From NCBI GenBank assembly GCA_964605725.1, contig CAZSDQ010000003.1, positions 1 through 46,264 of the forward strand: DNA of 46,264 bases, read 5' to 3'. Source of the stretch: an uncultured Candidatus Saccharibacteria bacterium (GTDB taxonomy: Bacteria > Patescibacteriota > WWE3 > UBA101185 > UBA10185). The position numbers and the translations under genes are program-made. Under the pieces are notes generated by a model that ran no database searches, was not told the DNA's origin, and saw only the letters and a program-made list of their open reading frames with translations. Shown piece after piece: positions 1 to 46,264 of this stretch. Positions within the stretch are counted from its first letter, which is position 1, and the number at the start of each line of letters is the position of its first letter.

Positions 1-131
1 TTTTTCTAAATATGTAATTATGGGTGCAATTAAGCTGGTCATACAACCCATAAATTCTACATCACAGAGGGTATCTACACAAATTATTTAAGAATTTTAA
101 AGAGGGTGTTTTTTCCCAAGACTCAATAATT

Positions 132-764
132 TTAATTTTTATATCTTCTAACTATTCCTGTTACAACTCCCTGAATTTTAACCTGATTTGCTTCAACAAT
201 AATTGGCTCCATTTCATCATTTGCAGGTTGAAGCCTTATTTTATCGTCTTTTTCTTTGTAGAATTTCTTTAGGGTAGCAAAACCTTCGTCTATCAACGCA
301 ACTACAATTTGACCGTTTTCAGCTGTTTCTTGTTGTTTTAAAACGACGTAATCCCCATCCATAATACCTTCGTCTATCATAGATGATCCTTTTACCTGAA
401 GAACAAAACATCTCTTGCTTTTTGAAACCATATCGGGGGAAACCATTACTGTGGTAATTTCGTTTTCAATAGCTTCTATAGGCTCTCCTGCTGCAATATA
501 ACCAATTAAAGGAAGTTCTATAGCCGAGAGACTTGCATTTACCGAATTATCTACTACCTCTATGCCTCTTACTGCCCCATCGTATCTTTTTATAATATTT
601 TTCTTTTCTAAAGCTTGAAGATGTTCATGAACCGTAGCTAACGATGACAATCCCATGGCATCCGCAATTTCCTGGAGAGTGGGGGAATAGCCATTAACTT
701 GAATATACTGTGAGATAAAATCTAAAATTTGTTTCTGCTTTTTATAAATAGTTACGGGACTCAT
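132..764 (-). CDS. lexA: SOS repressor LexA
   Basis: N-terminal winged HTH (YSPTLQEIADAMGLSSLATVHEHL), Ala-Gly cleavage site (IAAGEP), S24 peptidase Ser (GSSMI) and Lys (TLKK). Confidence 0.97.
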   Translation of the reverse strand: MSPVTIYKKQKQILDFISQYIQVNGYSPTLQEIADAMGLSSLATVHEHLQALEKKNIIKRYDGAVRGIEVVDNSVNASLSAIELPLIGYIAAGEPIEAIENEITTVMVSPDMVSKSKRCFVLQVKGSSMIDEGIMDGDYVVLKQQETAENGQIVVALIDEGFATLKKFYKEKDDKIRLQPANDEMEPIIVEANQVKIQGVVTGIVRRYKN

Positions 765-808
765 TTTAATCCTTTTAAAAAATAACTACGGTTTTTCTTC
801 GTATTTTT

Positions 809-838
809 ATAATACCGAATAATAACCGAAGATGTCAA
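809..838 (-). promoter_or_regulatory. Sigma70-type promoter of lexA with a direct repeat in its spacer (candidate operator)
   Basis: Minus strand TTGACA-N18-TATTAT; the spacer contains TTCGG-N6-TTCGG (forward CCGAA at 815-819 and 826-830). Confidence 0.55.
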
Positions 839-863
839 GTGCTTTTTATGATATTATCATTCT

Positions 864-2930
864 ATGTTTAAACTCGTATCTCCGTTTAAACCTACGGGCG
901 ACCAACCCCAGGCGATAGAAAAATTAACTGAAAATATTCAATCTGGTACTAAGGATCAGGTATTGTTGGGAGTAACCGGTTCCGGGAAGACGTTTGTAAT
1001 GGCAAATGTTATAAAGAATTTGAATAAACCTGCTTTGATAATTTCCCACAATAAAACCCTAGCCGCCCAGCTTTATCAAGAATTTAGAGACTTTTTTCCT
1101 GAAAATGCAGTTGAATATTTTGTTAGCTACTATGATTACTATCAGCCCGAAAGTTATATTCCTTCCACAGATACTTACATAGAAAAGGATTCTGCAATAA
1201 ATGAAAAAATCGATAAACTTCGACTTTCTGCGACCACTTCTTTAATGACCAGGAAAGATGTTATCGTTGTTTCTTCAGTTTCATGTATTTATAACTTAGG
1301 TTCTCCTGTTGAATACGGAAAAGTTGCTATTGAATTAAGGCTTGGGATGAAAATTAGGAAAACAGATCTTTTAAAAAGATTGGGTCAAACCTATTATGAG
1401 CGTTCTGATTATGATTTTAAAAGAGGTACTTATAGGGTAGTCGGTGAGGTAATAGATGTTTATCCTGCTTATCAGGATTTCGGGTTAAGGTTAGAAATTT
1501 TTAACGATATTTTAGTTAAAATTACACATTTTGATCCATTGACAGGAGATTCTATTAAAAAAGATGAAACTCCTTATGAGAAGTACGGTACCGGATCTAA
1601 TACTCCAAAAGAAAACGTAGAAAAATATGTTAAAGAAAGAGATTTAAGAGAGGATTTTGCCGTTATTTTTCCAGCAAAACACTATGTGACTACAGAAGAA
1701 ACAAGGGAACAAGCATTTGCACAAATTGAGAGCGACTTAGATAAACGTCTCTTTGAGTTAAGAAAGGAGAACAAAATAGTTCAAGCTTACAGACTTGAAC
1801 AGCGAACCAGATACGACTTGGAGATGATGAGGGAGATAGGTTATTGTAAAGGAATTGAAAACTATTCCAGATATTTTGATGGGAGAAATCCTGGTGACGC
1901 ACCTTATTCTTTAATGGAGTACTTTCCGAAAGATTTTATTACCATTATTGATGAGTCACACATGAGTGTTCCGCAAATACGAGGGATGTTCAACGGAGAC
2001 AGATCAAGAAAACAAACTTTAATAGATTATGGTTTTAGGCTCCCTTCATCTTTAGACAACCGACCTCTTAATTTTGATGAATTTATGAAAAGAAGAGGGA
2101 GCACCGTTTATGTAAGTGCAACACCCGACAGCTGGGAGCTTGATCAATCTAAAAAAACTGTAGTAGAACTTTTGTTAAGACCTACAGGTATCACGGACCC
2201 GGAAATTACTATTGTTCCCACAAAGGGGCAGGTAAACGATTTACTTTTGAGAATTCAGAAAAAGGTATCTGAAGGTCAGCGAGTTTTAGTTACTACATTA
2301 ACAAAAAGAATGGCGGAAGACCTATCCTCATTTTTTGCTGAGAAAAAAGTGAAGGTGACTTATTTGCATTCTGATGTTGATACTTTGGAAAGAACCGATA
2401 TTTTGGATGATCTTAGAAAAGGTGAGTACGATGTTTTAGTGGGAATAAATTTACTTAGGGAAGGTTTGGATTTACCTGAAGTTGGTTTAGTAGCAATTTT
2501 AGATGCTGACAAGGAGGGCTTTTTACGATCTGAAACTTCTTTGATACAAACTATGGGGAGGGCGGCAAGGCACGTTCAAGGAGAGGTTGTGATGTATGCT
2601 GATAATATCACTGGCAGTATGAAGAGAGCAATTTTAGAAGTTGAAAGGAGACGAAACATTCAAATTGAATACAATAGAGAGCACAATATCTCTCCTAAAC
2701 AGATTGTAAAACCATTTAGAGAAAAACTTATAGATGAGATTATTGAAGAACAGATTGGTGGAAAGAAGGAAGATTGGCAGGAAATAGATTATAAACAACT
2801 ACCTCCCACAGAGTTGAAAAAAGAAATTAAGAAGCTTGAAGATATGATGAGGTACGAGGCCGAAGTATTGAATTTTGAAAAGGCTGCGTCTCTTCGAGAT
2901 AAGATAAGGGAAATTAAGAAATCTATTTGA
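864..2930 (+). CDS. uvrB: Excinuclease ABC subunit B
   Basis: Walker A GVTGSGKT, beta-hairpin YYDYYQPE, DESH box, GRAAR motif VI, C-terminal UVR coil (FEKAASLRD). Confidence 0.98.
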   Translation: MFKLVSPFKPTGDQPQAIEKLTENIQSGTKDQVLLGVTGSGKTFVMANVIKNLNKPALIISHNKTLAAQLYQEFRDFFPENAVEYFVSYYDYYQPESYIPSTDTYIEKDSAINEKIDKLRLSATTSLMTRKDVIVVSSVSCIYNLGSPVEYGKVAIELRLGMKIRKTDLLKRLGQTYYERSDYDFKRGTYRVVGEVIDVYPAYQDFGLRLEIFNDILVKITHFDPLTGDSIKKDETPYEKYGTGSNTPKENVEKYVKERDLREDFAVIFPAKHYVTTEETREQAFAQIESDLDKRLFELRKENKIVQAYRLEQRTRYDLEMMREIGYCKGIENYSRYFDGRNPGDAPYSLMEYFPKDFITIIDESHMSVPQIRGMFNGDRSRKQTLIDYGFRLPSSLDNRPLNFDEFMKRRGSTVYVSATPDSWELDQSKKTVVELLLRPTGITDPEITIVPTKGQVNDLLLRIQKKVSEGQRVLVTTLTKRMAEDLSSFFAEKKVKVTYLHSDVDTLERTDILDDLRKGEYDVLVGINLLREGLDLPEVGLVAILDADKEGFLRSETSLIQTMGRAARHVQGEVVMYADNITGSMKRAILEVERRRNIQIEYNREHNISPKQIVKPFREKLIDEIIEEQIGGKKEDWQEIDYKQLPPTELKKEIKKLEDMMRYEAEVLNFEKAASLRDKIREIKKSI

Positions 2931-2999
2931 TTTTAAGTCTTATAGGTAGAGAAAATTCGAATTATTATTCACATATTTGCTAACGTCGGTTATATATTA

Positions 3000-3028
3000 T
3001 TGACTGCCTATATTTTTAATAATATATT
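3000..3028 (+). promoter_or_regulatory. Sigma70-type promoter upstream of the PBP gene
   Basis: TTGACT-N17-TATATT. Confidence 0.55.
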
Positions 3029-3056
3029 GGCATTAACTCCACCCGTATAAATAATT

Positions 3057-5324
3057 ATGCAATACCTGAATAAATTTTTAGAATTTGTTGAATTTACAGG
3101 AAATTCTATACTTTATGTTTTAAAATTACTTTTAGCACTATTAAAAAATATTTTTTCCTCTTTATTTATTAGAAGTAAAAAAGTTCCAAAAGAATATCAG
3201 GATAAACATAAAAAACCTCGGCTCTTTACATTTTTTGTTTTTATAAAAGACACAATAATATCGGTAATCTTTTGGATATTCAGATTGATTAAAGATATAG
3301 TCCTTTTTCCAAAAAAAATATTTACCTACCTTTTTTTAAGAAAGTCTTTTCTGTCTGGAATTTTATTTGCAATTTTTTTTATTTTCTTACCAATTACCAT
3401 TATTAGATGGTTTAAAGAATTACCCTCTCCGGAATCTTTGGTAATTGAGGCAAACAAAAAATCGACTGTAATTTTGGATAGAAATGGAAAACTAATGTAC
3501 GAGATTTACGTTGATAAAAATTATCACCCTGTAAATTTTGAAGAGATTCCTGAGTATGTTAAAAACGCTACATTAGCAGTTGAAGATGATAAATTTTACA
3601 GCCATTTTGGTATACGTTTTGATAGTGTAATCAGGGCAATTAAAAATAATTTATCAAAAGAGAATGGTTTACAAGGTGGTTCTACGATAACCCAACAGTT
3701 AGTGAAAAATGTACTTCTCACTCCTGAAAGAACTTTTTCCAGAAAGATTAAGGAGGCCGTTTTGGCTGTTTTGGTTGAAGCAAGATATTCAAAAAAAGAT
3801 ATATTTGAAATGTATTTGAACAACATTCCTTACGGCGGAACAGCGTGGGGAGTACAAACCGCCTCCAAAAAATATTTTAATAAAGATGTGTGGGAATTAT
3901 CCTTAGCAGAAGCTTCTTTGCTCGCAGGACTTCCTACCGCACCCACAAGTTACTCACCTGCCACAGACCTTGAAACTGCAAAATCAAGACAGAGGTTTGT
4001 TTTGGAGAGAATGCTTAATTTAGGATACATAAATAAAGAAGAGTTTAACAAAGCTATCTCCGAAGAACTAGTTTTTGCTGATACCGATGGATATATCCGG
4101 GCACCCCATTTTGTTGATTATATTAGAAAAGATTTAGAAAAAAGATATGGAAGAAGATATGTAGAGTTCGGCGGTCTTACTGTGACCACTACTTTGGATC
4201 TCGATATTCAAGATAAAGTTCAGTCGATAGTAACTGAAGAAGTAAATAAAAATTCATATTTAGGATTCTCTAACGGTGCTTCCGTAGTTATGGATGTTAA
4301 AAATGCGGAGGTTTTGGCGTATGTTGGTTCTATAGATTATTTTAAAGAAGGTTGGGGAGCTTATGATGTAGTTACTGCAATGAGACAACCAGGTTCTTCA
4401 ATAAAACCTGTAACTTACGGATTAGCTTTATCAGGTAGTTTTACTCCAGCTTCAATTATCGATGACTCTCCAGTTACATATAAATTTAAAGGATCTAAAG
4501 ATTACACTCCGGTTAATTATGATGGACAGTATCACGGAAAAGTTACGTTAAGACAAGCTTTAGCAAATTCATACAATATTCCTGCTGTAAAAGTAGCCAA
4601 TGTTGTTGGGGTTGATAATATTGTTTTAAAAGGAAGGGAGATGGGTCTTACCAATTGGGAGGTAGACGGATCTTACGGACTTTCGATAACGCTCGGGGGA
4701 AAGGAAGTGAGATTGTTAGACCATACGAATGTTTATGCAACTTTAGCTCGTCAAGGTGTTTATAAAGAACCGGAGGTCTACATAAGTATAAAAGATTCTA
4801 ATGGATATGATATCTACGAAAATGAAAATACTAAAAAAACAGTATTATCTCCCGAAGTTTCTTATTTATTGTGGGATATTTTATCTGATCAAAACGCCCG
4901 ACTCCCGGCTTTCGGTGTTAATAATTTCCTTTCAATTCCCGGACATAAGATTGCTGTAAAAACAGGCACAACCAATAACATTAAAGATAACTGGACATTA
5001 GGTTACACCCCGTCTTATGTAGTGGGAGTTTGGGTAGGTAATAATGACGGTACTCCGATGAGGCAAGGTTTGGCCTCCGGTCTTTCAGGAGCTGCTCCGA
5101 TTTGGAATAAGATAATGACAGAAATGTTAAAAGAAAAGCCAAATGAATTATATGAAAGACCTGCTAATGTGTTTGTAAAAAAAGATGACAGGTGTGGAAT
5201 TTCGGAAGTATTTATTAAAGGGACTATGATTCCTAGCAGTCTCTGTCCGGAGAAAGAGAAGGAGAAAGAGAAGGAAAATGATAAGGATGGAGGAAAGAAT
5301 AAGAAAGATAGAGATCGGGACTAA
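3057..5324 (+). CDS. Class A bifunctional penicillin-binding protein (GT51 transglycosylase plus transpeptidase, PBP1A family)
   Basis: GT51 motifs EDDKFYSHFG, GGSTITQQLVKN, RKIKE; transpeptidase motifs SxxK (GSSIKP), SxN (SYN), KTG; N-terminal membrane anchor; KE-rich tail. Confidence 0.95.
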   Translation: MQYLNKFLEFVEFTGNSILYVLKLLLALLKNIFSSLFIRSKKVPKEYQDKHKKPRLFTFFVFIKDTIISVIFWIFRLIKDIVLFPKKIFTYLFLRKSFLSGILFAIFFIFLPITIIRWFKELPSPESLVIEANKKSTVILDRNGKLMYEIYVDKNYHPVNFEEIPEYVKNATLAVEDDKFYSHFGIRFDSVIRAIKNNLSKENGLQGGSTITQQLVKNVLLTPERTFSRKIKEAVLAVLVEARYSKKDIFEMYLNNIPYGGTAWGVQTASKKYFNKDVWELSLAEASLLAGLPTAPTSYSPATDLETAKSRQRFVLERMLNLGYINKEEFNKAISEELVFADTDGYIRAPHFVDYIRKDLEKRYGRRYVEFGGLTVTTTLDLDIQDKVQSIVTEEVNKNSYLGFSNGASVVMDVKNAEVLAYVGSIDYFKEGWGAYDVVTAMRQPGSSIKPVTYGLALSGSFTPASIIDDSPVTYKFKGSKDYTPVNYDGQYHGKVTLRQALANSYNIPAVKVANVVGVDNIVLKGREMGLTNWEVDGSYGLSITLGGKEVRLLDHTNVYATLARQGVYKEPEVYISIKDSNGYDIYENENTKKTVLSPEVSYLLWDILSDQNARLPAFGVNNFLSIPGHKIAVKTGTTNNIKDNWTLGYTPSYVVGVWVGNNDGTPMRQGLASGLSGAAPIWNKIMTEMLKEKPNELYERPANVFVKKDDRCGISEVFIKGTMIPSSLCPEKEKEKEKENDKDGGKNKKDRDRD

Positions 5325-5422
5325 ACTGATTTTCAAGTATTTTAAAATTATATTAGTAAATTTTTAAACCCAAATAAAACCCGTAGACATAAACTACCTT
5401 TATCTTGTACAATGTTTACGTT

Positions 5423-8422
5423 ATGAAAGATTCAATTTCACACATTCTAGTTAGAGGTGCCCGTCAACATAATCTAAAAAATGTTGATTTAGATATCCCT
5501 AAAAATAAAATGGTTATTTTTACAGGTGTTTCCGGATCAGGAAAATCCTCTTTGGCAATGGATACTATTTACGCTGAAGGTCAGAGAAGATATGTGGAGA
5601 GTCTGTCCGCGTATGCCAGACAGTTTTTAGGAGTTATGGATAAACCTGATGTAGATAAAATTGAAGGTTTATCTCCCGCTATTGCCATAGATCAAAAAAC
5701 AACAAGTAAAAATCCCAGATCTACTGTTGGAACCATAACCGAGGTTTACGATTTTTTAAGACTTTTATACGCAAGAGTGGGACACCCACACTGTCCGGAA
5801 TGCGGAAGAGAAATAGAACGCCAATCTTCTCAAGAAATTGTTCAAAATATATTTGAAATTATTAAAAACGAACCTGAATTTAAAAGTGAAAGAGGAGTTC
5901 GTTTCATAATATTTTCACCTGTGGTAAAAGACAGGAAAGGAGAGTTTTCATCTTTATTTGAAAATCTAAAGAAACAGGCAGTTCTAAGAGCAAGAGTCGA
6001 TGGAACAATCAGAGAACTTTCTGACGATTTTAATTTAATAAAAACTAATAAACACAGTATAGACGCACTTATATCCAGACACACTATTAATCAGAAAAAG
6101 ATTAGAAATGAAGAAGATAGGAAAGAAATTGAATCCGAAATATATCAGTCTGTAGAAACTGCCTTAAGAATTAGTTCAGGAAATGCTGTTTTAACAATAG
6201 TAAAAGATGAATCTTTTGATTTTTCTCAAAACCCAAAGAAATTTGAGGACCATCTATTTTCTGAAAATTTCGCTTGTCCTGTTTGTAATATATCATTACC
6301 GGAGCTAGAGCCTAGAACTTTTTCATTTAACACTCCTTACGGAGCTTGTCCTGCCTGCGACGGTATAGGGAGTCAATTAAAAGTTGATCCTGATTTAGTT
6401 ATAAACCCAAGATTGTCAATATCAGAAGGTGGTGTTCTACCTTGGACGAGACTTTTTGAACACATTTCCTGGACATCAAAAGTTGTTAAATCAGTAGCAG
6501 ATTACTACGATTTTTCAGTTGATACACCTATTGGGGAGTTAAGTAAGGAAGCGAGAGATATATTATTTTACGGCGCAGATGGTAAGAAATTTAAAGTAAC
6601 TTACAGCAGTCAGGAAGGTTCAAAGAGAACATTTGACGCAAATTACGAGGGAATTATTCCTAATTTATCAAGAAGATACAGAGAATCGGAGTCAGATTTT
6701 GTAAAGAACGAAATTGAAAAATACATGGTTAAAGAAAAATGCCCAGTTTGTTTAGGAGCAAGATTAAGAAAAGAGTCCTTATCAGTTACTTTAGGGAAGA
6801 AAAATATTGACGAGATAGTACAAATGCCGGTGAATAAACTTCAGGATTGGTTTAAAGACTTATCGGATAAACTAAATTCCCGAGAAAAAGATATTTCATC
6901 GACGATATTAAAAGAAATTAACTACAGATTAAAATTTTTAGTTGATGTCGGGCTCGGGTATTTAACTTTAGGAAGAGCGTCGGCAGAATTATCGGGAGGC
7001 GAAGCACAAAGAATAAGATTAGCTTCACAGATAGGTTCGGGCCTAAGTGGTGTTCTCTATGTTTTAGACGAACCTTCCTTAGGATTACATCAAGTTGACC
7101 AGGGAAAGTTAATTAAAACCCTTAAACAGTTAAGAGATCTTGGAAATACAGTACTTGTTGTTGAGCACGATGCAGAGACAATTTTGGAAAGTGATTATGT
7201 TTTTGACTTTGGTCCCGGAGCGGGGGAACACGGTGGCAAGGTAGTTTCAGAGGGAACACCGGATCAAATTAAAAAAGATAAAAATTCACTTACTGGAAGG
7301 TACCTATCAGGAGATTTAATTGTTGGTAAGAATCCTATTAAAGGTAAAAGAACGTTTGAGGATATTTTGGAAGAAGAATCAAGAAGCAAATTAAATAAAA
7401 AAGTTGAGGGTAAGAGTTTAATGTTAAAAGGAGCGAAAGGAAGAAATCTTAAAAATATTGATTTAAATATTCCACTCGGTAAGTTTATATGCGTAACCGG
7501 AGTTTCAGGTTCTGGTAAGTCTACTTTGATAATGGACACTTTGTATCAAGGATTACGACAAGAATTTGGTTTGAAAATTGAAGAAAAGCCGGAGCCCTTT
7601 GAGTATATAAAAGGTGTTGAAAATATTTCTAATGTTATTGCTATAGACCAGAGTCCAATTGGGAGAACCCCAAAATCCAATCCGGCCACGTATACAAAAG
7701 TTTTTGATCATATTAGAGATTTGTATGCCCAAACTCAGGAAGCAAAAATCAGAGGATACAATCAGGGAAGATTTAGTTTTAATGTTAAAGGCGGGAGGTG
7801 TGAAGCCTGTGGAGGTGAGGGACAGATAAAAATTGAAATGCAGTTTATGCCTGACGTCTACGTTAGATGCGACGTTTGTAAGGGCAAGAGATACAATTCC
7901 GAGGCTTTAGAGATAGAATATAAAGGGAAAAATATATCAGATGTTTTGAATATGACCGTTGAAGAGGCAGTGTCATTTTTTGAAAATTTACCGCAAATCA
8001 GACGTAAGTTAGAAACTCTGTATGACGTGGGTCTTGGATATATTAAACTTGGACAGCCCGCAACTACGTTGTCAGGAGGGGAAGCGCAGAGAGTTAAACT
8101 TGCACTTGAGTTATCAAAACGTTCCACCGGAAGCACGCTATATATTTTAGATGAGCCAACCACCGGGCTTCATTTTGCTGACCTTGAGAATCTCATTTCC
8201 ATATGTAAACGTTTAACCGCCCGAGGTAACACCGTTCTTATGATTGAACATAATTTAGATATGATAAAAAACTGTGATTGGGTTATAGACTTAGGTCCGG
8301 AAGGAGGAGATAGTGGGGGAGAGATACTGTTCGAGGGAAACCTCGAGGGCATTAAGAAATGTAAAAAATCTTATACCGCTGACTCACTCAGATTGATTGA
8401 TAAGTATTACAAATCGAATTAG
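5423..8422 (+). CDS. uvrA: Excinuclease ABC subunit A
   Basis: Two ABC ATPase modules (GVSGSGKS twice, LSGGEAQR twice), CxxC zinc fingers. ATG at 5423 preferred over the track's TTG at 5405 because homology begins at ILVRGARQHNLKN. Confidence 0.98.
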   Translation: MKDSISHILVRGARQHNLKNVDLDIPKNKMVIFTGVSGSGKSSLAMDTIYAEGQRRYVESLSAYARQFLGVMDKPDVDKIEGLSPAIAIDQKTTSKNPRSTVGTITEVYDFLRLLYARVGHPHCPECGREIERQSSQEIVQNIFEIIKNEPEFKSERGVRFIIFSPVVKDRKGEFSSLFENLKKQAVLRARVDGTIRELSDDFNLIKTNKHSIDALISRHTINQKKIRNEEDRKEIESEIYQSVETALRISSGNAVLTIVKDESFDFSQNPKKFEDHLFSENFACPVCNISLPELEPRTFSFNTPYGACPACDGIGSQLKVDPDLVINPRLSISEGGVLPWTRLFEHISWTSKVVKSVADYYDFSVDTPIGELSKEARDILFYGADGKKFKVTYSSQEGSKRTFDANYEGIIPNLSRRYRESESDFVKNEIEKYMVKEKCPVCLGARLRKESLSVTLGKKNIDEIVQMPVNKLQDWFKDLSDKLNSREKDISSTILKEINYRLKFLVDVGLGYLTLGRASAELSGGEAQRIRLASQIGSGLSGVLYVLDEPSLGLHQVDQGKLIKTLKQLRDLGNTVLVVEHDAETILESDYVFDFGPGAGEHGGKVVSEGTPDQIKKDKNSLTGRYLSGDLIVGKNPIKGKRTFEDILEEESRSKLNKKVEGKSLMLKGAKGRNLKNIDLNIPLGKFICVTGVSGSGKSTLIMDTLYQGLRQEFGLKIEEKPEPFEYIKGVENISNVIAIDQSPIGRTPKSNPATYTKVFDHIRDLYAQTQEAKIRGYNQGRFSFNVKGGRCEACGGEGQIKIEMQFMPDVYVRCDVCKGKRYNSEALEIEYKGKNISDVLNMTVEEAVSFFENLPQIRRKLETLYDVGLGYIKLGQPATTLSGGEAQRVKLALELSKRSTGSTLYILDEPTTGLHFADLENLISICKRLTARGNTVLMIEHNLDMIKNCDWVIDLGPEGGDSGGEILFEGNLEGIKKCKKSYTADSLRLIDKYYKSN

Positions 8423-8423
8423 T

Positions 8424-10157
8424 TTACTTTTCAATTTCAGTTTCAAATTCGTTTCCTATGAAATCTTTGAAGACTACCCTATCGTTTTCTTTTTTAATGT
8501 TGGTATATCTCTTTTCTCGGGGAAGAATATTTAAACCGTTTATGTCATATGCAGTTACTTTTCCAGTATTTTCTAGCTTTATTCTACTTTTCCCAGATAA
8601 TATTACGAGTGGGTTAAGATTAAGAACCTTATTAGCTTTTACTGATGGCTTAAAATTTTCATCAGAGCTTGTCTGAGATAAGGCCGTTTCTATTAACTTT
8701 TCATTGTCAGAATATCTATATGTACCTGCTGAGAATGGGTGTTCAGAACTTATTCCTTTTCTAACAAAAGCAAAATGATTAGTATCTAATTTTGAAAAAT
8801 AATCTAGTCCCGATGTAGTACCCCATGTAGGATCAACTTGAACCCAGCCATTGTATGGATCGTAGAATTCAGCCCATGAGTGCAATGTATCCCCACTTTC
8901 CAAACTGATTGAGATCGGTTTATTAGATTCTTCGGATGTGAAAGCATACCCATTAATTTCTCTGGCGGGTATTCCCATTGCTCTTGTCACAGCTATAAAA
9001 AGATCAGTAAACTCCATACAGGTCCATGAATTTTTTTGGGATGCCGCTGCTTCGGCACCTTTTCTTTCAACCATACCTTTACTCTGTGCATCAAAATCAT
9101 ACTTTAAATTATTTTTTATAAATTCATATACCATTTTTGCGTTATAAACTACAGTTTGATCATCTTTTTTAAGTTCCCTTGCAATTTTTAAAATATAAGG
9201 TGATTTGGTTTCCCAATATTTTTGCTGTCTTGTGTAATTTTTTATAAGGACTTTAGGAATTTCAGATATTATTCCTCCCGAGTTTACATTAATCTGTTTA
9301 CTTAAAATTCTTGATGTTCCTTGTACCTCAATTTCTGTTTTTTGCTTTGGTTTTAGTATGTAATAAGCAACAAAATTATTATCTTCATCGTATTCTATTT
9401 TAAAAGGTCTTGGACTTATTTTATCGTAGCTGACGTTTTGGTAGTGCTCGATATCAGAAGGTATAGCTATTTTCTTAATCGCCGGAAGTATTGAGTCATT
9501 TTGAATTTGGTATTTTATTTTAAAGTTAACAGGCTGAAAACCTCCGAAGGCGGCACTGATGCCGGTTGATTCGAAGGTATTTTTAGTAAAATAAAATATG
9601 TTCTTACCATCCTCTTTTTTTTCGATTGTCGGTTCTGGAGTCAAAAATACTTTCGGTCCAAAAGATTCCGGAACTGACAATTTAACATCGTAAGCTGTCG
9701 TCTCATCAGGTATTTGAATTTTTGGAATGTAGATATTCCAAATACTGCCTGATTTTACTGCTACACTTTTTGATTTATATTTTATGGTAATTGTATTCTG
9801 TCTTCCTTCTCCGATTGAGTAATCTTTAATGGTTACAGTTATGTCAGTGTTATTTTTATTATTATTTAATTTAGGCTCTGTTTCTTTCCCATTGGTTTCA
9901 GCGGATACTTCGTATATATTTGAATCCATTGCTGATAATGAGTAATTCATTGGTATGACATCGTTTTGTAAGTTTGTTATTGTCGCGTTATGGATAATAT
10001 TTGCTTCCCCTGACTCATCAATAATATACTCAGATTTATAGTCAATCATAAACTGACTTGCTTCGACTTTAAAAATTACACCGGATGTAATAAAAATGTT
10101 GGTGAGTATAAAAACCGAAACTAGTGTTCTAACTATGTTTTTAAAACAAGTATTCAT
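8424..10157 (-). CDS. Secreted transglutaminase-like (papain-fold Cys-His-Asp) protein
   Basis: WTCMEFTDLFIAVTRAMGIPAR (Cys), HSWAEFY (His), WVQVDPTWG (Asp); signal-peptide-like N-terminus from ATG 10157. Confidence 0.85.
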   Translation of the reverse strand: MNTCFKNIVRTLVSVFILTNIFITSGVIFKVEASQFMIDYKSEYIIDESGEANIIHNATITNLQNDVIPMNYSLSAMDSNIYEVSAETNGKETEPKLNNNKNNTDITVTIKDYSIGEGRQNTITIKYKSKSVAVKSGSIWNIYIPKIQIPDETTAYDVKLSVPESFGPKVFLTPEPTIEKKEDGKNIFYFTKNTFESTGISAAFGGFQPVNFKIKYQIQNDSILPAIKKIAIPSDIEHYQNVSYDKISPRPFKIEYDEDNNFVAYYILKPKQKTEIEVQGTSRILSKQINVNSGGIISEIPKVLIKNYTRQQKYWETKSPYILKIARELKKDDQTVVYNAKMVYEFIKNNLKYDFDAQSKGMVERKGAEAAASQKNSWTCMEFTDLFIAVTRAMGIPAREINGYAFTSEESNKPISISLESGDTLHSWAEFYDPYNGWVQVDPTWGTTSGLDYFSKLDTNHFAFVRKGISSEHPFSAGTYRYSDNEKLIETALSQTSSDENFKPSVKANKVLNLNPLVILSGKSRIKLENTGKVTAYDINGLNILPREKRYTNIKKENDRVVFKDFIGNEFETEIEK

Positions 10158-10180
10158 CCTCCAAATGCTACAATAACTAT

Positions 10181-11533
10181 GTGAAAACCTCAAATATTAG
10201 TCAAAAAGTTGAAAGTTTACCCCAAACGCCCGGTTCATATATTTTTAAAGATGCCGGTGGAAAGGTTATCTATGTTGGGAAAGCAAAAAATCTCAAGTCC
10301 CGTGTTAAATCATATTTTTCCGTAAGTATTCCTTCGGATTTTAAAACGGCGGAGTTAGTTAGTAAGATTAACGACCTCGAATTTATAAAAGTAGGTTCTG
10401 AATTTGAAGCCTTAATATTAGAAGCAGAATTGATAAAAAAATACAGGCCTAAGTACAACATTGTTTTAAAAGATGATAAATCAAGAATTTATATAGTTAT
10501 CAGGGATGATATTATTTCAATTTTGGGAAAAAAATATAAATTACCTAAGGTAATTACCGCACGTAAACCTGATTTAAGAGATTCTGACATAGTATTTGGG
10601 CCTTATCCTAACAATGTAGTTGTCAGAAAAATTCTTACAACATCAAGAAAAATATTTCCTTTTAGAGATTGTAACTACACTAAATTTGCCAAATACAGAA
10701 AGATTGGCTCTCCTTGTTTATATGGTCATATGGGAATTTGTCCTTCTCCTTGTTTAGTAAGCGAACCATCGGATTTGTCTAGTTACAAAAAGAACATTTT
10801 CGGTTTGAAAAAAATTTTATCCGGTAACGCGACCGGTCTAATAAAAAATATAAAAAGGAAAATGCAGATATATTCCCAAAATGAAAAATTTGAAGAAGCA
10901 GCAGTTTATAGAGATTTACTGGATAAATTTTATTTTGTACAAAAAACATTTAGAGAAGCGGAAGAGTATATTAACAATCCTTATTTAATTGATGATATAA
11001 ATAAAAAGTCTTTGGAGGAAATTAAAGATTTTTTGCCGTTTTTAAAAAATTTACCTCGAAGAATAGAGTGTTACGATATTTCAAATATATCCGGTAAAGA
11101 GGCCGTTGGTTCTATGGTAGTTTCAATAAACGGAAGTATTGATAAATCAGAGTACAAAAGATTTAAAATAAAATTTAAAAAAACACCCGATGATTTCGGT
11201 ATGATGTACGAGGTTTTATATAGAAGATTAAAAAGAGAGTTGCCGGGAAGTGACGTAAAAAGCTGGGGGCTTCCCGACCTCATTGTTGTAGACGGAGGTA
11301 AACCGCAGGTCTCCTCTGCTTCTGATGTTTTAAGAGATTTAGAGATATTAGTTCCGGTTGTAGGTATTGCAAAAAAATACGAGACTTTAGTTTATAAAGA
11401 AGGTAAGGATTTTATAGAAAAAACATTTCCTAAAGACAGTTTAGGAATGAAATTAATTATAAAATTAAGAGACGAATCCCACAGATTTGCTCAAAGTTAT
11501 CACCACCTACTAAGAAAAAGATCACTACTATAG
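10181..11533 (+). CDS. uvrC: Excinuclease ABC subunit C, short form without C-terminal HhH
   Basis: GIY-YIG domain (GSYIF..IYVGKAKNLKSRVKSYF), Cys cluster, UVR coil, RNase H-like domain (IECYDISN, DLIVVDGG, RDESHRFA). Confidence 0.93.
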   Translation: MKTSNISQKVESLPQTPGSYIFKDAGGKVIYVGKAKNLKSRVKSYFSVSIPSDFKTAELVSKINDLEFIKVGSEFEALILEAELIKKYRPKYNIVLKDDKSRIYIVIRDDIISILGKKYKLPKVITARKPDLRDSDIVFGPYPNNVVVRKILTTSRKIFPFRDCNYTKFAKYRKIGSPCLYGHMGICPSPCLVSEPSDLSSYKKNIFGLKKILSGNATGLIKNIKRKMQIYSQNEKFEEAAVYRDLLDKFYFVQKTFREAEEYINNPYLIDDINKKSLEEIKDFLPFLKNLPRRIECYDISNISGKEAVGSMVVSINGSIDKSEYKRFKIKFKKTPDDFGMMYEVLYRRLKRELPGSDVKSWGLPDLIVVDGGKPQVSSASDVLRDLEILVPVVGIAKKYETLVYKEGKDFIEKTFPKDSLGMKLIIKLRDESHRFAQSYHHLLRKRSLL

Positions 11534-11548
11534 TGATTTTTTTCTTTT
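11521..11548 (+). terminator. Possible intrinsic terminator at the uvrC stop
   Basis: ATCACTA-CTA-TAGTGAT hairpin followed by a T-rich tract; the stem is AT-rich and weak. Confidence 0.4.
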
Positions 11549-11585
11549 GCTTTTGTACTCTCAATAGATTTATAATCTAATCAAT

Positions 11586-11990
11586 ATGAGAAGTATTTTA
11601 AGAGCGTTAGTTTATACATTTATTTCTTTATATTTCACAAATTTGACCGTGGGATCGTTTTCTTATACTAACGGTAAGACCGCGTATTTAGTTGTTTTTG
11701 CAATCTCTCTTTTATACTTACTGTTAAGACCAGTTTTGTCAGTTGTTTCCTTACCGACTAAGGGAAGTGTTTTTTTATTAATTACAGTCATAACAACTTC
11801 TATTATTTTTTATGCTTTGCAAAGTGTGCTTCCGGATTTTTCATTTGTACCCGTTACACTGCGTAGTTTGAATATTTTTGGGCGTGTGCTACCATCTAAA
11901 GGCTTGGATAGCCTTTGGGCTATGATATTTTCTGCCCTTATGACAAGTACGATTTATTTATTTTTAGAAAGTCTTTGTAAAAGAAGGTAA
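11586..11990 (+). CDS. 4-TM membrane protein of the YvlD / superfamily IV holin-like family
   Basis: 134 aa, four hydrophobic segments, LLRPVLSVVSLP motif; housekeeping context rather than prophage. Confidence 0.65.
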   Translation: MRSILRALVYTFISLYFTNLTVGSFSYTNGKTAYLVVFAISLLYLLLRPVLSVVSLPTKGSVFLLITVITTSIIFYALQSVLPDFSFVPVTLRSLNIFGRVLPSKGLDSLWAMIFSALMTSTIYLFLESLCKRR

Positions 11991-11992
11991 TT

Positions 11993-12211
11993 ATGCTTGC
12001 ATTCACAAAAACATTACAATTAATAATTTCCGGCCTTTTAATAGTTCTGGTTTTGATACAGTCGAAATCTTCAGGTTTGTCATCTACATTGAAAAGTTCC
12101 TTTAACATGTATAGATCACTAAGAGGTTTTGAAAAGATAATTTTTGTCCTTACGGTTATATTAGGAGTTTTACTAGTAGTAAATTCTTTGGCTATTGTTT
12201 TGTTAAGCTAA
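11993..12211 (+). CDS. secG: Preprotein translocase subunit SecG
   Basis: 72 aa, two TM helices, LVLIQSKSSGLS and RGFEK motifs. Confidence 0.85.
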   Translation: MLAFTKTLQLIISGLLIVLVLIQSKSSGLSSTLKSSFNMYRSLRGFEKIIFVLTVILGVLLVVNSLAIVLLS

Positions 12212-12212
12212 T

Positions 12213-13547
12213 ATGCCGGGAATTTTTATTGAGGGTGGTACCCCTTTAATGGGTACCGTTTCAGTTTCAGGGGCTAAAAACTCAGCTTCTAAGCTTATTT
12301 ACGCCTCCATGTTTTCGAACGAGGAGGTAATTTTAAATAATGTTCCAAAAATAAAAACAATAATGGATGATATCGAAGTTATTCAAAGTGTTGGGGGAAG
12401 GGCGGAATGGGTTGGTACAAATTCGCTGTCTCTTAATGGGTCTCAAATAAATACTTATGAGATACCTGTTGAAGTTGGCTCAAAATTCCGAACTTCCACT
12501 TTATTAGCTGGGCCTCTTTTATATAGGTTCGGGAAGGCTTTTATTCCAAAATATAAATCACCCGACGAGAGTATTAGGCCGATTAACAGATTTATAGATA
12601 CTTGGAATTCTTTGGGTTTTCAAGTTCAGGATGATGAGGAATTCATAAAAATATTTAATGATGGTTCTGCAAAAGGATGTAGTATAAATTTTAAGGTTAC
12701 CAGCCACACTGCGACTGACAACGCTATCATCTCTTCGGTATTTGTTCCGGGGGAGACCGTTATATCCAGAGCATCTGATGAACCTGAAGTAGAGGATTTG
12801 ATTAATTTTTTAAATGGGATAGGAGGCTCTGTAGAGAAGCTTGAATCTGGGAAAATAAAAATTACCGGTAATTGTATTTTTAAAGAGACCTCCTTTGATG
12901 TTTGTTCAGATAAATCTGAAATAGCCACATTTGCCGCATTGGCAGTTTTAACTAAAGGTAATATCTCAATTAAAAACGTTAAGCGAGATTTAATATTGCA
13001 GTTTATTAACTTTTTAAATAAGATAGGGGCGAGATTTGAGTTTTCAGATGACGAGCTAAGAGTTTGGAGACACAGTGAGGAATTAAGTCCGCAAAATTTA
13101 GAAATATCTCCGACACCTGGTTTTTTACCGGAGTGGCAATCACTTGCAGTTTTGTTGTTAACACAAGCTGTGGGGGAAAGTATTATTCATGATACCGTGT
13201 ATGTTGATAGGTATGGGTATTGTGTTGACTTGAATAGAATGGGTGCAAAAATCGACATAGTTACTCCTTCGGAGGTTGGTTTGGCCACTGTGGTTAGTGA
13301 TGACTCCTACGACATTGAAAAAGAAGGAGAGCCTAAAACAGTAGCAAAGGTATCAGGGCCAACAAAATTAAAGGGAGAGAGGCTAACCTTGGAAAATTTT
13401 AAATACGGTGCTGTTTTAATTTTAGCAGCACTTTGCGCTGAAGGTAAAAGTGAGATAATTGGATTGGATATAGTTGATTGTTTTTTTGAGGGATTTGTTG
13501 ATAAACTTATTTCATTAGGAGCAAAAATATGGGAACAGTCGGATTAA
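12213..13547 (+). CDS. murA: MurA-family enolpyruvyl transferase with a degenerate active site
   Basis: GAKNS, RTS..GPL, RP and EPEV motifs and dcw context; the PGGC loop, PTD, DLR and DRGYE motifs are altered. Confidence 0.85.
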   Translation: MPGIFIEGGTPLMGTVSVSGAKNSASKLIYASMFSNEEVILNNVPKIKTIMDDIEVIQSVGGRAEWVGTNSLSLNGSQINTYEIPVEVGSKFRTSTLLAGPLLYRFGKAFIPKYKSPDESIRPINRFIDTWNSLGFQVQDDEEFIKIFNDGSAKGCSINFKVTSHTATDNAIISSVFVPGETVISRASDEPEVEDLINFLNGIGGSVEKLESGKIKITGNCIFKETSFDVCSDKSEIATFAALAVLTKGNISIKNVKRDLILQFINFLNKIGARFEFSDDELRVWRHSEELSPQNLEISPTPGFLPEWQSLAVLLLTQAVGESIIHDTVYVDRYGYCVDLNRMGAKIDIVTPSEVGLATVVSDDSYDIEKEGEPKTVAKVSGPTKLKGERLTLENFKYGAVLILAALCAEGKSEIIGLDIVDCFFEGFVDKLISLGAKIWEQSD

Positions 13548-14629
13548 TGCTTGATTTATTGTTATTGTTTTTGGCTTGTTTAATTGCTATTGTCTTGTAC
13601 CCGCTTTGGATAGATTTTGTATATAAGTTCCAGATGGGTGAAAGTATCAGGGGTGACGGTCCGGAAAGTCACAAAAGAAAAGAAGGCACCCCGACGATGG
13701 GTGGTATGGTTTTTGTTTTTACCGTAGCCGTAGTTAGTTTAGTCTTCAATCGATCCAGAACACAGACTCTCTTCCCTCTTTTTATTGCTACATTGGCTGG
13801 TTTGTTGGGTATGTTGGAAGATTTTACTAAAGTATATAAAAAGTCCGGTCTACCTGGTTTTTTTCATTATCACTTAGGCAGGTTTTTTAGAAAAAGATCT
13901 GAAGGTTTTTTAAAATTTAGTATTTTTGGAAAAATTTGGTCAATATTTAAAGAGGCTTCGAGATTGGTAGGAAGTTCGGATGACAGTGGAATACAAACCT
14001 ATAAGAAATTTATTATTCAGGGTTTAATAGCAGGATTTATTTCTTATTGGACGTATTTTAAATTAGGATGGGATTATATTTGGTTTCCACTTTTGGGTAA
14101 TGTTCATATAGGATTTGGTTATCCAGTAGTAATATTTTTCTTATTCATAGGGATTTTAAACGCAGTTGCTTTTACAGATGGACTTGATGGTTTAGCCGGA
14201 AGCCTTGCTTTAATTTCGTTCATTTCATTTTGGATATTATCTAAAATTCTTGGATATAATTCTTTAGCTGGTTTTTGTGCAACATTTGTAGGGGCTATGA
14301 TTCCTTTCTTATATTTTAATATCTTTCCCGCAAGGATATTTATGGGTAACGTGGGTTCATATGTTCTGGGAGCTGTTATGGCTATGCTTGCCGTTGTCAT
14401 GCATAGAGAAGTAGCATTTATATTCATAGGTATGATGTTTTTTATCGACGGAATATCCAGCCCTCTCCAGCAAATTGTATATAAAATTACACATAAGAGA
14501 TTATTTAGAATGGCTCCTATACACCATCATTTTGAAGTTTTGGGCTGGCCTGAGACAAAGATTACCTTAAGATTTGTTCTTTTTGGTGTGTTTTTTGCAT
14601 TTGTTGGGATATTCGTGGCAATTCTATAA
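13547..14629 (+). CDS. mraY: Phospho-MurNAc-pentapeptide translocase MraY with variant catalytic residues
   Basis: KEGTPTMGG, TDGLDGLA, FMGNVGS, MAPIHHHFE; ATG overlaps the murA stop (TAATG). Confidence 0.9.
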   Translation: MLDLLLLFLACLIAIVLYPLWIDFVYKFQMGESIRGDGPESHKRKEGTPTMGGMVFVFTVAVVSLVFNRSRTQTLFPLFIATLAGLLGMLEDFTKVYKKSGLPGFFHYHLGRFFRKRSEGFLKFSIFGKIWSIFKEASRLVGSSDDSGIQTYKKFIIQGLIAGFISYWTYFKLGWDYIWFPLLGNVHIGFGYPVVIFFLFIGILNAVAFTDGLDGLAGSLALISFISFWILSKILGYNSLAGFCATFVGAMIPFLYFNIFPARIFMGNVGSYVLGAVMAMLAVVMHREVAFIFIGMMFFIDGISSPLQQIVYKITHKRLFRMAPIHHHFEVLGWPETKITLRFVLFGVFFAFVGIFVAIL

Positions 14630-14644
14630 AATATCGCGCATTAA

Positions 14645-15823
14645 ATGAAAAAAAGAAATTCAAGAAAAACAGATATTTCCGGAAGAAAATTTTTTATTGC
14701 TGTTACATCCTTTTTATTATTTGGTTTGTTGATGATTGCCGATTCTACTTCTGTTTCATCCAAAAATCTTTATGGCGATCCTTATAGATTTGTTATTTTA
14801 CAAGCTACTTGGGCCGTAGCCGGGTTGATAGCTTTTTACTTTTTCTATCGAATCGATTATAGAAGTTTGGTTAAGATATCTAGATCATTATTTTTATTTA
14901 ATTTACTTGCTCTTATAGTTCTAGCTATAGTTGGGTTAATGCCGTGTTCCACGTCTATACCTTTTTCTCCCTGCGTTAATGGTGCAAACAGATGGTTATA
15001 TTTAAATCCCGCTCCTCTTCCGGCTATTCCTTTCCTGGGAGTATTGGGATTTCAACCCGGTGAGTTGGCAAAATTATCAGTGATAGTTTATTTAGCTTCT
15101 CAATTAAGTTTGATATCTCAAAAAGACAAATCTGCAAAAAATAAAAAACCATTCGAAGTGTACTTAAAAATCACTGTGTTAATGGCAGGATTAATAATAC
15201 TTCAACCAAATATGTCTACAGCCGCGATGGTTTTTATCTTAGGAACGATAATTTATTTTGTTTCAGGAGCTCCTTTAAAACCAATTTTTATCACTATTCC
15301 TATTTTTTTACTTTTAGCAATTTTGGTTATATTGTCGTCACCTTACAGGATGGCCAGACTAAAGGCTATGATATCGGGAGAAGACAGCAGTGAGTCTAGT
15401 TATCATGTTAAACAAGCTTTAGTAGCTTTAGGTTCCGGAGGCTTTTCTGGTGTTGGTTTTGGACAATCCAAACAAAAGTATCAATATCTTCCTGAAGTGG
15501 CTTCCGATTCTATTTTTGCAATCATCGGAGAAGAATTTGGTTTTATCGGAACGGTGGTTGTAGTTTTAGCCTATGGTCTTTTTATTTTTAAAGGTTTTAG
15601 AATTGCTAAAAAGTCTCAAGATATGTTTGGAAAATTAGTTTCCATCGGGATTAGTTCTTGGCTGGGAATTCAATTTTTTATTAATGTCGCTTCAATGACA
15701 AAGTTAATACCTATGACCGGTGTGCCGATTCCACTCATATCCTACGGTGGGTCCTCATTGGTTTTTTCGTTAATAGGCTTAGGTATTTTAGCCAATGTTC
15801 AAAAGAACTCATCGTTGGATTAA
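14645..15823 (+). CDS. ftsW: SEDS peptidoglycan polymerase FtsW
   Basis: NGANRW, FQPGELAK, LPEVASDSIFAIIGEEFG, GVPIPLISYGGSS; directly upstream of murG. Confidence 0.92.
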   Translation: MKKRNSRKTDISGRKFFIAVTSFLLFGLLMIADSTSVSSKNLYGDPYRFVILQATWAVAGLIAFYFFYRIDYRSLVKISRSLFLFNLLALIVLAIVGLMPCSTSIPFSPCVNGANRWLYLNPAPLPAIPFLGVLGFQPGELAKLSVIVYLASQLSLISQKDKSAKNKKPFEVYLKITVLMAGLIILQPNMSTAAMVFILGTIIYFVSGAPLKPIFITIPIFLLLAILVILSSPYRMARLKAMISGEDSSESSYHVKQALVALGSGGFSGVGFGQSKQKYQYLPEVASDSIFAIIGEEFGFIGTVVVVLAYGLFIFKGFRIAKKSQDMFGKLVSIGISSWLGIQFFINVASMTKLIPMTGVPIPLISYGGSSLVFSLIGLGILANVQKNSSLD

Positions 15824-15850
15824 ATTTCTTATTTAGAATAGAATAATCAT

Positions 15851-16960
15851 ATGAAAATTGTAATGACTGGCGGACACCACAGCTCCGCATTACCGGTAAT
15901 CAAAAAACTTAAAGAAAAAATTCCCGGCGTCGAAGTATTATGGATGGGTCATAAACATTCAATGCAGAGAGATAAGAACCCAACTCTGGAATACATTGAA
16001 ATTACTTCCTTAGGTATCCCTTTTTATGATTTGAAAGCAGGAAAAGTATATAAAACTTATAATATTGGTAGGTTGCTTAAGGTTCCTCTGGGATTTTTTC
16101 AAGCTTTTTGGTTTTTATTAAAAAACAGACCTGATGCGATAATGTCTTTTGGAGGATATTTAGCCGTTCCGGTGGTAATTGCAGGTTATATACTTGGTAT
16201 ACCCTCTCTTACCCATGAGCAGACTGTGGTCACAGGATATTCTAATAAACTTATTTCCAGATTTACTAAAAAAGTATTAGTATCATGGAAAGAAAGTGAA
16301 AAATATTTCCCTAAAGACAAGGTTTTATATGTAGGAATTCCTCTAAGGAAGGAAATATTCCATATCTCATCAGATTCTTTTAATTTTGATAACGATTTAC
16401 TTACAATCTACATATCTGCAGGAAAAACCGGCTCTCATATAATTAATCAAAATGTTTGCTATTCTCTAGAAAAGCTACTTACGTTTTGTAATATCATTCA
16501 TCAGTCGGGAGACCACTCTTTGTACAAGGATTTTGAAAAATTAGAGAGTAAGTACACGGAGATTAGAAATACAGTTAGAGGAAAGTACTATTTAAGGAAA
16601 TTTGTTTTGGAGGATGAGATAGGGGAAGCTTACATGAAAGCGGATTTAGTAGTTTCAAGATCGGGTGCACACACTATGTCGGAGATTATAGCATTACAAA
16701 AACCTTCCTTGTTAATACCTATTCCTTGGGTATCTCACAACGAGCAATATGAAAATGCGAAAATGGTAAAGGATTTAGGTTTAGCTTGTATATTAAATGA
16801 AAAAGATCTTAATCCTGAAAGTCTTATTGAGAATATAAAGTTTTGTTTATCCGATATTAATTCGATGAAAGTCAAGGATGAGTCAGCGTTGGATTTCTTA
16901 AAAAACGACCCTACGGAATTAATAACTAATGAAATTATTCAAATCTCAAAAAAAATCTAA
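15851..16960 (+). CDS. murG: Lipid II GlcNAc transferase MurG (GT28)
   Basis: TGGH, FGGY..VP, HEQ, SRSGAHTMSE, EQYENA motifs. Confidence 0.9.
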   Translation: MKIVMTGGHHSSALPVIKKLKEKIPGVEVLWMGHKHSMQRDKNPTLEYIEITSLGIPFYDLKAGKVYKTYNIGRLLKVPLGFFQAFWFLLKNRPDAIMSFGGYLAVPVVIAGYILGIPSLTHEQTVVTGYSNKLISRFTKKVLVSWKESEKYFPKDKVLYVGIPLRKEIFHISSDSFNFDNDLLTIYISAGKTGSHIINQNVCYSLEKLLTFCNIIHQSGDHSLYKDFEKLESKYTEIRNTVRGKYYLRKFVLEDEIGEAYMKADLVVSRSGAHTMSEIIALQKPSLLIPIPWVSHNEQYENAKMVKDLGLACILNEKDLNPESLIENIKFCLSDINSMKVKDESALDFLKNDPTELITNEIIQISKKI

Positions 16961-17822
16961 GAATATAATTCCTATAGTTAACAAAACTAGTTTGAGAAAT
17001 TCTTCTCAAACTCGTTCCTACTCAAATCATTCCAGAGAGAGTCAGATATTGCTTAATAATATTAATGATCGAAAAAGAAAAGTGATAAACTCCAGAGTAG
17101 TTTTGAGAAAAAAACATGGTATTTTTCTAAAGATTTTATTTTTACTTATAGTAGTTGGAGTAGTTATTTATTTATTTTTTAAATTTGATGTACCCGGTTA
17201 TTTTAAGATTTCAAAAGTTGCAATAACCGGTACAGAGAGATTTGTAAGCACGGAAGATGTCCGAAATATCGCTGAAAGAAATGCTTTTGGTAAATATATA
17301 TTTTCAATCGAAGAAGATAGTTTGTCCAAAATAATATCTAAAAGTTTTTTAGGTGCAAAAAATGTTTTTGTTAAAAAAGATTACCCAAATTCTTTAAATA
17401 TTTATATAGAAGAACGTGTCCCCGTGGCTTTTGTATTTAATAGTGAAGGGGAGTTCTATCTTATTGATTCTGAAGGTTTCGTATTAGGAATGGTTACCGA
17501 GAGTCTTCAGGACTTACCAAGAATAAATTACGAAGGATCGGTGGTGGTAGGGACATTTTTAGATAAAGATATCATTCCTATAAGTATTGAGATATTAAAA
17601 TTTGCAGATAGGGAAGATCTAAGCATCAGTAGTATGAGTTTTACTTCAAACTATGCTAAATTATATCTTAATATCGGACCGGAAATTTTTATGGGTTACA
17701 GTAAAGATATTGAAAAATCATTGAGAACAATTAAAGCTTTGTTGAGCAATCAAAATAATAATGAAGAGGTTATAAAAAAAATTGATTTACGGTATGATAA
17801 AGTAATAGTATTATATGATTAA
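16929..17822 (+). CDS. ftsQ: Cell division protein FtsQ/DivIB
   Basis: Basic N-terminus, single TM, POTRA-like segment (FKISKVAITG), C-terminal IDLRY; position between murG and ftsA. Confidence 0.8.
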   Translation: MKLFKSQKKSKNIIPIVNKTSLRNSSQTRSYSNHSRESQILLNNINDRKRKVINSRVVLRKKHGIFLKILFLLIVVGVVIYLFFKFDVPGYFKISKVAITGTERFVSTEDVRNIAERNAFGKYIFSIEEDSLSKIISKSFLGAKNVFVKKDYPNSLNIYIEERVPVAFVFNSEGEFYLIDSEGFVLGMVTESLQDLPRINYEGSVVVGTFLDKDIIPISIEILKFADREDLSISSMSFTSNYAKLYLNIGPEIFMGYSKDIEKSLRTIKALLSNQNNNEEVIKKIDLRYDKVIVLYD

Positions 17823-17833
17823 ATTAAAACTCT

Positions 17834-19087
17834 ATGTCTAGGGAGAAAATAATTACAGGAATTGATATTGGATCTACCAAAATTACAACTGTTGTTGCAT
17901 CTGTGTCAGATAACAAGGTTTCAGTAATAGGTGTTTCCGGGAACATACCGTCAAAAGGTATAAACAAAGGTAATGTTGTTGACATCGACAGCTCGGTTGA
18001 GGCCATATCACAAAGCATAGAAAAAGCTGAAAGAATGGCGGGGGTATCGATTTCAAATGCTTTTGTAACTTTGAATGGAAGTCACATTGAAAATCTAAAT
18101 TCACACGGTGTTGTTGCAGTTTCCCCAAATGAAACTTCAGAAATAACTAAAGAAGATGTTTCTAGAGTAATTGAAGCTGCCCAGGCAGTATCTTTGCCAT
18201 CCACAAGAGAAATAGTTCATGTTATCCCAAGAGATTTCGTAGTTAACTCACAGGAAGGTATAAAGGATCCTGTCGGAATGTCAGGCGTTAGGCTCGAGGT
18301 TGAGACAAATGTAATACACGGTTCTGCAACTGCAATGAAAAATATTGCTAAGTGTGTAAATAAGGTTGCGATTGATGTTGACGAACTTGTCTATACTGGT
18401 TTAGCATCCGCAGAAGCCGTATTAACAGATACTGAAAAAGAGTTAGGTACTTTATTAGTGGACATTGGTGGTGGTACAACGTCGGTGGTCGCATTTTTGG
18501 ACGGAAGTCCCATTCATTCGGCGGTTCTGCCGATAGGTGGGAAATTAATCACTAGTGATTTGGCAATAGGTTTGAGGTCAAGACTTGAAGACGCTGAAAA
18601 AATAAAAATAAGACTTAGCAACGAGGCTTTAATTTCCAAAACAGATATTCATGATGATGGCGAGGATTTTGACGTGTCAGAATTTGATTTAGAGGTCGAA
18701 AGAATTCCAAGAATAATGCTTTATAAGATTGTAAACGCGAGATTAGAAGAAATATTCAGACTCATTGCTTTAGAAGTAACAAGATCGGGGTTAAGCGGTA
18801 AACTCCCAGCGGGAGTGGTGATAACCGGCGGAGCCGCTATGACCGCAGGTACAGAAAAGAGTGCAAAAGTAAATTTAAAAATGCCTGTTAGAATAGGTGT
18901 TCCTAAGGGAGTAACCGGTTTAATAGATGAGATAAAAGGACCCGATTCTTCTGCCGCTGTCGGAGCTGTGTTGTACGGTGCTAAACTCTTTAGAGGCAGT
19001 AATCTATTGTCATTTGATAATAAAAACGGTAGTATAAGGAAAGGCGCTTCTAAGATACTATCAAAACTTAAATCGCTTCTGCCCTAG
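17834..19087 (+). CDS. ftsA: Cell division protein FtsA
   Basis: GIDIGSTK, VDIGGGTT, VVITGG actin-fold motifs. Confidence 0.96.
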   Translation: MSREKIITGIDIGSTKITTVVASVSDNKVSVIGVSGNIPSKGINKGNVVDIDSSVEAISQSIEKAERMAGVSISNAFVTLNGSHIENLNSHGVVAVSPNETSEITKEDVSRVIEAAQAVSLPSTREIVHVIPRDFVVNSQEGIKDPVGMSGVRLEVETNVIHGSATAMKNIAKCVNKVAIDVDELVYTGLASAEAVLTDTEKELGTLLVDIGGGTTSVVAFLDGSPIHSAVLPIGGKLITSDLAIGLRSRLEDAEKIKIRLSNEALISKTDIHDDGEDFDVSEFDLEVERIPRIMLYKIVNARLEEIFRLIALEVTRSGLSGKLPAGVVITGGAAMTAGTEKSAKVNLKMPVRIGVPKGVTGLIDEIKGPDSSAAVGAVLYGAKLFRGSNLLSFDNKNGSIRKGASKILSKLKSLLP

Positions 19088-19130
19088 AAGTATTTTTTTA
19101 AAATTAATTAATCTGCCCAAAAAATAAATA

Positions 19131-20273
19131 ATGCAAGTAAAGCCTGAAGTTGAAAATTTCGCAAAAATAAAAGTTTTAGGTATTGGCGGGGCTGGAGGAA
19201 ACGTAATAAATTCAATGATTGAATCCGGCCAGATTACCGGTGTTGAATTTATTGCGATTAATACCGATGCCCAAGATTTATCAGTTAACAAGGCGGTGGT
19301 TAAAGTACCTATTGGTCAGGAAATAACAAATGGTTTAGGTTCTGGAGCAAACCCGGAAATTGGCAGGAAAGCAGCTGAGGAATCTGTTGATTTAATAAAA
19401 GAGCATCTTGACGGAGCCGACATGATATTTATTACAGCAGGTATGGGGGGCGGTACAGGTACCGGTGCCTCACCGGTTGTAGCAAGAGTTGCTAAAGAGA
19501 TGGGTGCCCTTACAATTGGTGTAGTTACAAAGCCGTTTCCTTTTGAGGGTGCTTTGAGAATGAAAAATGCAGAAATAGGTATATCTGAACTTAGGGATGA
19601 GGTTGATGCTTTAATTACTATTCCCAATCAAAGGTTATTGGAAGTTGCAGATGAAAATATGTCTATTATTGAAGCGTTCAAACTTTCTGATAGCGTTTTG
19701 AATCAGGGAGTTCAGGGTATTTCAGATTTAATAGTTATGCCGGGATTAATAAATGTGGATTTTGCGGATGTTAAAACTATTATGAAAGATGCCGGTACAG
19801 CACTTATGGGCATAGGTATAGGTACCGGGGAGAATAGAGCGGAACTTGCTGCAAAAGCCGCAATTTCATCACCTTTATTAGAACAATCAGTCGAAGACGC
19901 AAAAGGTATTTTATTCAATGTTATCGGTGGTTCTGACTTAACAATGAAAGAGGTTGATAAGGCCGCTAATATTATTAGAAATATTGCCAATGACGAAGCG
20001 AATATTATATTTGGAACAACTATTGATCCAAGAATTTCCGGTCAGGTTAAAATTACAGTTATTGCAACTGGTTTTGATGTAAAACAGGAAGATTTGGGGT
20101 ACGGATTTGTGGAAAGAAATTTGCCTAAGCCTGCTCCTGCGGAAGAACAATATATTAAAAAAGAGGAGCCGAAATCAATTCCGGAAAAGCCAAAAGATAT
20201 GTTCAAGCCCGAAGATTTTGAAGGTGAGTTTGAAAGTAAATACGACATACCGGCATTTTTAAGAGGTAAATAG
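19131..20273 (+). CDS. ftsZ: Cell division protein FtsZ
   Basis: GIGGAGGN, GGGTGTG tubulin signature, INVDFADV, C-terminal DIPAFLR. Confidence 0.99.
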   Translation: MQVKPEVENFAKIKVLGIGGAGGNVINSMIESGQITGVEFIAINTDAQDLSVNKAVVKVPIGQEITNGLGSGANPEIGRKAAEESVDLIKEHLDGADMIFITAGMGGGTGTGASPVVARVAKEMGALTIGVVTKPFPFEGALRMKNAEIGISELRDEVDALITIPNQRLLEVADENMSIIEAFKLSDSVLNQGVQGISDLIVMPGLINVDFADVKTIMKDAGTALMGIGIGTGENRAELAAKAAISSPLLEQSVEDAKGILFNVIGGSDLTMKEVDKAANIIRNIANDEANIIFGTTIDPRISGQVKITVIATGFDVKQEDLGYGFVERNLPKPAPAEEQYIKKEEPKSIPEKPKDMFKPEDFEGEFESKYDIPAFLRGK

Positions 20274-20427
20274 AAATCCTACTTATAAAAAATACGTTTC
20301 AAGTCTTAATTACACTAAATATTATCAAATTGTCTAATATTCACTGCTTGGATTTTTAATAAAATTTTGGTTATATTAACGATAGGCAGTAAAAATTCCT
20401 TTTGAAGATAAAAGTATAAAATTTCTT

Positions 20428-20477
20428 GTGAGTTGTTGGCCTTTGTGTATTTAGGGCAGCAGAGGTTTTTAACTCAC
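20428..20477 (+). promoter_or_regulatory. Candidate structured 5' leader of nrdJ
   Basis: GTGAGTT (20428-34) pairs with AACTCAC (20471-77), enclosing an imperfect GTTGGCCT/AGGGCAGC hairpin; ends 15 nt before the ATG. Confidence 0.35.
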
Positions 20478-20492
20478 TAAATAATAATAAAA

Positions 20493-23072
20493 ATGAATTC
20501 GTATCTTTATTTTAATGATGAGTCGGATTTACAGAAAAATGAAAAAATAGACTTTTCAGAAAACGGAAGAACTATTTTAGAAAAAAGATATTTAAGGAGA
20601 AATAAATTAGGTGAGATCGAAGAAACCCCCGAGGATATGTTTCAAAGAGTGGCAAACGCGATTGCCGAACCGGATGAGCCTTATAGAAATCCTGAGAAAA
20701 CCTCCATTGAGTTTTATAATCTAATTTCCACCAAAAAATTTTTTCCTAACTCTCCTACATTTACTGGAGCGGGAACTCCCATCGGACAATTGGCTGCTTG
20801 TTTTGTATTGCCGGTGGAAGACGACCTTGGAAAAAGCAGAGATGGAATTTTTCAGACATTAAGAAACGCAGCACTGATTCAGCAATCCGGTGGCGGAAAT
20901 GGCTTTTCATTTTCAAGATTAAGAGCCAAGGGGTCGAGAATTTCAACGAGCAACGGTTTGTCCACTGGGCCTGTGGGATTTATGGAGGCATATAACGGTG
21001 CTTTTGGTGTAATAGCTCAAGGCGGGGTAAGAAAAGGCGCAAATATGGGAATATTGAGAGTAGATCATCCGGATATAAGAGAGTTTATTACAGCTAAAAC
21101 TACTGAAGGAAAACTATCAAATTTTAATATATCCGTTGCTTTAACAGATAAATTTTTAGAAGCTGTTGAAAAAGATGAAACATATGAAATTTTTGATCCT
21201 CATACAAAAGAGATTGTGGAAACTCCGAAAGCCAGAGAGATATTTGATCTAATAGTTGAAAATGCATATAAAAACGGAGAACCCGGAGTTCTATTTATTG
21301 ATACGGCTAATAAAGATAACCCTGTTCCCAGCCTTTATGAATTGGAAGCTACAAATCCATGCGGGGAGCAGTGGCTTGGCCCTTATGAAAACTGTTGCTT
21401 GGGATCAATAAATTTATCTGAGCATATTACAAGTGATAATAAAATAGATTGGGAAGAATTAAGAAAAACTGTAATACTATCCACAAGGTTTTTAGATAAC
21501 GTAGTAAGTGCAAATAAATATGTTCCGGCAGTACCTCAATTAAAAGAGGCAGCCCATCAAAATAGAAGAATCGGTTTAGGAATTATGGGTTTGGCTGATT
21601 TATTTTATGTTTTGGGAGTAAGGTACGGTAGCGAGGAGGCACAGGATTTGGCAGGGCAGGTAATGGAATTTATTCGCTTCCACGCTATGAAAGCGTCTAT
21701 AGAGTTGGCAAAAGAGAGAGGGCCTTTCCCAGCTATCAAAGACAGTATCTTCAATCCATCTAATTTAGTTTGGACTCCTCCCACTCCACTAAAGAGTTTT
21801 TCGTTTGGCTGGGAAAGGCCCGCCATCGATTGGAGTGAAATAACGAACGGAATAAGACTGTATGGTTTAAGAAATGCTGCTGTTACAACGGTAGCCCCAA
21901 CAGGTACCATTTCTACTGTTGCTGGAGTAGAGGGTTATGGGTGTGAGCCAGTTTTTGCACTTGCTTATCTTAGAAATGTCTACCAAGCAGCAGGTGACTT
22001 GGAGAAAATGACTCTGACCTATGTCAGCCCGTCATTTCAAAAAGCGTTAGACGATATAGACATGAGTGATGTTAAGAGAAGAGAGATTATTGATGAGATA
22101 ATTCGAGTAGGTTCGTGTCAAAGTATAAAAGATTTACCCGATGATCTACGACATACATTTGTGGTATCAGGTGATATTACGCCAGAAGAACATATTTATA
22201 TGCAAGCTTCTTTGCAGAGATTTGTAGATAACTCAATTTCTAAGACATGTAATTTACCCCCAACAGCAGTTCCCGAGGATGTCGAAAAAGTATATATGAT
22301 GGGTTGGAAATTGGGTTGTAAAGGTTTAACAGTATATGTTTCGGGCAGTAGACAAGAAGAGGTATTAGTTACACAAGAAAAAAAAGAATCAACAACCGAA
22401 GGTGGTAAATCCGATGGTGAAAAACCGGTGGAAGAAGGAAAAATTGATGCCAATAAAGATGTATCAAAAGAAATTACAAATAATGAAGAAAAATTAATCG
22501 TAGAAAAACCCTCTGATGTTAAATTAGAACGTGAGTATAGATTAAATGGTTCAACTTACTGTGTAAAAACACCTCAAGGAAAAGCTTTTATTACAATAAA
22601 TAAGGATTCTAACGGCAGGCCTTTTGAGGTATTTATTAATGTTGGAAAGGCAGGTACTGATGTTTCTGCATTATCTGAAGGTTTAGGTAGATTAGTTAGT
22701 GGTTGGCTTAGAGTTCCCGGGGCATCAGAAAATGCTGTAACTGAGATTATTTCTCAATTAGGAGGTATCGGCGGTAGTAGATCGGTAGGTTTTGGAAAAA
22801 ATAAAGTTAGTTCCATTCCTGATGCTGTGGCAAAAGTATTGTCTGAAGAACTTGGGTATTCTTTGTTAAAAAATCAGTCAAATGGAAACGGGGATAATTT
22901 TATAAGTACAAAAATAAACACAGAATCCTTAAACATACGTAGTGATGCCAGCGGGGTAAGTTTAAATCCTGTAACCGGAAATATCGATGTGTGTCCTGAT
23001 TGCGGAAATTATTCCTTCATCAAAGAAGAGGGTTGTGCTAAATGCTACCTTTGTGGATACTCTGTTTGTTAG
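20493..23072 (+). CDS. nrdJ: Class II (adenosylcobalamin-dependent) ribonucleotide reductase
   Basis: TNPCGE catalytic loop, AACFVL, NCCLGSINL, APTGTIS, DNSISKTCN, GCKGLTVY; C-terminal TSCPD-like domain and CPDC..CAKCYLCGYSVC; no recognisable ATP cone. Confidence 0.95.
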   Translation: MNSYLYFNDESDLQKNEKIDFSENGRTILEKRYLRRNKLGEIEETPEDMFQRVANAIAEPDEPYRNPEKTSIEFYNLISTKKFFPNSPTFTGAGTPIGQLAACFVLPVEDDLGKSRDGIFQTLRNAALIQQSGGGNGFSFSRLRAKGSRISTSNGLSTGPVGFMEAYNGAFGVIAQGGVRKGANMGILRVDHPDIREFITAKTTEGKLSNFNISVALTDKFLEAVEKDETYEIFDPHTKEIVETPKAREIFDLIVENAYKNGEPGVLFIDTANKDNPVPSLYELEATNPCGEQWLGPYENCCLGSINLSEHITSDNKIDWEELRKTVILSTRFLDNVVSANKYVPAVPQLKEAAHQNRRIGLGIMGLADLFYVLGVRYGSEEAQDLAGQVMEFIRFHAMKASIELAKERGPFPAIKDSIFNPSNLVWTPPTPLKSFSFGWERPAIDWSEITNGIRLYGLRNAAVTTVAPTGTISTVAGVEGYGCEPVFALAYLRNVYQAAGDLEKMTLTYVSPSFQKALDDIDMSDVKRREIIDEIIRVGSCQSIKDLPDDLRHTFVVSGDITPEEHIYMQASLQRFVDNSISKTCNLPPTAVPEDVEKVYMMGWKLGCKGLTVYVSGSRQEEVLVTQEKKESTTEGGKSDGEKPVEEGKIDANKDVSKEITNNEEKLIVEKPSDVKLEREYRLNGSTYCVKTPQGKAFITINKDSNGRPFEVFINVGKAGTDVSALSEGLGRLVSGWLRVPGASENAVTEIISQLGGIGGSRSVGFGKNKVSSIPDAVAKVLSEELGYSLLKNQSNGNGDNFISTKINTESLNIRSDASGVSLNPVTGNIDVCPDCGNYSFIKEEGCAKCYLCGYSVC

Positions 23073-23106
23073 TTCTTAATATACTTGGTTAATTAGAATA
23101 TTCTGA

Positions 23107-23134
23107 TTGACTGTAACCTATTTTAGGGTATATT
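23107..23134 (+). promoter_or_regulatory. Sigma70-type promoter upstream of pduO
   Basis: TTGACT-N16-TATATT, the same hexamers as the promoter at 3000-3028. Confidence 0.5.
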
Positions 23135-23157
23135 GATGCCATTCTGTCCTATTTCAT

Positions 23158-23709
23158 ATGTATAAAATATATACAAAAGAAGGGGATTTAGGATTTACCT
23201 CCTTATCAAATATGTTTAAAAAAATTTCTAAAACCGAATTTATTTTTGATGTTTTGGGAACTTTCGATGAGTTAGAAGTTTCCTTGGGCTTTCTTCACTC
23301 AGCCAGATTAGATGATGTGAGGAAAGTTGCAAAAGAAGTTCAGAAAGACTTATTTTCATTAGGATCCGTTATTTCATCAAATGAAAGAATATCAAAAGAG
23401 TCTGTTGAAAAGTGGGAAAACAGAATTAAAGAGTTAGAAGAGGTAATTGATTATTTTAATAATAAAAATGACCCTCTTGAGAGTTTTATTCTTCCAGGAG
23501 GATGTAGGGAGAGCAGCTTTTTACATTTATCACGCGTAACTTGCAGAAAACTTGAAAGAATGGTTTTTCAATATTTAAAAAAAGATAAGAATAAGTTGTT
23601 TATTGGTAAATATTTAAACAGGCTGTCTGACCTCTTATTCGTAATGGCGAGATACTCAAATAAAAAGCTTGGCTTTAAGGATATAATCTGGAACAATAAA
23701 GAGTTGTGA
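23158..23709 (+). CDS. pduO: ATP:cob(I)alamin adenosyltransferase, PduO type
   Basis: KIYTKEGD, GTFDEL, FILPGG, RKLER, YLNRLSDLLFVMAR. Confidence 0.92.
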   Translation: MYKIYTKEGDLGFTSLSNMFKKISKTEFIFDVLGTFDELEVSLGFLHSARLDDVRKVAKEVQKDLFSLGSVISSNERISKESVEKWENRIKELEEVIDYFNNKNDPLESFILPGGCRESSFLHLSRVTCRKLERMVFQYLKKDKNKLFIGKYLNRLSDLLFVMARYSNKKLGFKDIIWNNKEL

Positions 23710-23843
23710 AAAAATATTATTTCTTCCTGTTTATCATATTTATGTCGTTGTTTGCTTTAATGGCAATATTATTTATTAACGCCAAAAAGACAGATGTTTA
23801 TTTTAATGAACACACTGGCAGTGAGTTTTCAATAACCGAATAA
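23706..23843 (+). CDS. 45-aa single-TM small protein, below the ORF-track cutoff
   Basis: GTG overlaps the pduO stop (GTGA); MKKYYFFLFIIFMSLFALMAILFINAKKTDVYFNEHTGSEFSITE; basic N-terminus plus a hydrophobic helix of about 20 aa. Confidence 0.6.
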   Translation: MKKYYFFLFIIFMSLFALMAILFINAKKTDVYFNEHTGSEFSITE

Positions 23844-23880
23844 TTGGTTAATGGTCTAATTTAATGTAATATATTTTATT

Positions 23881-26739
23881 ATGTCGTTTAAATTACCTGA
23901 TAAAAAGCAAATACCCGAAATGGAAGACGAGATATTATCTTATTGGAAAAAAAACAATATTTTTAAGAAATCTGTAGAGAAAAATTCTGAAGATAATTTG
24001 TATGTTTTTTATGATGGTCCTCCTTTTATTTCAGGTCTTCCTCATTACGGACATTTACTTGTATCTATCGCTAAAGATGTAATTCCTAGATTTTGGACTA
24101 TGAAAGGAAAAAGAGTTGAGAGGGTTTGGGGTTGGGATGCTCATGGTTTAACTGTTGAAAATAGGGTACAGGAGGAGCTAGGAATTGAAAATAGAAGGGA
24201 TATTGAAAGTTATGGATTAGAAAAGTTTACCCAAGTTTGTTACGAGTACACTTCAAAAATCTCAGCAGAGTGGGAATGGTATGTAGATAAGATTGGGAGA
24301 TGGGTTGATTTTAAAAATGCTTATAGAACAACTGACCAAAAGTACATGGAAAGCGTTATGTGGGCTTTTAAACAAATTTATGAAAAGGGTTTGATTTATG
24401 AAGGTACCAGAACTTCATTATTTTGCCCTACTTGCGGTACACCTGTTTCAGATTTTGAGATTGCAATGGATAATTCTTATAGAGAAGAAAATGATCTTTC
24501 CATAACAGTGAGATTCAGAGTTATAACGGAAGGAGATTTTAAAGATTATTATCTTTTGGCTTGGACAACTACTCCGTGGACACTTCCTTCAAACCGAGCT
24601 TTAGTGGTGGACGACCAGGAAACATACGTTTCCGTACAATTTGAAAACAATACTTATATTTTAGCCAAAAAAAGATTAGATTTTGTTTTTTCAGATAAAA
24701 ATTATGAAATAAAAGAAGAGTTTTTAGGAAAAGAAATTATAGGGCTCGAGTACGAGCCCCTGTTTACCTTTTACGCCTCAAAAGAAGGGGAATTTAAGGT
24801 TTATTCCTATGAAGGTATGGTAACTATGGAAGAGGGTACAGGGGTAGTTCATAGCGCTCCCGGTTTTGGCGAAGTAGATACTGAGATGGGTAAGCATTTC
24901 AACTTGACTTTAATGATGACCTTGGATGATGAAGGTAAGATGTTACCCGGAAATCAAGATGCAAATCCTTACGAAGGGATGTTTTACCTAAAAGCTAATG
25001 CAATCATTTTAAATGATTTAGTAGAAAGAGGAGTGATATTTAAAAATGAAAAAACCACTCACAGAGTTCCTTATCATGACAGATGCAATACTCTTCTTGT
25101 TCAAAAAGCACAAAACTCTTGGTTTATTGATATTCAAAAAATTAAAGGTGAGTTAATAAAAAATAATGAAGATATTAATTGGGTACCCGAATACGTGAAG
25201 CATGGAATTTTTGAAAAAACTATCGAGCAGGCACCTGATTGGTGTATTTCCAGAAACAGGTTTTGGGCAACACCGATGCCAGTATGGGAATCAAAAGATG
25301 GGGATAGGTTAGTTTTTTCTTCAATAAAAGAAATTGAGGAAGCTTCAGGACAAAAAGTTAAAGATTTACACCGCCCCTATATTGACGAAATAGTTATAAA
25401 TAAAAACGGTAAAGAATACAGAAGAAGACCTGAAGTTTTGGATTCTTGGATGGAGGCGGGGTCAATGTCTTTTGCACAGCTTCACTATCCTTTTGAAAAT
25501 AGAGAAAAATTTGAGAAAAATTATCCCGGAGATTATATTGTGGAGTATAAGGGGCAGGTAAGAGCGTGGTTCCAGAGGATGCATATTATTTCAACACTTA
25601 TTTTTAATTCCAGATGTTTTAATAATGTCGTTGTGACCGGAGTTATGGCTGGTACCGACGGCAGAAAGATGAGTAAAACTTATAAAAATTACCCGGATCC
25701 GAGGGGAATAATGGAAAAATACGGAGGAGATGCTTTAAGACTCTATTTTATGGGCTCTTCATTAATGTCTGGTGAAAATACTAATTTTGACGAAACAGAG
25801 TTAAAAAACAAGCAAAGAAATATCCTAAATCCTCTATGGAATTCAGCAGTTTATTTCTTAATGTATGCTCAAAGTAATAACTGGAGCTCTGAAAATAAAG
25901 TAATATCTAGTAACGTACTTGATAAATGGATTATCATAAGACTAAATCAAACAATATCCGATATAGATAAATTTTTAAAACTGTACAATGTTCCTCCGGC
26001 GGTGAAATCTTTAGAAGGTTTTATTGATGATCTATCAAGATGGTACGTTCGCAGATCTAGAGATAGGATTTCTTCAGGGGATAACGAAGCTTTATCAACT
26101 TTATATACAGTTCTTTTAGAATTTTCAAAAGCTTCGGCTCCTTTGATTCCTTTTATATCGGAAAATATATACAGAACACTTCAAGAAGAAAATTTAGATG
26201 AAAAATCAGTCCATCTTTGTGACTATCCCGTTTTTAATAATGATTTAACGGACGAATCTCAGAAAATACTGATAAATATGAAAAAAACCAGAGATATCGT
26301 ATCCCAGGTATTGTCTGTAAGAGTTGAAAAAGCTATTCCGGTGAGACAAGTGCTAAGTTCTTCAGCAATTTTAAAAGAAAATGATGTCCCGGAAGAATAT
26401 AAGAAGTTGATATTAGAAGAAACAAATATAAAAAATATTGAAGTAGTAGATTCTCTTGATGAGAAACCGATGTGGGAAACCGATCTTACGAACTCAATTA
26501 AACTTAATATAGAAATAACAGAGGATTTACTAAAAGAAGGAAAGGCAAGAGAGTTCATAAGAAACGTCCAAGATATTAGAAAGGAAATGGGGTTGCAGAT
26601 TTCCGATGAAATTGTTTTAACTTACCAAGATAGTTCGGATATGAGTGAGATAATCTCTCTTTACGGAGACGAAATTAAAAATAAACTATTGGCAAAAGAA
26701 ATAATTCCCGGTGAAGAAATCAAGGTAGAAAAGTTATAA
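23881..26739 (+). CDS. ileS: Isoleucine--tRNA ligase, type 2 (IleRS2)
   Basis: DGPP...PHYGH, WTTTPWT, WCISRNR, KMSKT; C-terminal EG.ARE.IR.VQ..RK domain rather than a zinc finger. Confidence 0.96.
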   Translation: MSFKLPDKKQIPEMEDEILSYWKKNNIFKKSVEKNSEDNLYVFYDGPPFISGLPHYGHLLVSIAKDVIPRFWTMKGKRVERVWGWDAHGLTVENRVQEELGIENRRDIESYGLEKFTQVCYEYTSKISAEWEWYVDKIGRWVDFKNAYRTTDQKYMESVMWAFKQIYEKGLIYEGTRTSLFCPTCGTPVSDFEIAMDNSYREENDLSITVRFRVITEGDFKDYYLLAWTTTPWTLPSNRALVVDDQETYVSVQFENNTYILAKKRLDFVFSDKNYEIKEEFLGKEIIGLEYEPLFTFYASKEGEFKVYSYEGMVTMEEGTGVVHSAPGFGEVDTEMGKHFNLTLMMTLDDEGKMLPGNQDANPYEGMFYLKANAIILNDLVERGVIFKNEKTTHRVPYHDRCNTLLVQKAQNSWFIDIQKIKGELIKNNEDINWVPEYVKHGIFEKTIEQAPDWCISRNRFWATPMPVWESKDGDRLVFSSIKEIEEASGQKVKDLHRPYIDEIVINKNGKEYRRRPEVLDSWMEAGSMSFAQLHYPFENREKFEKNYPGDYIVEYKGQVRAWFQRMHIISTLIFNSRCFNNVVVTGVMAGTDGRKMSKTYKNYPDPRGIMEKYGGDALRLYFMGSSLMSGENTNFDETELKNKQRNILNPLWNSAVYFLMYAQSNNWSSENKVISSNVLDKWIIIRLNQTISDIDKFLKLYNVPPAVKSLEGFIDDLSRWYVRRSRDRISSGDNEALSTLYTVLLEFSKASAPLIPFISENIYRTLQEENLDEKSVHLCDYPVFNNDLTDESQKILINMKKTRDIVSQVLSVRVEKAIPVRQVLSSSAILKENDVPEEYKKLILEETNIKNIEVVDSLDEKPMWETDLTNSIKLNIEITEDLLKEGKAREFIRNVQDIRKEMGLQISDEIVLTYQDSSDMSEIISLYGDEIKNKLLAKEIIPGEEIKVEKL

Positions 26740-26757
26740 TTATGTTATATTAAATAT

Positions 26758-28161
26758 ATGCAGGACTTAGTTGTATCTATCAATAAAAATATACTAAAAA
26801 TCTCAACAATTGACAAAGAAGCTCAATTAAAAACAGCGATGTTAAATGTTCCTAAGGAATTAGTCGATGACACAAGAATAATTGATCCAAAAGGTTTTTC
26901 AAATTTACTTGAAAAATCAATTTCTCAAGTTTCAGTACTATCAAAGAATAAATTGGGTTTGAACTTTGTTATGGAACCCCAAGATATTTTTTTAAGATAC
27001 GTCACTGTTTCAAAAAACGGACAGGAAACTGGTGAGCAGATAATTTCCGAGATAAAGGCAAAGGATCCTGATATAAAGTTGGATACACTTTATTTTTCAT
27101 ATAAAAAAATGGCTCCGTTTGTTTATCAATTCGTAGGTATTAGGAAAGAAGTAATGGATAATTATTTGGAGACATCAAACGCTTTGAATATAGGATTAAA
27201 GAGTATTATTCCCTGGGTACTGGCTTTTCCCAAGTATGAAAATGTTAATGATCCTGCAATATTTGTTTCTAAGGTTGACAACGATCAAGTTATAGCACTT
27301 TCTGAATTAAATGGCATTTTCTTTGCAGGTACTTACAAAAAAGAAAAAACCTCCGAAGAATTAACATCCCTGGTAAAGGAATTATCTTTTTATAAAAGAT
27401 CCAGCCCGATAAAATGCATCTTCACTTTTAATTGTGATTCTTTTACTATGCCTAACTATGAGATTAAGAAGATTGAATCACCGAAATTTAATGGAAATTT
27501 CAATCTTCCTGAAGGTTTTGAAATTAATAACATCGTAAACTTTTTGCTTGATTCAGACCCCACGATATTGGGTGGGCAGATAAATGTATTAAACATGCTG
27601 CCACTCCCTGTCGTTGAAAGAAAAGGCTCCGCACTTCTGGTTACCGGTTCTGTAATCGGAGCGTTGCTTCTTTTGGTAGGAGCATATTTTGGAATTACTT
27701 CTTTGGGAAATAAAAAAGCAGGGAACGAACAGTTAGCGCAAAATAACACATCCCAGGAGACTCAGGTCTTGAGCGAAACCACCTCTCAAGAACAACCTGT
27801 ACAGGAAGAGCAACCCCAGCAAGGTACCGATAATGAAAATCCTGAAAAAGATCCTAATGTTGAAGTAAAAAGAGGTAATTTAAAGATAAGAGTTGAAAAC
27901 GGAGCGGGAGTCGGGGGTTTAGCTGCCAGAACAAAGGAATATCTCGAAGGCTTGGGTTATACCGTTTTGACGATAGATACAGCCGATTCAAAGGTCCAGC
28001 CTACGGTATTGCAGTTTAAGTCCACAGTCCAGAAAGAGTTTGAGAATTTAGTCAAAGAAGATATAAAAAATAAGTTTCCTGAAATTGAGGTTAAGGATAA
28101 TATTTCTGAAGACAGTGATTATGATCTCCTAATAACTGTTGGAACGAGTTCCGATCTTTAG
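26758..28161 (+). CDS. Membrane protein with a PilM-like N-terminal domain, one TM, a Q/E linker and a LytR C-terminal domain
   Basis: C-terminus IRVENGAGVGGLA...GY...YDLLITVG matches the LytR_C pattern; N-terminal ~280 aa resembles the PilM actin fold (my own recognition, moderate). Confidence 0.6.
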   Translation: MQDLVVSINKNILKISTIDKEAQLKTAMLNVPKELVDDTRIIDPKGFSNLLEKSISQVSVLSKNKLGLNFVMEPQDIFLRYVTVSKNGQETGEQIISEIKAKDPDIKLDTLYFSYKKMAPFVYQFVGIRKEVMDNYLETSNALNIGLKSIIPWVLAFPKYENVNDPAIFVSKVDNDQVIALSELNGIFFAGTYKKEKTSEELTSLVKELSFYKRSSPIKCIFTFNCDSFTMPNYEIKKIESPKFNGNFNLPEGFEINNIVNFLLDSDPTILGGQINVLNMLPLPVVERKGSALLVTGSVIGALLLLVGAYFGITSLGNKKAGNEQLAQNNTSQETQVLSETTSQEQPVQEEQPQQGTDNENPEKDPNVEVKRGNLKIRVENGAGVGGLAARTKEYLEGLGYTVLTIDTADSKVQPTVLQFKSTVQKEFENLVKEDIKNKFPEIEVKDNISEDSDYDLLITVGTSSDL

Positions 28162-28202
28162 TTACGGTATTGCTCAAACTCTAATATTAGTGTAATATCC
28201 TT

Positions 28203-28706
28203 ATGTTTACTATGGAAAAATATGCAGTAATAAAATTAGGCTCTAAACAATTTATCGTCCAAGAAGGCGATGTCATTGAATTGGAAAGACAAGAAAAACC
28301 TCTTAAGGTTGATGTTTTGTTTTATACCGATGACCAAAAAACTATTATAGGCGAGCCTGAAATAAAGGATATTTCCGTCAAAGCAGAGGTAGTTGAAGAG
28401 AAGCTCGGTAAGAAAGTAAGAGTAGCAAGATTTAAAAAGAAGTCTCGTTACGAAAGAGTTAGAGGTCACAGACAACCTACGAGTATAGTAAAAATTGAAA
28501 AAATTGGTGACGGTAAGTTTGCCAAAGAAGAAAAGGAAGTAAAAGCAGAAAAAGTATCCGAAAAACCTGAAATTAAAGAAAAGAAAACAGTTGCAAAAGC
28601 TGTTGAAACAAAGAAACCTGTTACAAGTGAGAAACCAAAAAAAACTACTCCAGCTAAAACTCCAACAAAAAAACCTGTAGATAAAAAGTTGAAAGGTACA
28701 AAATAA
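28203..28706 (+). CDS. rplU: 50S ribosomal protein bL21 with a Lys-rich C-terminal extension
   Basis: YAVIKLGSKQFIV, RVARFKKKSRYERVRGHRQ; adjacent to rpmA. Confidence 0.95.
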   Translation: MFTMEKYAVIKLGSKQFIVQEGDVIELERQEKPLKVDVLFYTDDQKTIIGEPEIKDISVKAEVVEEKLGKKVRVARFKKKSRYERVRGHRQPTSIVKIEKIGDGKFAKEEKEVKAEKVSEKPEIKEKKTVAKAVETKKPVTSEKPKKTTPAKTPTKKPVDKKLKGTK

Positions 28707-28707
28707 A

Positions 28708-28980
28708 ATGGCACATACAAAAGCAGGTGGTTCCAAAGCAGTTCAAGGTGGTAACGTCAGCGGTAAAAGACTTGGTGTTAAGGTTTACGGAGGTTCTGCT
28801 GTTAAAACCGGACAGATCATATTAAGACAAAGAGGCAGAGAAATAGTTCCTGGAGATAATGTTAGTATGGGAAAAGATTTTACTATATATTCTAAAATCG
28901 ACGGTGTGGTGGATTTTTCATGGAAAACAAAAAGCAAAAAGAAAGTCAGTGTGTTAGAGAAAAAAGAAACCAAAAAATAA
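28708..28980 (+). CDS. rpmA: 50S ribosomal protein bL27
   Basis: MAHTKAGGS, KRLGVK, GQIILRQRG, VSMGKDFTIY. Confidence 0.97.
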   Translation: MAHTKAGGSKAVQGGNVSGKRLGVKVYGGSAVKTGQIILRQRGREIVPGDNVSMGKDFTIYSKIDGVVDFSWKTKSKKKVSVLEKKETKK

Positions 28981-29000
28981 GTCTACCTTTTTTATTTTAT

Positions 29001-29543
29001 TTATTTTACAAACCTGAAGTTTTGAAGAGGGTAGTAAACTAAAACGACTCTTCCAACAATATTTTCCTTTTTAACGTATCCCCACTCTCTGGAATCGTTG
29101 CTTTCCTCTCTATTGTCACCCATTACAACATACGAATCTTTAGGTATTTTATATTCGGGTCCTTCCTCTAATATTCTTTTACCTTCTGTGACAGTGCCGT
29201 CTTCCAAGTAGGTTTCGGACAATTCATCTCCGTTAATATATACTTTTCCATCCTGAATTTTTATATTCTCTCCAGGTAATCCAATAATTCTTTTTATTAA
29301 AAGCCTGTTGTTTTCATTTATATTTTTAAAAATTATAACGTCTCCTCGCTCTGTATTATTAATATTTATGGAGATTTTTTCAGCTATCAACTGTTCTTTG
29401 TCTCGAAAGTTTGGAATCATAGAATCTCCGACAACCTCAAAAAGCTGCCCAACAAAAAAGTAGATAATCGCAAAGACTATTAGGAATATAAAAATAATCT
29501 GAAAATATTCCACTATTACTTTTTTAACGTTTTTATCAAACAT
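29001..29543 (-). CDS. lepB: Signal peptidase I
   Basis: TM anchor, GDSMIPN (Ser), IKRIIGLPG (Lys), GDNREESNDSR. Confidence 0.95.
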   Translation of the reverse strand: MFDKNVKKVIVEYFQIIFIFLIVFAIIYFFVGQLFEVVGDSMIPNFRDKEQLIAEKISININNTERGDVIIFKNINENNRLLIKRIIGLPGENIKIQDGKVYINGDELSETYLEDGTVTEGKRILEEGPEYKIPKDSYVVMGDNREESNDSREWGYVKKENIVGRVVLVYYPLQNFRFVK

Positions 29544-29613
29544 AATTATCTAATCGTATTCCAGATGGGTAAAAAGTACAAGGTGTAGTAAAATGTTAGA
29601 TAGATAATATCGT

Positions 29614-29690
29614 GGGCTCGTAGCTCAGTCGGTTAGAGCGTTGCATTCACATTGCAAAGGTCTCAGGTTCGAATCCTGACGGGCCCACCA
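29614..29690 (+). tRNA. tRNA-Val(CAC)
   Basis: GGGCTCG/CGGGCCC acceptor, GCTC/GAGC D stem, TTGCA/TGCAA stem with loop TT-CAC-AT, TCAGG-TTCGAAT-CCTGA T arm, A73 and encoded CCA. Confidence 0.96.
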
Positions 29691-29925
29691 ATTAACGATT
29701 TGAGCTAAAGAAAGGATTCGAATGCCGCAACCGCGACGGCGGTGAGGCGGGGTCGACTGGCGCATCAGCAGATGCGAACAGGTGACCGAATCCTGACGGG
29801 CCCACCAATTAACGATTTGAGCTAAAGAAAGGATTCGAATGCCGCAACCGCGACGGCGGTGAGGCGGGGTCGACTGGCGCATCAGCAGATGCGAACAGGT
29901 GACCGAATCCTGACGGGCCCACCAA
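29671..29925 (+). repeat. Tandem 117-bp repeat (about 2.2 copies): last 20 nt of tRNA-Val plus a 97-nt GC-rich structured spacer
   Basis: GAATCCTGACGGGCCCACCA at 29671, 29788 and 29905; the two 97-nt spacers are identical. Confidence 0.95.
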
Positions 29926-29949
29926 GAAATTAAGGAATATAATATTATT

Positions 29950-30402
29950 ATGATTTATATAAAATATTTTATATTTTGTTTATTGGTAGCGATACTGCTT
30001 GCCTTGTTTGAAATACAAACCGAAGGAAAGCACGGGTGGGCAAAAAAATTACCAACATGGAAAAAAAGCTTCAAGTTTTTAGACGCGCTCCCCGGCTTCC
30101 GTGGTCCTATTACAGGTTATCATATATATCTTTTCACAATGATTCTATTTCTGGTTCACATACCGTTTTTATTTATGAGGTGGGACTTAAGAACCGAGGT
30201 AATAATTTTGTCTGGTTACACTTTAATAGCGATGCTGGAAGATTTTTTGTGGTTTGTTTTTAACCCACATTTCGGATTAGAAAAGTTCAAAGAAAAACAC
30301 ATCTCTTGGCACGAGGATTGGATTGGACCAATGCCTGTGCAGTATATTTACGTTTTTGTAATTTGGGTAACCTTGTTTGTGCTTGGTTTTTTTATTATTT
30401 AA
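29950..30402 (+). CDS. Hypothetical polytopic membrane protein
   Basis: 150 aa with about four hydrophobic segments and polar islands EIQTEGKHGWA and EDFLWFVFNP. Confidence 0.7.
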   Translation: MIYIKYFIFCLLVAILLALFEIQTEGKHGWAKKLPTWKKSFKFLDALPGFRGPITGYHIYLFTMILFLVHIPFLFMRWDLRTEVIILSGYTLIAMLEDFLWFVFNPHFGLEKFKEKHISWHEDWIGPMPVQYIYVFVIWVTLFVLGFFII

Positions 30403-31636
30403 TAAAGTAATCGTAGAGCAAATTCCAGAGCTCGGTGTAACCCCCGTCATATCCGAGTGCCCACATTCCGACACCTCCAAGGTTGTATTCATTAACAATA
30501 TCGTATTTGTATTTCAATGATTTTGCATTTTCATAGTATGTGGTTCTAAGTTGCCCTGTTTCGGGACTTACATATGTAAAATAGGGTGATTTACCTTCCT
30601 CATTCCATTTTAAAACAGGATTTAGCTCAAGTATGGTTCCAAGTATGTCTTCATATGATTGAGATTGTGAATACCCGTTTTCATCTGACCCGTCTTTTCT
30701 TTTTGAGTATTGAGATTCATCTTCTACCAGCCAGTTATATCCATAATAAGGTACTCCAAGAATTATTTTATTAGGAGGTACTTTAGTCAAAAAGTCATTA
30801 ATTGTTTCTTTTATATCAATTCCCGGTCCTTCAATAGGTGATACCGGACCTATTTCTTCTGAAGTAGGTTGGTGGTAATCGTAAGCCATTATAAAAATTC
30901 CATCTGCCGCCCTGCTCAAGTTTTCCAAATCAGAGCTGACTCTGTTTTGTGTTGCGGAATCTCCGAAAGCCGAAACAACAACATAAGAATTTCCATAAAT
31001 TTTATCAAGTTCATCGTTTAAATATTTGGTAAACTCAGAAAACTTTTTATCAATACCTTCCTTTGTTCCTTCAGCGTGTTCAAAATTCAAATTAACATCC
31101 CTTATACCTTTTCTATCTAACTCTGTTCTTAAATTTTTTACTAAATTATCCCAACACTCCCTGCAGTTAAGAAACTCGTCATTAGAGGCATCGTCGTGAG
31201 CTATTATAGTAAGTGCAAACCTGACATTATTTTCCTTACAGTGAGTTATTAGTAAATTAAGCTCATCACTGTTTTTCCAATTATTGTAGGCGGGTTCGAT
31301 TATGGTTGTTCCATCTTCCCCGATAGTTGTAGTCATGAAATCTCCGTATTCATTTAAATATAAACCAAAATAAGCTATATCAGTTAGTTTATCTAGCTGA
31401 AGATACTCTATTTTGGTAATATTCCAGTAAGGCAGGTACCCGTAAATTAATTTCCTTGGCTTCTCTGATATTTTTGAAAAGCTTGAAAGTACGTTTATGT
31501 TACTTGAAAAAGGAGAGACAACTTTACTGCTTCTGATATTTTTTGGTGTACCTGTTTTTTTTACAGACATCGAGGCCGTAAATAACAAGGCTGAAATGAC
31601 AAATATCGAAATAATAAGAATTTTTTTTGTTTTCAT
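30395..31636 (-). CDS. Membrane-anchored glycoside hydrolase family 18 protein
   Basis: IYGYLPYW, DGIFIMAYDYH, KIILGVPYYGY, GGVGMWALGYD; catalytic stretch reads DVNLNFE. Confidence 0.88.
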   Translation of the reverse strand: MKTKKILIISIFVISALLFTASMSVKKTGTPKNIRSSKVVSPFSSNINVLSSFSKISEKPRKLIYGYLPYWNITKIEYLQLDKLTDIAYFGLYLNEYGDFMTTTIGEDGTTIIEPAYNNWKNSDELNLLITHCKENNVRFALTIIAHDDASNDEFLNCRECWDNLVKNLRTELDRKGIRDVNLNFEHAEGTKEGIDKKFSEFTKYLNDELDKIYGNSYVVVSAFGDSATQNRVSSDLENLSRAADGIFIMAYDYHQPTSEEIGPVSPIEGPGIDIKETINDFLTKVPPNKIILGVPYYGYNWLVEDESQYSKRKDGSDENGYSQSQSYEDILGTILELNPVLKWNEEGKSPYFTYVSPETGQLRTTYYENAKSLKYKYDIVNEYNLGGVGMWALGYDGGYTELWNLLYDYFIK

Positions 31637-31699
31637 TCGGGTTAATTTTACACGATAATTACACTAAGGTCTTTAATAAAATGTTAAAATTGCATAAAT

Positions 31700-32926
31700 A
31701 TGGATATATCTAAGACTAAGCGAAAATTTTGGTCTTTTTTCTTGTTGTCGCTAATACTATTTGGTGTATTGTCTTACCTTTTTTATAAAAACATTGTTAC
31801 ATCAAAGCAAAAGAAGTTAGAAAAAGACATTGAGAATATTGAAATGGATTTTGTTTTTAAGTCTGAAGACTGGTGGGAACAGGAAGAAGAGTGTACTGCT
31901 ATACAAAATATCGAATATTACTATTATTCTGGAGATGATCCCCTATGGAAAGAAAATAATAAGTTCGGGCTTTATATCTATGCTGAAGAAAAAGATTTTT
32001 TTGAGATTGCGCAAAATTTAATCAACTCAAAGGGAGGGGAGTGGGGTTACGTTTTAATACCCTACAATGTAAAAGATTACGATGAAGGTAAGTGGGGGAG
32101 GGTTTTTGATCAATTAATTAGTAAGAAATTAATTCCTGTAATTCAGTTATGGAATTTTGATAAAGATCATTATCAAAAAAATACCAAGAGAGCTGCAGAG
32201 TTTTTAAATTCCTTTATCTGGCCTATAAAGTATCGCTACATCAGTGTATATAATGAACCTAACGATGATAAGTTTTGGGTAGGTGATGCTGATCCGGAGG
32301 AATACGCCGAGGTTTTAGATTTTACTATTAAAACCTTTAAGGAAACTAACCCTGATTTTTATATGTTAAACGGAGCTTTAAACATTAGTTCTCCAACCGA
32401 CGGTCAAAATATTGACGCTTTTGAGTTTATGAGAAAAATGAATGAAAAAGTACCAGGAATATTTGATAAATTAGATGGTTGGGCTTCACATCCTTATCCT
32501 CAACCAAATTTTTCAGGCAATCCTTACGATAAGGGGAGGTGGAGCATCCGAGCTTACGAGGATGAGTTGAAATATTTAAAAGAAGATTTAGGAGTTAAAA
32601 AAGATCTACCGGTTTTTATAACCGAAACGGGGTGGGCACATGCCGAAGGTGATAATTATAACCCTTCCTTTCCGAAAGTTGAGACTGTGTCGGAATATTA
32701 TAAAATAGCTTTTGAGGAGGTATGGTTGAAAGATGATAGAGTGAGGGCAGTCATGCCGTTTACGATCAGATACGACCCTCCATTCGACCATTTTTCTTGG
32801 ATTAATAAAGACAAAGTTCCTTATCTTCAATACGAGGTTTTGAAAAAAATCGAAAAAGTGAAAGGAAAACCACCGGCTTTAATGACGGATAATGTAGATA
32901 TTTATAACTGCCCTGGTAGCAAATGA
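31700..32926 (+). CDS. Membrane-anchored clan GH-A glycoside hydrolase (GH5/GH39-like)
   Basis: N-terminal TM; VYNEPN (acid/base Glu), ASHPYP, VFITETGW (nucleophile Glu). Confidence 0.78.
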   Translation: MDISKTKRKFWSFFLLSLILFGVLSYLFYKNIVTSKQKKLEKDIENIEMDFVFKSEDWWEQEEECTAIQNIEYYYYSGDDPLWKENNKFGLYIYAEEKDFFEIAQNLINSKGGEWGYVLIPYNVKDYDEGKWGRVFDQLISKKLIPVIQLWNFDKDHYQKNTKRAAEFLNSFIWPIKYRYISVYNEPNDDKFWVGDADPEEYAEVLDFTIKTFKETNPDFYMLNGALNISSPTDGQNIDAFEFMRKMNEKVPGIFDKLDGWASHPYPQPNFSGNPYDKGRWSIRAYEDELKYLKEDLGVKKDLPVFITETGWAHAEGDNYNPSFPKVETVSEYYKIAFEEVWLKDDRVRAVMPFTIRYDPPFDHFSWINKDKVPYLQYEVLKKIEKVKGKPPALMTDNVDIYNCPGSK

Positions 32927-34212
32927 AACTTAATTTAAAATCAAACACAGCGACTAAAATTGCCAGCAATACTGTATATCAGATATTTGGAAAATTAATC
33001 AGCATGTCTATTACAATGCTTGCTGTGGTAATTATTACAAGGTCTTACGGCCGAGAAGGGTACGGAGCTTTTAGTTTGATGCAATCTTGGCCTGCTCTAT
33101 TTTTTGTGATTGTAGATTTTGGTATTAACGCCATTGCAGCAAGAGATATTACTGAAGATTGGTCTAAAGCGGCAAAATATTTAGGAAATATTTTAATAAT
33201 TCGTTTCTTATTTTCCCTGTTTTTAATATTAATAATCTCCTTTAGTATCAGTTTTTTTCCGTATACATCTGATCTAAGAAACGGTATTAGACTTGGACTC
33301 TTTTTACTTATCACTCAATCTTTATTCTCTACGACAAATATTTTTTTTCAGGTGAAATTAAGATATGATTACTCAACCATAGCTTATGTCGGAGGTTATA
33401 TTCTCATCCTTGTCTTAGTTTTAATTTCTTCATACTTCAAACTTCCTGTTACGTGGGCGAACTTTTCTTACGTAATAGGCGGGCTGCTAACCTTTATTTT
33501 AAGTATGAGTTATTTAGCTAAAATGGGCATAAAGCCGGATTTTTCTCTTGATAAAAAAATATGGAAATATCTCATTTTATCGGCACTTCCCATTGGGATA
33601 ATGTTTTTGTTCAGCCAAATGAGCTTTAAAGAAGATGCTCTGATGCTTTCTTTTTTGAAATTACCTAAATCTTACGGTCTGAATAATACCGAAAGTGTGG
33701 CTGTTTACGCCCTACCTTACAAGGTTTTTGAGGTTATGCTGGTAGTGCCTACATTTTTTATGAATTCTGTTTACCCGGTTTTAGTTGGCCATATGGTTGA
33801 GGGGGAACAGAAACTGAAAAAAACATTTGCACGGGTTATGTATTTTCTTACAGGATCGGGGTTGATAATAGGTTTGCTAGGTGTTGTTTTTTCATCCTTG
33901 TCTATGAAAATCCTAGGTGGCGAGGAATTTGTTCAATCTGTTGGTGTTTTAAATATACTTTCAGGAGGGTTGTTTATTTTTTACCTTACATCTCCAATAT
34001 CGTGGTTGATTGTTACCTTAGGATACCAAAAATATCTTCCATGGATTTATTTTGTTAGCTTTTCATTTAATATAATAATGAACTTCATATTCATTCCAAA
34101 ATACTCTTTCTATGGTGCTTCTTGGATTACAGTACTTTCAGAGTTTATAGTTCTTATACTTTTGATCATTTTTGCCCGAAAATCTTGGAGGTTGAAATAT
34201 GCTCGTAGCTAG
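32923..34212 (+). CDS. Wzx-type (MOP family) oligosaccharide flippase
   Basis: About 12 TM; IASNTVYQIFGK, YGREGYG.FS, DFGINAI, VAVYALPYK, IPKYSFYGASW; ATGA overlap with the upstream gene. Confidence 0.88.
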   Translation: MKLNLKSNTATKIASNTVYQIFGKLISMSITMLAVVIITRSYGREGYGAFSLMQSWPALFFVIVDFGINAIAARDITEDWSKAAKYLGNILIIRFLFSLFLILIISFSISFFPYTSDLRNGIRLGLFLLITQSLFSTTNIFFQVKLRYDYSTIAYVGGYILILVLVLISSYFKLPVTWANFSYVIGGLLTFILSMSYLAKMGIKPDFSLDKKIWKYLILSALPIGIMFLFSQMSFKEDALMLSFLKLPKSYGLNNTESVAVYALPYKVFEVMLVVPTFFMNSVYPVLVGHMVEGEQKLKKTFARVMYFLTGSGLIIGLLGVVFSSLSMKILGGEEFVQSVGVLNILSGGLFIFYLTSPISWLIVTLGYQKYLPWIYFVSFSFNIIMNFIFIPKYSFYGASWITVLSEFIVLILLIIFARKSWRLKYARS

Positions 34213-35419
34213 CTTTTATATAACCCTTTTCTTGTTAAGTTTGAATCAGTTATCGGTGTTATCAAAAAGCGGGGGAGTGAGTGTATATCTTTTTGACATT
34301 AGTGTTATTTTATTTTCATTATTCGGAACTTGTTATTTTCTAATATTGAAAAAGTCCTTTAAAATACCGAGATACGCTTATTTGTATGTTTTTTTTATAT
34401 TACCCGCAGGTATTTCCCTTTTACTATCTTCAATAGAGTTTTCTACAGATAAAATAATGACCGGATTTTTCTATTTATTACGATATTTTTCTTATCTGCT
34501 GTCGGGTGTAGTTGTATACAACATGGTGGACAAAAGATTATTAAGCAAAAAAAGGATTGAAGATGCCTTTATTTTATCCGGAATATTTATTGCCATTGCA
34601 GGGTTTATTCAACTGATACTTTTACCTGATTTTACTATTTTAGACCCGAGCCTTGGTTGGGATCCCCATAAAAATCGCTTAGCCTCAACCTTTTTTGACC
34701 CAAATTTTGTAGGAGCCTACTTTGTTATTTGCTTAGCTGTTTTGTTAGAAAGGATATTTCCCGATAAATGTACAAAGGAAAGTTCTAAAACTGGTTTTTA
34801 TACCTATTTTTGCTTGATTGTTATTTTAATTGGTTTGATACTCACATTTTCAAGAAGTGCTTGGGGTATGATGGGAATTGTTGTCTTAGCATACGGGGTT
34901 TTTAGATCTAAAGTATTGTTATTAGTAGCTTTTTTTACTGCCTTTATGGCTTATTTTGCCATTCCTAGGGTTCAAACAAGGATTTCAGGTACTACGGACC
35001 CCGCCGACTCTGCTTCCCTTAGAATCGTATCCTGGGGCAACACAGTTAGAATAATAAAGGATAACATTTGGACAGGTGTCGGTTTTAACACTTATAGGTA
35101 CGCACAAGAGAACTATGGGTTTTTAACCCCAGATCAAGATGAGATACACTCGGGGGCGGGGTCCGATTCCAGCCTCCTTTTGGTTTTTGCAACGACTGGG
35201 ATTTTTGGTTTTTTGATTTATTTTGTTGCGTTTTTATTTCCTATTATTGATTCATTGAAAAAAAGGTATTTAGGATGGCTCGTTATACTCGGCATCTTAA
35301 TAAGTCTTTTAATTGAATCTCAATTTATAAATAGTTTATTCTATCCTCAAATCATGTTTATCCTATTTCCTATACTTTTTATCTTTGATAATAGGCTACA
35401 GTACCTAAGTGTTTTATAA
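34199..35419 (+). CDS. O-antigen ligase/polymerase family protein (WaaL/Wzy/PglL-like)
   Basis: RLASTFFDPNFVG, LTFSRSAW, S..LRIVSW....W.GVG periplasmic-loop pattern; many TMs. Confidence 0.85.
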   Translation: MLVASFYITLFLLSLNQLSVLSKSGGVSVYLFDISVILFSLFGTCYFLILKKSFKIPRYAYLYVFFILPAGISLLLSSIEFSTDKIMTGFFYLLRYFSYLLSGVVVYNMVDKRLLSKKRIEDAFILSGIFIAIAGFIQLILLPDFTILDPSLGWDPHKNRLASTFFDPNFVGAYFVICLAVLLERIFPDKCTKESSKTGFYTYFCLIVILIGLILTFSRSAWGMMGIVVLAYGVFRSKVLLLVAFFTAFMAYFAIPRVQTRISGTTDPADSASLRIVSWGNTVRIIKDNIWTGVGFNTYRYAQENYGFLTPDQDEIHSGAGSDSSLLLVFATTGIFGFLIYFVAFLFPIIDSLKKRYLGWLVILGILISLLIESQFINSLFYPQIMFILFPILFIFDNRLQYLSVL

Positions 35420-35442
35420 TTTATCAAGCTTAATAATATAAT

Positions 35443-37536
35443 ATGAAACCAATTATTATAGAAATACTTAACCGGCTATTACTTTTATTTATACTTGTTG
35501 TGCCGAATATTTATCTTGTTTTAATACTTGCCAGAGTTAAGAAATGTTTAAAGTCGTTGCTTATTCCTGCATTTTGTATGTCTCTCTTGATATTAATATT
35601 TTTAAATAAACTTATATTTACAAGTCAGACTCTGTCAGCTCAAGATTTTAATAACATCCAGATTCCCTTCTTTCACTTTTTTAAGGAATCTATAGTTAAT
35701 TATTTTGAACCTCCTTTTTGGAACAGTAGATTCGGAGGTGGTTTTGATGCTTTTTCAAATCCCATATCAGCTTATTTTGCACCACTCAACTTTATATTTT
35801 TAATTTTTAAAAATGTTTATGAAGGTGCAGGTGTGTTTATATATTTTCAGTTACTTTTAACTTCGCTTTTTTCATTATTATTATTTAAAGAATTGAAATT
35901 TAATAATTACCTCTCATTTTTTGGAGCGATAGTTTTTACATTTAATGGTTTTGTTACTATGAGGTTATCGCCAGGAGTAGGAATTGAGTATTTATATTCA
36001 TATAAATGGATTCCATTGATAATGTTCTTCACCTTAATCTACTTAAGAGACCGTAAGTTACACGATTTGGCGTTGTTGTCTATTTCTCTGGCCTTTACTC
36101 TTGAAGGGAATTTAAATATTGTTATCTCGATATGGGCTTTTTGGTTATTGTTTTTGTTATTTATGTCTAAAAATTTTATAAGAGATATACGACACTACAT
36201 TTTAATTCCTTTATTATCGATGCTCCTATTTTCTATAAAAATATTACCCTTCTTAGATCTAATGAGAAACAGTACCGGTAGGATATCCGGAGTTGTAACT
36301 GGATGGAGATTGAATAAGATTGATATGATAGATTTTTTGTCTTATTTTCCTCCCATCAGACAGCTATTCGGTTCCGCTTTATTTACCCCGGGAATTATTG
36401 CTATAGCTTTTTTCTTCTTAAGTGTCGTGTACATTATCTTTTCAATATTTTCAAAAAGAAAAATAGAAAAAATATTTGTATTTTTGATATGTTCAATAAT
36501 TTTCGGATTTATAATAAATACGTATAATCCTTTATCAAATTTCTTATTTTCACTTCCTTTTTTTAATAGAATCACAATAGTACCTGCATTTATGGTTTTT
36601 ATTTTTACCCCGGTGTATATTCTGTCGGTTTATGGGTTAGAGATGTTTAAGAATTACGTGTTGAGCAGAAGATTTCTTAAAAATTTTAAGAATTTAGATA
36701 AATTTGGAATTGTATGCATTTCGCTACTGGTTTTTGCTGAAATATTAACAGGACCATCAACTTTTGGTAACAATACTTATAGCTTTAATTTTGCAAAAAT
36801 GGATAAAACCGAAGTAAATAAGGTACCTCCATATAATACTATTAAAAATCTAAGGCCCGGTGTATTTGCGTTTATAGATAGTTCAGATACATTTCTCTAT
36901 CCGCACGTAATCTCAAATATAGACCTGTATACTCTAAATAATTTTAAATATTTTTACAGCCCATCTTCAGAAAGAAATTTAATAAAAGAAGGTGTGTTTA
37001 AAGATATCGTTAATAGGTCAGATTATATTATCAGTACAAAACCCTTAAATGAGAAAGAAGTGTCTCTTATCTCAGAAGTAGGGACAGCTGATATTTTTAG
37101 CAACTTTAAATCTTATTCTATTTTAGATAAAAAATATGATTATTTAGATTTACAGGCAAAGAATGATTGGAATGAACTTATGTATATATATAGTGTTGAA
37201 ACAAGTGATCTTCAAAAACCATATTTTAAAAAATTGGATAATCACCCGACAAAATTAAGTATTTCAAAGGTTGATGATTACAAAGTTGATAATGAAATTA
37301 AAACGTCTGTTCGATATTCCAGATGGTGGCGGGATCTTAACGTAAATAAAGTAATACTGAGCGAAGATGAATTTGGATTTATGGTGATTAATGAGGTAGG
37401 GGAGAGAGATAAAGTTGATCTGTTCTATCTAAACCCTTACATTTATGCCGGGCTTTTCTTATCTTTGTTGAGCTCTATTGTGGTGTTTTATCTATGGAGG
37501 GGTAGCGCAGAAACTACTGTCCCTTCACGTACTTAA
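35443..37536 (+). CDS. Polytopic GT-C-like membrane glycosyltransferase (YfhO-like)
   Basis: PPFWNSRFGGGFDAFSNP loop after the first TMs, about 11-13 TMs and a soluble C-terminal domain. Confidence 0.6.
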   Translation: MKPIIIEILNRLLLLFILVVPNIYLVLILARVKKCLKSLLIPAFCMSLLILIFLNKLIFTSQTLSAQDFNNIQIPFFHFFKESIVNYFEPPFWNSRFGGGFDAFSNPISAYFAPLNFIFLIFKNVYEGAGVFIYFQLLLTSLFSLLLFKELKFNNYLSFFGAIVFTFNGFVTMRLSPGVGIEYLYSYKWIPLIMFFTLIYLRDRKLHDLALLSISLAFTLEGNLNIVISIWAFWLLFLLFMSKNFIRDIRHYILIPLLSMLLFSIKILPFLDLMRNSTGRISGVVTGWRLNKIDMIDFLSYFPPIRQLFGSALFTPGIIAIAFFFLSVVYIIFSIFSKRKIEKIFVFLICSIIFGFIINTYNPLSNFLFSLPFFNRITIVPAFMVFIFTPVYILSVYGLEMFKNYVLSRRFLKNFKNLDKFGIVCISLLVFAEILTGPSTFGNNTYSFNFAKMDKTEVNKVPPYNTIKNLRPGVFAFIDSSDTFLYPHVISNIDLYTLNNFKYFYSPSSERNLIKEGVFKDIVNRSDYIISTKPLNEKEVSLISEVGTADIFSNFKSYSILDKKYDYLDLQAKNDWNELMYIYSVETSDLQKPYFKKLDNHPTKLSISKVDDYKVDNEIKTSVRYSRWWRDLNVNKVILSEDEFGFMVINEVGERDKVDLFYLNPYIYAGLFLSLLSSIVVFYLWRGSAETTVPSRT

Positions 37537-38245
37537 CCTTTAATTCTTTAGTCGATTTATTTCCTGCAATGTCGACTACTTCGATTTTAATTTCTACATC
37601 TCCTTCGGATGCGGATATAAAGTAACTGAAGGATAGGTCTGACTTTTGAATTGCAGTTTTTTCGTTTATTGTAATTGTAGCTTTTTCGTCAATTTTTCCT
37701 TCTATCTCTATTCTCTTGTCTAAGTTTTTGACTGTATCCCCGTCCTTTGGTTTTTCTATTGTTATTTTTGGAGCGTCCTTATCATAGTTAATAATTAAAA
37801 ATTCTGAACTTTCGCTTTCATTTCCTTTATCATCGTAAGATTTAGCAAAGATTGTGTTTGTTCCAACATTTAGGTTTATATCGCTGAAGGTAAATATTCC
37901 GTCATTCCCGGCCGTTGTGGAACCTTTTTCAGGACCGTTGACAAATATTTTTATGAAAGATCCCGGCAATGCTCTACCGGTAAGAGTTACTGACTCTTTA
38001 TTTATAGCTTTAGGTGCATCTATGAATACCGGGGGTATTGGTTTAGGAGTTGGGACATACCCTGGATCATTTCTATATTTTGAAAAGTATCCAAATAAAG
38101 AACCTACCTGTGGTGCAAATAAAAAAAGACTTAAGATTCCTATAATAACGATACTCCATATTCCCAACATCCTTTTTCTAAGTCTGTCTCTTAGTTCTTT
38201 TTCTGATATTCTTTTCTGCTGAATCCCTGAACTTGCTGCTGTCAT
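37514..38245 (-). CDS. Single-TM protein with two bacterial Ig-like domains
   Basis: TM then VTLTGRALPGS.IKIFVNG...G.FTF...L..G.NTI and DKDAPKITIEKPKDG...DIAGN. Confidence 0.7.
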   Translation of the reverse strand: MTAASSGIQQKRISEKELRDRLRKRMLGIWSIVIIGILSLFLFAPQVGSLFGYFSKYRNDPGYVPTPKPIPPVFIDAPKAINKESVTLTGRALPGSFIKIFVNGPEKGSTTAGNDGIFTFSDINLNVGTNTIFAKSYDDKGNESESSEFLIINYDKDAPKITIEKPKDGDTVKNLDKRIEIEGKIDEKATITINEKTAIQKSDLSFSYFISASEGDVEIKIEVVDIAGNKSTKELKVKYVKGQ

Positions 38246-38256
38246 AAAAATATAAT

Positions 38257-38278
38257 ATCACAATAATGTGATTGTGAT
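38257..38278. promoter_or_regulatory. Inverted repeat between galU and the Ig-domain gene (terminator or operator)
   Basis: ATCACAAT-N6-ATTGTGAT, overlapping the extended -10 of the downstream gene. Confidence 0.35.
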
Positions 38279-38281
38279 TTT

Positions 38282-39160
38282 TTAAATAATTTCCTTTTTA
38301 ATAAATTCTGTTAAGTCTTTTTTAAGATCATCTCTTTTCATCGCAAATTTAAGTGTAGTCTGAATGAATCTTAAAGGATCCCCGGTAGTTAACCACTCCC
38401 CGTCGATTGGTTGGGCAATAACTTTGTCTCCTCTTTGAGCAATGTTGTTTATTATGTCTGTTAGCCAGAGTTCGTTTCCTTTTCCAAGCTGTCTTTTCTC
38501 TGCTTCCATTACAACGTCGTAAGAAAGTACAAATCTTCCAAATTGTGCCATGCGCGAGGGAGCTTTTTCCATAGCTGGTTTTTCAACAATACTTTCAATT
38601 TCGTATTTATAAGGAACATTGGTTTTATAAGTTACAACTCCGTATTTTGAGACTTCCCATAACGGTACTTCTTGAACTGCAAGTATTGCCTTGGGATTTT
38701 GTTCTTTATAAACATCTATTAACTGTTGAGTCACCGGTTTATCCGCCAAGGTCATATCATCTCCGAACATGTATACAAAACTTTCATCTTTGTTTAAATA
38801 TTTTTTTGCGGCGAGGATAGGGGAGCCATTTCCGTAGGGAAGTGATTTATCTTGTGGTTTAAACCTAATTTTTGCCATTTTTGAAATGCTTTTTATTGTT
38901 TCTGCCAGTTCTGTTTTTCCTGTGTTTTTTAAAGTATCTTCAAGTTTTTTATTTCTTGAAAAGTAGTCATTGAAAGTTTTAAAACCCGGTCGGGTAATTA
39001 TGATTATTTCTTTAATTCCGGAATCGACAAGTTCTTTAACCAAATAATGGATAATGGGAGCATCTATGATTGGCAGCATTTCTTTAGGAACACTTTTTGT
39101 TGCTGGGAGAAATCTAGTACCTAGTCCTGCTGCTGCGATTATAGCTTTTTTAATTTTCAT
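38282..39160 (-). CDS. galU: UTP--glucose-1-phosphate uridylyltransferase
   Basis: KAIIAAAGLGTRFLPATKSVPKEMLP, GNGSPI, FGDD, IVEKP, GELWLTD. Confidence 0.9.
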   Translation of the reverse strand: MKIKKAIIAAAGLGTRFLPATKSVPKEMLPIIDAPIIHYLVKELVDSGIKEIIIITRPGFKTFNDYFSRNKKLEDTLKNTGKTELAETIKSISKMAKIRFKPQDKSLPYGNGSPILAAKKYLNKDESFVYMFGDDMTLADKPVTQQLIDVYKEQNPKAILAVQEVPLWEVSKYGVVTYKTNVPYKYEIESIVEKPAMEKAPSRMAQFGRFVLSYDVVMEAEKRQLGKGNELWLTDIINNIAQRGDKVIAQPIDGEWLTTGDPLRFIQTTLKFAMKRDDLKKDLTEFIKKEII

Positions 39161-39216
39161 AGGATTATTTTATCAGATTTGGGTGTAAAGTTTTGGGAAA
39201 AATAAATTCGAGGTTT

Positions 39217-39257
39217 AAAAAATGAGGGGTAGTTAAAAAAAGCTTTTAAGCTACCCC
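39217..39257 (-). terminator. Intrinsic terminator
   Basis: Minus strand GGGGTAG...CTACCCC stem followed by TCATTTTTT, just after the 39266 stop. Confidence 0.55.
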
Positions 39258-39265
39258 GTGAGTGA

Positions 39266-39445
39266 TTAGAAAATTGCAATTAACAATACAACTAACACGA
39301 GCAGAATTCCGAAAATAAGAGCATAGACTAACATCGTGCTTTCCCCTGGAAGAGAATCCGGCTTGATCTTCCGTTCTTTTTCCTCTAACTCATAATCAAT
39401 TTTTGCGTATTCTTCGTCAGAACAATTACGAGCTGTGTTTAACAT
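39266..39445 (-). CDS. 59-aa small protein with a C-terminal TM helix
   Basis: AAGGAG Shine-Dalgarno 8 nt before ATG 39445 (MLNTARNC...), so this internal start is preferred to the track's 39529. Confidence 0.6.
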   Translation of the reverse strand: MLNTARNCSDEEYAKIDYELEEKERKIKPDSLPGESTMLVYALIFGILLVLVVLLIAIF

Positions 39446-39547
39446 TTTTCTCTCTCCTTTTGAATAATGGTTTTTAGCAATTATATCAAAAAAGAAGGCA
39501 ATCAGACTTGCGAAATTAGAAAATTTCATCTGACTGCCTTTGATTGG

Positions 39548-39754
39548 TTACCTTGGGTAGCCCTTTTTTGGGGTTGCCATTGGTTTCGGTTTATTGGCTT
39601 CAATTTCTTTTTTTTGAACAAACCCAATAAAAGCGCAAAAACCGATTCCGATTAATGGCCACCACCACCAACTGGTCTCAGTGGCGGACATAAAAATTAC
39701 TACGCAAACCAAAATACCAATCTCCCATCTTTGCAATCTTTCATTTTTTTTCAT
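39548..39754 (-). CDS. 68-aa two-TM small membrane protein
   Basis: GAGGAG Shine-Dalgarno before the ATG; two hydrophobic segments separated by WWWWP. Confidence 0.65.
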   Translation of the reverse strand: MKKNERLQRWEIGILVCVVIFMSATETSWWWWPLIGIGFCAFIGFVQKKEIEANKPKPMATPKKGYPR

Positions 39755-39877
39755 CTCTTCTCCTCTTTGAGATTAGTTTTTATTTTATTGTTATCATTAT
39801 ACCCTATAGTCATATATTTGTCCATAGGAATTAAGTTGAATATTTATAAGGGTTTGGGAATTGATATTTAGCTTTAT

Positions 39878-39919
39878 TGGAGCCGAAGGTGGGAATTGGG
39901 AACTCAGCCTAACGTTTAC
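39878..39919 (-). pseudogene. 3' half (42 nt) of a split tRNA-Thr, with a damaged T arm
   Basis: GTAA-ACGTT-AGGCT-GAGTTCCCAATTCCCAC-CTTCGGC-T-CCA; complementary to the 5' half at 40317-40349. Confidence 0.85.
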
Positions 39920-40149
39920 TATTTTGTTTCTAAAATAGATATTCTTTTATCGTGATTATCTATTTTTTCTTTGTTCATCTTATACATATCTCCGTAAAAA
40001 CCTATTGTATTTTCTAAAGAAATTAGTGATGCTGTGTGATTGTCTAGTTTTGAATAAACCTCGTTAAAATTTTCATTTGTTTCATTTCTGAAATCTCTGA
40101 ATTCTTTTTGAAGATTAATTATCAAACCTGATAAATTTTCATTAGGCAT
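39919..40149 (-). CDS. 76-aa coiled-coil hypothetical protein inside the split tRNA
   Basis: Open frame with heptad-like pattern; TAATAT 6 nt before the ATG; its TAG stop overlaps the first base of the tRNA 3' half. Confidence 0.7.
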   Translation of the reverse strand: MPNENLSGLIINLQKEFRDFRNETNENFNEVYSKLDNHTASLISLENTIGFYGDMYKMNKEKIDNHDKRISILETK

Positions 40150-40218
40150 GGTTGGATATTAGTTTATTTATTTTATAAAAACAAGATGGTATTTCTATTG
40201 ATAATAGAGGTAATGTGT

Positions 40219-40293
40219 TGGAGCCGGTGGTCAGAATCGAACTGACAACCTAACGCTTACGATGCGCTTGCTCTACCATTGAGCTACACCGGC
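40219..40293 (-). tRNA. tRNA-Thr(CGT)
   Basis: GCCGGTG/CACCGGC acceptor, GCTC/GAGC, AGCGC/GCGTT with loop AT-CGT-AA, GTCAG-TTCGATT-CTGAC, U73 and CCA. Confidence 0.95.
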
Positions 40294-40316
40294 AAAAGAT
40301 ACTGGCCGCAGCGTCT

Positions 40317-40349
40317 GATACGCTTGCTCTACCATTTAGCCACTTCGGC
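40317..40349 (-). pseudogene. 5' half (33 nt) of a split tRNA-Thr
   Basis: GCCGAAG-TG-GCTA-AATGGTA-GAGC-A-AGCGT-ATC; ends at anticodon position 34. Confidence 0.85.
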
Positions 40350-40416
40350 GTATAAAAATAAACTTTCGTTTAATATCTTACCTTGGCGATCAAAATAATT
40401 CTAAATTTATTAATAA

Positions 40417-40475
40417 GCTCAATCGCAAGGTTCTCGAGCGAAGCGAGATGGTTCTTCCCATTGAGCCACTATGGC
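40417..40475 (-). other. tRNA 5'-end fragment extended into a GC-rich hairpin element
   Basis: GCCATAG-TG-GCTCAATGG, then TCTCG-CTTCGCT-CGAGA, closed by ATTGAGC pairing with GCTCAAT. Confidence 0.7.
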
Positions 40476-40515
40476 AGATAAAATTTCGACTATTAAAACC
40501 TAATATATCTTTATT

Positions 40516-41172
40516 TTAATACTCAACCTCGTAATTATTACGTATTTTACTATATTCGCAAAACTTACACGAAGGGTTCATTTCAGGAACAGGTCCTTCC
40601 AACAGATCATCAACTTCTTTAATAAACTTGAAAAAAGTATCTTCGTCTGTAGGAATTTCCATCCACTTTGGAGGGAAATTAACCCTGGAAGTTTCATCCA
40701 TAAAATCAACATTTTCAGGATAGAAAATAAGTAGCCCCATTTTTGTAATCTTTATAGGTGTACTCGAAACAGGGTTTTCAAGTGCAAATTTATATGAAAA
40801 CAGCTGGGTCTTGTATTTTTCAATTTTCTCTTCTGATGGCAGTGATATTTTAAGGTCGACGAGAGTATAGGTACCATCAGGATTTTTACATAAAAGGTCG
40901 TATTTACCTTTTATATAGCAAGACGTATTTGGAATAGTTTTTGATTCCACAAATATTTCTTGATTAACCACAGTACAATCAGGTAAATCCACAGAGAGCG
41001 TTATTAAATTTTTCCCTATTAATTTTGTTTGAACCATTGAATTTAAAGTTGTAAAAACACCCGGGAATGGGGTAGATGGTCTTGGGATATTTTCTTTTAC
41101 CTTCAAGTAAAAACAGCGTTTACATTCTTCGTATAAATACGCAAAATCAGAAGGTGATAATTTATAATTCAT
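40516..41172 (-). CDS. PD-(D/E)XK nuclease superfamily protein (Cas4/RecB-like, stand-alone)
   Basis: LSPS...ECKRC, KGKYDLL, LVDLK, C-terminal CKFC. Confidence 0.8.
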   Translation of the reverse strand: MNYKLSPSDFAYLYEECKRCFYLKVKENIPRPSTPFPGVFTTLNSMVQTKLIGKNLITLSVDLPDCTVVNQEIFVESKTIPNTSCYIKGKYDLLCKNPDGTYTLVDLKISLPSEEKIEKYKTQLFSYKFALENPVSSTPIKITKMGLLIFYPENVDFMDETSRVNFPPKWMEIPTDEDTFFKFIKEVDDLLEGPVPEMNPSCKFCEYSKIRNNYEVEY

Positions 41173-41246
41173 ATCTTATTTTAACACTGAAAATTTAAAA
41201 TATCCTTTATTTTTCGGAAAATTATTAATTAATGTAGAATATAAAT

Positions 41247-41837
41247 ATGAAAAATACATTACCTGAATTAAATTATAATTTCGATTCTCTAGAACCCTAT
41301 TTGGATACAAAAACTATTGAGATACACTACTTAAAACATCATCAAAATTATTTAAATAAACTTATAGAGGCTTTGGACAAACACCCAGAGCTTAGTGAGA
41401 TCTCTCTTGAGGATATGCTAAGTGACTTGAATAGTGTTCCTGAAGATATAAGGACAGCTGTAAAAAACAACGGAGGTGGTCATTTTAACCATTCTTTTTA
41501 TTGGTCAATTATGAATCCTAATCCAAAAAAATTACCTTCGGGTGAACTTTTAGCTAAAATAGGTGATTTTGAGAAATTTAAAAAAGATTTTACAGATAAA
41601 GCATTGGGTTTGTTCGGAAGTGGTTGGGTTTGGTTGGTTTTAAATGAACAGGGGGATTTAGAAATATTGCAGACTAGCAATCAAGATTGTCCTTTAAGTA
41701 TGGGAAAAAAGCCACTTTTAACAATTGATCTTTGGGAGCATGCTTATTATCTCAAATATCAAAATAGAAGATCGGAGTATATTGAGGCGTGGTGGAATTT
41801 AGTTGATTGGGAAGCAGTAGAAAAATTATATCGCTAG
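41247..41837 (+). CDS. sodA: Superoxide dismutase, Fe/Mn family, Mn-type signature
   Basis: HYLKHH, NNGGGHFNHSFYW, FGSGWVWL, NQD, DLWEHAYY. Confidence 0.93.
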   Translation: MKNTLPELNYNFDSLEPYLDTKTIEIHYLKHHQNYLNKLIEALDKHPELSEISLEDMLSDLNSVPEDIRTAVKNNGGGHFNHSFYWSIMNPNPKKLPSGELLAKIGDFEKFKKDFTDKALGLFGSGWVWLVLNEQGDLEILQTSNQDCPLSMGKKPLLTIDLWEHAYYLKYQNRRSEYIEAWWNLVDWEAVEKLYR

Positions 41838-43003
41838 AGCCATGTAGCGACCGCGTCTTCTCCAATTTTTACTACAGTTTTTTCTGGTCCCATTAGATAG
41901 ATTTCGTTATTATAGAGAGAGCCTCCTTTGTATACATTTATAAGTTCCCATCCTGTGGCTATATCCTTGTTAGTTGTATAAACCCCTTTAACCTTTACTG
42001 TGTAAGGTACTAAGGCCTTTAATCTATCTGTTTCGGTTTTAATTTCACTTTCATATTCTGGGTAAGGTGTCCAAAGTTTGGTCTGTAAGTTATATTTTTC
42101 GTAGGTTGTTTTAATTTTGGATCCGTCAGAAAAGTTATCCCAGTCTTCAGGTTTATCTACATAGTCTTTTTGTATCACAACTTCCCCTTCTAGTATTTTA
42201 TTTGCAGAATAATCTTCAGTATCCGTTGGTAATAAAAATTCATCAAATATACAGTTTTCAATATTTCCCTTACGTACTCCTTTGGCATAGATTAATTGTC
42301 CTGGTCTTGGGGTAAGATTATTCAAAAATGAGTTTGTTAGAAATTCGTTGTTATTTAACCATAAGACGTCTCCTCCAAAAACACATCCACTATCTCTTCT
42401 TGTCTCAACAGAGTAGGTTCTATTAGACCCCATGATACTAGTCCCGCTTTCGACGATTACATATCTACCATCAGGAGACCATGAAATATTTCGTTGAGTG
42501 TCTTGACCAGCAGGAATATTAAATTCCTGATTTGTTTTCAAGTTATAAATATGAATATCTTTATCACATTTAGTTTGATCGCCTGTTAAAAGACAATTTT
42601 TAAGGTAAGCAATGTAATTTTTATCAGTAGAAGAAGCATAAGCACTTACTCCATCAATTAGTAGTTTTTTTTCTTTGTCTATTGGGCTAATTATGTAAAG
42701 TTTATTATCTTCCGTTAACATAAGAATTTTTGATTCAACAATTTCTCTTGGAACTTGTTCTTCTTTTCCATCACCATCAATATCGATACTTGAAAAAGGT
42801 TCTGAGGGTTGGTTTGAGGGGGATTTATTTTCTTCTACAGTTTGATAAGAAGGTATTTCTACAACTTCTTTCTTTTTGGAAATTAGTGAAAATATTATTA
42901 AAATAATTAAGGCTACTATTCCTAGTGTGGCAAGAACAAGATTTTTGTTAGGTGATTTTTTATAATTACCTTTCATTTCGCCGTTAATCTTTTCTTTATT
43001 CAT
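41834..43003 (-). CDS. Membrane-anchored beta-propeller-like (TolB/PD40-type) protein
   Basis: N-terminal TM, DIDGDGKE Ca-binding-like loop, ISWSPDGRY repeat. Confidence 0.55.
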   Translation of the reverse strand: MNKEKINGEMKGNYKKSPNKNLVLATLGIVALIILIIFSLISKKKEVVEIPSYQTVEENKSPSNQPSEPFSSIDIDGDGKEEQVPREIVESKILMLTEDNKLYIISPIDKEKKLLIDGVSAYASSTDKNYIAYLKNCLLTGDQTKCDKDIHIYNLKTNQEFNIPAGQDTQRNISWSPDGRYVIVESGTSIMGSNRTYSVETRRDSGCVFGGDVLWLNNNEFLTNSFLNNLTPRPGQLIYAKGVRKGNIENCIFDEFLLPTDTEDYSANKILEGEVVIQKDYVDKPEDWDNFSDGSKIKTTYEKYNLQTKLWTPYPEYESEIKTETDRLKALVPYTVKVKGVYTTNKDIATGWELINVYKGGSLYNNEIYLMGPEKTVVKIGEDAVATWL

Positions 43004-43061
43004 AACTTGAAGTATAGATTAAAAAAATTAAAAAAGAAAGTTTTTGTATTATTTAAGTTAT

Positions 43062-44315
43062 TTATGGTAACTTTGTTGGGTGTTTTTTAGAATTGTATAG
43101 TTCATTTAGGTGTTTGTTTAATTCCGGACTTTTAGCCGAGAATTGTAAAATAAGTTCTTTGAGATAAGGGTCCATATCAAAAAGGAGTTTTAACTGTTCT
43201 CTAATTTTCTTAGTATTACCAACTTTTTCAATATTATTGTTCAACCAATAAAATAACTCGGAGGCAAATATCTGCCTCACGTTTTTATCTCCGTCGGTTA
43301 AGTTTTCAAAATAAGATAAAATTTCGGATTCAGTGGGCTCGGGGTTTTCTACAGTACCTATGCCATTCATTATACTAGCATAACCACCAAGAACTTCATT
43401 TAAATCATCCTCAGGTTTTGGATCTTTGTTCATTCTAGAGATAACCGTCAAAGCCCCTAGTGTAAAAAAACTAATCTTCTCCATCAGGCCAGAATAGGTA
43501 TCGGAATGAGGGACAAAAGTCCTGATTCCGTATTTCTTTCCTAGCTCTACTAATTGATCGTCGAGATTTCTATGATGCGAATACCTCCCATTTTCTTTAG
43601 GTAAGTAGGTATAACCCATTTTTTCTACCACTTTCCTTATTATTTCATCAAGCTGGTCATGGGTATATTTTATAAGTTCATTCCGAATATACTGGCATTT
43701 ATTCTGCTCTTCGGAGGTAATATTTGGCTCACGTACAGATTTTTCCAATCTTACTATTCTTTCTTTTATCTCTTCGTTCTCTTCTCCTAAATTTAATTCT
43801 ATGTTTATATAACCATTATGTTCCATATAATTTTCTGGTTTTTTGCCTCTCCAAATTATCACTGAACCTTCAGGAATTTGAATATCCCCAGACCAAAAAG
43901 TATCGAAGTGAGTAATATTTTCAGGAACCCCGTTTAATTCAAACGCATTTTTTCCAGGCATTATAACTATAACTTCCGATGTACCCCAATAACCTCCTGG
44001 ATTATCATTTACGAGATGGTTTATTGAAGTGTGGTTGGTGATTCTTGTTTCATCTCCGTTAGTTACAGTCGCGAGGGTTGGGAGGTATAACCGTCCATCT
44101 GGCGACTGTCTTATACAGCTTGAATCTTTCAAAGCTTTCACAAAACAGATTTGTTCTAGAGTTATCTCTTGGCTATAATTTTCCCTATACCTAGGATCAC
44201 AAAATGCTGGTGTCTCTGACCAACTTTTTCCAACAGGCTCGATCATACTTAAGGTTGAATCTAAGGATAGATTTTCTACTTTGGAGGGGTTTGTTTCAAA
44301 AGAATCCGAAGACAT
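43062..44315 (-). CDS. Hypothetical soluble protein (417 aa)
   Basis: Long ORF with TATAAT 6 nt upstream; no family motif recognised. Confidence 0.7.
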   Translation of the reverse strand: MSSDSFETNPSKVENLSLDSTLSMIEPVGKSWSETPAFCDPRYRENYSQEITLEQICFVKALKDSSCIRQSPDGRLYLPTLATVTNGDETRITNHTSINHLVNDNPGGYWGTSEVIVIMPGKNAFELNGVPENITHFDTFWSGDIQIPEGSVIIWRGKKPENYMEHNGYINIELNLGEENEEIKERIVRLEKSVREPNITSEEQNKCQYIRNELIKYTHDQLDEIIRKVVEKMGYTYLPKENGRYSHHRNLDDQLVELGKKYGIRTFVPHSDTYSGLMEKISFFTLGALTVISRMNKDPKPEDDLNEVLGGYASIMNGIGTVENPEPTESEILSYFENLTDGDKNVRQIFASELFYWLNNNIEKVGNTKKIREQLKLLFDMDPYLKELILQFSAKSPELNKHLNELYNSKKHPTKLP

Positions 44316-44427
44316 ATGACTATTATATAGTAACAGTAATATTTTTAAATAATTAATGTATGAGGTATATTAAAAAAATTTGGTAGTTAATGGTAAAAAA
44401 GCTAGCATAACCTTTAAGGGGTATCTT

Positions 44428-44529
44428 TTAGCAAAACATCTTAGAAATAACTATATTACGCCAATTGGTACTATCTCCGAATGAGATTCCAGTTATCGGA
44501 CCGGCGCAGTAAAGCAAACACTCCTTCAT
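44428..44529 (-). pseudogene. Truncated nucleoside 2-deoxyribosyltransferase-like gene (33 codons)
   Basis: AAGGAG-N5-ATG; MKECLLYCAGPITGISFGDSTNWRNIVISKMFC* resembles the YxAGPI.G...W.R N-terminus of that fold. Confidence 0.55.
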
Positions 44530-44679
44530 TTTTACTCCTTTTCTATTAGTAGGTTAAAGTTATGAAACATCGTACAATTATTGCATCGATATTTCAATGG
44601 GGGTATGGAAATATTTGATGGGGATTTGTAAAGTATTTATATTTGTGAAAACAGCGAAGAATATTTAGAGTGGGAGATT

Positions 44680-44723
44680 CTATCGGAACTTTGAACTTCT
44701 GGAGACCCAGTCGAGTCTAGGAA
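44680..44723. repeat. Repeat copy A (left arm plus core) of an att-like site
   Basis: 37/44 identical to 46140-46183; abuts the NUDIX stop codon. Confidence 0.85.
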
Positions 44724-45167
44724 TTAAGTTATCAAACCAAGTTCTTTTATCGTAACAGTATCCCGATTAATCAGTCTTTCTATTTGAGATAAATATTTTT
44801 CAAAATACATTTTCGATGGTGGAGTCAGATCGAGCTTTTGTATTTCATCTAATGTAAAAAAATTTAGTGCTTGTCCTTCATTTCCAAGTTTTATTTCTTT
44901 TACTTCCTCATCTGTTAAATATGAGATGTAAATTCCTATTATGTGACCTTTATTGATAATTTTTCCGTAATATTTAATACTTGATGGGGATAGACCTGCT
45001 TCTTCTTTAATCTCTCTTTTTATAGCCATATCAAAAGACTCTCCTTCCTCTACATAACCACCAATCGTTTGCCATTTATTTGGGTCAGTTATTTCGGAAA
45101 TATTGTCCCTTAAAAGAAGTAGCACCTTTTCTTTATATATGATTAATGAAGAAACTGTTTTTTTCAT
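44724..45167 (-). CDS. NUDIX hydrolase
   Basis: Nudix box GYVEEGESFDMAIKREIKEEAGL (GX5EX7REUXEEXGU). ATG 45167 preferred because the track's upstream extension lies inside repeat B. Confidence 0.9.
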   Translation of the reverse strand: MKKTVSSLIIYKEKVLLLLRDNISEITDPNKWQTIGGYVEEGESFDMAIKREIKEEAGLSPSSIKYYGKIINKGHIIGIYISYLTDEEVKEIKLGNEGQALNFFTLDEIQKLDLTPPSKMYFEKYLSQIERLINRDTVTIKELGLIT

Positions 45168-45180
45168 AATAAATTCATTT

Positions 45181-45245
45181 TGGAGCACCAGTCGAGTCTG
45201 GAAACATCAAGTAAAGTACATTCTCTACGCTGTAGACAAGCATAG
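45181..45245. repeat. Repeat copy B (core plus right arm) of an att-like site
   Basis: 53/65 identical to 46160-46224. Confidence 0.85.
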
Positions 45246-45272
45246 TATAAAATGATTAAGAAAAACTTTACC

Positions 45273-46088
45273 TTATTCACTTCTTAAAAAATCTGCTGAT
45301 TTGAAACGTTCTTGATGTAAAGTCCTCAATTCCTCAGGAGTTTTATTCGATTTTATGGCGACTATTTCCATGTTTGTCCTTGGCCAACGAATTTTAGCAT
45401 TAGTTAGAGGGAAGTAGTATCTATATTCAAGTATTTCAAAACCACTATTCTCAAGATCAGAGAAAAATTCTTCTCTTGTAGGTTTACTAACATGAGTCTT
45501 ATCTTTATCCAGATGTTCTCCCCAAAATTTTCCTTCTGTTGTATCAGTAATTGGTGCCCCTACAATTAACAGCCCGCCATCTTTCATCACCCGGGATATT
45601 TCTTGTATTGTGTGAGATCTATCTTTGGTATGTTCGATTATGTCCAAAGCGGTTACACATCCAAAAGTTCCAGATTTATAGGGAAGGTTGTCATCCGCAT
45701 CCAGTTGAACCAATGTGTCGTAAGTTTTACCGTTTTCCTTTAAGGCTTTTTGGGCTCTTTTAAGGGCTGGTTCTATTGATATATCAGCTCCGTAAATATT
45801 AGTGTATGGGGATCTTTTTAAAAGGTGGCCAAAAGCACAACCCAAATCTAAATAGCTATCGTTTTCTAAGTCCTTACCATATTTAAACATAGAGCTAATT
45901 GCACTTTTCCAAAACCCATCGTTGTCGTATGCCATATATCCTTTTGGAACCCTATAATTTTCGTTACTGAAGTATTCTTCATTAAAGAAATTGACTTTGT
46001 CTCCTGAAGAGCTATTTGAATCTGTGGTTTCAGGTTTATCTGGTGGTTGTTCGTTTATGCCACTATTCTCGGAATTTTCTATACTCAT
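45273..46088 (-). CDS. Class I SAM-dependent methyltransferase
   Basis: Motif I YLDLGCAFG, GADIS, LPYKSGTFGCVTALDIIEH, LLIVGAP. Confidence 0.88.
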   Translation of the reverse strand: MSIENSENSGINEQPPDKPETTDSNSSSGDKVNFFNEEYFSNENYRVPKGYMAYDNDGFWKSAISSMFKYGKDLENDSYLDLGCAFGHLLKRSPYTNIYGADISIEPALKRAQKALKENGKTYDTLVQLDADDNLPYKSGTFGCVTALDIIEHTKDRSHTIQEISRVMKDGGLLIVGAPITDTTEGKFWGEHLDKDKTHVSKPTREEFFSDLENSGFEILEYRYYFPLTNAKIRWPRTNMEIVAIKSNKTPEELRTLHQERFKSADFLRSE

Positions 46089-46139
46089 TGTATATAAAGA
46101 TTAACACATTTATTATCTTTAAGTATTATAGAAATAGGT

Positions 46140-46224
46140 CTATCGGAACTTTAAACATCTGGAGCACCATTCGAGTCTGGAAACCCCAAGTGAAGTATAC
46201 TCTCCAGGCTAGAAATAAGCATAG
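46140..46224. repeat. Repeat copy C (complete left arm, core and right arm) of an att-like site
   Basis: Its left part matches copy A, its right part matches copy B, and the core TGGAGCACCA(G/T)TCGAGTCTGGAAA region is shared by all three. Confidence 0.85.
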
Positions 46225-46264
46225 CTTGCATCTTCGTTACACTCAGAAGTGAGACAAATGAGAC

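Follow-up and report, generated by a model that had tools for sequence, protein, structure and literature searches.

The murA-to-ftsZ locus studied here represents, with a probability of roughly 60%, a derived state of the crown WWE3 in which the early steps of peptidoglycan precursor synthesis were lost, the late steps were kept, and the precursor comes from an external or an unrecognised source. The window, i.e., the whole 46,264-nt stretch of DNA that was analysed, stems from candidate division WWE3 (Katanobacteria), and within it from the crown group that also holds the closed RAAC2 genome. Because the Mur ligases are missing from this locus and the cluster MurA appears dead, with MraY and the polymerases apparently functional, the cell probably relies on a foreign precursor. 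UDP-MurNAc-pentapeptide would no longer be made by the known route; it may come from a host or partner or be produced via unrecognised enzymes, and the cell would still make lipid I and lipid II and polymerise and cross-link peptidoglycan. The MurA-derived protein, here denoted MurA*, might bind a UDP-sugar and thereby serve MraY as a partner, or it might regulate MraY.

Gene order and the split cluster

The seven genes murA-mraY-ftsW-murG-ftsQ-ftsA-ftsZ, identified with Pfam and NCBIfam profiles, share one strand and are separated by gaps of 11–43 nt or overlap, as murA and mraY do by 19 nt (Table 1). The coordinates thus confirm the tight packing described in the first-pass annotation, and the synteny of the locus is common to ~55 WWE3 species. 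In WWE3, the gene for the small membrane protein invariably precedes murA (syntenic in ~50 loci). An assembly artefact is excluded, since the exact MraY protein recurs in identical context in 29 assembly blocks that are independent of one another, an NCBI MAG among them. Genes for a GH18 hydrolase and for LysM proteins lie near the locus, as does a polysaccharide cluster.

Table 1. Cell wall and division genes of the window with their immediate neighbours (positions in nt)
Feature	Position	Strand	Identification
Class A PBP (GT51 glycosyltransferase + transpeptidase)	3057..5324	+	Pfam Transgly, Transpeptidase; between uvrB and uvrA
134-aa membrane protein	11586..11990	+	weak PF04020 match
SecG	11993..12211	+	Pfam PF03840
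MurA*, MurA-derived putative pseudoenzyme	12213..13547	+	PF00275 E=6e-43
MraY variant	13529..14629	+	TIGR00445 213 bits, cut-off 192
FtsW (SEDS glycosyltransferase)	14645..15823	+	PF01098 E=8e-90
MurG	15851..16960	+	PF03033, PF04101
FtsQ	16929..17822	+	POTRA_1
FtsA	17834..19087	+	TIGR01174 375 bits
FtsZ	19131..20273	+	TIGR00065 418 bits

The genes are homologous to those of the canonical dcw cluster of E. coli and B. subtilis (mraZ-mraW-ftsL-ftsI-murE-murF-mraY-murD-ftsW-murG-murC-ddl-ftsQ-ftsA-ftsZ), and the order of mraZ, mraW, ftsL and ftsI as well as that of mraY, ftsW, murG, ftsQ, ftsA and ftsZ is identical. In contrast to the canonical cluster, the WWE3 locus lacks murC, murD, murE, murF and ddl, has a murA homolog as the gene immediately preceding mraY (a trait of CPR also seen in Microgenomates) and is split by ~20 kb. 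The genes ftsI and mraZ/W are indeed absent from the 46-kb window, as had been noted at first, but they were not lost: assemblies of the same species place mraZ-mraW-ftsL-ftsI on the same strand about 7–11 kb past the left end of the window, ~23 kb upstream of murA, and the cluster is therefore split. A loss of mraW, ftsL and ftsI was rejected on the basis of this contig extension. The dcw collinearity (mraZ/W-ftsL-ftsI, then mraY-ftsW-murG, then ftsQ-ftsA-ftsZ) is kept, and the ~20 kb interrupting it consist of unrelated genes, including those for LexA, UvrABC and the class A PBP.

The order murA-mraY-ftsW-murG, initially described as remodelled, is not new; it is the ancestral backbone common to Microgenomates and basal WWE3, in which the ancestral order persists, with short basal branches in the neighbour-joining tree. 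Two related loci read mraW-ftsI-MurE-CofD-MurC-MurB-MurA-MraY-FtsW-MurG (L061) and mraW-ftsL-ftsI-murA, followed further on by ligase fusion-ddl-murF-mraY-ftsW-murG-ftsQAZ-nrdJ-ileS (L087). The ancestor carried mraW-ftsL-ftsI-murA-(Mur ligases)-ddl-murF-mraY-ftsW-murG-ftsQAZ-nrdJ.

Missing precursor genes

Profile searches with a tblastn control detected no Mur ligases, MurB, Ddl, FtsI or MraZ/W in the 46-kb window, which upholds the earlier observation that the ligases are missing at this locus, and neither Mur ligases nor ddl were found within 10 kb past either end (~66 kb covered). In two related loci (L031 and L028), MurD-MurE-MurC-MurF are located between ftsW and murG; none of them occupies the orthologous site in the window's genome. 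In another (L153), Ddl-MurF-MurA2-MurB lie between His_Phos and enolase, MurA2 being a second, Cys-bearing MurA paralog beside MurB; the corresponding site in the window's genome is a 20-bp spacer without these four genes. MurB and Ddl had no match in 984 kb of WWE3 loci, and a WWE3 MurD query against metagenomes retrieved only non-WWE3 matches with at most 38% identity and is therefore uninformative. The search for MurF returned 15 WWE3-like clusters, none of them on any of at least 12 large crown-group contigs; since it missed the known WWE3 MurF of L031, this negative result is imperfect and constitutes moderate evidence.

Putatively related genomes also suggest that ligases can be scattered, because murF is found alone in unrelated neighbourhoods in L154–L157. 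Five group C loci (L027, L030, L041, L026 and L029) contain a canonical MurA and no ligases within 10 kb. A dead MurA in the cluster is in itself no proof of pathway loss, as some WWE3 carry a Cys-bearing paralog (L153).

Early and late enzymes of the cluster

MurA* has the EPSP-synthase/MurA fold and overall similarity to MurA: its best PDB matches are all MurA (E=2.5e-52), it exceeds the cut-off of the subfamily model NF006873 (336 vs 297 bits), and it falls below that of the equivalog TIGR01072 (329.6 vs 392.7 bits). Alignment to solved structures revealed that the Cys115 loop, PGGCxIGxRP, reads YKSPDESIRP with Pro at the position of Cys115. Further substitutions are D305 to Glu, R371 to Lys (K397 of MurA*) and R397 to Cys (C423); K22 and R120 are kept as Lys and Arg in the window. 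Among 27 crown-group sequences, neither C115 nor R397 occurred (0/27 each), and R120 (11/27) and K22 (12/27) were present in fewer than half; K22, R120 and R397 are the residues that bind the phosphate of PEP. In the 37 canonical-MurA relatives (outgroups and group C), K22, R120 and R397 are present in 100% and position 115 is Cys or Asp in all. The crown-group loop is hypervariable without any conserved residue at position 115. Conversely, N23 (26/27), R91 (27/27), D305 (24/27, Glu in the window) and R331 (23/27), which we take to be the UDP-GlcNAc contacts and the general base of MurA structures, are mostly retained. Canonical MurA has 59 columns with a conservation of 95% or more; the crown group has lost 15 of these, each belonging to the catalytic loop or the RGY motif or corresponding to K22 or R371, and column comparison found no new constraints gained.

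The dN/dS of MurA* is 0.02–0.06 (about 0.03), compared with 0.025 for the canonical MurA of group C; like all dN/dS values given here, these are approximate because dS is near saturation (1–2.5). Loss of the catalytic residues under strong purifying selection thus suggests that MurA* is a conserved pseudoenzyme, which would have lost its catalytic chemistry and retained the predicted UDP-sugar contacts. The first-pass annotation had called MurA eroded; this holds for the catalytic residues, and a non-catalytic protein is plausible, but a dN/dS of about 0.03 makes the term wrong in the sense of decay. Natural variants with Cys115 replaced by Asp are known from Mycobacterium and Chlamydia, and half of the outgroups here share this replacement of the catalytic Cys. 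In these Asp-type enzymes, the acidic residue lies within a conserved PGGDxIGxRP loop, and K22, R120 and R397 are all present (14/14 outgroups), unlike in the crown WWE3 proteins, in which position 115 is unconserved and R397 entirely lost. Two candidate peculiarities were discarded: residues 350–378 of MurA, seemingly an insertion, are shared by CPR and Chloroflexi outgroups, and a scaffold gap of 100 N accounts for the apparent MurA-MraY fusion reading frame of L054.

In MraY, alignment to solved structures gave E97, A214 and N274 at the positions of E. coli D115, N192 and D267, so that 3 of 8 experimentally important residues are changed. Of the three catalytic aspartates (E. coli D115, D116 and D267), one is kept (D98), one is replaced by Glu and one by Asn throughout the clade. 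The equivalents of E. coli D116, N189, D195, D198, K133 and HHH are kept; thus, in the NxxNxxDGxDG region, N211, D217 and D220 are retained and only the second Asn (B. subtilis N171) is Ala, and K160 (equivalent to B. subtilis K116) and H332–334 of the PxHHHxE loop are present as well. D98, K101, K160, N211, D217, D220, G273, G276, S277 and HHH are invariant across relatives. The protein also contains a 46-aa insertion (residues 107–152). Both TIGR00445 and structure prediction indicate a PNPT fold with MraY-level similarity: the AF2 model (pTM 0.81) matched MraY structures with Foldseek TM scores of 0.75–0.87, in contrast to ~0.55 for GPT. WecA, TagO and GPT/DPAGT1, other PNPT-family transferases, have the fold of the superfamily in common with WWE3 MraY, together with motifs of the DD and NxxNxxDGxDG types; the MraY-specific HHH loop sets WWE3 MraY apart from these, as does a TIGR02380 score of 46 bits against the WecA cut-off of 326.

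The E97/A214/N274 signature is conserved across ~45 species and accompanies canonical MurA and MurD/E/C/F in a single cluster in L031 and L028. Substitution as a consequence of ligase loss was accordingly rejected; by this comparison, the signature is an ancestral, clade-wide variant predating the loss. Few genes of the cluster are as constrained as mraY, whose dN/dS equals that of FtsZ in being so low (0.016–0.039), and no difference in MraY, or in MurG, is fixed between the lineages with and those without ligases; the variant is therefore probably catalytically active. Single Asp-to-Asn mutants of MraY at the Mg2+ site are reported to be strongly impaired; the D98N mutant of the B. subtilis enzyme is active with a shifted pH optimum (PMC5039524). 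The description of MraY as eroded does not fit changes that are conservative, fixed in the clade and found alongside canonical MurA and Mur ligases. One WWE3 subclade has deleted mraY and kept murA*, ftsW and murG.

The downstream enzymes had been proposed to be intact, and this was substantiated by invariant motifs in 44 (FtsW), 40 (MurG) and 19 (class A PBP, within WWE3) orthologs. In FtsW these are D288, E284, GSGG, EE and SYGGS, in MurG H9, H122-E-Q, E278, Q299 and N302, and in the PBP E176, E233, S448xxK, S505xN and K635TG. The PBP scored 537 bits with TIGR02074 (cut-off 509). MurG is divergent, since it reached only 186 bits with TIGR01133 (cut-off 250); every motif is nonetheless invariant, TGGH, HEQ, GAxTxxE and QxxNA are intact in the window, and the protein has the two-domain GT28 fold with the G-loop His, HEQ and the Glu and Gln of the UDP-GlcNAc site. 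FtsI keeps its catalytic motifs in the one sequence examined, so that the catalytic residues of FtsW, FtsI, the GT51 domain and the transpeptidases are all in place. Judged from sequence, MurG, FtsW and both PBPs look functional.

Alternative explanations and related systems

A complete pathway is unlikely. It would place MurB, MurC-F, Ddl and a canonical MurA2-type paralog elsewhere in the genome and make the cluster MurA a redundant, repurposed copy. The second MurA beside MurB in L153, the group C loci pairing a canonical MurA with no ligases nearby, the isolated murF genes and the unshifted function of MraY, MurG and FtsW are consistent with it, but both orthologous precursor-gene sites are empty in the window's genome, the imperfect MurF search gave no match on the large crown-group contigs, MurB and Ddl had none in 984 kb of WWE3 loci, and the closed crown genome RAAC2 was reported to lack a complete pathway. 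Sequencing or assembly errors, or pseudogenes, are hardly credible as the origin of the substitutions and were refuted by identical proteins in at least 29 independent assembly blocks, intact reading frames, a signature conserved across ~45 species and dN/dS far below 1.

Two further readings, both raised in the first-pass annotation, concern the product. A non-canonical lipid-linked glycan, in which the MraY variant transfers another phospho-sugar, e.g., GlcNAc-1-P or an enolpyruvyl sugar, and the polymer is peptide-free or bears another peptide, would fit the three changed MraY residues, the neighbouring polysaccharide-related genes and the subclade retaining murA*, ftsW and murG after loss of mraY. 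It is nevertheless quite unlikely, because no shift in function is evident for MraY, MurG or FtsW, and because neither PBP varies at its transpeptidase site, so that a peptide of the D-Ala-D-Ala type is implied; the MraY signature, moreover, coexists with canonical MurA and MurC-F, and both the HHH loop and the predicted fold are those of MraY rather than of GPT/WecA-type enzymes. That MurA and MraY are both non-catalytic divisome scaffolds in cells without lipid II, with the late enzymes as relics or moonlighting proteins, agrees with the degenerate MurA site and the dispensability of MraY in one subclade. For MurA, having lost its catalytic loop and R397, a non-catalytic role is plausible, but MraY is as constrained as FtsZ, and the catalytic residues of MraY, MurG, FtsW and the class A PBP do not vary among the ~20–45 species compared for each and are in place in the single FtsI sequence, so that the scaffold reading as a whole is very improbable.

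Within the preferred reading of lost early and retained late steps, a more specific and rather doubtful version holds that crown WWE3 import host UDP-MurNAc-pentapeptide, or a muropeptide equivalent, into the MraY-MurG-FtsW/FtsI-PBP route, with MurA* as a precursor-binding adaptor or gatekeeper for MraY. We know of no precedent for UDP-MurNAc-pentapeptide import. Peptidoglycan synthesis is mostly kept or lost as a whole; where it is reduced, as in host-dependent bacteria with partial pathways, it is usually the cytoplasmic MurA-F steps that survive and the polymerases that disappear. Wolbachia, Anaplasma, the Orientia type, Chlamydiae and the mealybug endosymbiont mosaic resemble WWE3 in reductive wall evolution and possible reliance on a partner. 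Compared with these cases, WWE3 would show the reverse pattern, with late steps kept and early ones missing. A class-level lineage of ultra-small bacteria thus appears to hold all its membrane and extracytoplasmic enzymes under close constraint, to have dropped those that build the precursor and to retain a MurA without its chemistry. If true, this would point to an unknown route of wall-precursor acquisition and hint at what hosts supply to these episymbionts. Nature would then also offer a MurA pseudoenzyme that has acquired a new role, and a MraY with two of three 'essential' aspartates replaced, from which the mechanism of this antibiotic target could be better understood. As practical genome markers, the MurA loop, R397 and the ED/A/N signature of MraY distinguish full- from reduced-pathway WWE3 lineages.

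In the literature on peptidoglycan in WWE3/Katanobacteria, we found a single sentence, in Kantor et al. (2013, mBio, PMC3812714), according to which RAAC2_WWE3_1 alone among four genomes had no complete peptidoglycan pathway that could be identified. That sentence does not describe a dead MurA, the MraY variant, intact late enzymes or a stepwise history. As reported there, this closed genome of the same lineage bears out the earlier remark that some CPR lack full peptidoglycan synthesis; it shares with the window's genome the crown group, the synteny (L017) and the MurA* and MraY signatures.

Gene content and history of the locus

Homologs of MurA and MraY and 80 comparison loci, drawn from species-representative genomes, assign the window to candidate division WWE3 (Katanobacteria, Patescibacteria). 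Pfam and NCBIfam scans identified, in order, LexA (minus strand), UvrB, a class A PBP, UvrA, a transglutaminase-like protein (minus strand) and UvrC in the left part, followed by a 134-aa membrane protein, SecG, a MurA-like protein, MraY, FtsW, MurG, FtsQ, FtsA and FtsZ. NrdJ, a PduO-type adenosyltransferase and IleRS lie 3′ of FtsZ, and the stretch beyond IleRS encodes ribosomal proteins, a signal peptidase and, as a polysaccharide-type cluster, GH18, Wzx-like, Wzy_C and GalU-like proteins. From the MurA-like gene to ftsZ, all seven genes overlap or are spaced by 11–43 nt; mraY starts 19 nt ahead of the murA stop. The sequence is real, as 29 assembly blocks, NCBI MAG GCA_018000735.1 among them, carry the identical MraY protein in constant context.

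In agreement with the first-pass annotation, the scans found no Mur ligase, MurB, Ddl, FtsI or MraZ/W within the 46 kb, and a tblastn control with the corresponding proteins of relatives gave no match to the window. Loss of FtsI and MraZ/W was ruled out, since contig extension with same-species assemblies located mraZ-mraW-ftsL-ftsI on the same strand to the left of the window; ftsI ends ~6.8 kb and mraZ begins ~10 kb from its left edge. The cluster is thus split, and a response regulator, a histidine kinase, PPDK, enolase, LexA, UvrABC and the PBP are encoded between these four genes and murA.

The block PBP1-UvrA-TGase-UvrC-membrane protein-MurA-MraY-FtsW-MurG-FtsQ-FtsA-FtsZ-NrdJ is common to ~55 species-level loci, among them the closed RAAC2_WWE3_1 chromosome (L017; 878,109 bp). 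A Microgenomates-type outgroup (L061) has the order mraW-ftsI-MurE-CofD-MurC-MurB-MurA-MraY-FtsW-MurG-...-FtsA-FtsZ. The basal, WWE3-labelled locus L087 reads mraW-ftsL-ftsI-murA-...-(aminotransferase-Mur ligase fusion)-ddl-murF in its left half and continues with mraY-ftsW-murG-ftsQ-ftsA-ftsZ-nrdJ-adenosyltransferase-ileS; as this right end equals that of the window, the loci are orthologous. The order murA-mraY-ftsW-murG, previously described as remodelled, is therefore found already in Microgenomates-type outgroups and in L087, and these gene orders indicate that the backbone is old and that only the absence of precursor genes is a new, derived state.

MurA and MraY

Where solved MurA structures have PGG(C)xIGxRPxD, the loop of the window's MurA reads YKSPDESIRPIN, and alignment to these structures revealed further changes of D305 to Glu, R371 to Lys and R397 to Cys (E. 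coli numbering). We split the loci by MurA into group C (WWE3 with canonical MurA; L026-L031, L040, L041, L052), outgroups (n=28) and the crown group (n=27), which includes the window and RAAC2. K22, N23, R91, R120, D305, R371 and R397 as well as Cys or Asp115 in PGG[CD]xIG.RP were present in 100% of group C and of all 28 outgroups. The crown group bears out the earlier claim that catalytic residues have been lost: Cys115 (0/27) and R397 (0/27; replaced by C/E/Y/K/N) are absent throughout, and R120 (11/27), K22 (12/27) and R371 (16/27) show partial losses. N23 (26/27), R91 (27/27), D305 (24/27) and R331 (23/27), which we take to be UDP-sugar contacts, persist. Fifteen of the 59 columns conserved to ≥95% in canonical MurA are lost in the crown group, all belonging to the catalytic loop, K22, R371 or the RGY motif, and a column-by-column comparison found no newly constrained MurA columns there.

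The dN/dS comparison across relatives that had been proposed for both genes puts them far from decay: values were 0.02–0.06 for MurA (0.025 for canonical MurA in group C) and 0.016–0.039 for MraY (pairwise Nei-Gojobori), the latter level with FtsZ and FtsA and below FtsW, MurG and PBP; at dS of 1–2.5 the absolute values are rough, and the comparison between genes of one genome pair is still fair. Loss of catalytic residues at a dN/dS equal to that of canonical MurA marks the crown-group protein (MurA*) as a predicted pseudoenzyme, with the PEP-binding and catalytic machinery gone and the fold and presumed UDP-sugar contacts under selection. murA and mraY overlap by 10–19 nt in ~26 of 43 loci, an arrangement suggesting that the two are co-translated and perhaps share a function. 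The MurA-MraY fusion seen in L054 was only apparent, an artefact of a scaffold gap.

For MraY, residues were read from an alignment to the E. coli and C. bolteae proteins and from a 75-sequence alignment. E. coli D115, N192 and D267 are replaced by E97, A214 and N274 (E/A/N signature); D116 (as D98), N189, D195, D198 and HHH (E. coli numbering) are kept. Of eight residues that a review of MraY mutagenesis (PMC5039524) names as important in B. subtilis MraY (D98, D99, K116, N171, D174, D231, H289, H290), five are kept and three changed in the window. The signature occurs in nearly all of the ~45 WWE3 species examined, and D98, K101, K160, N211, D217, D220, G273, G276, S277 and HHH are invariant in WWE3 MraY. 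According to tblastn, L031 (UBA1401) and L028 combine the identical signature with MurD, MurE, MurC and MurF between ftsW and murG, and their MurA is fully canonical. In a neighbour-joining tree built from 7 proteins, the E/A/N state goes back to the base of the entire syntenic clade, and column-by-column comparison of the ligase-bearing group with the crown group gave a single fixed difference in FtsW and none in MraY or MurG. The AlphaFold model of MraY (pTM 0.81) reached TM 0.75–0.87 to MraY structures and ~0.55 to GlcNAc-1-P transferases. An "eroded" MraY, as the first-pass annotation had it, is contradicted by the low dN/dS, the invariant core and the signature shared with L031 and L028. 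On this sequence and model evidence, the simplest reading would be a working enzyme with an unusual active site; a pure scaffolding role is unlikely.

A 46-aa MraY insertion, basic and aromatic, with two helices predicted at low confidence, is found in all WWE3 and in the closest ligase-bearing outgroups (L060 type), and is missing from Microgenomates and PDB MraY structures. Since these closest outgroups have canonical active-site residues, the insertion predates the substitutions. L049 and L051 carry a differing D-E/G/S-D version, and in a monophyletic subclade (L042, L043, L045, L047) mraY is cleanly deleted, so that murA abuts ftsW while murA*, ftsW, murG and ftsQAZ are kept. Both changes came after ligase loss and in some lineages only. 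Microgenomates-type MraY has H-L-W/Y (or H-V-Y) at the "invariant" HHH in genomes with full ligase sets (L057, L061, L062, L065, L067, L070, L073, L075, L080, L081, L083, L085, L086).

Late-stage enzymes and precursor supply

Alignment confirmed all motifs by which MurG, FtsW and the class A PBP had been called intact; FtsI has S356xxK, S411xN and K554TG, and the transpeptidase sites of FtsI and the class A PBP are invariant. Like MraY, all four enzymes are thus intact and under constraint, and compared with relatives holding the full pathway the late-stage enzymes show nothing that points to a functional shift.

The closed crown-group genome RAAC2_WWE3_1 was published as incomplete for the peptidoglycan pathway, in a single sentence (Kantor et al. 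2013, PMC3812714). Because MurA*, MraY and MurG would count as identified, the missing steps probably fall among MurB-F and Ddl. L031 and L028 hold the four ligases between ftsW and murG; in the window the same site is a spacer of 27 nt. L153, a WWE3 relative (identity to the window's genome: UvrB 70%, LexA 71%, PPDK 67%), has DUF5715-282aa-Ddl-MurF-MurA2-MurB between His_Phos and enolase, which in the window's genome are 20 bp apart with no genes between them. Absence of the ligases from the whole genome is thus supported at two orthologous sites and by the RAAC2 report but is unproven; the decay of the MurA catalytic site argues the same way. A complete pathway hidden elsewhere would fit the solitary murF at other sites in some related genomes and the second, Cys-bearing MurA paralog that L153 shows WWE3 able to hold. 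A MurF search yielding ~15 WWE3-like clusters found none on at least 12 large crown-group contigs, although it also missed the known L031 MurF. Given the RAAC2 report, the two empty sites and the degenerate cluster MurA, we consider a hidden pathway improbable.

If the ligases are gone, lipid I, lipid II and a cross-linked wall would still be made, at least at division, and UDP-MurNAc-peptide would be used for the wall yet not be synthesised by the known route. Patescibacteria generally depend on hosts for nucleotides and lipids, which would make a host or partner cell its likeliest source; synthesis by unrecognised enzymes is the alternative. A possible role for MurA* is to bind a UDP-sugar and work jointly with MraY. 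That the cells have switched to a glycan free of peptide is less likely, as both transpeptidase sites are invariant and the late enzymes lack a functional shift. Compared with other reductive evolution of wall synthesis the direction is unusual, with late steps kept and early steps lost. We found no later paper examining these WWE3 cell-wall enzymes in the literature searched, relative to which several features appear to be new: the apparently dead but conserved MurA, the ancestral MraY variant and its coexistence with a full pathway, late-stage machinery that is still intact, the split of the cluster, and the stepwise losses, mraY deletion among them.

Neighbouring features

Positions of individual features in the window and in related loci
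Locus	Position	Strand	Feature
Window	132-11533		Class A PBP and transglutaminase-like protein embedded among lexA, uvrB, uvrA, uvrC
Window	10181-11990		UvrC and 134-aa membrane protein
Window	13847-13984		MraY insertion (residues 107-152), 3′ of DD-motif helix
Window	20493-23709		NrdJ region
L087	17896-20836		NrdJ region
Window	30395-39160		Surface-polysaccharide cluster
L089 (just right of window)	2076-5418		Surface-polysaccharide cluster and LysM-domain proteins
L031	13973-19463	MurD, MurE +; MurC, MurF −	Ligases inserted between ftsW and murG
L087	6464-9040		858-aa DegT/aminotransferase domain-complete Mur ligase fusion, upstream of ddl-murF
L153	11380-12702	−	Second MurA paralog, highly divergent, adjoining MurB; 27–31% identity to cluster MurA, PGGC and NKN kept

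Two opposite-strand ligase genes inside a dcw cluster, as in L031, are unusual. The placement of PBP and transglutaminase-like protein among lexA-uvrBAC is kept across ~50 WWE3 species, which suggests that the class A PBP could be co-regulated with SOS/repair genes. Compared with L008, the closest relative, the window has a dS of 0.21 for UvrC and 0.51 for the 134-aa membrane protein, much lower than for their neighbours (0.85–1.56); this segment looks like a recent recombination tract. NrdJ is invariably 3′ of ftsZ, and the adjacent adenosyltransferase is PduO-type in the window and CobA-type in L087, a non-orthologous replacement at unchanged position. The polysaccharide cluster comprises a GH18 hydrolase, a Wzx-like flippase, a Wzy_C polymerase, an Ig/glucodextranase-B domain protein, a GalU-like enzyme and a 697-aa protein without family match, and LysM-domain proteins are encoded nearby, just past the window edge.

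Follow-up and report, generated by a model that had tools for sequence, protein, structure and literature searches.

tRNA-linked repeats (TLRs) are regarded as an enterobacterial oddity, and the phylum of the CPR (candidate phyla; Patescibacteria) has few known non-coding RNAs. Known in Escherichia coli since 1978 (Egan and Landy, 1978; Rudd, 1999; both as cited in PMC8144298), TLRs number 22 in this organism, where ten loci within tRNA or rRNA operons hold between one and five of them each, and their 3′ end is identical over 18–19 nt to the 3′ end of the upstream tRNA or rRNA (PMC8144298). They are without known function, except for rrA/rrB/rrF, which bind Hfq and CsrA (PMC8144298). The tyrT-tyrV locus of strain K-12 contains four units that score 133–137 bits with the Rfam RtT model (RF00391), whose consensus consists of an outer stem (GGGGAAGGAU/AUCCUUCCCC) formed from the duplicated T-arm segment, two internal hairpins and a free tail (CACCACCA).

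The window, i.e., the whole stretch of DNA analyzed here, comprises 46,264 nt of contig CAZSDQ010000003.1 from an uncultured Candidatus Saccharibacteria bacterium (assembly GCA_964605725.1; WWE3 in GTDB). A tRNA-Val(CAC) with encoded CCA is located on its forward strand at 29614..29690 (ARAGORN; Rfam RF00005 at 72.6 bits), and the segment that recurs downstream is the last 21 nt of this tRNA, C56–A76 (29670–29690). It is followed, on the same strand, by two tandem units of 117 bp, each with an AT-rich linker (22 nt), a GC-rich core (74 nt) and a 21-nt copy of the tRNA tail (CGAATCCTGACGGGCCCACCA); the tandem repeats finder TRF describes the region 29670–29925 with a period of 117, 2.2 copies, 100% matches and a score of 512. 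In the first unit, linker 1 (29691..29712, 22 nt, 27% GC) leads into a core that forms a three-way junction (29713..29794; identified by MFE fold, RNAalifold, covariation and our covariance model R1 at 108.4 bits) and overlaps with tail 1 (29787..29807), an exact 21-nt copy of C56–A76 of tRNA-Val. Linker 2 (29808..29829, TRF) has the same sequence as linker 1, the core of unit 2 (29830..29911) is 100% identical to that of unit 1, and in tail 2 (29904..29924) the 21 terminal nt of the tRNA recur once more without a mismatch. Probing the window with 37 nt of the core gives matches only at 29714 and 29831, and none in 100 shuffles. An ORF of 150 aa starts at 29950, 25 nt past tail 2, and an 85-aa ORF spans the repeats in antisense orientation (29625–29882, minus strand). 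Within the units ARAGORN detected neither tRNA nor tmRNA, and in the window neither the stretch from the tRNA to the units nor that past them contains a terminator motif.

The minimum free energy (MFE) fold of the window unit is a three-way junction of −47.1 kcal/mol (z = −3.84), and none of 200 shuffles was equally stable. In its outer helix P1 (29713–29719 with 29788–29794 in unit 1), a 5′ strand, termed “anti-T”, is paired with those tail nucleotides that correspond to the T loop and T stem. P2 is built from 29725–29728 with 29747–29750 and 29730–29734 with 29739–29743 and has a GACG loop and a GAG bulge, and P3, with an AGCA loop, from 29751–29754 with 29784–29787, 29757–29759 with 29779–29781 and 29761–29766 with 29771–29776. 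The first 7–8 nt of tail 1 are thus placed within P3/P1, and most of its last 13 nt (GACGGGCCCACCA) have no predicted pairing partner. A sequence-only reading of this DNA had described a tandem 117-bp element attached to the 3′ end of tRNA-Val, with a core of about 63% GC far above its surroundings, a three-way junction and a perfect 10-nt complementarity to the tRNA. All of this holds: the core (29713–29794) has 63.4% GC vs. 34.2% across the window, the junction is the MFE fold, and AGGATTCGAA is the reverse complement of TTCGAATCCT, with six of the ten positions stemming from the palindrome TTCGAA. Its division of the unit into a 97-nt spacer and a 20-nt tRNA copy has to be corrected to 96 nt of unique sequence and 21 nt (C56–A76). 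Two further pairings were considered and discarded, namely an acceptor-like stem between linker and free tail, which is weak in the window (UG.AGC with GGG.CC) and has no consistent counterpart in other lineages, and an alternative MFE structure of the precursor, in which the 5′ strand of the tRNA pairs with the distal tail and which needs the palindrome GGGCCC that is specific to this tRNA-Val. Hammerhead-type junction motifs (CUGAUGA/GAAA) were found neither by eye nor by Rfam.

The CPR units resemble TLRs in lying directly downstream of a tRNA and on its strand, in one lineage (L148) inside a tRNA cluster, and in carrying a copy of the 3′ end of this tRNA that starts in the T loop and comprises 21 nt here as compared to 18–19 nt in E. 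coli. In both systems a 5′ segment pairs with the T-arm portion of the copy to give the closing helix, and a GC-rich branched interior with two hairpins is combined with a free NCCA tail. Both also occur in tandem and at several tRNA loci of a genome, with two units in the window (the second uncorroborated) and in lineages L136 and L137. The unit sizes are similar, 117–153 nt in CPR and 178 bp for tyrT, and the copied segment of tyrT starts at A58, two nucleotides later than C56 here. On the other hand, pairing of the tail involves C56–C62/U63 in CPR and A59–C68 in RtT, leaving a longer free tail in CPR, where the fold is a compact three-way junction, the loops GACG and AGCA are conserved, and the host belongs to another phylum. 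Expression and processing have been demonstrated for some E. coli TLRs, whereas the CPR units are known from sequence. RF00391 gave no match even at E ≤ 10 on window positions 29400–30100 or on positions 700–1100 of L136 (gathering threshold 45 bits), and R1 had no match in the RtT locus of E. coli; a stretch that RtT shares with a unit variant in L136 (L136:891), GGAUGAGAA, is too short to count as homology. The CPR units have the architecture of RtT RNA and do not attain the score of its covariance model, and the analogy is an architectural one only. Within this analogy, the CPR family is TLR-like on all architectural criteria tested here. TLR/RtT RNA, its closest precedent, had not been named in the sequence-only reading.

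Other known systems share single aspects with the locus. Like the CPR units, rrA/rrB/rrF are small RNAs within a stable-RNA operon whose 3′ end is set by a repeat of the upstream RNA, and they are situated between a leaky hairpin and the final terminator (PMC8144298), an arrangement comparable to that of the tRNA-Ala(GGC) lineage, where a hairpin is present in the linker and a strong terminator past the tail. They differ in copying the 3′ end of 5S rRNA and in binding Hfq/CsrA through GGA motifs, and CPR genomes may be without these two proteins. 3′ETS-leuZ is likewise a functional RNA that the tRNA-processing machinery frees from the 3′ trailer of a tRNA precursor (PMC8144298), and release from such a precursor is what we predict for the CPR unit; in contrast to the latter, 3′ETS small RNAs are base-pairing sponges that are not tandem and are without a copy of the tRNA 3′ end. 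TIGR-type guide arrays were set aside, as variable spacers are missing from the CPR units. Integron attC cassettes, which go with an IntI integrase and attI, do not match either, as R″/R′ core sites (RYYYAAC … GTTRRRY) are missing from the unit and no integrase is located nearby in the window species or in six further lineages.

By pattern scans in combination with R1 we identified 17 distinct units in at least eight Patescibacteria/CPR and unassigned lineages. A degenerate pattern scan of one genome per species returned four true matches (the window species, a sister species, a “Patescibacteria group” MAG and a complete WWE3 genome) along with 89 chance matches in GC-rich genomes, and further lineages were obtained from a pattern scan of JGI metagenomes. 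True units score 91–111 bits with R1, whereas chance loci sharing the seed reach at most 26 bits; the 89 chance genome matches and seven false metagenome loci, all ≤26 bits, are not members. A diverged member, the L136:891 variant, scores 36 bits and is located directly behind tRNA-Ala(CGC) in L136 with an exact 21-nt tail. The tRNAs upstream of the units belong to seven isoacceptors, namely Val(CAC), Ser(CGA), Ser(GCU), Ser(GGA), Ala(GGC), Ala(CGC) and Tyr(GUA). Without exception the 17 units share the strand of the tRNA and lie 22–57 nt past the tRNA or the preceding unit; whether copies always follow tRNA 3′ ends was a check proposed in the sequence-only reading. The linker is poorly conserved across lineages (22–57 nt elsewhere), and unit sizes range from 117 to 153 nt. 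Ten of the 17 share a suffix of exactly 21 nt with their upstream tRNA, none shares a longer one, and the others have one to three mismatches. Among the 4227 models of Rfam 15, tRNA was the sole match at threshold (gathering and E ≤ 10), and a 19-bit match to tmRNA_permuted corresponds to the T arm of the tRNA plus CCA. Judging from these comparisons, the family is a previously undescribed, conserved and structured RNA.

Close relatives of the window organism were collected via homologs of the downstream 150-aa protein, and their contigs were compared. In two sister species, L154 (flanking protein 91% identical) and L021 (78%), an orthologous element is found behind tRNA-Val, with arm 3 rewritten through compensatory changes and the AGCA loop retained. 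In L021 the acceptor stem of the tRNA is altered at two positions of its 3′ strand, and the tail is changed likewise at both. L037 contains a core remnant with an internal deletion and without tail, and L031 a decayed trace of the element past an inserted gene; in the more distant relatives L027, L030 and L156 the tRNA is present and the element absent. With truncated or decayed copies in L037 and L031 and none in the latter three, the element is dispensable. L136 and L137 each carry two units that differ by SNPs, and such arrays are located behind tRNA-Ser(CGA) and tRNA-Ser(GGA); units at these loci are nearly identical, and tail variants are swapped between them. One contig of 18.9 kb carries elements behind three tRNAs.

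The neighboring genes are wholly different between lineages and of housekeeping type in the window species and in six other lineages (MGMT-like DNA-binding, GH57, YARHG, NTP-transferase, Obg, TPR, PEMT, L21/L27, signal peptidase and GH18). No integrase, transposase or HUH/GIY-YIG gene was found near the window locus (precomputed Pfam annotation) or in the six other lineages (Pfam scan), two pattern scans of IMG/VR returned 0 matches, and no unit away from a tRNA was found in the 46-kb window and the loci searched with R1. In L148 the unit is located between tRNA-Tyr and tRNA-Thr within a cluster of four tRNAs. In the tRNA-Ala(GGC) lineage (L141) a strong intrinsic terminator follows the tail and not the tRNA, with a weaker hairpin in the linker, and a linker hairpin is present in a WWE3 lineage as well.

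Conservation of the fold was evaluated on a MAFFT alignment of 15 distinct units and on a model-based alignment of 17 distinct units. In the MAFFT alignment 93.3% of the cells assigned to the three-helix structure are paired vs. 80.6% after shuffling (0 of 500 shuffles reach the observed value), and 13 pairs are altered on both sides. The covariation score is 0.384, compared to 0.153 for shuffled alignments and at most 0.07 when partners are slid by one to three columns. In the R1 alignment 15 of the 29 pairs are compensatory, in agreement with the covariation in the stems that the sequence-only reading had suggested looking for with a covariance model, and arms 2 and 3 were recovered independently by RNAalifold. 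The alignments demonstrate that the three helices are maintained by compensatory changes. P1, in which the 5′ anti-T strand meets the T-loop/T-stem segment of the tail, co-varies with the T stem of the host tRNA. In Val units it reads AGGAUUCG/CGAAUCCU, in Ala(GGC) units GAGAUUCG/CGAAUCUC and in Ala(CGC) units GCGGAU/AUCCGC, with GGA/UCC shifting to GAG/CUC in the tRNA-Ala(GGC) units, and the remaining 13–14 nt of the tail (3′ strand of the acceptor, N73 and CCA) are left free in the fold. Since P1 co-varies with the host tRNA, this helix has been under selection and does not merely result from the TTCGAA palindrome. On the evidence of the aligned pairs, the tRNA-sense strand is shown to be the folding strand, and G–U pairs, including the invariant G47–U75, form on this strand only. 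Several unpaired nucleotides are near-invariant, i.e., the junction GAAUG, the bulges A and GAG, and the loops GACG/GAAG and AGCA/AGUA, and this suggests tertiary contacts or a protein partner.

The number of units differs between the window and other data from the same organism. Nineteen other distinct public contigs, obtained by exact-protein look-ups with the two flanking genes and, for three more, via the pattern scans, all show the tRNA, then one unit, then the downstream gene, with an intergenic distance of 289 bp instead of 406 bp in the window. In two of them (JGI Ga0116248_10001628 and ERZ795063 NODE_7173) the flanks are 100.000% identical to the window over ~6.4 kb, and only 117 bp are missing. 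Three of the 19 are MEGAHIT k141 contigs, in which collapse of a repeat is unlikely, since k (141) exceeds the 117-bp period. The second unit of the window represents one of two things, a copy-number variant of very recent origin or an artefact of assembly. That unit 2 (29808–29924) arose when a repeat loop was traversed twice during assembly, the true locus having a single unit, is quite possible if somewhat short of probable. Two units are seen in none of the other 19 contigs, two single-unit contigs match the window perfectly in their flanks, and the 100% identity between both units is what an artefact predicts, yet a very recent duplication would give the same identity. Diverged tandem units do exist in L136 and L137, and E. 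coli TLRs form arrays of one to five units per locus (PMC8144298), so that change in copy number is a genuine property of such loci. The description of the element as tandemly amplified is thus correct for the window and does not extend to the other contigs of the organism, and the single copy, named in advance as an observation that would make the tandem an artefact, is indeed found there, which bears on the duplication and leaves the element itself untouched. As a caution, differences of one 117-bp unit at such loci can represent real polymorphism or assembly error.

The distribution of the family brings up the question whether its units are DNA elements rather than RNAs. They might be non-autonomous mobile elements (MITE-like or mini integrative) that insert at the T loops of tRNAs and are mobilized in trans, the folded core serving as recombination site and the 21-nt tail as duplicated or restored target; the stem GGATTCG/CGAATCC would then recreate the T-loop target duplex, similar to the single-strand substrates integron attC and CTX attP. 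This explains the spread over seven tRNAs and the patchiness better than an RNA reading: the tail is always that of the local tRNA, presence is patchy among close relatives with decayed copies, the nearly identical units at tRNA-Ser(CGA) and tRNA-Ser(GGA) have swapped tail types, different single-gene insertions are found downstream of tRNA-Val in related species, and several public contigs end exactly within the T arm. However, neither the window species nor the six other lineages have an integrase, transposase or HUH/GIY-YIG gene adjoining the element, no viral or plasmid form occurs in the data (with IMG/VR devoid of matches), unlinked copies are missing from the window and the loci searched with R1, and a fixed “target duplication” of 21 bp is atypical of transposons. 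Moreover, the 5′ strand of P1 has co-evolved with each tRNA, which implies selection on the fold after arrival, whatever the route of arrival, and only the tRNA-sense strand folds well, owing to its G–U pairs, which fits a transcript at least as well as a DNA strand. We therefore consider mobility fairly unlikely as the explanation of the family, while noting that both readings can hold at the same time. For the REP/MITE-like tRNA targeting proposed from sequence alone, this means that the occupation of seven tRNAs and the patchy distribution speak in its favor, and that the HUH/Y1 transposase, GIY-YIG nuclease or integrase expected as a companion is not found beside the element in the species checked. 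The hallmarks of dispersed MITE or REP repeats, i.e., numerous intergenic copies, short duplications of the target site and a cognate transposase (DDE, or RAYT/Y1 HUH), are not seen in the DNA covered here: the copies of the 46-kb window are located only at the tRNA, the “duplication” is always the 21-nt tRNA end, and transposases are missing from the neighborhoods examined.

tRNA-targeting integrases classically leave direct repeats of a tRNA 3′ end that start in the T loop, and phages, islands and CIMEs that integrate into tRNAs resemble the locus in placing an insert between such repeats and in occupying a strain-variable position. One could thus read the repeats as the attL/attR scar of a degraded phage or island (CIME-like), with the 96 nt between them as leftover DNA, and the variable cargo genes at the same tRNA-Val in relatives would agree with this. 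But leftover DNA would hardly be conserved in WWE3, other Patescibacteria and unassigned lineages, nor would it carry 15 compensatory pairs; the CPR insert is only 96 nt long, structured, tandem and found with the same core behind seven tRNAs, and the integrase that characterizes integrative elements of this kind has left no remnant at the window locus or in the six lineages, nor did IMG/VR give a viral match. A plain attL/attR scar is essentially excluded because of the covariation, and we regard it as very improbable. Still more improbable is a role as cis-regulatory leader or terminator of the downstream gene, or as a protein-coding repeat. The 150-aa ORF does begin 25 nt past the second tail and the minus-strand 85-aa ORF does cover the repeats, but downstream genes differ fully by lineage and are often on the opposite strand or another tRNA, no U-tract follows the core, substitutions in the stems are compensatory and not codon-patterned, and the antisense ORF depends on the two-unit state that is missing in other strains.

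The explanation that we favor, and hold to be rather likely, is a small RNA of TLR type that shares its transcript with the tRNA and is matured via the copied tail, with the tails also acting as homologies through which arrays change. Its transcription, processing and function are inferred from sequence comparison. The unit would be transcribed from the tRNA promoter within the precursor, its 5′ end would be generated by the cut at the 3′ end of the upstream tRNA or upstream unit, and its 3′ end would be matured at the CCA by the tRNA 3′-end machinery, presumably because the unit carries the same terminal sequence, so that a discrete RNA of ~117 nt ending in CCA would result. A source of CCA-ended structured RNAs had already been proposed as one of two possibilities, and it fits the folding of the sense strand, the covariation, the constant tRNA-unit position and, in one lineage, the terminator past the tail. 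That such RNAs may refold the pre-tRNA was a further, speculative part of this proposal. The tails might additionally provide short stretches of homology at which unequal recombination or slippage could take place, by which arrays would expand and contract, and such recombination might account for two units here, one in other strains, and two to three diverged units in other lineages; it would also homogenize the tails with the adjoining tRNA. It is probable, by analogy, that the units are functional counterparts of E. coli TLR/RtT RNA riding in CPR tRNA transcription units. In the cell they may act as a regulator, as a decoy for factors that bind tRNA ends, or they may be largely selfish hitch-hikers. 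Against this reading counts that 3′ exonucleases should be able to attack the predicted free single-stranded 3′ tail of 13–14 nt unless it is protected, and so do the dispensability of the element and the missing homology to RF00391. In addition, mobility is suggested by the near-identical units at two tRNA-Ser loci and by the occurrence behind seven tRNAs, for which the RNA-processing model by itself does not account, and the favored model offers no account of how the tail comes to match a newly colonized tRNA.

[quoted passage not shown] A free acceptor-strand-NCCA tail mounted on a rigid three-way junction might then engage factors that read tRNA 3′ ends, with the CCA-adding enzyme, 3′ exonucleases or tRNA-end-targeting toxins as candidate targets, or RNase P, for which the unit might represent a natural external guide sequence. 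It would thus be a decoy, guide or sensor for its tRNA species, and if this were true the same logic would account for the TLRs of E. coli.

Returning to the favored TLR-like RNA, the same design, with unrelated sequence, is found in the reduced genomes of Patescibacteria, and this recurrence suggests that the architecture itself is selected or is the product of a general mechanism. Unlike the E. coli family, the CPR family offers many diverged copies, clear covariation and tails from seven tRNAs, so that selection on tail identity, the requirement for P1 and a loop-binding protein become testable questions. The family adds a well-supported class of structured RNA to the CPR, and it would generalize an old E. 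coli phenomenon and supply RNA biologists with comparative data on it.

At the orthologous loci of related species (contigs L021, L031, L030 and L025), the short interval that separates tRNA-Val from the conserved 150/152-aa gene downstream of it is an insertion hot spot, occupied by a different single gene in each case, and every one of the inserted genes lies on the opposite strand. They encode a 168-aa protein with a weak match to Methyltransf_32 (L021:1845-2351), a 179-aa ANT(2'')-like nucleotidyltransferase (PF10706; L031:1855-2394), a 142-aa protein (L030:1934-2362), and a 573-aa protein without a Pfam match (L025:116-1837). The gene for the 573-aa protein is bordered on both sides by a direct duplication of ∼70 bp (L025:31-115 and L025:2040-2125), which takes in the promoter-proximal part of the 152-aa gene together with its first ∼20 codons and has left a truncated copy of that gene adjoining the tRNA. 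In L021, whose genome has a GC content of 33%, the inserted 168-aa gene is separated from the 152-aa gene by a stretch with a perfect 14-bp GC hairpin (GTGCCCCGCCCCGC-GTAA-GCGGGGCGGGGCAC; L021:2385-2430). In the WWE3 lineage (L104:269-307) and the tRNA-Ala(GGC) lineage (L141:5201-5240), the linker between tRNA and core forms a long hairpin with a U-rich run behind it. These hairpins may represent leaky terminators, and recall the E. coli rrn tRNA-linked repeats (TLRs) with their T1-sRNA-T2 layout.

Three independent short-read contigs start at the identical base within the T arm of tRNA-Val (TCTCAGGTTCGAATCC...; L025:1, L032:1 and L037:1). The assembly graphs seem to branch at this base, because the sequence after the tRNA either varies among co-occurring strains or is repeated. 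In L135 (MTKZ01013300.1), tRNA-Ser(CGA) is followed by one unit and then by the flank that lies behind the tRNA-Ser(GGA) array in L136 (compared over L136:6359-6860). The tail of this single unit is of the tRNA-Ser(GGA) type, and the contig contains a run of Ns. The arrangement reflects either a recombination between the tRNA-Ser(CGA) and tRNA-Ser(GGA) arrays or a chimeric assembly.

On the minus strand of the window, an ORF of 85 aa (29625-29882) runs antisense through both units and the tRNA. This ORF owes its existence solely to the duplicated GC-rich sequence, and would be shortened in strains with a single unit. A similar situation is known from the E. coli tyrT repeats, where a ‘protamine-like’ ORF, tpr, is annotated within rttR.

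The diverged unit behind tRNA-Ala(CGC) starts with GCGGAUGAGAAU (L136:891-905), and E. coli RtT starts with GGGGAAGGAUGAGAA in its 5' stem (L153). Common to both is GGAUGAGAA, located exactly at the anti-T strand, the 5' strand of the closing helix; this may be due to chance or may represent a common functional motif.

Follow-up and report, generated by a model that had tools for sequence, protein, structure and literature searches.

Two families of gene-less structured repeats anchored in the T and D arms of tRNA genes of Patescibacteria

Repeat elements at the tRNA-Val and tRNA-Thr genes

The window, the whole stretch of 46,264 nucleotides that was analysed, contains an intact tRNA-Val(CAC) gene with an encoded CCA end and, on the opposite strand, an intact tRNA-Thr(CGT) gene (Table 1). 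The tRNA-Val gene is the target or anchor for elements that we call the 3' type, and the tRNA-Thr gene is the anchor for a 5'-type element and pseudo-tRNA fragments. In both types a core is flanked by a sense copy of a tRNA end (X) and an antisense segment (X').

Table 1. Positions of tRNA genes and element parts in the window
Feature	Position	Strand	Evidence
tRNA-Val(CAC), intact, CCA encoded	29614-29690	+	ARAGORN; Rfam tRNA model 72.6 bits
Unit 1 spacer ATTAACGATTTGAGCTAAAGAA	29691-29712	+	sequence; comparison with L002
Unit 1 antisense X' AGGATTCGAA	29713-29722	+	inverted repeat I3, 10 nt, 100% complementary
Unit 1 core, 61 nt, CGCA to GTGAC	29726-29786	+	covariance-model match; covariation
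Unit 1 sense X, tRNA 3' end (C56 to CCA plus A)	29787-29808	+	direct repeat D2, 100% identity
Unit 2, exact copy of unit 1	29809-29925	+	direct repeat D1, 117 nt, 100% identity
Unit 2 parts	spacer 29809-29829; X' 29830-29839; core 29843-29903; X 29904-29925	+	
tRNA-Thr(CGT), intact	40219-40293	-	ARAGORN; Rfam tRNA model 67.1 bits
Fragment B, 5' half of older tRNA-Thr allele	40294-40349	-	direct repeat D2, second region; sequence
AT-rich spacer, 5'-type element to fragment B	40350-40416	-	about 94% conserved in L067/L068
5'-type antisense X' ATTGAGC	40417-40423	-	inverted repeat I10
5'-type core hairpin AAGAACCATCTCGCTTCGCTCGAGAACCTTGCG, 33 nt	40424-40456	-	recurrence in 30 metagenome loci
5'-type sense X GCCATAGTGGCTCAATGGG, tRNA-Thr nt 1-19	40457-40475	-	direct repeat D1, second region

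Downstream of tRNA-Val the units stand in tandem. Read in register they span 29670-29786 and 29787-29903, are exactly identical at 117 nt each, and are followed by a third copy of the 22-nt tRNA-Val 3' end (CGAATCCTGACGGGCCCACCAA, 29904-29925). The spacer of unit 1 is partly conserved in the orthologous element of a relative (L002). In both units AGGATTCGAA is a perfect complement to TTCGAATCCT in the tRNA-Val gene (29668-29677), that is to tRNA positions 54-63. It provides the 5' strand of the closing helix P1, of which X doubles as the 3' strand, and together with the downstream tRNA-end copy it gives an 8-bp closing helix at this locus. The initial annotation had correctly described this segment as antisense to the T arm but gave it a length of only 7 nt, whereas it extends over 10 nt.

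The covariance model of the core matched unit 1 at 29720-29789 with 86.7 bits (E = 5e-15) and unit 2 at 29837-29906. The folding of the unit was significant (z = -3.8, none of 200 shuffles as good), and the GC content of the core was 67% as compared to 34% for the window. The tandem is not an assembly artefact because the unit-to-unit junction is spanned by contigs of three independent DNA runs, at 29764-29808 in two runs and at 29779-29816 in the third.

Upstream of tRNA-Thr, fragment A (40475-40417, minus strand) consists of GCCATAGTGGCTCAATGGG followed by a 33-nt hairpin and ATTGAGC. The sense segment stops at the GG of the D loop (G18/G19), an end point that was also found at tRNA-Gln, tRNA-Asn, tRNA-Ala and tRNA-Ser loci, and ATTGAGC is the complement of nt 10-16 of the D stem and loop (GCTCAAT). 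By itself the fold of fragment A did not reach significance (z = -1.8, 11 of 200 shuffles as good); we take it as real because it recurs, with 25 distinct module variants at three tRNA isotypes. Fragment B directly adjoins the intact gene on its upstream side. It matches tRNA-Thr nt 1-33 at 85% identity with the acceptor strand GCCGAAG, and after nt 33 it continues with ACGCT, which closes an anticodon-like stem. In two related loci (L067, L068) a 3' half matching fragment B was found 13 nt 3' of the intact tRNA-Thr, which there appears to be nested inside an older tRNA. The duplicated tRNA 5' end with D-arm antisense that had been proposed for this locus is present as fragment A, and the locus holds two 5' fragments, not one.

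Both hairpin modules proposed initially are real, and each belongs to a multi-copy family anchored in a tRNA arm. Their mirror-image logic also holds, with the order X'-core-X in the 3' type and X-core-X' in the 5' type; read on the plus strand, the Thr module has the order X'-core-X exactly as in the Val module. The internal sequences are indeed unrelated, with the Thr region scoring at most 1.1 bits against the Val-core covariance model with filters off. The span 29713-40475 is not one feature, as the approximately 10 kb between the two elements are occupied by ordinary cell-envelope and polysaccharide genes that are syntenic in relatives with and without the element. Taken together, the idea of a mirror-image family is largely right and the initial interpretation partly supported, with a shared trans-acting enzyme, the hiding of tRNA fragments and a role as decoys as its speculative parts.

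Two repeat families in Patescibacteria

The 3' type and the 5' type are two widespread, undescribed families of gene-less structured repeats of Patescibacteria (CPR). The two families co-occur in the same genomes, and in both the intact tRNA gene is retained beside the element.

In the 3' type X runs from C56 in the T loop to the end of the tRNA gene and sometimes up to about 20 nt into the downstream flank. X' is the Watson-Crick antisense of X, and pairing of X' with X closes a three-way junction of the conserved core, with the boundary between GTGAC and C56 fixed across the family. The core has a fixed length of 61 nt, and about half of its positions do not vary between CPR lineages of class level. 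It contains the hairpin P2, whose loop is GACG and whose internal loop GNA/GA is conserved, then GG, and then the hairpin P3, which has the loop AGCA and an invariant G.U wobble found in the tRNA-sense strand only (41 of 44 copies). P3 measures about 34 nt and has a tetraloop, a 2-nt bulge on the 3' strand, and near its base a conserved CGC of which the G takes part in the wobble. The covariation is strong and indicates selection on this structure: 95.9% of the cells were paired, as compared to 78% for shuffles and 31-46% for slid controls, 179 cells were compensatory (double changes), and all 7 pairs of P1 showed double changes in columns across the family.

A 23-base core pattern was found in 48 loci from about 38 Patescibacteria assemblies, one apparent chance match aside, and had zero matches among viral contigs. 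The carriers include one curated complete WWE3 genome and one complete Kaiserbacteria chromosome. The 3'-type core gave no match in phage or plasmid records, nor did any Rfam family match it. With the covariance model at least 62 copies were detected in the loci found with the pattern, and 8 more in independently fetched loci. About 35 of 49 core copies have a tRNA gene of any isotype upstream on the same strand within about 100 nt, and in about 24 copies the sequence past GTGAC starts exactly at C56 and copies 15-29 nt of the neighbouring tRNA. Repeat lengths in the family range from 8 to 38 nt. X' always matches the T loop of the local tRNA (CGAAT/ATTCG, CGAGT/ACTCG, CGATT/AATCG, CAATT/AATTG and CAAAT/ATTTG). 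At three tRNA G.U pairs (L059, L038, L034) X' carries A where the tRNA has G, and in some copies X' continues into antisense of the trailer; both observations indicate that X' is templated antisense and not a leftover tRNA 5' strand. At L044, L037 and L051 an element follows most tRNAs of the locus, and at L017, L027 and L040 it interrupts a near-complete tRNA copy in the T loop.

In the 5' type X comprises upstream flank and tRNA nt 1-19, followed by a core hairpin of 33 nt. In 30 metagenome loci this core precedes tRNA-Gln, tRNA-Asn or tRNA-Thr, with 25 distinct variants of the module. In these 25 variants X' was matched to its target, being ATTAGAC (for GTCTAAT) at tRNA-Gln and ATTGAGC (for GCTCAAT) at tRNA-Asn and tRNA-Thr. 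The repeat joins 25-85 nt of flank to tRNA nt 1-18, with lengths up to about 100 nt, and tandems of two units are frequent. A 5' architecture related to this one is present at tRNA-Ala, tRNA-Ile and tRNA-Ser, where at most 8 of 200 shuffles were as good in each case. Once the 5'-type core was seen away from any tRNA, after an infA-like gene (L091).

Copies of tRNA ends were counted around the 96 tRNAs of the fetched loci. A 3'-end copy of at least 12 nt within 300 nt downstream was present for 30 and a 5'-end copy upstream for 10, frequencies that are biased and not population estimates since the loci were fetched via the elements themselves. Wrong-side controls gave 1 and 0 and shuffled flanks 0, so such copies exceed chance, and no known family accommodates either element. 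An explanation by chance resemblance or faulty assembly was rejected in view of the family recurrence, the junction-spanning runs, the covariation and these controls.

The elements have no coding capacity. There was no recurrent protein gene beside them in the window and the 48 loci, and no recombinase, transposase, reverse transcriptase or HUH gene beside any copy or in the window. A free, circular or excision-junction form was not observed.

Occupancy differs between strains. The tRNA-Val site holds two units in the window, one in the 99%-identical L001 and L042, one diverged unit in L002/L011, and none in L005, L009, L014, L015 and L016. At the 3' site of tRNA-Gln we found a family-1-like core (L070, L072), a long divergent core (L073, L084, L090), a third core (L080, L088) or an empty site (L081, L085); the elements there all end at the boundary to CGAATCCCTG or to GAATCCC. 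Two differing cores stand in tandem in L033 with the same repeat after each. In the window organism GCATCAGCAGATGCGAACAGG (P3) is common to the copies at tRNA-Val, tRNA-Ala and tRNA-Leu while their spacers and X/X' differ. A clade-specific P3 common to copies at different tRNAs indicates that the core alone moved or was converted. Between the window and L002 the tRNA-Val copies have diverged about as much as neighbouring intergenic DNA, which is compatible with vertical descent.

Possible origin and spread of the elements

We lean towards reading both modules as non-autonomous mobile elements that home to tRNA elbow loops, i.e. as small (about 60-150 nt), ORF-less, structure-defined and Patescibacteria (CPR)-specific insertions at tRNA genes, anchored in the two elbow-forming loops. 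In favour of this reading speak the size of the families and their sites at tRNA genes, the selected structure, the presence or absence of units and the alternative cores at one site, the P3 shared by copies of one genome, the templated X', the like behaviour of the 5' family, and the lack of coding capacity and of a recurrent neighbour. The elements would spread among the tRNA genes of one genome, with the flanking X and X' taken from the new target, and recombination of direct X repeats may then cause loss, tandem gain and reinsertion. For the mechanism we prefer, although we regard it as doubtful, a folded single strand, because the same architecture is found on either strand of the tRNA gene (T arm sense, D arm complementary). 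By analogy to integron attC sites or CTX-phage attP, the X':X helix would imitate the duplex of the target arm, and a putative trans-encoded recombinase or nuclease would recombine the folded strand into the loop of that arm. Against mobility stand the negative results for enzyme genes beside the copies and for free or excised forms, as well as the variable repeat lengths, unlike a fixed staggered-cut duplication. The invariant core positions, the sense-only G.U and the occurrence after most tRNAs are equally typical of a host-beneficial RNA, and repeat-recombination loss and concerted evolution could imitate mobility.

Such a host function is the main alternative, even if we consider it the less likely origin. 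As RNA modules in the transcription units of CPR tRNAs, 3'-type elements would serve as a 3' trailer and 5'-type elements as a leader or attenuator. Transcription of the tRNA would include the three-way junction, and X':X closure would give a stable RNA with a genuine tRNA 3' end, which could act in processing, termination or stability or as a spare or mimic of that end; the copies would undergo concerted evolution and occasional loss by repeat recombination. This agrees with the invariable orientation of the core on the tRNA strand and its position downstream of the tRNA, with G.U pairs, including the invariant one, that fit the tRNA-sense strand only, and with the conservation of sequence and length, with compensatory change, across CPR classes. 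Furthermore, in several loci most tRNAs are followed by an element, the long X' of L034 gives an X':X acceptor/T-stem minihelix with an NCCA tail, and one metatranscriptome contig runs from a tRNA through one unit to the downstream ORF with the flanking genes uncovered, at a depth of 2.3 that makes it weak evidence. However, strains can do without the element: the same tRNA lacks it where the adjacent signal peptidase is 86% identical to that of the window, and L014 lacks it despite a signal peptidase identical to that of the element-bearing L013. The exact tandem copies and the occupation of the tRNA-Gln site by different unrelated cores, or by none, also argue against a host role. In several copies (L018, L044, L027) co-transcription would be limited by a terminator-like hairpin and T run between tRNA and X'. 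The tRNA itself would have to fold in competition with a long X', and the 5' type duplicates promoter-side flank that a leader does not need.

An improbable origin is that the repeats are scars of integrase-mediated island or phage integration and excision (attL/attR remnants) and decaying tandem tRNA duplicates, with incidental hairpins. Elements that integrate into tRNA genes reportedly have repeats from a tRNA loop to the gene end and keep the tRNA intact; the direct repeats described here have that form, at times reaching beyond the gene, and the Thr locus shows plain pseudo-tRNA halves, fragment B having its 3' partner in L067/L068. Random scars would not leave a fixed 61-nt core with 179 compensatory changes in about 38 assemblies, or the same 33-nt hairpin at three isotypes. 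They leave the antisense segment unexplained, neither integrase nor cargo remnants were found, and the core was matchless in viral contigs, phage records and plasmid records. Slightly more improbable still is a guide-RNA scaffold, comparable to omega-RNA, crRNA or bridge RNA, in which either the tRNA 3'-end copy or the antisense segment would direct a nuclease or recombinase encoded in trans to tRNA genes or to targets complementary to tRNA. A conserved structured scaffold followed from a fixed junction by a 15-29-nt flank-derived segment, a target-complementary segment 5' of it and multiple copies with differing "guides" would suit this role. Yet the "guide" would match the adjacent intact tRNA gene of the cell itself, X is partly sequestered in P1 in many copies, no Rfam scaffold matched, and genes of the TnpB, IscB, Cas or IS110 type were neither adjacent in the window nor recurrent across the 48 loci. 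Chance or artefact, for which the Thr hairpin that is not more stable than shuffles (z = -1.8) and a 7-nt inverted repeat, weak evidence when taken alone, might speak, is practically excluded by the Val tandem junction in three independent runs, by the presence of elements in assemblies of many projects and assemblers, and by the counts of 30 and 10 against controls of 0-1.

Resemblance to known systems

Integrative elements that target tRNA genes reportedly have integrase-less, cis-mobilizable derivatives (CIMEs). The present elements share with both a direct repeat from a tRNA loop, here the T loop, to the gene end and sometimes beyond, a retained intact tRNA, tandem accretion at one site, and presence or absence between strains. 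They differ in being 60-150 nt and not kilobases long, in having no integrase or cargo, in their covarying three-way-junction core, target-antisense segment and highly variable repeat length, and in the mirror family at the 5' end and D loop. Use of the 5' end or D loop is very unusual among integrases.

In integron attC sites and the attP(+) hairpin of CTX phage, too, structure is conserved above sequence, function is strand-specific, an inverted repeat flanking the junction gives a target-imitating duplex, and ORF-less units are arrayed at one site. The attC R-box consensus (GTTRRRY/RYYYAAC) is absent from the sequence of the units. Unlike in these systems there is no IntI or attI, a tRNA loop would serve as the target, and the core forms a three-way junction in which about half of the positions do not vary. 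With the omega RNAs of TnpB/IscB and the bridge or seek RNAs of IS110 the elements share a scaffold joined at a fixed point to target-identical or target-complementary sequence, but they have no effector gene, IS ends or Rfam match and are far shorter than an IS. In its length, tetraloop, 3'-strand bulge and CGC with the G.U wobble, P3 resembles domain 5 of class C group II introns. This is a resemblance only: the helix lengths of P3 differ, other intron domains are absent, and the Rfam group II models gave no match to the element at E <= 10.

Disrupted tRNA genes of archaea comprise non-canonical introns, intron transposition and split tRNAs (PMC4033280, PMC4390854). Short related inserts occur there at non-canonical positions of various tRNAs, T and D loops included, and tRNA pieces are flanked by GC-rich complementary segments (PMC4033280, PMC4390854), as is the case here; some of our copies likewise split an almost complete tRNA copy at its T loop (L017, L027, L040). 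In contrast, the host is bacterial, the copy that is split is a truncated, non-functional one next to an intact gene, no bulge-helix-bulge logic was identified, and the insert is far more conserved than archaeal introns. From REP/REPIN sequences and MITEs the elements are set apart by strict anchoring at tRNA C56 or G19 and by flanking repeats copied from the target in sense and antisense. They lack inverted repeats of their own at the termini as well as a fixed target-site duplication, and neither a RAYT nor a DDE gene was seen. Like REP/REPIN sequences and MITEs they are small, GC-rich, hairpin-forming, gene-less, multi-copy and intergenic, and the 5'-type core also occurs once away from tRNAs.

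The tRNA-Val locus and the 3'-type core

The window is a chromosomal segment of 34% GC from a Patescibacteria (CPR) bacterium; homologues of its signal peptidase are labelled Patescibacteria or WWE3, and its organism is found in wastewater and anaerobic-digester metagenomes. The gene for tRNA-Val(CAC) is followed by two 117-nt units that are exactly identical, and the 22-nt 3' end of the tRNA (C56 to CCA plus A) is present three times at the locus. Each unit consists of a spacer, the segment AGGATTCGAA, a core of 67% GC and a duplicate of the tRNA sequence that spans C56 to CCA. The segment AGGATTCGAA is the perfect antisense of TTCGAATCCT in the tRNA, and the unit folds as a three-way junction with the closing helix AGGAUUCG:CGAAUCCU (z = -3.8). 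Below, X denotes the sense copy of the tRNA end, X' the antisense segment that pairs with it, P1 the X':X closing helix, and P2 and P3 the hairpins of the core. The tandem is real because the core-repeat-spacer junction, which only a tandem contains, is spanned by short contigs from three independent DNA runs.

Features of the window at and around the two tRNA loci
Feature	Coordinates	Strand	Description
Ribonucleotide reductase large subunit gene	20493-23072	+	C-terminal TSCPD domain
tRNA-Val(CAC)	29614-29690	+	
ORF downstream of the Val units	29950-30402		150 aa, no Pfam domain
tRNA-Thr(CGT)	40219-40293	-	
Fragment B	40349-40294	-	5' half of tRNA-Thr, between fragment A and the intact tRNA-Thr
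Fragment A	40475-40417	-	upstream of tRNA-Thr; tRNA nt 1-19, 33-nt hairpin, ATTGAGC
PD-(D/E)XK (Cas4/RecB-like) nuclease gene	40516-41172	-	immediately upstream of the Thr-locus fragments

Across relatives the tRNA-Val site carries zero, one or two units. The one-unit form occurs in 99%-identical strains (loci L001 and L042) and in a metatranscriptome contig; L042, a GTDB contig named "Patescibacteria group bacterium RA.bin45", is essentially identical to the Val locus of the window. In the relative L002, whose signal peptidase is 86% identical, one unit is found at the same site, with compensatory stem changes compared to the window unit and with a tRNA-end copy that matches L002's own tRNA variant. 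The metatranscriptome contig (activated sludge, 294 nt, depth 2.3) covers window positions 29639-30049 and comprises the 3' part of tRNA-Val, one unit only and 100 nt at the start of the downstream ORF; 2 kb of flanking genes are uncovered. This is a hint of read-through transcription across the element and of a one-unit allele in that sample; the evidence for transcription is thin, a single low-depth contig that extends from the tRNA across one unit and into the ORF that follows.

The window core can be read as ATG CCG CAA CCG CGA CGG CGG TGA (seven codons and a stop) and that of L002 as 18 codons. Coding potential was nevertheless rejected because the differences between the two are compensatory stem changes rather than codon-preserving ones. 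Regulation of the downstream ORF was also rejected, the elements being associated with the tRNA and with no downstream gene family; this ORF is conserved in relatives that lack the element. A genomic island between tRNA-Val and tRNA-Thr was discarded since the GH18 and polysaccharide gene order is kept in relatives with and without the Val element.

Positions common to the window and L002 define the pattern CGCANNCGCGACGGCGNNGAGNCGGGGT, with which the GTDB species representatives were scanned. This returned 48 loci in about 38 assemblies, essentially all Patescibacteria, with carriers among WWE3, Paceibacterota, Saccharibacteria-labelled, Kaiser-, Nomura-, Taylor-, Adler- and Zambryskibacteria genomes; a single Gemmatimonadaceae match, on a contig of high GC, is likely due to chance. 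Another match, on a 2.2-kb contig labelled Bdellovibrionales (L031, CAZFCX010000124.1), is a 3'-type element as is typical of CPR, with CGAATCCCCCTCCCTCCGCCA as a repeat resembling tRNA-Ser; this contig is probably CPR DNA that was binned wrongly. The core had no match among IMG/VR viral contigs, phage records and plasmid records, and an origin from a phage or plasmid was rejected on that ground.

The length of the core, from CGCA to GTGAC, is fixed at 61 nt in 44 distinct copies. In P2 the loop is GACG and a GNA/GA internal loop is conserved; P3 is capped by an AGCA loop and contains a 2-nt bulge as well as an invariant G.U wobble. Both hairpins are strongly supported, with 95.9% of alignment cells paired versus 78% after column shuffles and 31-46% with slid partners, and with 179 double-change cells. 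The G.U pairs, including the invariant wobble, indicate that selection acts on the structure of the tRNA-sense strand. The covariance model of this core (R1) finds 62 copies in the CGCANNCGCGACGGCGNNGAGNCGGGGT loci, divergent ones with long P2 or P3 tips included, and its unchanging part reads S-C-G-N-A-G ... G-A-G-S-C-GGGGU-CGCG ... CGUGAC. We define the 3'-type signature as S-C-G-N-A-G, P2, G-A-G-S-C-GGGGU, P3 and GUGAC joined to tRNA C56; both Val units of the window carry it and score 86.7 bits each with R1.

Searches of Rfam 15 returned only the two tRNAs above the gathering score, and no RNA family matched the core. With permissive settings (E <= 10) the matches in the Val region were confined to the tRNA itself, its antisense artefact and a permuted-tmRNA match of 19 bits covering only the T arm, CCA and X', and the Thr region gave nothing credible. 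A tmRNA or permuted tmRNA was rejected because ARAGORN found no tmRNA and the gathering score is 47 bits. P3 recalls domain 5 of group II introns, for which Rfam gave no match.

Cores of the 3' type are found almost always 20-100 nt downstream of a same-strand tRNA, with no restriction to particular isotypes. About half of the copies (~24) continue after GTGAC with a base that corresponds to tRNA C56 and then with 15-29 nt of the neighbouring tRNA; X sometimes continues 8-20 nt into the tRNA trailer. The segment X', located 5' of the core, is complementary to X and follows the T-loop variant of each tRNA, with double changes in all seven pairs of P1 in a fixed register. It measures from 7 to 19 or more nt and may be split by an extra hairpin or run on as a perfect palindrome through the trailer (L018, L034, L044, L049). 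X' carries A in place of the tRNA's G at three G.U pairs of the tRNA, which makes it a Watson-Crick copy of X rather than a remnant of the 5' strand of the tRNA itself. The same substitutions and the continuation into trailer antisense disfavour an origin by T-loop insertion into a duplicated tRNA, with X' as a surviving sense copy of the T-stem/acceptor 5' strand. As a counter-case, copies at L017, L027 and L040 retain nearly the whole 5' tRNA part upstream of the core; here the T loop of a nearly complete tRNA copy is interrupted, and the intact gene follows after 73-79 nt. Reverse transcription of mature tRNA or tRNA fragments is an unlikely source because X frequently extends past the mature ends into genomic trailer or upstream flank. 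Other arrangements are a copy inside the D-arm region of a tRNA-Asn 5' fragment (L032) and heterogeneous tandems (L033, L044).

Long perfect palindromes tie the tRNA 3' end and trailer to X' at L018:4520-4620, L044:4089-4136, L049:3027-3120 and L034:3218-3283. Their tips resemble intrinsic terminators, with a GC stem between A and T runs. The extra hairpins within X' at these loci have YGGGR loops, and the hairpin tips often carry GCGAAGC or GCGAAAGC, which we take to be unusually stable DNA mini-hairpins. Other or strongly diverged 3'-type cores occur at L073, L084 and L090 (a long core), at L080, L088 and L033:2315-2416 (a third core), at L028:400-580 and at L032:7540-7700. Many of these start with GGGAUGAGAAU and have a GAGCGAAGCGA(A/G)G hairpin tip, and their ends read ...GUUAC/C56 or ...GUGGGC/G57. 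The 3'-type superfamily is thus wider than model R1.

The tRNA-Thr locus and the 5'-type family

Fragment A by itself showed no significant fold. With filters off the Thr module scored at most 1.1 bits with R1, which is no match, and membership of the Val-core family was rejected; the internal sequences of the Val and Thr elements are unrelated, as the initial annotation had claimed. A 12-15 nt motif, GAGCGAAGCGAG, is common to the Thr module and, in opposite orientation, to the P2 tips of divergent 3' cores, and is treated as weak. Fragment A is about 94% conserved in relatives and is missing in one strain (L065).

Searching metagenomes with ACCNTCTCGCTTNGCTCGAGAACC yielded 30 loci with 25 distinct variants, one of which is fragment A of the window. 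The arrangement is the same in 24 of these: a copy of the upstream flank (25-85 nt) with tRNA nt 1-18/19, in which the D-loop GG is the end point, is followed by GAAGAACCRTCTCGCTTCGCTCGAGAACCTTGCG, the D-stem antisense, the native flank and the intact tRNA. The antisense segment matches D-stem nt 10-16 and reads ATTAGAC at tRNA-Gln (GTCTAAT) and ATTGAGC at tRNA-Asn and tRNA-Thr (GCTCAAT); the window fragment consists accordingly of tRNA nt 1-19, GAAGAACCRTCTCGCTTCGCTCGAGAACCTTGCG and this antisense. Two tandem units were present in 10 of the 30 loci. The remaining variant (L091:861-930) is the core hairpin AAGAACCGTCTCGCTTCGCTCGAGAACCTT without any tRNA fragment, right after the apparent end of an infA-like gene; the 5'-type core may have an additional role as a general hairpin of the terminator or REP type, or may have arisen from one. 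The window's organism has a related 5' architecture, with a hairpin tipped by GCGAAGC, at tRNA-Ala and tRNA-Ile, and outside this organism it recurs at tRNA-Ser; in each case at most 8 of 200 shuffles did as well.

Read on the plus strand, the Thr module has the order X'-core-X with X reaching the gene end, which is the Val architecture on the complementary strand. The mirror-image design proposed from the sequence of the two elements is therefore an accurate description. The fixed junctions are C56 in the 3' type and G19 in the 5' type; in the tRNA elbow the two form a base pair, which we offer as an observation and not as an explanation.

The relatives L067 (2658-3010) and L068, which correspond to window positions 40150-40515, contain the 5' half of an old tRNA-Thr 22 nt upstream of the intact tRNA-Thr(CGT). 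This half has the acceptor strand GCCAGAG and extends to the anticodon loop; its counterpart, a 3' half (AGCGTTAGGTT...CTCTGGCTCCA), follows the intact gene at a distance of 13 nt. The window retains only the 5' half, as fragment B. Because a 3' half matching fragment B is found just downstream in L067 and L068, the intact tRNA-Thr appears to be nested within an older tRNA-Thr allele. At L065:2815-2935 the old 3' half has a further T-loop insertion of about 67 nt (GTGGG/CCCGTCATTCC...GAGGAAGCGCAGTGAGCAAAGCGAACGAGC...CTCTT/ATTCCCAC), which is a different core with no close match among the fetched loci.

Occupancy, known systems and possible mobility

Site occupancy also varies at tRNA-Gln, where one or two 5' units are found and where the 3' site occurs in alternative states, with an R1-type core, the long divergent core, the third core or none. 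Cores at different tRNAs in one genome share a clade-specific P3, and their spacers and X/X' differ. Copies of tRNA ends were present on the expected side of 30/96 and 10/96 tRNAs versus 1, 0 and 0 in the controls, in a locus set biased by its collection. No protein family recurred beside the elements at 48 loci; the neighbour-gene clusters that emerged are spurious ORFs overlapping the GC-rich core.

The elements resemble tRNA-targeting integrative elements in having a direct repeat from the crossover loop to the gene end and in retaining an intact tRNA (22 nt at tRNA-Val; ~24 copies). Such elements use a tyrosine integrase and carry kilobases of cargo, whereas the Val units are 117 nt long and have no ORF, no recombinase is found in the window and no neighbouring gene family recurs at the 48 loci. 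Nor do the antisense segment, the covarying core and the existence of a 5'-end family fit such elements. Unlike the terminal inverted repeats of a MITE, the inverted X'/X segments are derived from the target and differ at every tRNA, and instead of a target-site duplication of fixed length the repeats measure 8-38 nt (3' type) or about 40-100 nt (5' type). Folded sites of the attC or CTX type are the closest mechanistic analogue, although the 117-nt unit lacks the GTTRRRY box of attC (RYYYAAC ... GTTRRRY), and no IntI-like gene is present in the 46-kb window. REP/REPIN sequences are dispersed palindromes with a conserved GTAG head and a RAYT gene in the genome; the elements described here adjoin tRNAs and are not scattered randomly. 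They differ from IS200/IS605 elements and TnpB omega RNA, as tnpA/tnpB are absent nearby and long target repeats are present, and from archaeal-type tRNA introns, since next to the element there is always a whole tRNA without interruption, and where a copy is interrupted its acceptor 3' strand is truncated (L017). Type III toxin-antitoxin RNA repeats, which stand immediately before an endoribonuclease toxin gene, do not fit either, because the downstream ORF encodes a 150-aa protein with no Pfam domain and is kept in relatives without the element. The core sequence as text is absent from the searchable open-access literature, in which no described family covering either element was found.

What is observed is two structure-defined, gene-less families at tRNA loops, with target-derived sense and antisense flanks and with polymorphic copy number and occupancy. 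On balance, and by little more than an even judgement, we infer that these are non-autonomous mobile elements homing to tRNA genes, with recombination between X repeats causing their loss and the gain of tandems. The main rival is a host-functional RNA of the tRNA trailer or leader, which would fit the strict co-orientation of element and tRNA, the G.U wobble on the sense strand, the very high conservation of the core and the near saturation of tRNAs with elements at some loci. We consider it less likely, as the element is dispensable between near-identical strains, alternative cores occupy one site and the tandems are exact.

How mobile elements of this kind would move is a more doubtful matter. 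By analogy with integron attC and CTX attP, a single strand might fold so that its X':X helix imitates the arm of the target, and might then be recombined into the tRNA loop by an enzyme encoded in trans; we prefer this route because the architecture occurs on either strand of the tRNA gene. The long perfect palindromes could then be secondary extensions of the X:X' hairpin, formed by template switching. The window harbors no recombinase, transposase or reverse transcriptase gene within its 46 kb. Tentatively, the elements could represent a previously unrecognised mobile-element class: a gene-less, pure nucleic-acid structure that would home to the elbow loops (C56, G19) and copy its target in sense and antisense into its own closing helix, with a three-way-junction core that is possibly a new ribozyme or the recognition module of a CPR-only recombinase.

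CPR/Patescibacteria genomes are about 1 Mb in size, streamlined and repeat-poor, so multi-copy structured elements on essential tRNA genes are unexpected. If mobile, the elements would reveal a new mode of tRNA-gene targeting, with elbow-loop junctions on either strand, sense and antisense copying of the target and no gene carried, and would point to a trans-acting enzyme or catalytic RNA not yet described. If host-functional, the 61-nt core would be among the most conserved CPR-specific non-coding RNAs and would indicate an unrecognised step of tRNA biogenesis in lineages that make up a third of bacterial diversity. In both cases, two sequence/structure models become available for annotating "pseudo-tRNA" clutter in CPR assemblies, for interpreting contig breaks at tRNAs and for tracking strain-level variation.

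Other genes of the window

Besides the tRNA loci the window encodes LexA, UvrABC, the dcw cell-division cluster up to FtsZ, ribonucleotide reductase, IleRS, L21/L27 and signal peptidase. The PD-(D/E)XK nuclease gene next to the Thr-locus fragments is syntenic in the close relatives L065-L068; its family is very widespread in CPR (914 homologues at E <= 1e-15), and no evidence tying the gene to the elements was found. The ribonucleotide reductase gene is followed by a cobalamin adenosyltransferase gene, which is an ordinary class II RNR context.

Follow-up and report, generated by a model that had tools for sequence, protein, structure and literature searches.

The stretch of DNA analysed here, which we call the window, is 46,264 nt long. 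Read along its minus strand, the locus of interest consists of a 5′ piece of a tRNA-Thr gene (piece B), a 22-nt spacer, an intact tRNA-Thr(CGT) gene, an open reading frame (ORF) of 76 aa and a 3′ piece of a tRNA-Thr gene. A preliminary description of this DNA had located the two pieces, the intact gene and the ORF, and its positions for them are exact. Upstream of piece B lies a third tRNA-Thr-like 5′ piece (piece A, 40475-40457), which is truncated in the D loop. The features are as follows.

40457 to 40475, minus strand: 5′ part of piece A, GCCATAGTGGCTCAATGGG, the first 19 nt of a tRNA-Thr-like gene, found by pattern scan.
40417 to 40457, minus strand: core of piece A, GAAGAACC(A)TCTCGCTTCGCTCGAGAACCTTGCGATTGAGC, with a tRNA-like layout of a 5-bp stem and a 7-nt loop.
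40350 to 40416, minus strand: rest of the A module, a 67-nt AT-rich spacer.
40316 to 40349, minus strand (40349-40317 in the preliminary description): piece B, GCCGAAGTGGCTAAATGGTAGAGCAAGCGTATC, a pseudogene 5′ half with positions 1-35 of a GCCGAAG-type tRNA-Thr(CGT).
40294 to 40315, minus strand: spacer of 22 nt, GACGCTGCGGCCAGTATCTTTT, from piece B to the intact gene.
40219 to 40293, minus strand: intact tRNA-Thr(CGT), GCCGGTG allele, CCA encoded (ARAGORN; Rfam tRNA, 67.1 bits).
40150 to 40218, minus strand: conserved region of 69 nt between the tRNA and the ORF.
39919 to 40149, minus strand: the 76-aa open reading frame.
39878 to 39919 (39918 without the last base of the ORF), minus strand: 3′ piece, GTAAACGTTAGGCTGAGTTCCCAATTCCCACCTTCGGCTCCA, positions 36-76 of a tRNA-Thr(CGT) plus CCA.
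39796 to 39824, minus strand: promoter-like site TGGACA-N17-TATAAT, with 11/12 consensus matches, kept in all relatives.

The nested gene at 40293-40219 is presumably functional and the sole working tRNA-Thr(CGT) gene here, and the pieces that flank it are dead remains of older gene copies. When the two halves of the intact gene were compared with about 92,000 positions on both strands, their best non-self matches were the two pieces (28/33 and 29/42), and the next-best matches reached 19/33 and 23/42, so the matches to the pieces are far beyond chance. Joined, the pieces make 75 nt that ARAGORN names tRNA-Thr(cgt), with 7/7 pairs in the acceptor stem, 5/5 in the anticodon stem, 3/5 in the T stem and 3 pairs in the D stem. 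The three compensatory differences from the nested gene that had been reported are real and fall at pairs 5-68, 6-67 and 31-39. The pieces pair with each other because both have the GCCGAAG acceptor that is common in the clade. At positions 29, 41 and 42 they carry C, G and T, which are the bases of the present GCCGGTG gene.

The break had been placed between C34 and G35. Relatives put it after G35 (ATCG, then GACGCT): G35 is the last base of piece B, and the first base of every 3′ piece is T36 or A37. In the 5′ piece of the window, position 35 has changed to A. The G that had been given to the 3′ half is the final base of the TAG stop of the ORF, directly at which the 3′ piece begins. In all lineages, then, the junction lies between G35 and T36 in the anticodon loop, a canonical crossover sublocation, and the window's pieces are genuine halves of genes split at one nucleotide. 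Piece B is identical at 31/33 positions to the intact GCCGAAG allele of relatives, and its two substitutions are C13 to A, which breaks a D-stem pair, and G35 to A. The 3′ piece, which has the acceptor strand CTTCGGC and is identical in L071 and L074 (labels of this form denote the related loci or lineages that we compared, all of them from metagenome assemblies), is much better preserved than the relics in the closest relatives (33/42, with the last 19 nt perfect), and such preservation speaks more for a recent event than for an old relic. Its T arm is destroyed (GAGTTCCCAATTCCCAC). The lesion had been noted correctly, but it may be a scar instead of the outcome of gradual decay: the 3′ half of relatives has a 63-nt insertion in the T loop, which hits the same region.

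To see what a filled and an empty site look like, it is best to compare the relatives, whose tRNA-Thr(CGT) alleles are distinguished by their acceptor, anticodon and T stems. The preliminary description called for an empty site with a continuous GCCGAAG...CTTCGGCTCCA gene, and such a gene stands at this locus in L017, L021, L022, L027, L039, L043, L045, L046 and L070. Two of these, L043 and L046, have the order A module, intact GCCGAAG tRNA, ORF. L064-L067 have the order A module, GCCGAAG positions 1-35, 22 nt, GCCGGTG tRNA, 17 nt, GCCGAAG positions 37-76, ORF, and the two halves are identical to the intact GCCGAAG allele at 34/34 and 39/40 positions. L043/L046 and L064-L067 form a clean pair of empty and filled sites. 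The insert in L064-L067 is 114 nt long and is without the ORF; the 3′ half stands 17 nt past the nested tRNA and before the ORF. The intact GCCGGTG gene of the window is identical in L064-L067, and its 3′ part is identical in L071. The relatives yielded no empty site for the right junction of the window itself.

A second set of alleles occurs at the same junction. In L017, L021, L039 and L045, piece B is of GCCAGAG type and is identical at 33/34 positions, by eye from the printed sequences, to the intact GCCAGAG gene of the outgroup L020; the 5′ piece and spacer are thus also found in lineages that combine a GCCAGAG-type 5′ piece with a GCCGAAG-type nested gene. L070 has a matching CTCTGG 3′ half (20/21 and 18/19), and its piece B is a chimera of alleles. 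The 63-nt T-loop insertions in the 3′ halves of L064 (GCCGAAG type) and L070 (GCCAGAG type) are identical at 52/63 positions, which argues that these 3′ halves have a single origin. In L020 the order is tRNA-Gly, ORF, 62 nt, intact GCCAGAG tRNA-Thr, membrane-gene promoter. The A and B modules themselves vary, with neither in L022, A only in L043, L046 and L068, and a duplication in L067. L074 is the sole contig with both the window's 3′ piece and an intact GCCGAAG gene, and we rejected it as proof that the two coexist: it is 676 nt long, has 1.6x coverage and ends in a GC-rich foreign amidohydrolase fragment, which makes it weak evidence.

The window is itself a recombinant, a mosaic with three or more sources. 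Identity to L064 is 96% in the left part, as far as the intact tRNA reaches at its 3′ end, and 91% over the ORF, and the GalU side is 97-98% identical to L021/L039 as against 89% to L064. The locus as a whole has the properties of a tRNA pseudogene array, namely partial copies on the same strand, variable copy number and chimeric alleles, and the relic in L022 is identical at 13/13 positions to the gene of L022 itself. Because the window is a mosaic, its two pieces probably come from different split generations and were joined by recombination; most likely they are not from one event in this genome.

The junction from the ORF stop to T36 persists as relics of 8-14 nt in nearly all ingroup lineages examined, including genomes whose GCCGAAG gene is intact. 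Relics resembling TAAACACTA follow the ORF stop in most ingroup lineages, this stretch being lost in L046/L047, and they are absent in the outgroups L020 and L044. We rejected these relics as full-length decayed 3′ halves, for past the first 9 nt their similarity to tRNA is not significant, and the DNA after the window's 3′ piece was likewise rejected as a second copy of the ORF promoter, to which it has no similarity. Piece B with its spacer has orthologues in L064-L067, L017, L021, L039, L045 and L070, and homologous spacers in relatives read GACGCTAAAGCTAGTATTTTTTT and GACACTATGGCTAGTATCTTTT. Modules measure a constant 56-57 nt (60 in L021). The spacer bears a weak resemblance to the flank upstream of B (L045, p 0.004; L064, p 0.02). 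As a decayed tRNA 3′ part (positions 36-76), which would make B a partial tandem copy of positions 1-57, the spacer gave alignment scores at shuffle level, and the idea was set aside.

Piece A occurs in relatives with the acceptor alleles GCCAGAG, GCCAGGG, GCCGAAG and GCCGGTG, while its junction is unchanged. The A core shows few substitutions across 10 lineages in which the neighbouring intergenic DNA does not align, and in every lineage a distance of 124-126 nt separates the start of A from that of the following tRNA. A hairpin of -19.1 kcal/mol (z -1.65) is predicted for the core, which has no Rfam match. The core was discarded as a structured RNA: its sequence is conserved, yet covariation was seen in 0/17 predicted pairs.

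The 76-aa ORF has 25 homologues, in which the C-terminal 55 aa are near-invariant. The family has heptad repeats in variable number and is a strongly conserved gene of the clade. Its AF2 model is a single long helix (pLDDT 94) with no PDB match, searches of Pfam, PHROGs and NCBIfam returned coiled-coil noise only, and homologues at E<1e-10 amount to only 13 clusters among 1.84 billion representatives. The ORF had been taken as cargo of the insert, which does not agree with its standing as a clade gene, some of whose homologues have no tRNA nearby. In an outgroup the ORF is followed downstream by an intact tRNA-Thr. The 69-nt region before the ORF is conserved in all relatives, including behind the tRNA-Gly of L020, and holds TTGTTT-N17-TAATAT; because this motif ends 6 nt before the ATG, it is a putative promoter of a leaderless mRNA. 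It is absent from the list produced by our consensus promoter scan. The TGGACA-N17-TATAAT site past the 3′ piece serves downstream genes for small membrane proteins and marks the right edge of the tRNA/ORF locus.

The insert has no integrase, as the preliminary description had said, and none lies in the rest of the 46-kb window; the scan used Pfam/NCBIfam on 26 of the larger ORFs of the window together with precomputed Pfam calls for the remaining genes in loci that span it. The ORF scans of the window returned housekeeping genes and no recombinase or transposase, and neither a circular form nor a donor element was found. IMG/VR viral contigs gave no match for the A core, the T-loop insertion, the GCCGGTG tRNA or the ORF family. 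The insert has no target-site duplication, and its two ends share no att-core direct repeat, with an overlap of at most about 3 nt. In L064, spacer and tail contain an 8-nt perfect inverted repeat (TATCTTTT/AAAAGATA), which was reached by 29/5000 shuffles, and in L070 they contain a compensated inverted repeat (TATTTTTT/AAAAAATA), reached by 540/5000 shuffles; the window has no tail after its nested tRNA. An upstream PD-(D/E)XK gene was considered as a homing endonuclease. It is only Cas4-like, below the family cut-off and without a solved relative, and it is present in every ingroup locus that reaches upstream, regardless of the state of the tRNA locus, so the homing idea was dropped.

The reading that we prefer, at a probability of about 0.55, is that new tRNA-Thr copies repeatedly inserted within the gene after G35, that the pieces then recombined and that the window is one of the recombinants. 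A new tRNA-Thr(CGT) copy with a 22-nt leader would land in the resident gene after G35, and such a landing would apparently have occurred at least twice, with the GCCGAAG allele entering a GCCAGAG gene and the GCCGGTG allele later entering a GCCGAAG gene. The target would be left unrepaired, so that B would remain upstream, where it would probably be transcribed within the leader of the new gene, and the 3′ part would remain downstream. The direct tRNA repeats that result would let homologous recombination, within and between strains, delete, duplicate, convert and re-assort the pieces. The window would then have A, B, the spacer and the GCCGGTG tRNA of the L064 type, and the ORF, the 3′ piece and the variable region from another lineage, with a GalU side like that of L021/L039. 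We infer that insertion, either site-specific or illegitimate, created the primary junctions, rather than paired deletions. The recurrence could be an illusion, as one ancient split followed by gene conversion from the resident allele could give the same allele patterns. At its core the preliminary description stands: DNA with a complete tRNA-Thr(CGT) of its own does break up the anticodon loop of a tRNA-Thr(CGT) gene, and the target was not repaired. Of the single mini-island that it proposed, the splitting by the window's GCCGGTG-type tRNA is borne out by L064-L067, but one recent event and an ORF inside the insert are not.

A stronger claim, which we hold to be doubtful, is that a family of tiny tRNA-Thr(CGT) cassettes with neither integrase nor promoter homes to the bond between G35 and T36 of its own isoacceptor gene, kills the resident copy and so replaces alleles repeatedly. 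The incoming cassette would assume the transcription of the resident copy, and behind the turnover there could be a trans-acting recombinase and conflict with tRNA-targeting nucleases or phages.

Comparably doubtful is the proposal that one cassette of about 400 bp, made up of 22-23 nt, the GCCGGTG tRNA, the promoter and the ORF, split the GCCGAAG gene in the window's own lineage, with L064-L067 arising from the same product through duplication and then loss of most of the cassette ORF. It would explain why the pieces abut and sum to 75 nt, why their acceptor (7/7) and anticodon stems (5/5) pair, why they share the hybrid stem AGCGT/ACGTT and why the 3′ piece is so well preserved, with its terminal 19 nt perfect. 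The 17-nt tail of L064 is weakly like the 3′ end of the ORF (p 0.03), and the lower identity of the ORF than of the upstream block between the window and L064 (91% against 96%) would fit paralogous ORF copies. However, that tail is closer, by eye, to ORF ends of the L045/L070 type than to that of the window, the partner 3′ half in L064-L067 precedes the ORF, and the junction of ORF stop and T36 is found across the clade, even with an intact GCCGAAG gene. A single cassette also sits poorly with a backbone whose source switches between the tRNA and GalU, and with the lack of any trace of a second promoter or ORF past the 3′ piece.

Insertion is dispensed with altogether if two ordinary tRNA-Thr genes once flanked the ORF and the window's pieces are remnants of both neighbours, which we think unlikely. 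The 5′ part of the downstream gene would have been deleted, and B would be a 57-bp tandem duplication of the upstream flank and the first 35 nt of the gene. The intact tRNA-Thr of L020, 62 nt past the ORF, does sit in the slot of the window's 3′ piece. Moreover, B is limited to a subclade whose GalU is at least 89% identical to that of the window, and the relic after the ORF is found more widely; B therefore looks younger. The steady module lengths (56-57 nt, 60 in L021) count in favour as well, and a tandem duplication predicts the likeness of the spacer to the flank upstream of B (p 0.004 in L045 and 0.02 in L064), but that likeness is also expected if the incoming unit came from a homologous tRNA-Thr locus. 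Two independent events would be needed at the same phosphodiester bond of a 75-nt gene, that between G35 and T36, and L064-L067 would go unexplained, with the halves of one allele around a 114-nt insert and the site intact in L043 and L046.

It is very improbable that the split gene still works, whether through a 397-nt intron (group I or protein-spliced) or through trans joining as in Nanoarchaeum, so that the cell has two tRNA-Thr species. ARAGORN does call the joined halves tRNA-Thr(cgt), and the minimum-free-energy fold of the whole region in L064 pairs the outer halves with each other and has a leader-trailer stem that closes the nested tRNA. Against this, Rfam at E up to 10 found no group I or other intron and no other non-tRNA family at 39600-40600, the insert is full of tRNA and ORF, and the intron mode of ARAGORN made no call that joins the halves. 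No T arm can form in the 3′ piece, a D-stem pair is broken through C13A, and B carries disabling changes in relatives (GG18-19 to AA in L070, GAGC to GATC in L017 and L021); the acceptor strand of B in L070 is unpaired with the 3′ half of that genome.

Finally, an arrangement chimerically assembled from co-occurring strains, the artefact that the preliminary description named as a danger, is scarcely credible, because despite a repeat-rich locus and samples with several related strains 851 bp of the locus are identical in 13 loci from independent JGI, ENA and NCBI assemblies, made by different pipelines and with contigs of up to 44 kb. In the relatives, all of them metagenome assemblies, repeats could have mis-joined co-occurring strains. 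Metagenomes in which these lineages occur include JGI 3300010351, 3300026159 and 3300009681 and ENA ERZ795063 and ERZ15186021.

We thus have a bacterial tRNA gene nested in its own dead copies, with inserts of 114-397 bp and several alleles rotated through one slot. If the process is site-specific, it would represent a new and very small mobile unit and a route by which tRNA alleles could sweep CPR populations. If it is not, the locus is still a clear natural example of how recombination between tRNA-derived repeats produces arrangements easily mistaken for split tRNA genes or for tRNA genes with introns. Such mimicry bears on tRNA annotation in metagenome-assembled genomes and on debates about the origins of split tRNA genes.

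tRNA genes are classic landing sites of mobile DNA, and the usual rule is repair through the missing 3′ part: since classical elements carry the 3′ part of the tRNA, the gene is restored and a 3′ direct repeat is left. Islands and prophages in tRNA genes, with tRNA fragments at attL and attR, were reportedly described by Williams in 2002. Replacement of a whole tRNA gene is, to our knowledge, known only from a few full-size phages. In archaea, split, permuted and multi-intron tRNA genes have functional pieces, a splicing endonuclease and bulge-helix-bulge motifs. The locus resembles them in having halves broken in or near the anticodon loop and interruptions in the D and T loops, but it belongs to a bacterium (Patescibacteria), and its pieces have disabling mutations.

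Group I introns interrupt the anticodon loops of bacterial tRNAs, sometimes with an ORF (10.1101/2020.01.27.920355). Here too a bacterial tRNA gene is broken within its anticodon loop of 7 nt, but the insert has no ribozyme core and contains a tRNA gene, and the exons have decayed. tRNA-gene islands and prophages mark attL and attR with tRNA fragments (PMC9897764). Our locus is like them in that its anticodon-loop junction is a known integrase crossover sublocation, partial copies mark past events and a second type of junction lies in the T loop. Elsewhere in the window, a 117-nt tandem unit behind tRNA-Val (29670-29925) has a T-loop junction. It differs from classical islands in its lone upstream 5′ fragment, its halves that abut without overlap and its supply of a whole gene.

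A further parallel is with temperate Rhizobium phages like vTRX32-1, which insert into a tRNA gene that then stays broken and bring along an entire replacement tRNA (PMC8631192). These phages are 42-45 kb long, encode integrases and are bordered on each side by a 12-bp att repeat (PMC8631192). The units here are of 114-397 bp, without an integrase or att duplication, and the events are stacked at one locus; a phage-type test of this locus gave no PHROG match and no viral contig match. Like the vTRX32-1 phages, however, the locus has a split target that was left unrepaired, and its insert includes an entire tRNA gene of the same amino acid specificity whose sequence differs from that of the target.

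As the preliminary description had reported, the minus strand of the window carries two halves of a tRNA-Thr gene around a complete tRNA-Thr(CGT). Alleles are named here by their 5′ acceptor strand, and the locus reads as follows.

40475-40417 (-): piece A, the first 19 nt of a tRNA-Thr-like gene plus a 41-nt conserved core
40416-40350 (-): spacer between A core and piece B, 67 nt, AT-rich
40349-40316 (-): piece B, positions 1-35 of a GCCGAAG-type tRNA-Thr(CGT)
40315-40294 (-): spacer between B and nested gene, 22 nt
40293-40219 (-): nested intact tRNA-Thr(CGT), GCCGGTG allele
40218-40150 (-): conserved region from tRNA to ORF, 69 nt
40149-39919 (-): ORF, 76 aa
39918-39878 (-): 3′ piece, positions 36-76 plus CCA, beginning at the ORF stop codon

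The nested gene is the sole tRNA that ARAGORN and Rfam find at the locus. When the halves are joined, ARAGORN calls a tRNA-Thr(cgt) whose T arm is unable to form and whose D stem is one pair short. No other stretch of the window resembles the tRNA as the two pieces do (28/33 and 29/42; the runners-up reach 19 and 23). An assembly artefact was rejected because the same 851 bp are identical across 13 independently assembled loci. The host is a Patescibacteria chromosome with LexA, UvrABC, mur/fts genes, ribonucleotide reductase and IleRS, and no integrase or transposase was found in the 46,264-nt window.

We compared the window with syntenic loci from many metagenomes and MAGs, which comprise a PD-(D/E)XK gene, the tRNA locus, the ORF, small membrane-protein genes and GalU.

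Related lineages (L numbers): arrangement of the tRNA locus and GalU nucleotide identity to the window
L021, L039 (97-98%), L017 (94%), L045 (about 89%, partial GalU match): A, B (GCCAGAG allele), spacer, intact GCCGAAG tRNA, ORF
L027 (91%): intact GCCGAAG tRNA
L064-L067 (L064 about 89%, whole GalU-side block): A, B (GCCGAAG), spacer, intact GCCGGTG tRNA, 17 nt, GCCGAAG-allele 3′ half, ORF; A and B modules duplicated in L067
L070: B, spacer, intact GCCGAAG tRNA, 13 nt, 3′ half of GCCAGAG allele, ORF
L046 (85%), L068 (about 82%, whole GalU-side block), L043: A module, intact tRNA, ORF
L022 (85%): intact GCCGAAG tRNA, ORF
L020 (outgroup, 76%): tRNA-Gly, ORF, 62 nt, intact GCCAGAG tRNA-Thr

In all lineages A starts 124-126 nt, and B 56-57 nt (60 in L021), ahead of the next tRNA start. 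The stretch between ORF and GalU (window 39180-39915, minus strand) is hypervariable, with different small membrane-protein genes even in relatives whose GalU is 97-98% identical, and the TGGACA-N17-TATAAT promoter ahead of these genes is conserved despite the gene differences. In some strains otherwise identical to the window (L008 11228-11799, L012 10990-11773), gene calling splits the 292-aa GalU gene into two short ORFs; it may be broken there, or the split may reflect read errors. In L016/L017, genes with RVT_1 and bAvd domains (1-611) lie about 5 kb ahead of the tRNA locus, in a stretch that the window does not share; a reverse transcriptase (RVT_1) with bAvd is a pair typical of a diversity-generating retroelement.

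The empty site sought in relatives was found in L043 and L046, which have an intact GCCGAAG gene, and L064-L067 hold the matching filled site. There an insert of 114 nt (22 nt, a complete GCCGGTG tRNA and 17 nt) follows G35 of the GCCGAAG gene, and compared with the intact allele the 5′ part is identical at 34/34 positions and the 3′ part at 39/40, with T36 alone missing. The conserved ORF promoter region comes directly after the 3′ part, the same as after the intact gene elsewhere, and the insert contains no ORF. By this comparison, L064-L067 are the cleanest example of an anticodon-split tRNA gene with a replacement gene inside the insert. The window's left side, as far as the nested tRNA's 3′ end, gives one continuous alignment of 96% identity with L064 and L065, so its B, spacer and GCCGGTG gene are orthologous to the L064-L067 event. 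The earlier proposal of one mini-island that split the gene and brought in both a replacement tRNA and the ORF is partly supported: its anticodon split and replacement gene are seen in L064-L067, but a single event with the ORF as cargo is less likely for the window.

The window's B and 3′ piece, previously read as the ends of one insertion, are probably not products of one event, because B's partner in L064-L067 is located ahead of the ORF, the right junction is clade-wide and the backbone is mosaic. A relic of tRNA positions 36-44 or beyond stands directly after the ORF stop in most ingroup lineages, even those with an intact GCCGAAG gene (TAAACACTA in L022 and L065; TAAACCTTACG in L021 and L039; CAAACACT in L045 and L070); the stretch is lost in L046/L047, and the relic is absent from the outgroups L020 and L044. 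The right junction (ORF stop, tRNA 36 on) is therefore old and clade-wide. Between tRNA and GalU the window's backbone switches source: the window matches L064 at 96% identity upstream, at 91% in the ORF and at 89% in GalU, and L021/L039 at about 86-88% upstream and 97-98% in GalU, while 39915-39180 has no match in any lineage but L071. The GCCGAAG acceptor common in the clade is present in both of the window's pieces, which is why they pair with each other. Their bases at positions 29, 41 and 42 are those of the present GCCGGTG gene, as short gene-conversion tracts would give. In L074, a short low-coverage contig with a foreign DNA end that is probably a chimeric assembly, an intact GCCGAAG gene is linked to an ORF of 99% identity and to the window's 3′ piece without any difference; at 400-676 of this 676-nt contig (1.6x coverage), the 3′ tRNA piece is joined straight to GC-rich amidohydrolase C-terminus DNA.

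The ORF has 25 close homologues of 76-125 aa, in which the C-terminal 55 residues are near-invariant and the N-terminal heptad count differs. A profile search of 1.84 billion representatives gave just 13 clusters below 1e-10, and the AlphaFold model is a single long helix (pLDDT 94); searches for the protein gave no family or fold match. Since homologues are conserved and the remoter ones (WWE3, Curtissbacteria) mostly have no tRNA within 1.5 kb, the ORF is a genuine conserved clade gene and not obvious island cargo. It has no Shine-Dalgarno sequence, and TTGTTT-N17-TAATAT (window 40150-40184, minus strand) stops 6 nt ahead of the ATG, a placement that suggests a leaderless mRNA. In all close relatives the same region comes after the 3′ end of a tRNA, including tRNA-Gly in L020 and a tRNA remnant in L044.

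The best explanation, to which we give a probability of about 0.55, is that the tRNA-Thr gene was overwritten repeatedly at the same anticodon nucleotide and its pieces were reshuffled by recombination; we prefer at least two overwriting events. A serious variant is one ancient split plus gene conversion. The dead 3′ halves of L064 (GCCGAAG-type) and L070 (GCCAGAG-type) share a 63-nt T-loop insertion (L064 2846-2908; 52/63 identical), which suggests a common origin although the alleles differ, so that the appearance of recurrence may be due to gene conversion. This insertion follows TTCG of the T loop, the region of the window's T-arm lesion, and in L064 includes GCCGAAG, which is complementary to the 3′ strand of the acceptor.

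Independent deletions or duplications fare less well. B ends sharply, no similarity to tRNA positions 36-76 was detectable in the 22-nt spacer, and every 3′ piece starts at T36 or A37, which makes the two junction types meet at a single bond. A single insertion accounts for this; two independent deletions or duplications would need to coincide. The spacer is weakly similar to the flank upstream of B, which would fit an incoming unit from a homologous tRNA-Thr locus and also a 57-bp tandem duplication. In L064 and L070 the spacer's last 8 nt and the end of the tail behind the nested tRNA are perfect reverse complements (L064 2711-2732 / 2808-2824; TATCTTTT/AAAAGATA in L064 and, with a compensated change, TATTTTTT/AAAAAATA in L070), and CTAGTA/TACTAG also bracket the nested tRNA in L064; these may be terminal inverted repeats or form a processing stem. 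A functional split tRNA was rejected for disabling changes in B across lineages, a group I intron for its missing ribozyme core and decayed exons, and a phage link because none was found among viral contigs.

Two other elements joined to tRNA sequence occur in the window. The A core (40417-40457, minus strand), GAAGAACC(A)TCTCGCTTCGCTCGAGAACCTTGCGATTGAGC, is 41 nt long, fused to the first 19 nt of the tRNA-Thr-like gene and similar in layout to the part of a tRNA that runs from the D arm through the anticodon arm to the variable region. The core is near-invariant across L017, L021, L039, L043, L045, L046, L064, L067 and L068, where neighbouring intergenic DNA is unalignable, and showed neither covariation nor an Rfam match. 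At 29614-29925 (plus strand), tRNA-Val(CAC) is followed by two further perfect copies of a 117-nt unit, made of 96 nt of GC-rich sequence and the tRNA's last 21 nt (T loop to CCA), an arrangement reminiscent of att-type repeats in tandem that flank a mini insert whose junction lies in the T loop. A strong fold is predicted for the unit (-47.1 kcal/mol, z -3.8); its sole Rfam match is weak (permuted-tmRNA, E 0.058), and it has no match among viral contigs.

We classify the locus as a variant form of tRNA-targeted insertion and replacement. vTRX32-1-like Rhizobium phages interrupt a tRNA gene and carry a whole replacement along (PMC8631192), and tRNA fragments are common as integration scars (PMC9897764). 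In contrast to these cases, the insert here is tiny (114-397 bp) and comes without a recombinase or att duplication, a solitary 5′ fragment remains upstream, and several generations are stacked at one locus in a CPR bacterium.

Follow-up and report, generated by a model that had tools for sequence, protein, structure and literature searches.

What has happened to a tRNA-Thr gene whose working copy is preceded by the front ends of two other tRNA-Thr genes, one of them running into a hairpin that pairs back onto its own D arm? The window in which this arrangement lies is one whole 46-kb contig (46,264 nucleotides) from an uncultured bacterium of the WWE3 lineage; the source genome, designated G000, is a 726-kb assembly of 34% GC in 32 contigs. 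All genomes compared are metagenome bins, G009 has a contamination of 7%, and several copies of the hairpin module stop at contig ends. The tRNAs of G000 are of the ordinary bacterial type with encoded CCA.

Arrangement and history of the tRNA-Thr locus

All features of the locus lie on the minus strand and are given here in 5′ to 3′ order. Fragment 3 (40458..40475) is the displaced 5′ end, nt 1–18, of a tRNA-Thr of an older allele, and contains the acceptor strand, U8-G9, one strand of the D stem and the D loop as far as GG. It is followed by a 41-base hairpin module in its short form (hp1, 40417..40457) and by an AT-rich spacer of 67 nt (40350..40416) that leads from hp1 to the next tRNA start. 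This start belongs to fragment 2 (40315..40349), the 5′ half of a split tRNA-Thr(CGT) allele that begins with GCCGAAG and runs from nt 1 to nt 35, i.e. to the anticodon. A 21-base linker ending in a run of T (40294..40314), homologous in G009 and G001, joins this dead half to the working gene, an intact tRNA-Thr(CGT) with the start GCCGGTG and encoded CCA (40219..40293), which was called by ARAGORN and scored 67.1 bits against the Rfam tRNA model. Farther downstream lie an ORF of 76 aa (39919..40149), for which no family match was found, and the 3′ half of the split allele (39878..39918), which extends from the third anticodon base to CCA and carries the acceptor strand CTTCGGC that pairs with fragment 2.

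The initial annotation had described an 18-base tRNA-Thr start plus hairpin running from 40475 to 40417 on the minus strand, a segment ATTGAGC complementary to GCTCAAT of the D arm, and GCC-starting 5′ ends in series at 40475, 40349 and 40293. The sequence is as described, the hairpin is the minimum-energy fold, and the three 5′ ends are real and represent three acceptor variants of tRNA-Thr(CGT). It had also failed to find a 3′ partner for fragment 3 nearby, and an end of the form CTATGGC-N-CCA is in fact absent throughout the 726-kb assembly. This absence and the lack of an ARAGORN or Rfam call on fragment 3 led us to reject a functional tRNA or a split half. A known RNA family was likewise discarded, as the scan of 38000–42500 gave no Rfam 15 match on 40417–40475 at E≤10.

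Fragment 3 agrees with the start of the local intact tRNA-Thr in 14 of 18 bases and with its own orthologue in G009 in 16 of 18, and that orthologue is identical (18/18) to the intact tRNA-Thr(CGT) start of G004, G007, G008, G012 and G013. The acceptor variants of tRNA-Thr(CGT) in the genus are GCCAGAG, GCCGAAG and GCCGGTG, and each of them belongs to a working gene somewhere. Fragment 3 comes from the commonest of these variants, fragment 2 together with 39878–39918 makes up a second one that was split in the anticodon, and the working gene represents the third.

G009 and G001 share this Thr architecture with other combinations of alleles, and even another genus has a 5′ half, a linker and the gene in series. 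Orthologues of fragment 2 were identified in G009, in G001 and in G017, a member of another genus; the D loop of this fragment is empty in G000 and G009 and contains a long-form element (see below) in G001. Between G000 and G009, hp1 of this locus is 98% identical, as compared with 72–81% for the flanks and 72% for the spacer. The initial annotation had taken the locus for a record of repeated insertion or replacement at one tRNA-Thr site. Replacement is borne out, as each of the three acceptor variants works in some sibling and the 3′ half of fragment 2 was located at 39878–39918. A simple layer-by-layer record is not, because the whole arrangement of fragment 3, hairpin, spacer, fragment 2, linker and tRNA is orthologous in G009, hence inherited and old; nor is the hairpin a by-product of this one site, since many genomes have hp1 conserved at tRNA genes for Asn, Gln, Gly, Arg and Ile too. 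In addition to serial replacement, tandem duplication of the leader plus the 5′ part contributes as well. The Thr locus does record gene replacements, yet it has been inherited and reshuffled.

The 3′ half of the split allele begins at the base right after the stop codon of the 76-aa ORF, so that the DNA splitting the older Thr gene carries both the working tRNA and this ORF. Homologues of the ORF are located upstream of tRNA-Thr in G007 and G008. On the other side of the locus, a stand-alone PD-(D/E)XK/Cas4-like protein of 218 aa is encoded at 40516–41172 on the minus strand and stops 40 bases ahead of fragment 3; no cas genes were found in the window. A link between this neighbor and hp1 was considered and rejected: the gene is syntenic in G009 but missing at other hp1 loci.

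A conserved hairpin module behind tRNA starts

When the 371-base region was compared with relatives, only its hairpin part recurred many times, at 90–100% identity, in the same genome and in sibling genomes. G000 has three copies, namely the one described here, one upstream of tRNA-Asn (contig 2) and one upstream of tRNA-Gln(CTG) (contig 18); a 13-base word from the inner hairpin likewise occurs three times in the genome, each time after a copy of a tRNA start upstream of the Thr, Asn or Gln gene. A strict pattern matched 30 times, in 8 of the genus's 14 genomes, and a reversed control not once; over 134 genomes of the class the pattern added only three doubtful matches. A covariance model (R1) built from 24 copies, against which the module in the window scores 79.6 bits (E 1.7e-22) as the single copy there, detected 35 copies in the genus plus weaker matches in nine more genomes from eight other genera of the same family. 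A looser regular expression applied to the fetched loci recovered 34 copies.

All 34 copies lie directly after a copy of a tRNA start, which comprises about nt 1–18/20 or, in three cases, nt 1–7/9, so that the enrichment beside tRNA fragments that had been proposed as a check is all-or-none. An intact tRNA gene follows downstream on the same strand for 28 of the 28 copies whose locus stays within the contig. These genes specify Thr, Asn, Gln(CTG), Gln(TTG), Gly(CCC) and Arg(TCT), with Ile(TAT) in another genus. In 25 of the 28 the preceding fragment is the start of that same downstream gene; two fragments are too diverged for a judgment, and one is of a different Thr allele. Identity of the preceding start to the downstream gene extends over its whole length in 18 of 27 scorable copies, the rest, with this locus among them, agreeing at 11–16 of 19 positions. 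Near-identical stretches of about 30 bases, consisting of the inner hairpin and both boxes, also occur in other families of the class (L037, G060:C32; L039, G045:C2), with no tRNA gene within 500 bases.

The module is built in the order of a conserved purine-rich 5′ box (AAGAACC), an inner hairpin (P2), a conserved 3′ box (CCTTGCGAT) and a closing strand. P2 is a 5-bp stem (40444–40448 with 40432–40436) with a 7-base loop (40437–40443). The closing strand and the bases before it pair back onto the D-arm copy of fragment 3 and form an outer helix (P1) in which 40454–40466 pairs with 40417–40429 over 13 positions, two of them fixed mismatches. The short form of the module occurs at Thr (here), at Asn and at both Gln loci; its last part is the closing strand, behind which an AT-rich spacer leads to the next tRNA start. 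These spacers measure 65–69 nt at all short-form loci, although the 17 distinct ones fall into mutually unalignable types; at the Asn locus alone, two unalignable types (55–58% identity) lie behind the same hp1. Behind a short-form module the interrupted tRNA was never seen to resume.

As RNA, the hp1 region folds at −17.0 kcal/mol (z −2.3, with 8 of 200 shuffles equally good), and as DNA at −9.6 (z −2.2), whereas the complementary strand folds no better than shuffles (z −0.7 and −0.4). Taken alone these statistics are modest; it is the recurrence over loci and genomes that rules out chance. In the 24-copy alignment, 90% of paired cells are compatible with pairing, as opposed to 85% in shuffles and 25–51% with the partners slid. 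Relative to the Thr and Asn copies (GCTCAAT with ATTGAGC), the Gln copies (GTCTAAT with ATTAGAC) have three outer-helix pairs changed on both sides. In the Gly copies the closing strand is still of the Thr/Asn type and two G-U pairs maintain the pairing, which indicates that the closing strand is part of the module and is not recopied from each target. A tally of the alignment by hand gave about 12 cells with G-U-type pairs versus about three with A-C-type mismatches. The loops of both hairpins (40437–40443 in the window, and the palindrome loops in relatives) read GCGAAGC on the complementary strand, a sequence known as an unusually stable DNA mini-hairpin. The idea that the complementary strand is the structured one was nevertheless dropped, because nearest-neighbor DNA folding prefers the tRNA-sense strand despite these loops.

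Between species hp1 is on average 93% conserved and the spacer 71%, and hp1 is the better conserved of the two in 24 of 27 orthologous pairs, which are not independent of one another. Hence hp1 is not freely decaying DNA, and a role in cis in tRNA expression deserves consideration, whether as a leader hairpin or processing site of the pre-tRNA or as a duplex site for a regulator immediately upstream of the promoter. As one example, the hairpin could sequester the leftover tRNA start and keep it from competing in folding and in RNase P processing. This reading, the leading alternative to the one preferred below but in our view rather unlikely overall, accounts well for the excess of conservation and for the fact that invariant bases sit in the internal loops and boxes as well as in the stems. 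The inner 5+7+5 inverted repeat is operator-like, the distance to the tRNA start stays constant at the Thr, Asn and both Gln loci despite the differing spacers, and within the genus every hp1 is co-oriented with its tRNA gene at a fixed distance upstream. The co-orientation and fixed spacing, the better folding of the sense strand and the excess of G-U pairs, including those by which the Gly copies hold the outer helix, all fit a leader RNA or a control site upstream, and the doubly changed pairs of the Gln copies favor it too. Against it stands the constant tie to a tRNA fragment, which a regulator site does not need. There is also no need to invoke alternative 5′ processing, as RNase P RNA is present in G000; it matches the full-length model at 84 bits, which is below the family's cut-off of 100 bits. 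For the same reason a missing RNase P was rejected as the cause of the odd leaders.

Empty sites, long forms and possible mobility

The tRNA-Asn locus, which is recognizable by a conserved upstream gene, offers a direct comparison of sites with and without the module. In five siblings the promoter and leader run straight onto the gene; the filled genomes have this promoter and leader too, but directly before the outer copy of the tRNA start. It follows that hp1, the spacer and a second start were added and that the outer copy is the original start of the gene. In G001 and G002 the outer copy and half of the hairpin are deleted at this locus while the gene is intact, so the module is dispensable there. 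These deletions tell against a role in cis, as does the absence of hp1 from 6 of the 14 genomes, which have the same tRNA genes on plain promoters.

A long form of the module was identified at Gly, Arg and Ile genes and at the Thr locus of G001. Here the closing strand runs into a second long palindrome whose far end mimics a D loop (e.g. TCAATGG), and the tRNA resumes exactly at the interruption and continues to about position 31–38, where it breaks off. The segment that in the short form pairs with the D arm pairs in the long form with the element's own far end, and the two partners co-vary (ATTGA/TCAAT, ATAGA/TCTAT, ATCGA/TCGAT and TTTGA/TCAAA). In G001 one long-form variant is found twice, once in the D loop of Thr and once at position 8 of a tRNA-Arg copy. 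Flanking repeats are 3–7 nt at long forms and 18–30 nt at short forms, and the modules range in size from 41 to 75 nt. The long-form cases are discrete insertions present in several copies. The short form could have arisen by insertion with a long target duplication, by integration of a cassette, or by duplication followed by insertion. An RNA-mediated duplication starting exactly at the tRNA +1 or at the transcription start was ruled out, the left border varying from 0 to 13 nt upstream.

In other genera the core of the module lies antisense inside the T loops of tRNA copies (28–39 bits with R1), for example in 3′-end copies downstream of tRNA-Cys and in the dead tRNA-Thr 3′ half of G017. At L110 (G102:C45, about 1430–1685) a near-complete tRNA-Glu copy with its T loop split by an antisense module lies about 47 bases upstream of an intact tRNA-Glu. 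G000 itself has two extra tRNA 3′-end copies downstream of tRNA-Pro(GGG) within bases 1–500 of contig 18, and between them are two tandem long palindromes, antisense to the tRNA. That the motif occurs both sense and antisense to transcription points to action at the level of DNA and fits a DNA element. Antisense cores in T loops, and arrays in loci without a nearby tRNA, are also difficult for a leader or control site. Tandem arrays have periods of 72 and 123–128 bases, the latter being those of short-form arrays.

In the window, two tandem units of 107 bases (29691–29904, plus strand) are found right behind tRNA-Val(CAC) (29614–29690); each closes with a copy of the tRNA's terminal ~21 bases, CCA included, and holds a GATTTGAGC word resembling that of the hairpin modules. 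They look like a 3′-side mirror of the 5′-side units. Tight clusters of short tRNA genes are present on contigs 7 (25391–25640) and 8 (2237–2467) of G000, with two ARAGORN calls that have 4-base and 2-base anticodons beside tRNA-Trp.

We tentatively favor, at slightly less than even confidence, the explanation that a small, non-autonomous element homes to the loops of tRNA genes and has hp1 as its conserved end. The modules form a family, are strictly positioned in tRNA pieces, have empty and filled sites, occur in both orientations and evolve slowly. At the Thr locus, 40458–40475 would be the original front of an earlier tRNA-Thr gene, stranded when about 125 bases were added in its D loop; the added DNA would consist of hp1 (40417–40457), the spacer of about 67 bases with a probable promoter, and a fresh copy of the tRNA start. 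Such elements would be palindromic, small and without coding capacity, moving as DNA with the help of a trans-acting enzyme and targeting the D loop in sense and the T loop in antisense orientation. Their survival would require that an entire tRNA gene be retained or rebuilt beside the interrupted piece. Pairing between the closing strand and the D-arm copy would follow from the complementarity of one element segment to the target's D stem and loop; such pairing may be part of the insertion, and in the long form this segment would pair instead with the element's own imitation of a D loop. This explanation draws support from the clean interruptions of dead 5′-half D loops by long forms at Gly, Arg, Ile and Thr, from the combination of a constant end with variable cargo, from the tandem arrays, and from the decayed or half-deleted copies in G001 and G002. 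Against it speak the higher conservation of hp1 than of the spacer, which is not what would be expected of dead selfish DNA, the uniform orientation and distance of the copies within the genus, and the better folding of the sense strand with its excess of G-U pairs.

The same loci could have arisen without any mobile element, by local tandem duplication and template switching at quasi-palindromes, with gene conversion spreading hp1, although we regard this as improbable. Exact tandem units do exist, three at Gln in G009 and two 5′-half units at Arg in G008, the duplicated block often takes in 5–13 nt of leader, and the three clustered compensatory changes of the Gln copies are the expected signature of template-switch correction. 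However, the core between the arms, about 34 nt, has no relation to tRNA sequences and is identical at six tRNA species, the inner Asn spacer was not copied from the native leader, and the closing strand at Gly is of the Thr/Asn type and not a copy of its own D arm.

The constant end and variable cargo also bring to mind integron attC sites, in which case hp1 would be a folded site by which a tyrosine recombinase docks small cassettes, composed of a promoter and a tRNA start, at the D arm, the latter acting as a naturally occurring mini-hairpin partner. The helix, with its fixed mismatches, is imperfect, and in the Thr/Asn as well as the Gln versions a comparison by eye matches the arms to the attC boxes RYYYAAC and GTTRRRY at 6 of 7 positions apiece. 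That likeness, however, is mostly a consequence of the D-arm sequence being universal; hp1 has a conserved center, which attC sites lack, and its cargo has no ORF. The recombinases are only XerC/D-like, the best integron-integrase score being 128.7 bits against a cut-off of 265. Accordingly, this relationship is very doubtful.

For the tRNA-loop-homing element, no mobilizing enzyme was found among the Y1 transposase, group-II-intron-like RT and Xer candidates. Mobilization of the IS200/IS605 type was rejected, since a Y1 transposase is present in only two of five carriers and the modules are absent from the Y1 loci. A free-standing RT of 342 aa lies 0.4–1.4 kb from hp1 loci at L126 (G011:C11, 1264–2292) and L125 (G009:C2). 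Eight of the genus's 14 genomes encode such an RT, with no correlation to hp1: the group-II-intron-like RT is present in four of eight carriers versus four of six non-carriers, and seven of nine RT loci have no tRNA nearby, so a link was discarded.

A fuller version of the homing explanation is possible, though we would not call it probable. It holds that these modules make up an undescribed class of WWE3-type miniature elements homing to tRNA D and T loops, which may carry a promoter or spacer and the displaced gene end and so could overwrite one or the other end of an essential tRNA gene with no lethal effect. In this version hp1 would be the recombination end, the target would be recognized by base pairing with the D arm, and, together with the tRNA-inside-tRNA replacements seen here, the elements would amount to a self-contained, continuous turnover of tRNA genes.

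Comparison with known systems

To our knowledge, the tRNA genes that are the classic landing sites of mobile DNA are always entered on the 3′ side, by elements that encode their own integrase. Here, modules of about 100 bases fill the first loop from either end of a tRNA piece, in genomes of 0.6–0.9 Mb. Mobile modules would represent a new safe way of invading an essential gene, by bringing along the displaced end and a promoter, and would call for an enzyme, acting in trans, that either reads tRNA-shaped DNA or pairs with its bases. Regulatory modules, in turn, would be a conserved leader or upstream element that is new for tRNA genes, and this in a major uncultured lineage. A literature search, which was not exhaustive, found no published description of such modules.

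Rickettsia palindromic elements, REP/BIME sequences and MITEs resemble hp1 in being tens of bases long, non-coding, hairpin-forming and present in many copies, and in their presence or absence between relatives and occasional tandem arrangement; hp1 likewise is present or absent at orthologous sites and has discrete boundaries. Unlike those elements, hp1 is confined to the loops of tRNA pieces, with a duplicated tRNA end and a complete gene adjacent, and is found in both orientations at D and T loops. A short target duplication of fixed length was not observed, and there is neither a linked nor a cognate transposase. The integron parallel lacks its two hallmarks, an integron integrase and ORF cassettes in the units.

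The D loop, where the hp1 junction lies, is said by Williams (in 2002) to be outside the usual crossover sublocations of tRNA genes. The att duplications of integrase islands and prophages, including tRNA-dependent lysogeny (PMC10865867), are similar to the hp1 loci in that a repeat of part of the tRNA brackets the added DNA and the essential tRNA is kept working, rebuilt or replaced. At hp1 loci, too, a repeated tRNA segment brackets the insert and the gene is intact. The repeat is, however, the 5′ end (nt 1–18) rather than the 3′ end, which makes it necessary to supply a promoter, and the added DNA is only about 107 bases long, without an ORF or an integrase.

The distal repeats of E. coli tyrT (rtT RNA) share with the hp1 loci the partial tRNA copies beside a gene and within its transcription unit, but they are 3′-end copies downstream of one operon in one species and have no hairpin module common to many tRNAs. 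Archaeal split and intron-bearing tRNA genes are comparable in having a tRNA interrupted in a loop, with 5′ and 3′ pieces apart. In contrast to these, fragment 3 has no 3′ partner, the pieces are truncated, a complete gene is adjacent, and the host is a bacterium with an ordinary RNase P RNA. The pieces linked to hp1 nevertheless look like tRNA halves and can cause tRNA genes to be wrongly annotated as "split".

Follow-up and report, generated by a model that had tools for sequence, protein, structure and literature searches.

SCC and SCCmec elements use the large serine recombinases CcrAB or CcrC at the 3' end of rlmH (orfX), and their units span 3 to 60 kb. Integron attC sites are imperfect palindromes of 55 to 140 bp that are conserved in structure rather than in sequence and carry RYYYAAC ... 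GTTRRRY ends. Tn4451 and Tn5397 are excised as circles by the large serine recombinases TnpX and TndX, with exchange at a GA dinucleotide and with a promoter that is assembled or used across the circle joint.

The ssrA-specific genomic islands of Dehalococcoides lie in tandem behind a small stable-RNA gene and are delimited by a short direct repeat that copies or resembles the 3' end of that gene; DsiB is a CcrB-like serine recombinase, the serine recombinase gene lies on the reverse strand next to attL, and a conserved motif that does not align with the RNA gene is found beside the repeat (McMurdie et al. 2011, PMC3146451). Islands without the integration module have been read as cis-mobilizable elements gained by accretion (PMC3146451). 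In Prochlorococcus, tycheposons build tRNA-linked islands by repeated integration, with newer elements pushing older ones inward; these islands contain partial-tRNA repeats and scattered degenerate remnants, a minority use a large serine recombinase, and the defining features of the elements are replication modules and tyrosine recombinases (910 of 937) (Hackl et al., 10.1101/2020.12.28.424599).

Genomes of the candidate phyla radiation are tiny, and the routes by which they gain accessory genes are little known. Here we describe an array of small gene cassettes that begins behind a tRNA-Gly gene and ends in a 46-kb window (the whole 46,264-nt stretch of DNA analyzed). In the literature, we found no earlier description of such a site family in Patescibacteria. 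Our main reading, to which we give a probability of about 65%, is that the repeats between the cassettes are attachment-type sites of Patescibacteria integrative elements that target tRNA-Gly 3' ends and that the window array consists of accreted, recombinase-less cassettes of such elements. The array would then resemble the Dehalococcoides ssrA islands or SCC arrays, miniaturized to single genes.

Like the Dehalococcoides islands, the array has tandem units behind a stable-RNA gene, bounding repeats, a serine recombinase on the opposite strand (in relatives), a motif beside the repeat, and units that lack a recombinase. The two differ in target (tRNA-Gly here, tmRNA there) and in host phylum (Patescibacteria here), in the repeat (a diverged mimic of 24 to 28 bp rather than an exact 20-bp copy), in the apparent point of exchange (the CCA end rather than the T-loop), and in size, the units here often being single genes of 0.5 to 1 kb instead of multi-kb islands. 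In addition, many units here end in a portable promoter-like module (P), and neither a DsiA-like second recombinase nor a six-gene integration module is part of this system. SCC arrays share with it the type of enzyme, the use of one conserved gene as the target, at its 3' end, and tandem cassettes set off by short direct repeats, some of them without a recombinase; SCC cassettes that lack ccr can be moved in trans. The SCC target, however, is a protein gene, no promoter module has been described there, and its units have the 3- to 60-kb size given above.

As in integrons, ordered and mostly co-oriented single-gene cassettes with unrelated accessory cargo each end in a site, behind one fixed entry point at the array head and with a promoter or promoter-like sequence reading into them. 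Unlike integrons, this system has no IntI, its sites are short (24 to 28 bp), conserved in sequence rather than as hairpins and devoid of RYYYAAC/GTTRRRY, a tRNA gene heads the array, and the promoter-like module is repeated inside it. Tycheposon islands show the same tRNA-linked accretion with tRNA-like repeats and degenerate remnants, but their repeats are true partial tRNAs, their units are multigene, and their recombinases are mostly tyrosine recombinases. As for Tn4451 and Tn5397, GA is also the commonest dinucleotide right after the CCA here, and P faces the joint; in contrast, those elements are transposons with many targets and a recombinase of their own.

Junction sites and cassettes in the window

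The initial annotation had described three repeat copies, A, B, and C, laid out as [L-core] NUDIX [core-R] MTase [L-core-R], and both the positions and the match counts held in a repeat search of the window: copy A (44679-44723) is 84% identical to copy C (46139-46183), and copy B (45181-45245) matches copy C (46160-46224) at 53 of 65 positions (82%). Open reading frames and Pfam matches bear out the layout. The 24-nt core TGGAGCACCAKTCGAGTCTGGAAA has two window matches at no more than three mismatches, with 0 expected from 100 shuffles, and copy A is a third copy, more diverged than B and C. A profile built from 25 related sites of other genomes gave exactly three significant window matches (E = 4e-19, 1e-13, and 9e-9), all of which fall in 44670-46187, at one end of the window. 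These results place the three copies far beyond chance. We take them to be real recombination-type junction sites.

Each junction carries a core, L, of 24 to 28 bp (TTTCCAGACTCGANTGGTGCTCCA) that ends in GCTCCA, as in tRNA-Gly, and the partner sequences switch exactly after the CCA of this core (marked below by a slash). The sequence that follows the CCA on the right is R, with which the next cassette begins at its left end, and L is preceded on its left by a gene end or by a promoter-like module, P, that faces outward. Of the eight cassettes, the last two, [R-methyltransferase-P-L] and [NUDIX-L], are in the window, with the following features:

46184..46264, minus strand: module P of copy C, a P2 variant with a 35-nt insert, 100% identical to 9825-9905 of locus L001
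46160..46183, minus strand: core L of copy C, TTTCCAGACTCGAATGGTGCTCCA on the minus strand, found by repeat search, core search, and profile
46139..46159, minus strand: module R of copy C, GATGTTTAAAGTTCCGATAGA; left end of cassette [R-MTase-P-L]
45181-46159, minus strand: cassette [R-MTase-P-L]
45273..46088, minus strand: cargo gene for a class I SAM-dependent methyltransferase, 271 aa (Pfam Methyltransf_23/11/25)
45205..45245, minus strand: degenerate P in copy B (aligned with L016); over 65 nt, the copy is 82% identical to copy C
45181..45204, minus strand: core L of copy B, TTTCCAGACTCGACTGGTGCTCCA, found by repeat and core searches
44700-45180, minus strand: cassette [NUDIX-L]
44724..45167, minus strand: cargo gene for a NUDIX hydrolase, 147 aa (Pfam NUDIX, E = 1e-15)
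44700..44723, minus strand: core L of copy A, TTCCTAGACTCGACTGGGTCTCCA, with five mismatches, a profile match
44679..44699, minus strand: module R of copy A, GAAGTTCAAAGTTCCGATAGA, the last array junction, followed by a gene for 417 aa

The window edge cuts module P of copy C a few bases after the P start, and GGGG at 46184-46187 precedes the core of this copy. In copy B, the -10-like hexamer of P has changed from TATACT to TGTACT, and the core runs straight into the NUDIX 5' region, without R. At copy A, the core begins right after the NUDIX stop codon, the abutment that had been noted at the outset.

Across 46 unique sites from about 30 loci, the recombinant classes share only L, and homology always stops right after the CCA; there are 13 P-L-R sites, 14 with P-L/other, 12 with gene-L/R, 4 with gene-L/gene, and 3 with L/GC element. 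L is at least 90% conserved at nearly every position across species with unrelated flanks, a figure that exact-pattern ascertainment inflates for one copy per locus. Compared with tRNA-Gly 3' ends, L is identical at 16 to 19 of 28 positions, with GCTCCA in common, and with other tRNAs at 11 to 18 of 28, a likeness close to generic that points weakly to L as a specific tRNA-Gly mimic. The commonest dinucleotide after the CCA is GA (G in 29 and A in 38 of the 46 sites). In other genomes, module P stands before 28 of the 46 unique cores; its P1 form was flagged for TTGTCT-18-TATACT and lies after a terminator-like hairpin in L018. No terminators were predicted at L. Most cassette genes point away from P. 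The R blocks are about 190 nt long, degenerate copies of them (R', R'') exist, and the R-block subtype goes with the cargo to its right. The exchange point maps to the CCA end of the core.

The array beyond the window and in related genomes

In longer contigs of the same organism, the array runs on past the window edge, as had been suspected, with six further junctions, to a tRNA-Gly(CCC) gene that heads it 4.3 kb past that edge (L001, 5559-5633). The order in L001 is tRNA-Gly(CCC); GC-rich element; R-Tmk-ThyX-L; partial R-nucleotidyltransferase-L; GC-rich element; R-DUF5680-L; R R' R''-hydrolase(-)-P-L; R-MTase-P-L; NUDIX-L; R. Nine strong and two weak profile matches fall within 5.6 kb of L001. 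The tRNA-Gly genes at array heads are intact (ARAGORN; Rfam, 74 bits), and cassette DNA begins directly after their CCA. Both in L001 and in L016, which has five cassettes in 4 kb, single-ORF cassettes, each followed by its site, are arrayed behind one fixed entry point.

At least eight further genomes of Patescibacteria have arrays of these sites, in which cargo and order differ. In eight genome assemblies, site matches were confined to one or two contigs per MAG, and the sites in the window, in L001, and in eight MAGs are clustered and tRNA-Gly linked, not dispersed. The R motif directly follows the tRNA-Gly CCA in L013, L014, L017, L023, L030, L042, L045, L067, and L071, and tRNA-Gly genes followed by R occur in many genomes with anticodon CCC, GCC, or TCC. 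The initial annotation had proposed comparing strains for different cargo between the repeats, and relatives do differ in this way: the same LysM-tRNA-Gly locus has differing cargo and order in L001, L013, L017, and L036, R-DUF5680-L has five different left neighbors among the loci, and the NUDIX cassette recurs in L016 as P-L/NUDIX-L/R, with the same bounds and other neighbors (88% mean column identity in a DNA alignment). Cargo across the family includes NUDIX, HIT, methyltransferase, nucleotidyltransferases, Mrr, Fic, a CBASS-like cyclase, and DGRs. Some sites lie between convergent genes (L014 3658, L019 5455, and L020 3499).

Within the window's species, the methyltransferase-NUDIX-417-aa order is identical in about 24 contigs from different samples, and look-ups of these three proteins found no strain-level polymorphism. 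The array therefore looks fixed in this species, with no sign of current activity there.

The sites mark a hot spot behind tRNA-Gly at which nucleotide-metabolism, modification, and defense-type genes are stacked and exchanged as very small units.

Linked recombinases and an empty site

The window had been described as lacking an integrase, and no recombinase gene was found in its 46 kb or in the 10 kb fetched beyond its edge; tyrosine recombinases were absent both from the window ORFs (Pfam) and from the precomputed Pfam lists of related loci (protein look-up). Of the tyrosine or serine recombinase that had been suggested as worth seeking near the cores, the serine alternative was found, at the junctions of relatives and not at the window locus. 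Seven distinct large serine recombinases (domains Resolvase, Recombinase, and Zn_ribbon_recom) form one clade, 81 to 100% identical, and the gene for each is oriented opposite to the tRNA, at a distance of 0.6 to 1.8 kb from an R block. The junction beside the recombinase is a tRNA-Gly in five of the seven (L023/L073, L042, L045, L067, and L071) and P-L in L026/L074. Larger elements of relatives share the cassette bounds (tRNA-Gly or L/R ... P-L/) and carry the recombinase beside the R end. Contig Ga0208040_1000991 carries two elements (1 and 2) with the bounds /R...P-L/, and both are absent from L030. A sister recombinase, 59% identical, adjoins tRNA-Glu. A recombinase-bearing contig from the same sample (L045/L046) was rejected as belonging to the window's species, as only the att regions match.

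An empty site, whose lack in all relatives would have counted against the initial annotation, exists in a pair of near-identical strains: L074 reads P-L/R, and L075 reads P-L/[HD-domain gene-L]/R, with an insert of 713 bp exactly at L/R. The right flanks are 99.8% identical over 903 nt, but the left flanks of the HD insertion are only 90% identical, and the HD cassette could have come with a larger homologous exchange. At variable position 13, the left L keeps the resident-type base and the right L has the cassette-type base, which puts the exchange on the 3' side of the 6-bp spacer in the CCAG-N6-CTGG dyad.

Proposed mechanism and rival explanations

The initial inference of a non-integron cassette array is supported by the extended array, the varied cargo, the empty site, and the recombinases of relatives. 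We propose that DNA exchange would occur at or just after the CCA of L, so that a cassette would reach from one exchange point to the next and would usually comprise R, one or a few genes, and then L. P, often placed before L, would drive the next cassette or, after circularization, the cassette's own genes. The large serine recombinase encoded beside the R end would integrate the elements, and the recombinase-less mini-cassettes would be accreted passengers, mobilizable in trans or now fossil. Site anatomy, clusters at tRNA-Gly, varied cargo among relatives, one empty/occupied pair, and the linkage of recombinase and site are shown by the sequences; we infer catalysis by the recombinases of this clade, a promoter function for P, and the activity state of the arrays. 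The recombinase may excise cassettes as circles and reintegrate them, to which the one empty/occupied pair and the differing cargo orders point indirectly; circular or excised forms were not seen.

Canonical large serine recombinases act on attP x attB only, and Ccr is said to be permissive in its sites. Here, internal L/R junctions resemble intact attP sites, and an R-like right half-site is missing from [gene-L] cassettes such as those of NUDIX and HD; therefore, the enzyme would need to be permissive, or else part of the accretion would proceed by homologous recombination via the ~190-nt R blocks.

A more far-reaching reading, which we regard as possible but doubtful, is that WWE3-type Patescibacteria possess an integron-like capture platform built on a large serine recombinase, in which single-gene cassettes with a 24- to 28-bp tRNA-3'-end-like core could be excised and inserted singly at the CCA of tRNA-Gly or of any resident core and many would bring an outward promoter that expresses the neighbor; the window would then be a recombinase-less, currently silent array. 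If the linked serine recombinase does move single-gene units by way of this core, the integron problem would have been solved a second time by an independent mechanism, the core would offer a simple tag by which to find the flexible genes of these uncultured bacteria in sequence data, and the recombinase and its site would form a compact pair that might serve as a tool. If not, the arrays would still add a clean and new case in which site-specific accretion takes place at a tRNA gene.

P-L-R might instead be a conserved promoter and leader (or RNA-processing) module placed before accessory genes, with the array and its reshuffling due to homologous recombination only and no dedicated recombinase. 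Sigma-70-like hexamers in P after a terminator-like hairpin, cassette genes mostly directed away from P, R blocks long enough for RecA, a fixed array in the window's species, and an HD insertion whose left flank has diverged as after a larger exchange would all suit such a module, but we consider it unlikely, as the sites are clustered behind tRNA-Gly rather than placed before genes genome-wide, several are flanked by convergent genes, a place in which a promoter would serve no purpose, and a [gene-L] insertion exactly at the CCA requires exchange within 24 bp. It also leaves the linkage to one recombinase clade without explanation, and the copies have no Rfam family and fold no better than shuffles (single copies, either strand, z = 0.06 to -0.95). 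The initial annotation had seen a tyrosine-type core with a 6-bp spacer in the CCAG-N6-CTGG dyad of copy B, and a tyrosine recombinase or a single-strand enzyme (integron or HUH type) could be imagined to act on this hairpin in L, with exchange in or next to the spacer. The dyad is indeed present in copy B and complete in 31 of the 46 sites, and, for cassettes such as NUDIX-L and HD-L, L is all that the incoming partner needs, which suits enzymes that read one folded strand. We nevertheless judge this quite unlikely: the dyad is not conserved (copy C has CCAT, 12 of the 46 unique sites lack an intact fourth pair, and no compensatory change was seen), base 13 of the HD insertion puts the exchange 3' of the spacer, the RYYYAAC/GTTRRRY signature is absent, and no tyrosine recombinase or HUH protein was noted in a partial annotation that covered precomputed Pfam matches of the look-up loci and Pfam matches of the window ORFs and of 10 selected ORFs from pattern-scan loci. 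The tyrosine-type core was thus not borne out, with the exchange point apparently at the CCA end instead.

That the repeats are inert scars, i.e., fragments of decayed tRNA genes or of duplicated coding sequence left by old insertions and now without function, is very unlikely in our view. The tRNA-like 3' end of L, the degenerate L and R copies (R', R''), and the fixation of the array in the window's species would fit scars, as would a short frame (...FPDS[NT]GAP...) that crosses copies B and C and stays open as far as the window edge. Yet the conservation of L across species with unrelated flanks, even if inflated by exact-pattern ascertainment for one copy per locus, is unlike that of neutral scars, a recent insertion at an L/R site exists, and ARAGORN and Rfam see no tRNA at the repeats. 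No gene is called over copy C in 10 independent contigs, and the variable position of L is the second codon position of the frame, so that variation is not codon-like; the coding-remnant reading, which the initial annotation had named as its own refutation, was rejected on these grounds.

The main reading, that of tRNA-Gly-targeting attachment sites, was also set against known classes of repeats. A tRNA or pseudo-tRNA was rejected because ARAGORN and Rfam (gathering and E-value thresholds) were blank at every copy, and a structured RNA because of the shuffle-like folds of both strands and the dyad without compensatory change. An integron attC or CALIN was rejected by sequence and fold: the core is conserved in sequence over 24 to 28 bp, no IntI-type enzyme was found among the window ORFs or in the precomputed Pfam lists of the related loci, and the RYYYAAC/GTTRRRY boxes, reported as lacking from the start, proved absent on inspection, as GTTTGAA and GTTCAAA at the sites do not fit GTTRRRY. 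Dispersed REP or MITE elements were rejected because copies occur only in tRNA-Gly-linked clusters, and no terminal inverted repeats were seen; a phage origin was rejected because the core has no match in IMG/VR viral contigs. The sequence GAAGTTCCGATAG in R resembles an arm of the Flp FRT site, a resemblance taken as coincidence because no Flp-like gene was found. DGR template and variable repeats (TR/VR) were rejected, as no reverse transcriptase is present in the window or L001 and the repeats are intergenic and multicopy. Reverse transcriptases do sit in related arrays, with true DGRs in L015 and L017 that have their own TR/VR.

Repeated sites and the array beyond the window edge

The initial annotation had placed three copies of a repeat (A, B, and C) around two genes in the window, and a repeat search confirmed their positions. 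All sites are written here in the orientation of the two genes, both of which lie on the minus strand.

44679-44723, minus: copy A (84% identical to copy C)
44724-45167, minus: NUDIX hydrolase
45181-45245, minus: copy B (82% identical to copy C, 53/65)
45273-46088, minus: class I methyltransferase
46139-46183 and 46160-46224, minus: parts of copy C aligned with copies A and B, respectively

At up to three mismatches, the 24-nt core occurs twice in the window, against none expected in shuffles, with copy A as a third and more diverged copy. When a profile of 25 related sites from other genomes was run over the 46-kb window, it found only these three sites (E = 4e-19, 1e-13, and 9e-9). The other genes of the window are ordinary chromosomal ones (LexA, UvrABC, a Mur/Fts cluster, RNR, IleRS, and others). 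Below, L denotes the core ending in GCTCCA, R the left end of the next cassette, P an outward promoter-like module, and a slash the exchange point; a cassette is the stretch from one exchange point to the next.

An exact look-up of the methyltransferase retrieved contigs of the same organism that extend past the window edge, including L001 (L001 position = 10001 + 46088 - window position). As had been guessed from the window alone, the array continues, running 4.3 kb further in L001 to tRNA-Gly(CCC) (5559-5633; Rfam, 74 bits).

Order of units in L001 after tRNA-Gly(CCC)
1: GC-rich element, 168 nt
2: R-Tmk-ThyX-L
3: partial R-nucleotidyltransferase-L
4: second GC-rich element
5: R-DUF5680-L
6: R R' R''-hydrolase (minus)-P-L
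7: R-methyltransferase-P-L
8: NUDIX-L
End: R, with a 417-aa gene next

Units 7 and 8, the final pair, are thus the ones inside the window. The hydrolase-methyltransferase-NUDIX-417-aa order is constant in about 24 contigs of the window's species from many samples, and the array in this species is either fossil or mobilised only rarely and in trans.

When genomes were scanned, one for each species, the exact core turned up in 8 Patescibacteria MAGs, on 10 contigs in all; the MAGs belong to candidate division WWE3 or "Patescibacteria group," or are labelled Saccharibacteria. Another 21 stretches came from metagenomes, and viral contigs contained none. Sites are clustered within genomes, typically from tRNA-Gly (CCC, GCC, or TCC) onward, with R starting directly after the CCA of those genes.

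Site anatomy and evidence of exchange

The L core reads (GGGG)TTTCCAGACTCGANTGGTGCTCCA. R begins with GATGTTTGAAGTTCCGAY and can extend for ~190 nt, with two more degenerate L/R-like sub-repeats. P, of ~55 nt (TATACTGTCTCATTTGTCTCATTTCTAGCCTGGAGAGTATACTT), carries a sigma-70-like TTGTCT-18-TATACT and is preceded in L018 by a terminator-like hairpin; in the window, P of copy C is a variant with a 35-nt insert, and the -10-like hexamer is damaged in copy B. A short frame reads through P-L at 46130-46264 (MQAMLISSLESILHLGFPDSNGAPDV, then a stop) and 45150-45275 (MLVYSVENVLYLMFPDSTGAPK, then a stop), both on the minus strand. We judge it a by-product of conserved DNA and a small upstream peptide unlikely.

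Classes among 46 unique sites from ~30 loci
P-L-R: 13
P-L, then something else: 14
gene-L-R: 12
gene-L-gene: 4
L, then GC-rich element: 3

L alone is common to all 46 sites, and rightward similarity always ends exactly after CCA, which is the pattern of recombinant junctions, in line with the earlier idea. L matches the last 28 nt of tRNA-Gly at 16 to 19 positions and other tRNAs at 11 to 18; the likeness to tRNA-Gly is thus only a little above that to other tRNAs, and the firm shared feature is the terminal GCTCCA.

Long R blocks (L001 8669-8835, L023 5072-5260, and L042 12297-12459) comprise three degenerate tandem L/R-type units at spacings of 37 and about 109 nt; these units may be relics of earlier junctions that were carried along, or else serve as accessory binding sites. 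They fall into two sequence subtypes, each travelling with particular cargo. Since each subtype is tied to the cargo to its right, R forms a cassette's left end rather than a native tRNA trailer.

Comparison among relatives had been proposed as a check, and at the conserved LysM-tRNA-Gly(CCC) locus cargo indeed differs among L001, L013, L017, and L036. Five different neighbours occur to the left of R-DUF5680-L. In L016, the NUDIX cassette recurs (88% mean column identity in the DNA alignment) within the same P-L/NUDIX-L/R frame but next to different neighbours. A single unit separates two near-identical strains of a WWE3 population, with P-L/R in L074 and P-L/HD-domain gene-L/R in L075. The insert, of 713 bp with L duplicated at both ends, is an R-less gene-L unit of the same kind as the window's NUDIX cassette, and the right flanks are 99.8% identical over 903 nt. 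In L075, the base at variable position 13 is that of the resident site in the left L and that of the cassette in the right L, which puts the exchange point 3' of the CCAG-N6-CTGG dyad, towards CCA.

A linked serine recombinase and the alternatives

Contig Ga0208040_1000991 (L023 and L026) carries two elements of 6 to 8 kb, alike in their boundaries (tRNA-Gly(GCC)/R R' R'' ... P-L/ and P-L/R R' ... P-L/), both of which are missing from a relative, L030. Each encodes a protein of 435 to 436 aa with Resolvase, Recombinase, and Zn_ribbon_recom domains, on the reverse strand 1 to 1.8 kb from the R end. In five further members of this clade (81 to 96% identical), the gene lies 0.6 to 1.8 kb from an R block in 5/5 contexts. 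tRNA-Gly abuts R near the recombinase in L042, L045, L067, and L071, the last from the same MAG as the P-L-R site of L019. Some recombinase-bearing elements are prophage-like, with ParB-methylase and terminase-like genes, and a sister recombinase (59% identical) adjoins tRNA-Glu. Because these genes are linked to R junctions, we infer that a large serine recombinase catalyses exchange at the L/R sites. The suggested search for a recombinase succeeded beside related junctions but found none in the window or in the next 10 kb that L001 adds.

Canonical large serine recombinases join only attP to attB. Two features misfit this scheme: internal L/R junctions resemble an intact attP, and gene-L cassettes have no R-like right half. 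The explanation would be a permissive enzyme, accretion partly by homologous recombination through the long R blocks, or a role for some other enzyme. Some R-less junctions may be later deletions, given the partial R copies with differing end points (L001 7308, L021, L034 4570, and L016 2608), but the HD insertion speaks for R-less units being inserted in that form. Action of a tyrosine or single-strand enzyme on the dyad, which the initial annotation had noted in the core of copy B, was set aside, as the dyad is not conserved (fourth pair broken in 12/46 sites) and exchange lies 3' of it. Integron attC sites were likewise set aside: the array looks like an integron but shows neither an IntI-type tyrosine recombinase among the window's genes and the annotated related loci nor attC sites. 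The same holds for diversity-generating retroelement (DGR) repeats as the identity of the window sites, for inert scars of tRNA or coding sequence, and for a promoter/leader module that is purely such and is reshuffled by homologous recombination.

The closest described system is the Dehalococcoides ssrA genomic-island array, in which tandem islands are bounded by a tmRNA 3'-end repeat, a CcrB-like serine recombinase gene adjoins attL on the reverse strand, and recombinase-less islands are read as cis-mobilisable elements from accretion (PMC3146451). SCC arrays and tycheposons are further relatives in logic. The Patescibacteria array differs from these in scale and modularity. It often has just one gene per unit, uses a core of 24 to 28 bp, closes many units with a portable promoter-like module that faces outward, and resides in a host of the candidate phyla radiation. 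We found no prior description of this site and array family in the literature.

A second recombinase copy in a UBA1397 MAG is called as two open reading frames (323 and 88 aa) rather than one of 435 aa (L073 286-1498 versus L074 191-1498) and may be frameshifted or decaying. L037 carries two distant large serine recombinase genes (4599-6142 and about 9766-10800; ~30% identical to the main clade), one overlapping a tRNA-Gln 3' end on the opposite strand, which suggests that tRNA 3' ends are common serine recombinase targets in this phylum.

tRNA-linked elements and cargo

The GC-rich elements form a structured family of 117 to 177 nt. Each sits immediately 3' of a tRNA gene's CCA and closes with a repeat of the final ~21 nt of the tRNA in question.

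29691-29807 and 29808-29924, window: two tandem copies after tRNA-Val
5634-5802 and 7933-8102, L001
87-263, L036

The tRNA genes that they follow in relatives are tRNA-Gly and tRNA-Asp. Folding gave a z score of -4.25, and RNAalifold on seven variants gave 40 pairs, of which 15 show compensatory changes; the pairing of an internal ACGGGAU with the tRNA-like AUCCCGU covaries in the Val version. Rfam gave no match. The 3' end of the element is a second entry point for cassettes.

The window's tRNA-Thr(CGT) also ends in GCTCCA. Immediately upstream of it, on the same strand, are two partial tRNA-like 5' fragments (40219-40476; L001 15617-15870), and the 76-aa gene after this tRNA (39919-40149) is, by eye, a homologue of a bounded cassette gene in L015 and L032.

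Related arrays carry DGRs (L017, oriented, 4584-7108; L015 2095-4257; also L029, L033, L034, and L041), with a YADD-motif reverse transcriptase, target proteins of 165 to 202 aa ending in RFVFVRR, and a template/variable repeat pair with 13/18 mismatches at template adenines. Their cargo is also rich in defence-type and nucleotide-related genes (L019 3727-5343, L014 1687-2565, L018 7170-7694, and L016 2088-2582), including an SMODS/Mab-21 cyclase (CBASS-like), Mrr-type endonucleases, Fic, a YbaK-type editing domain, and HIT and HD proteins.
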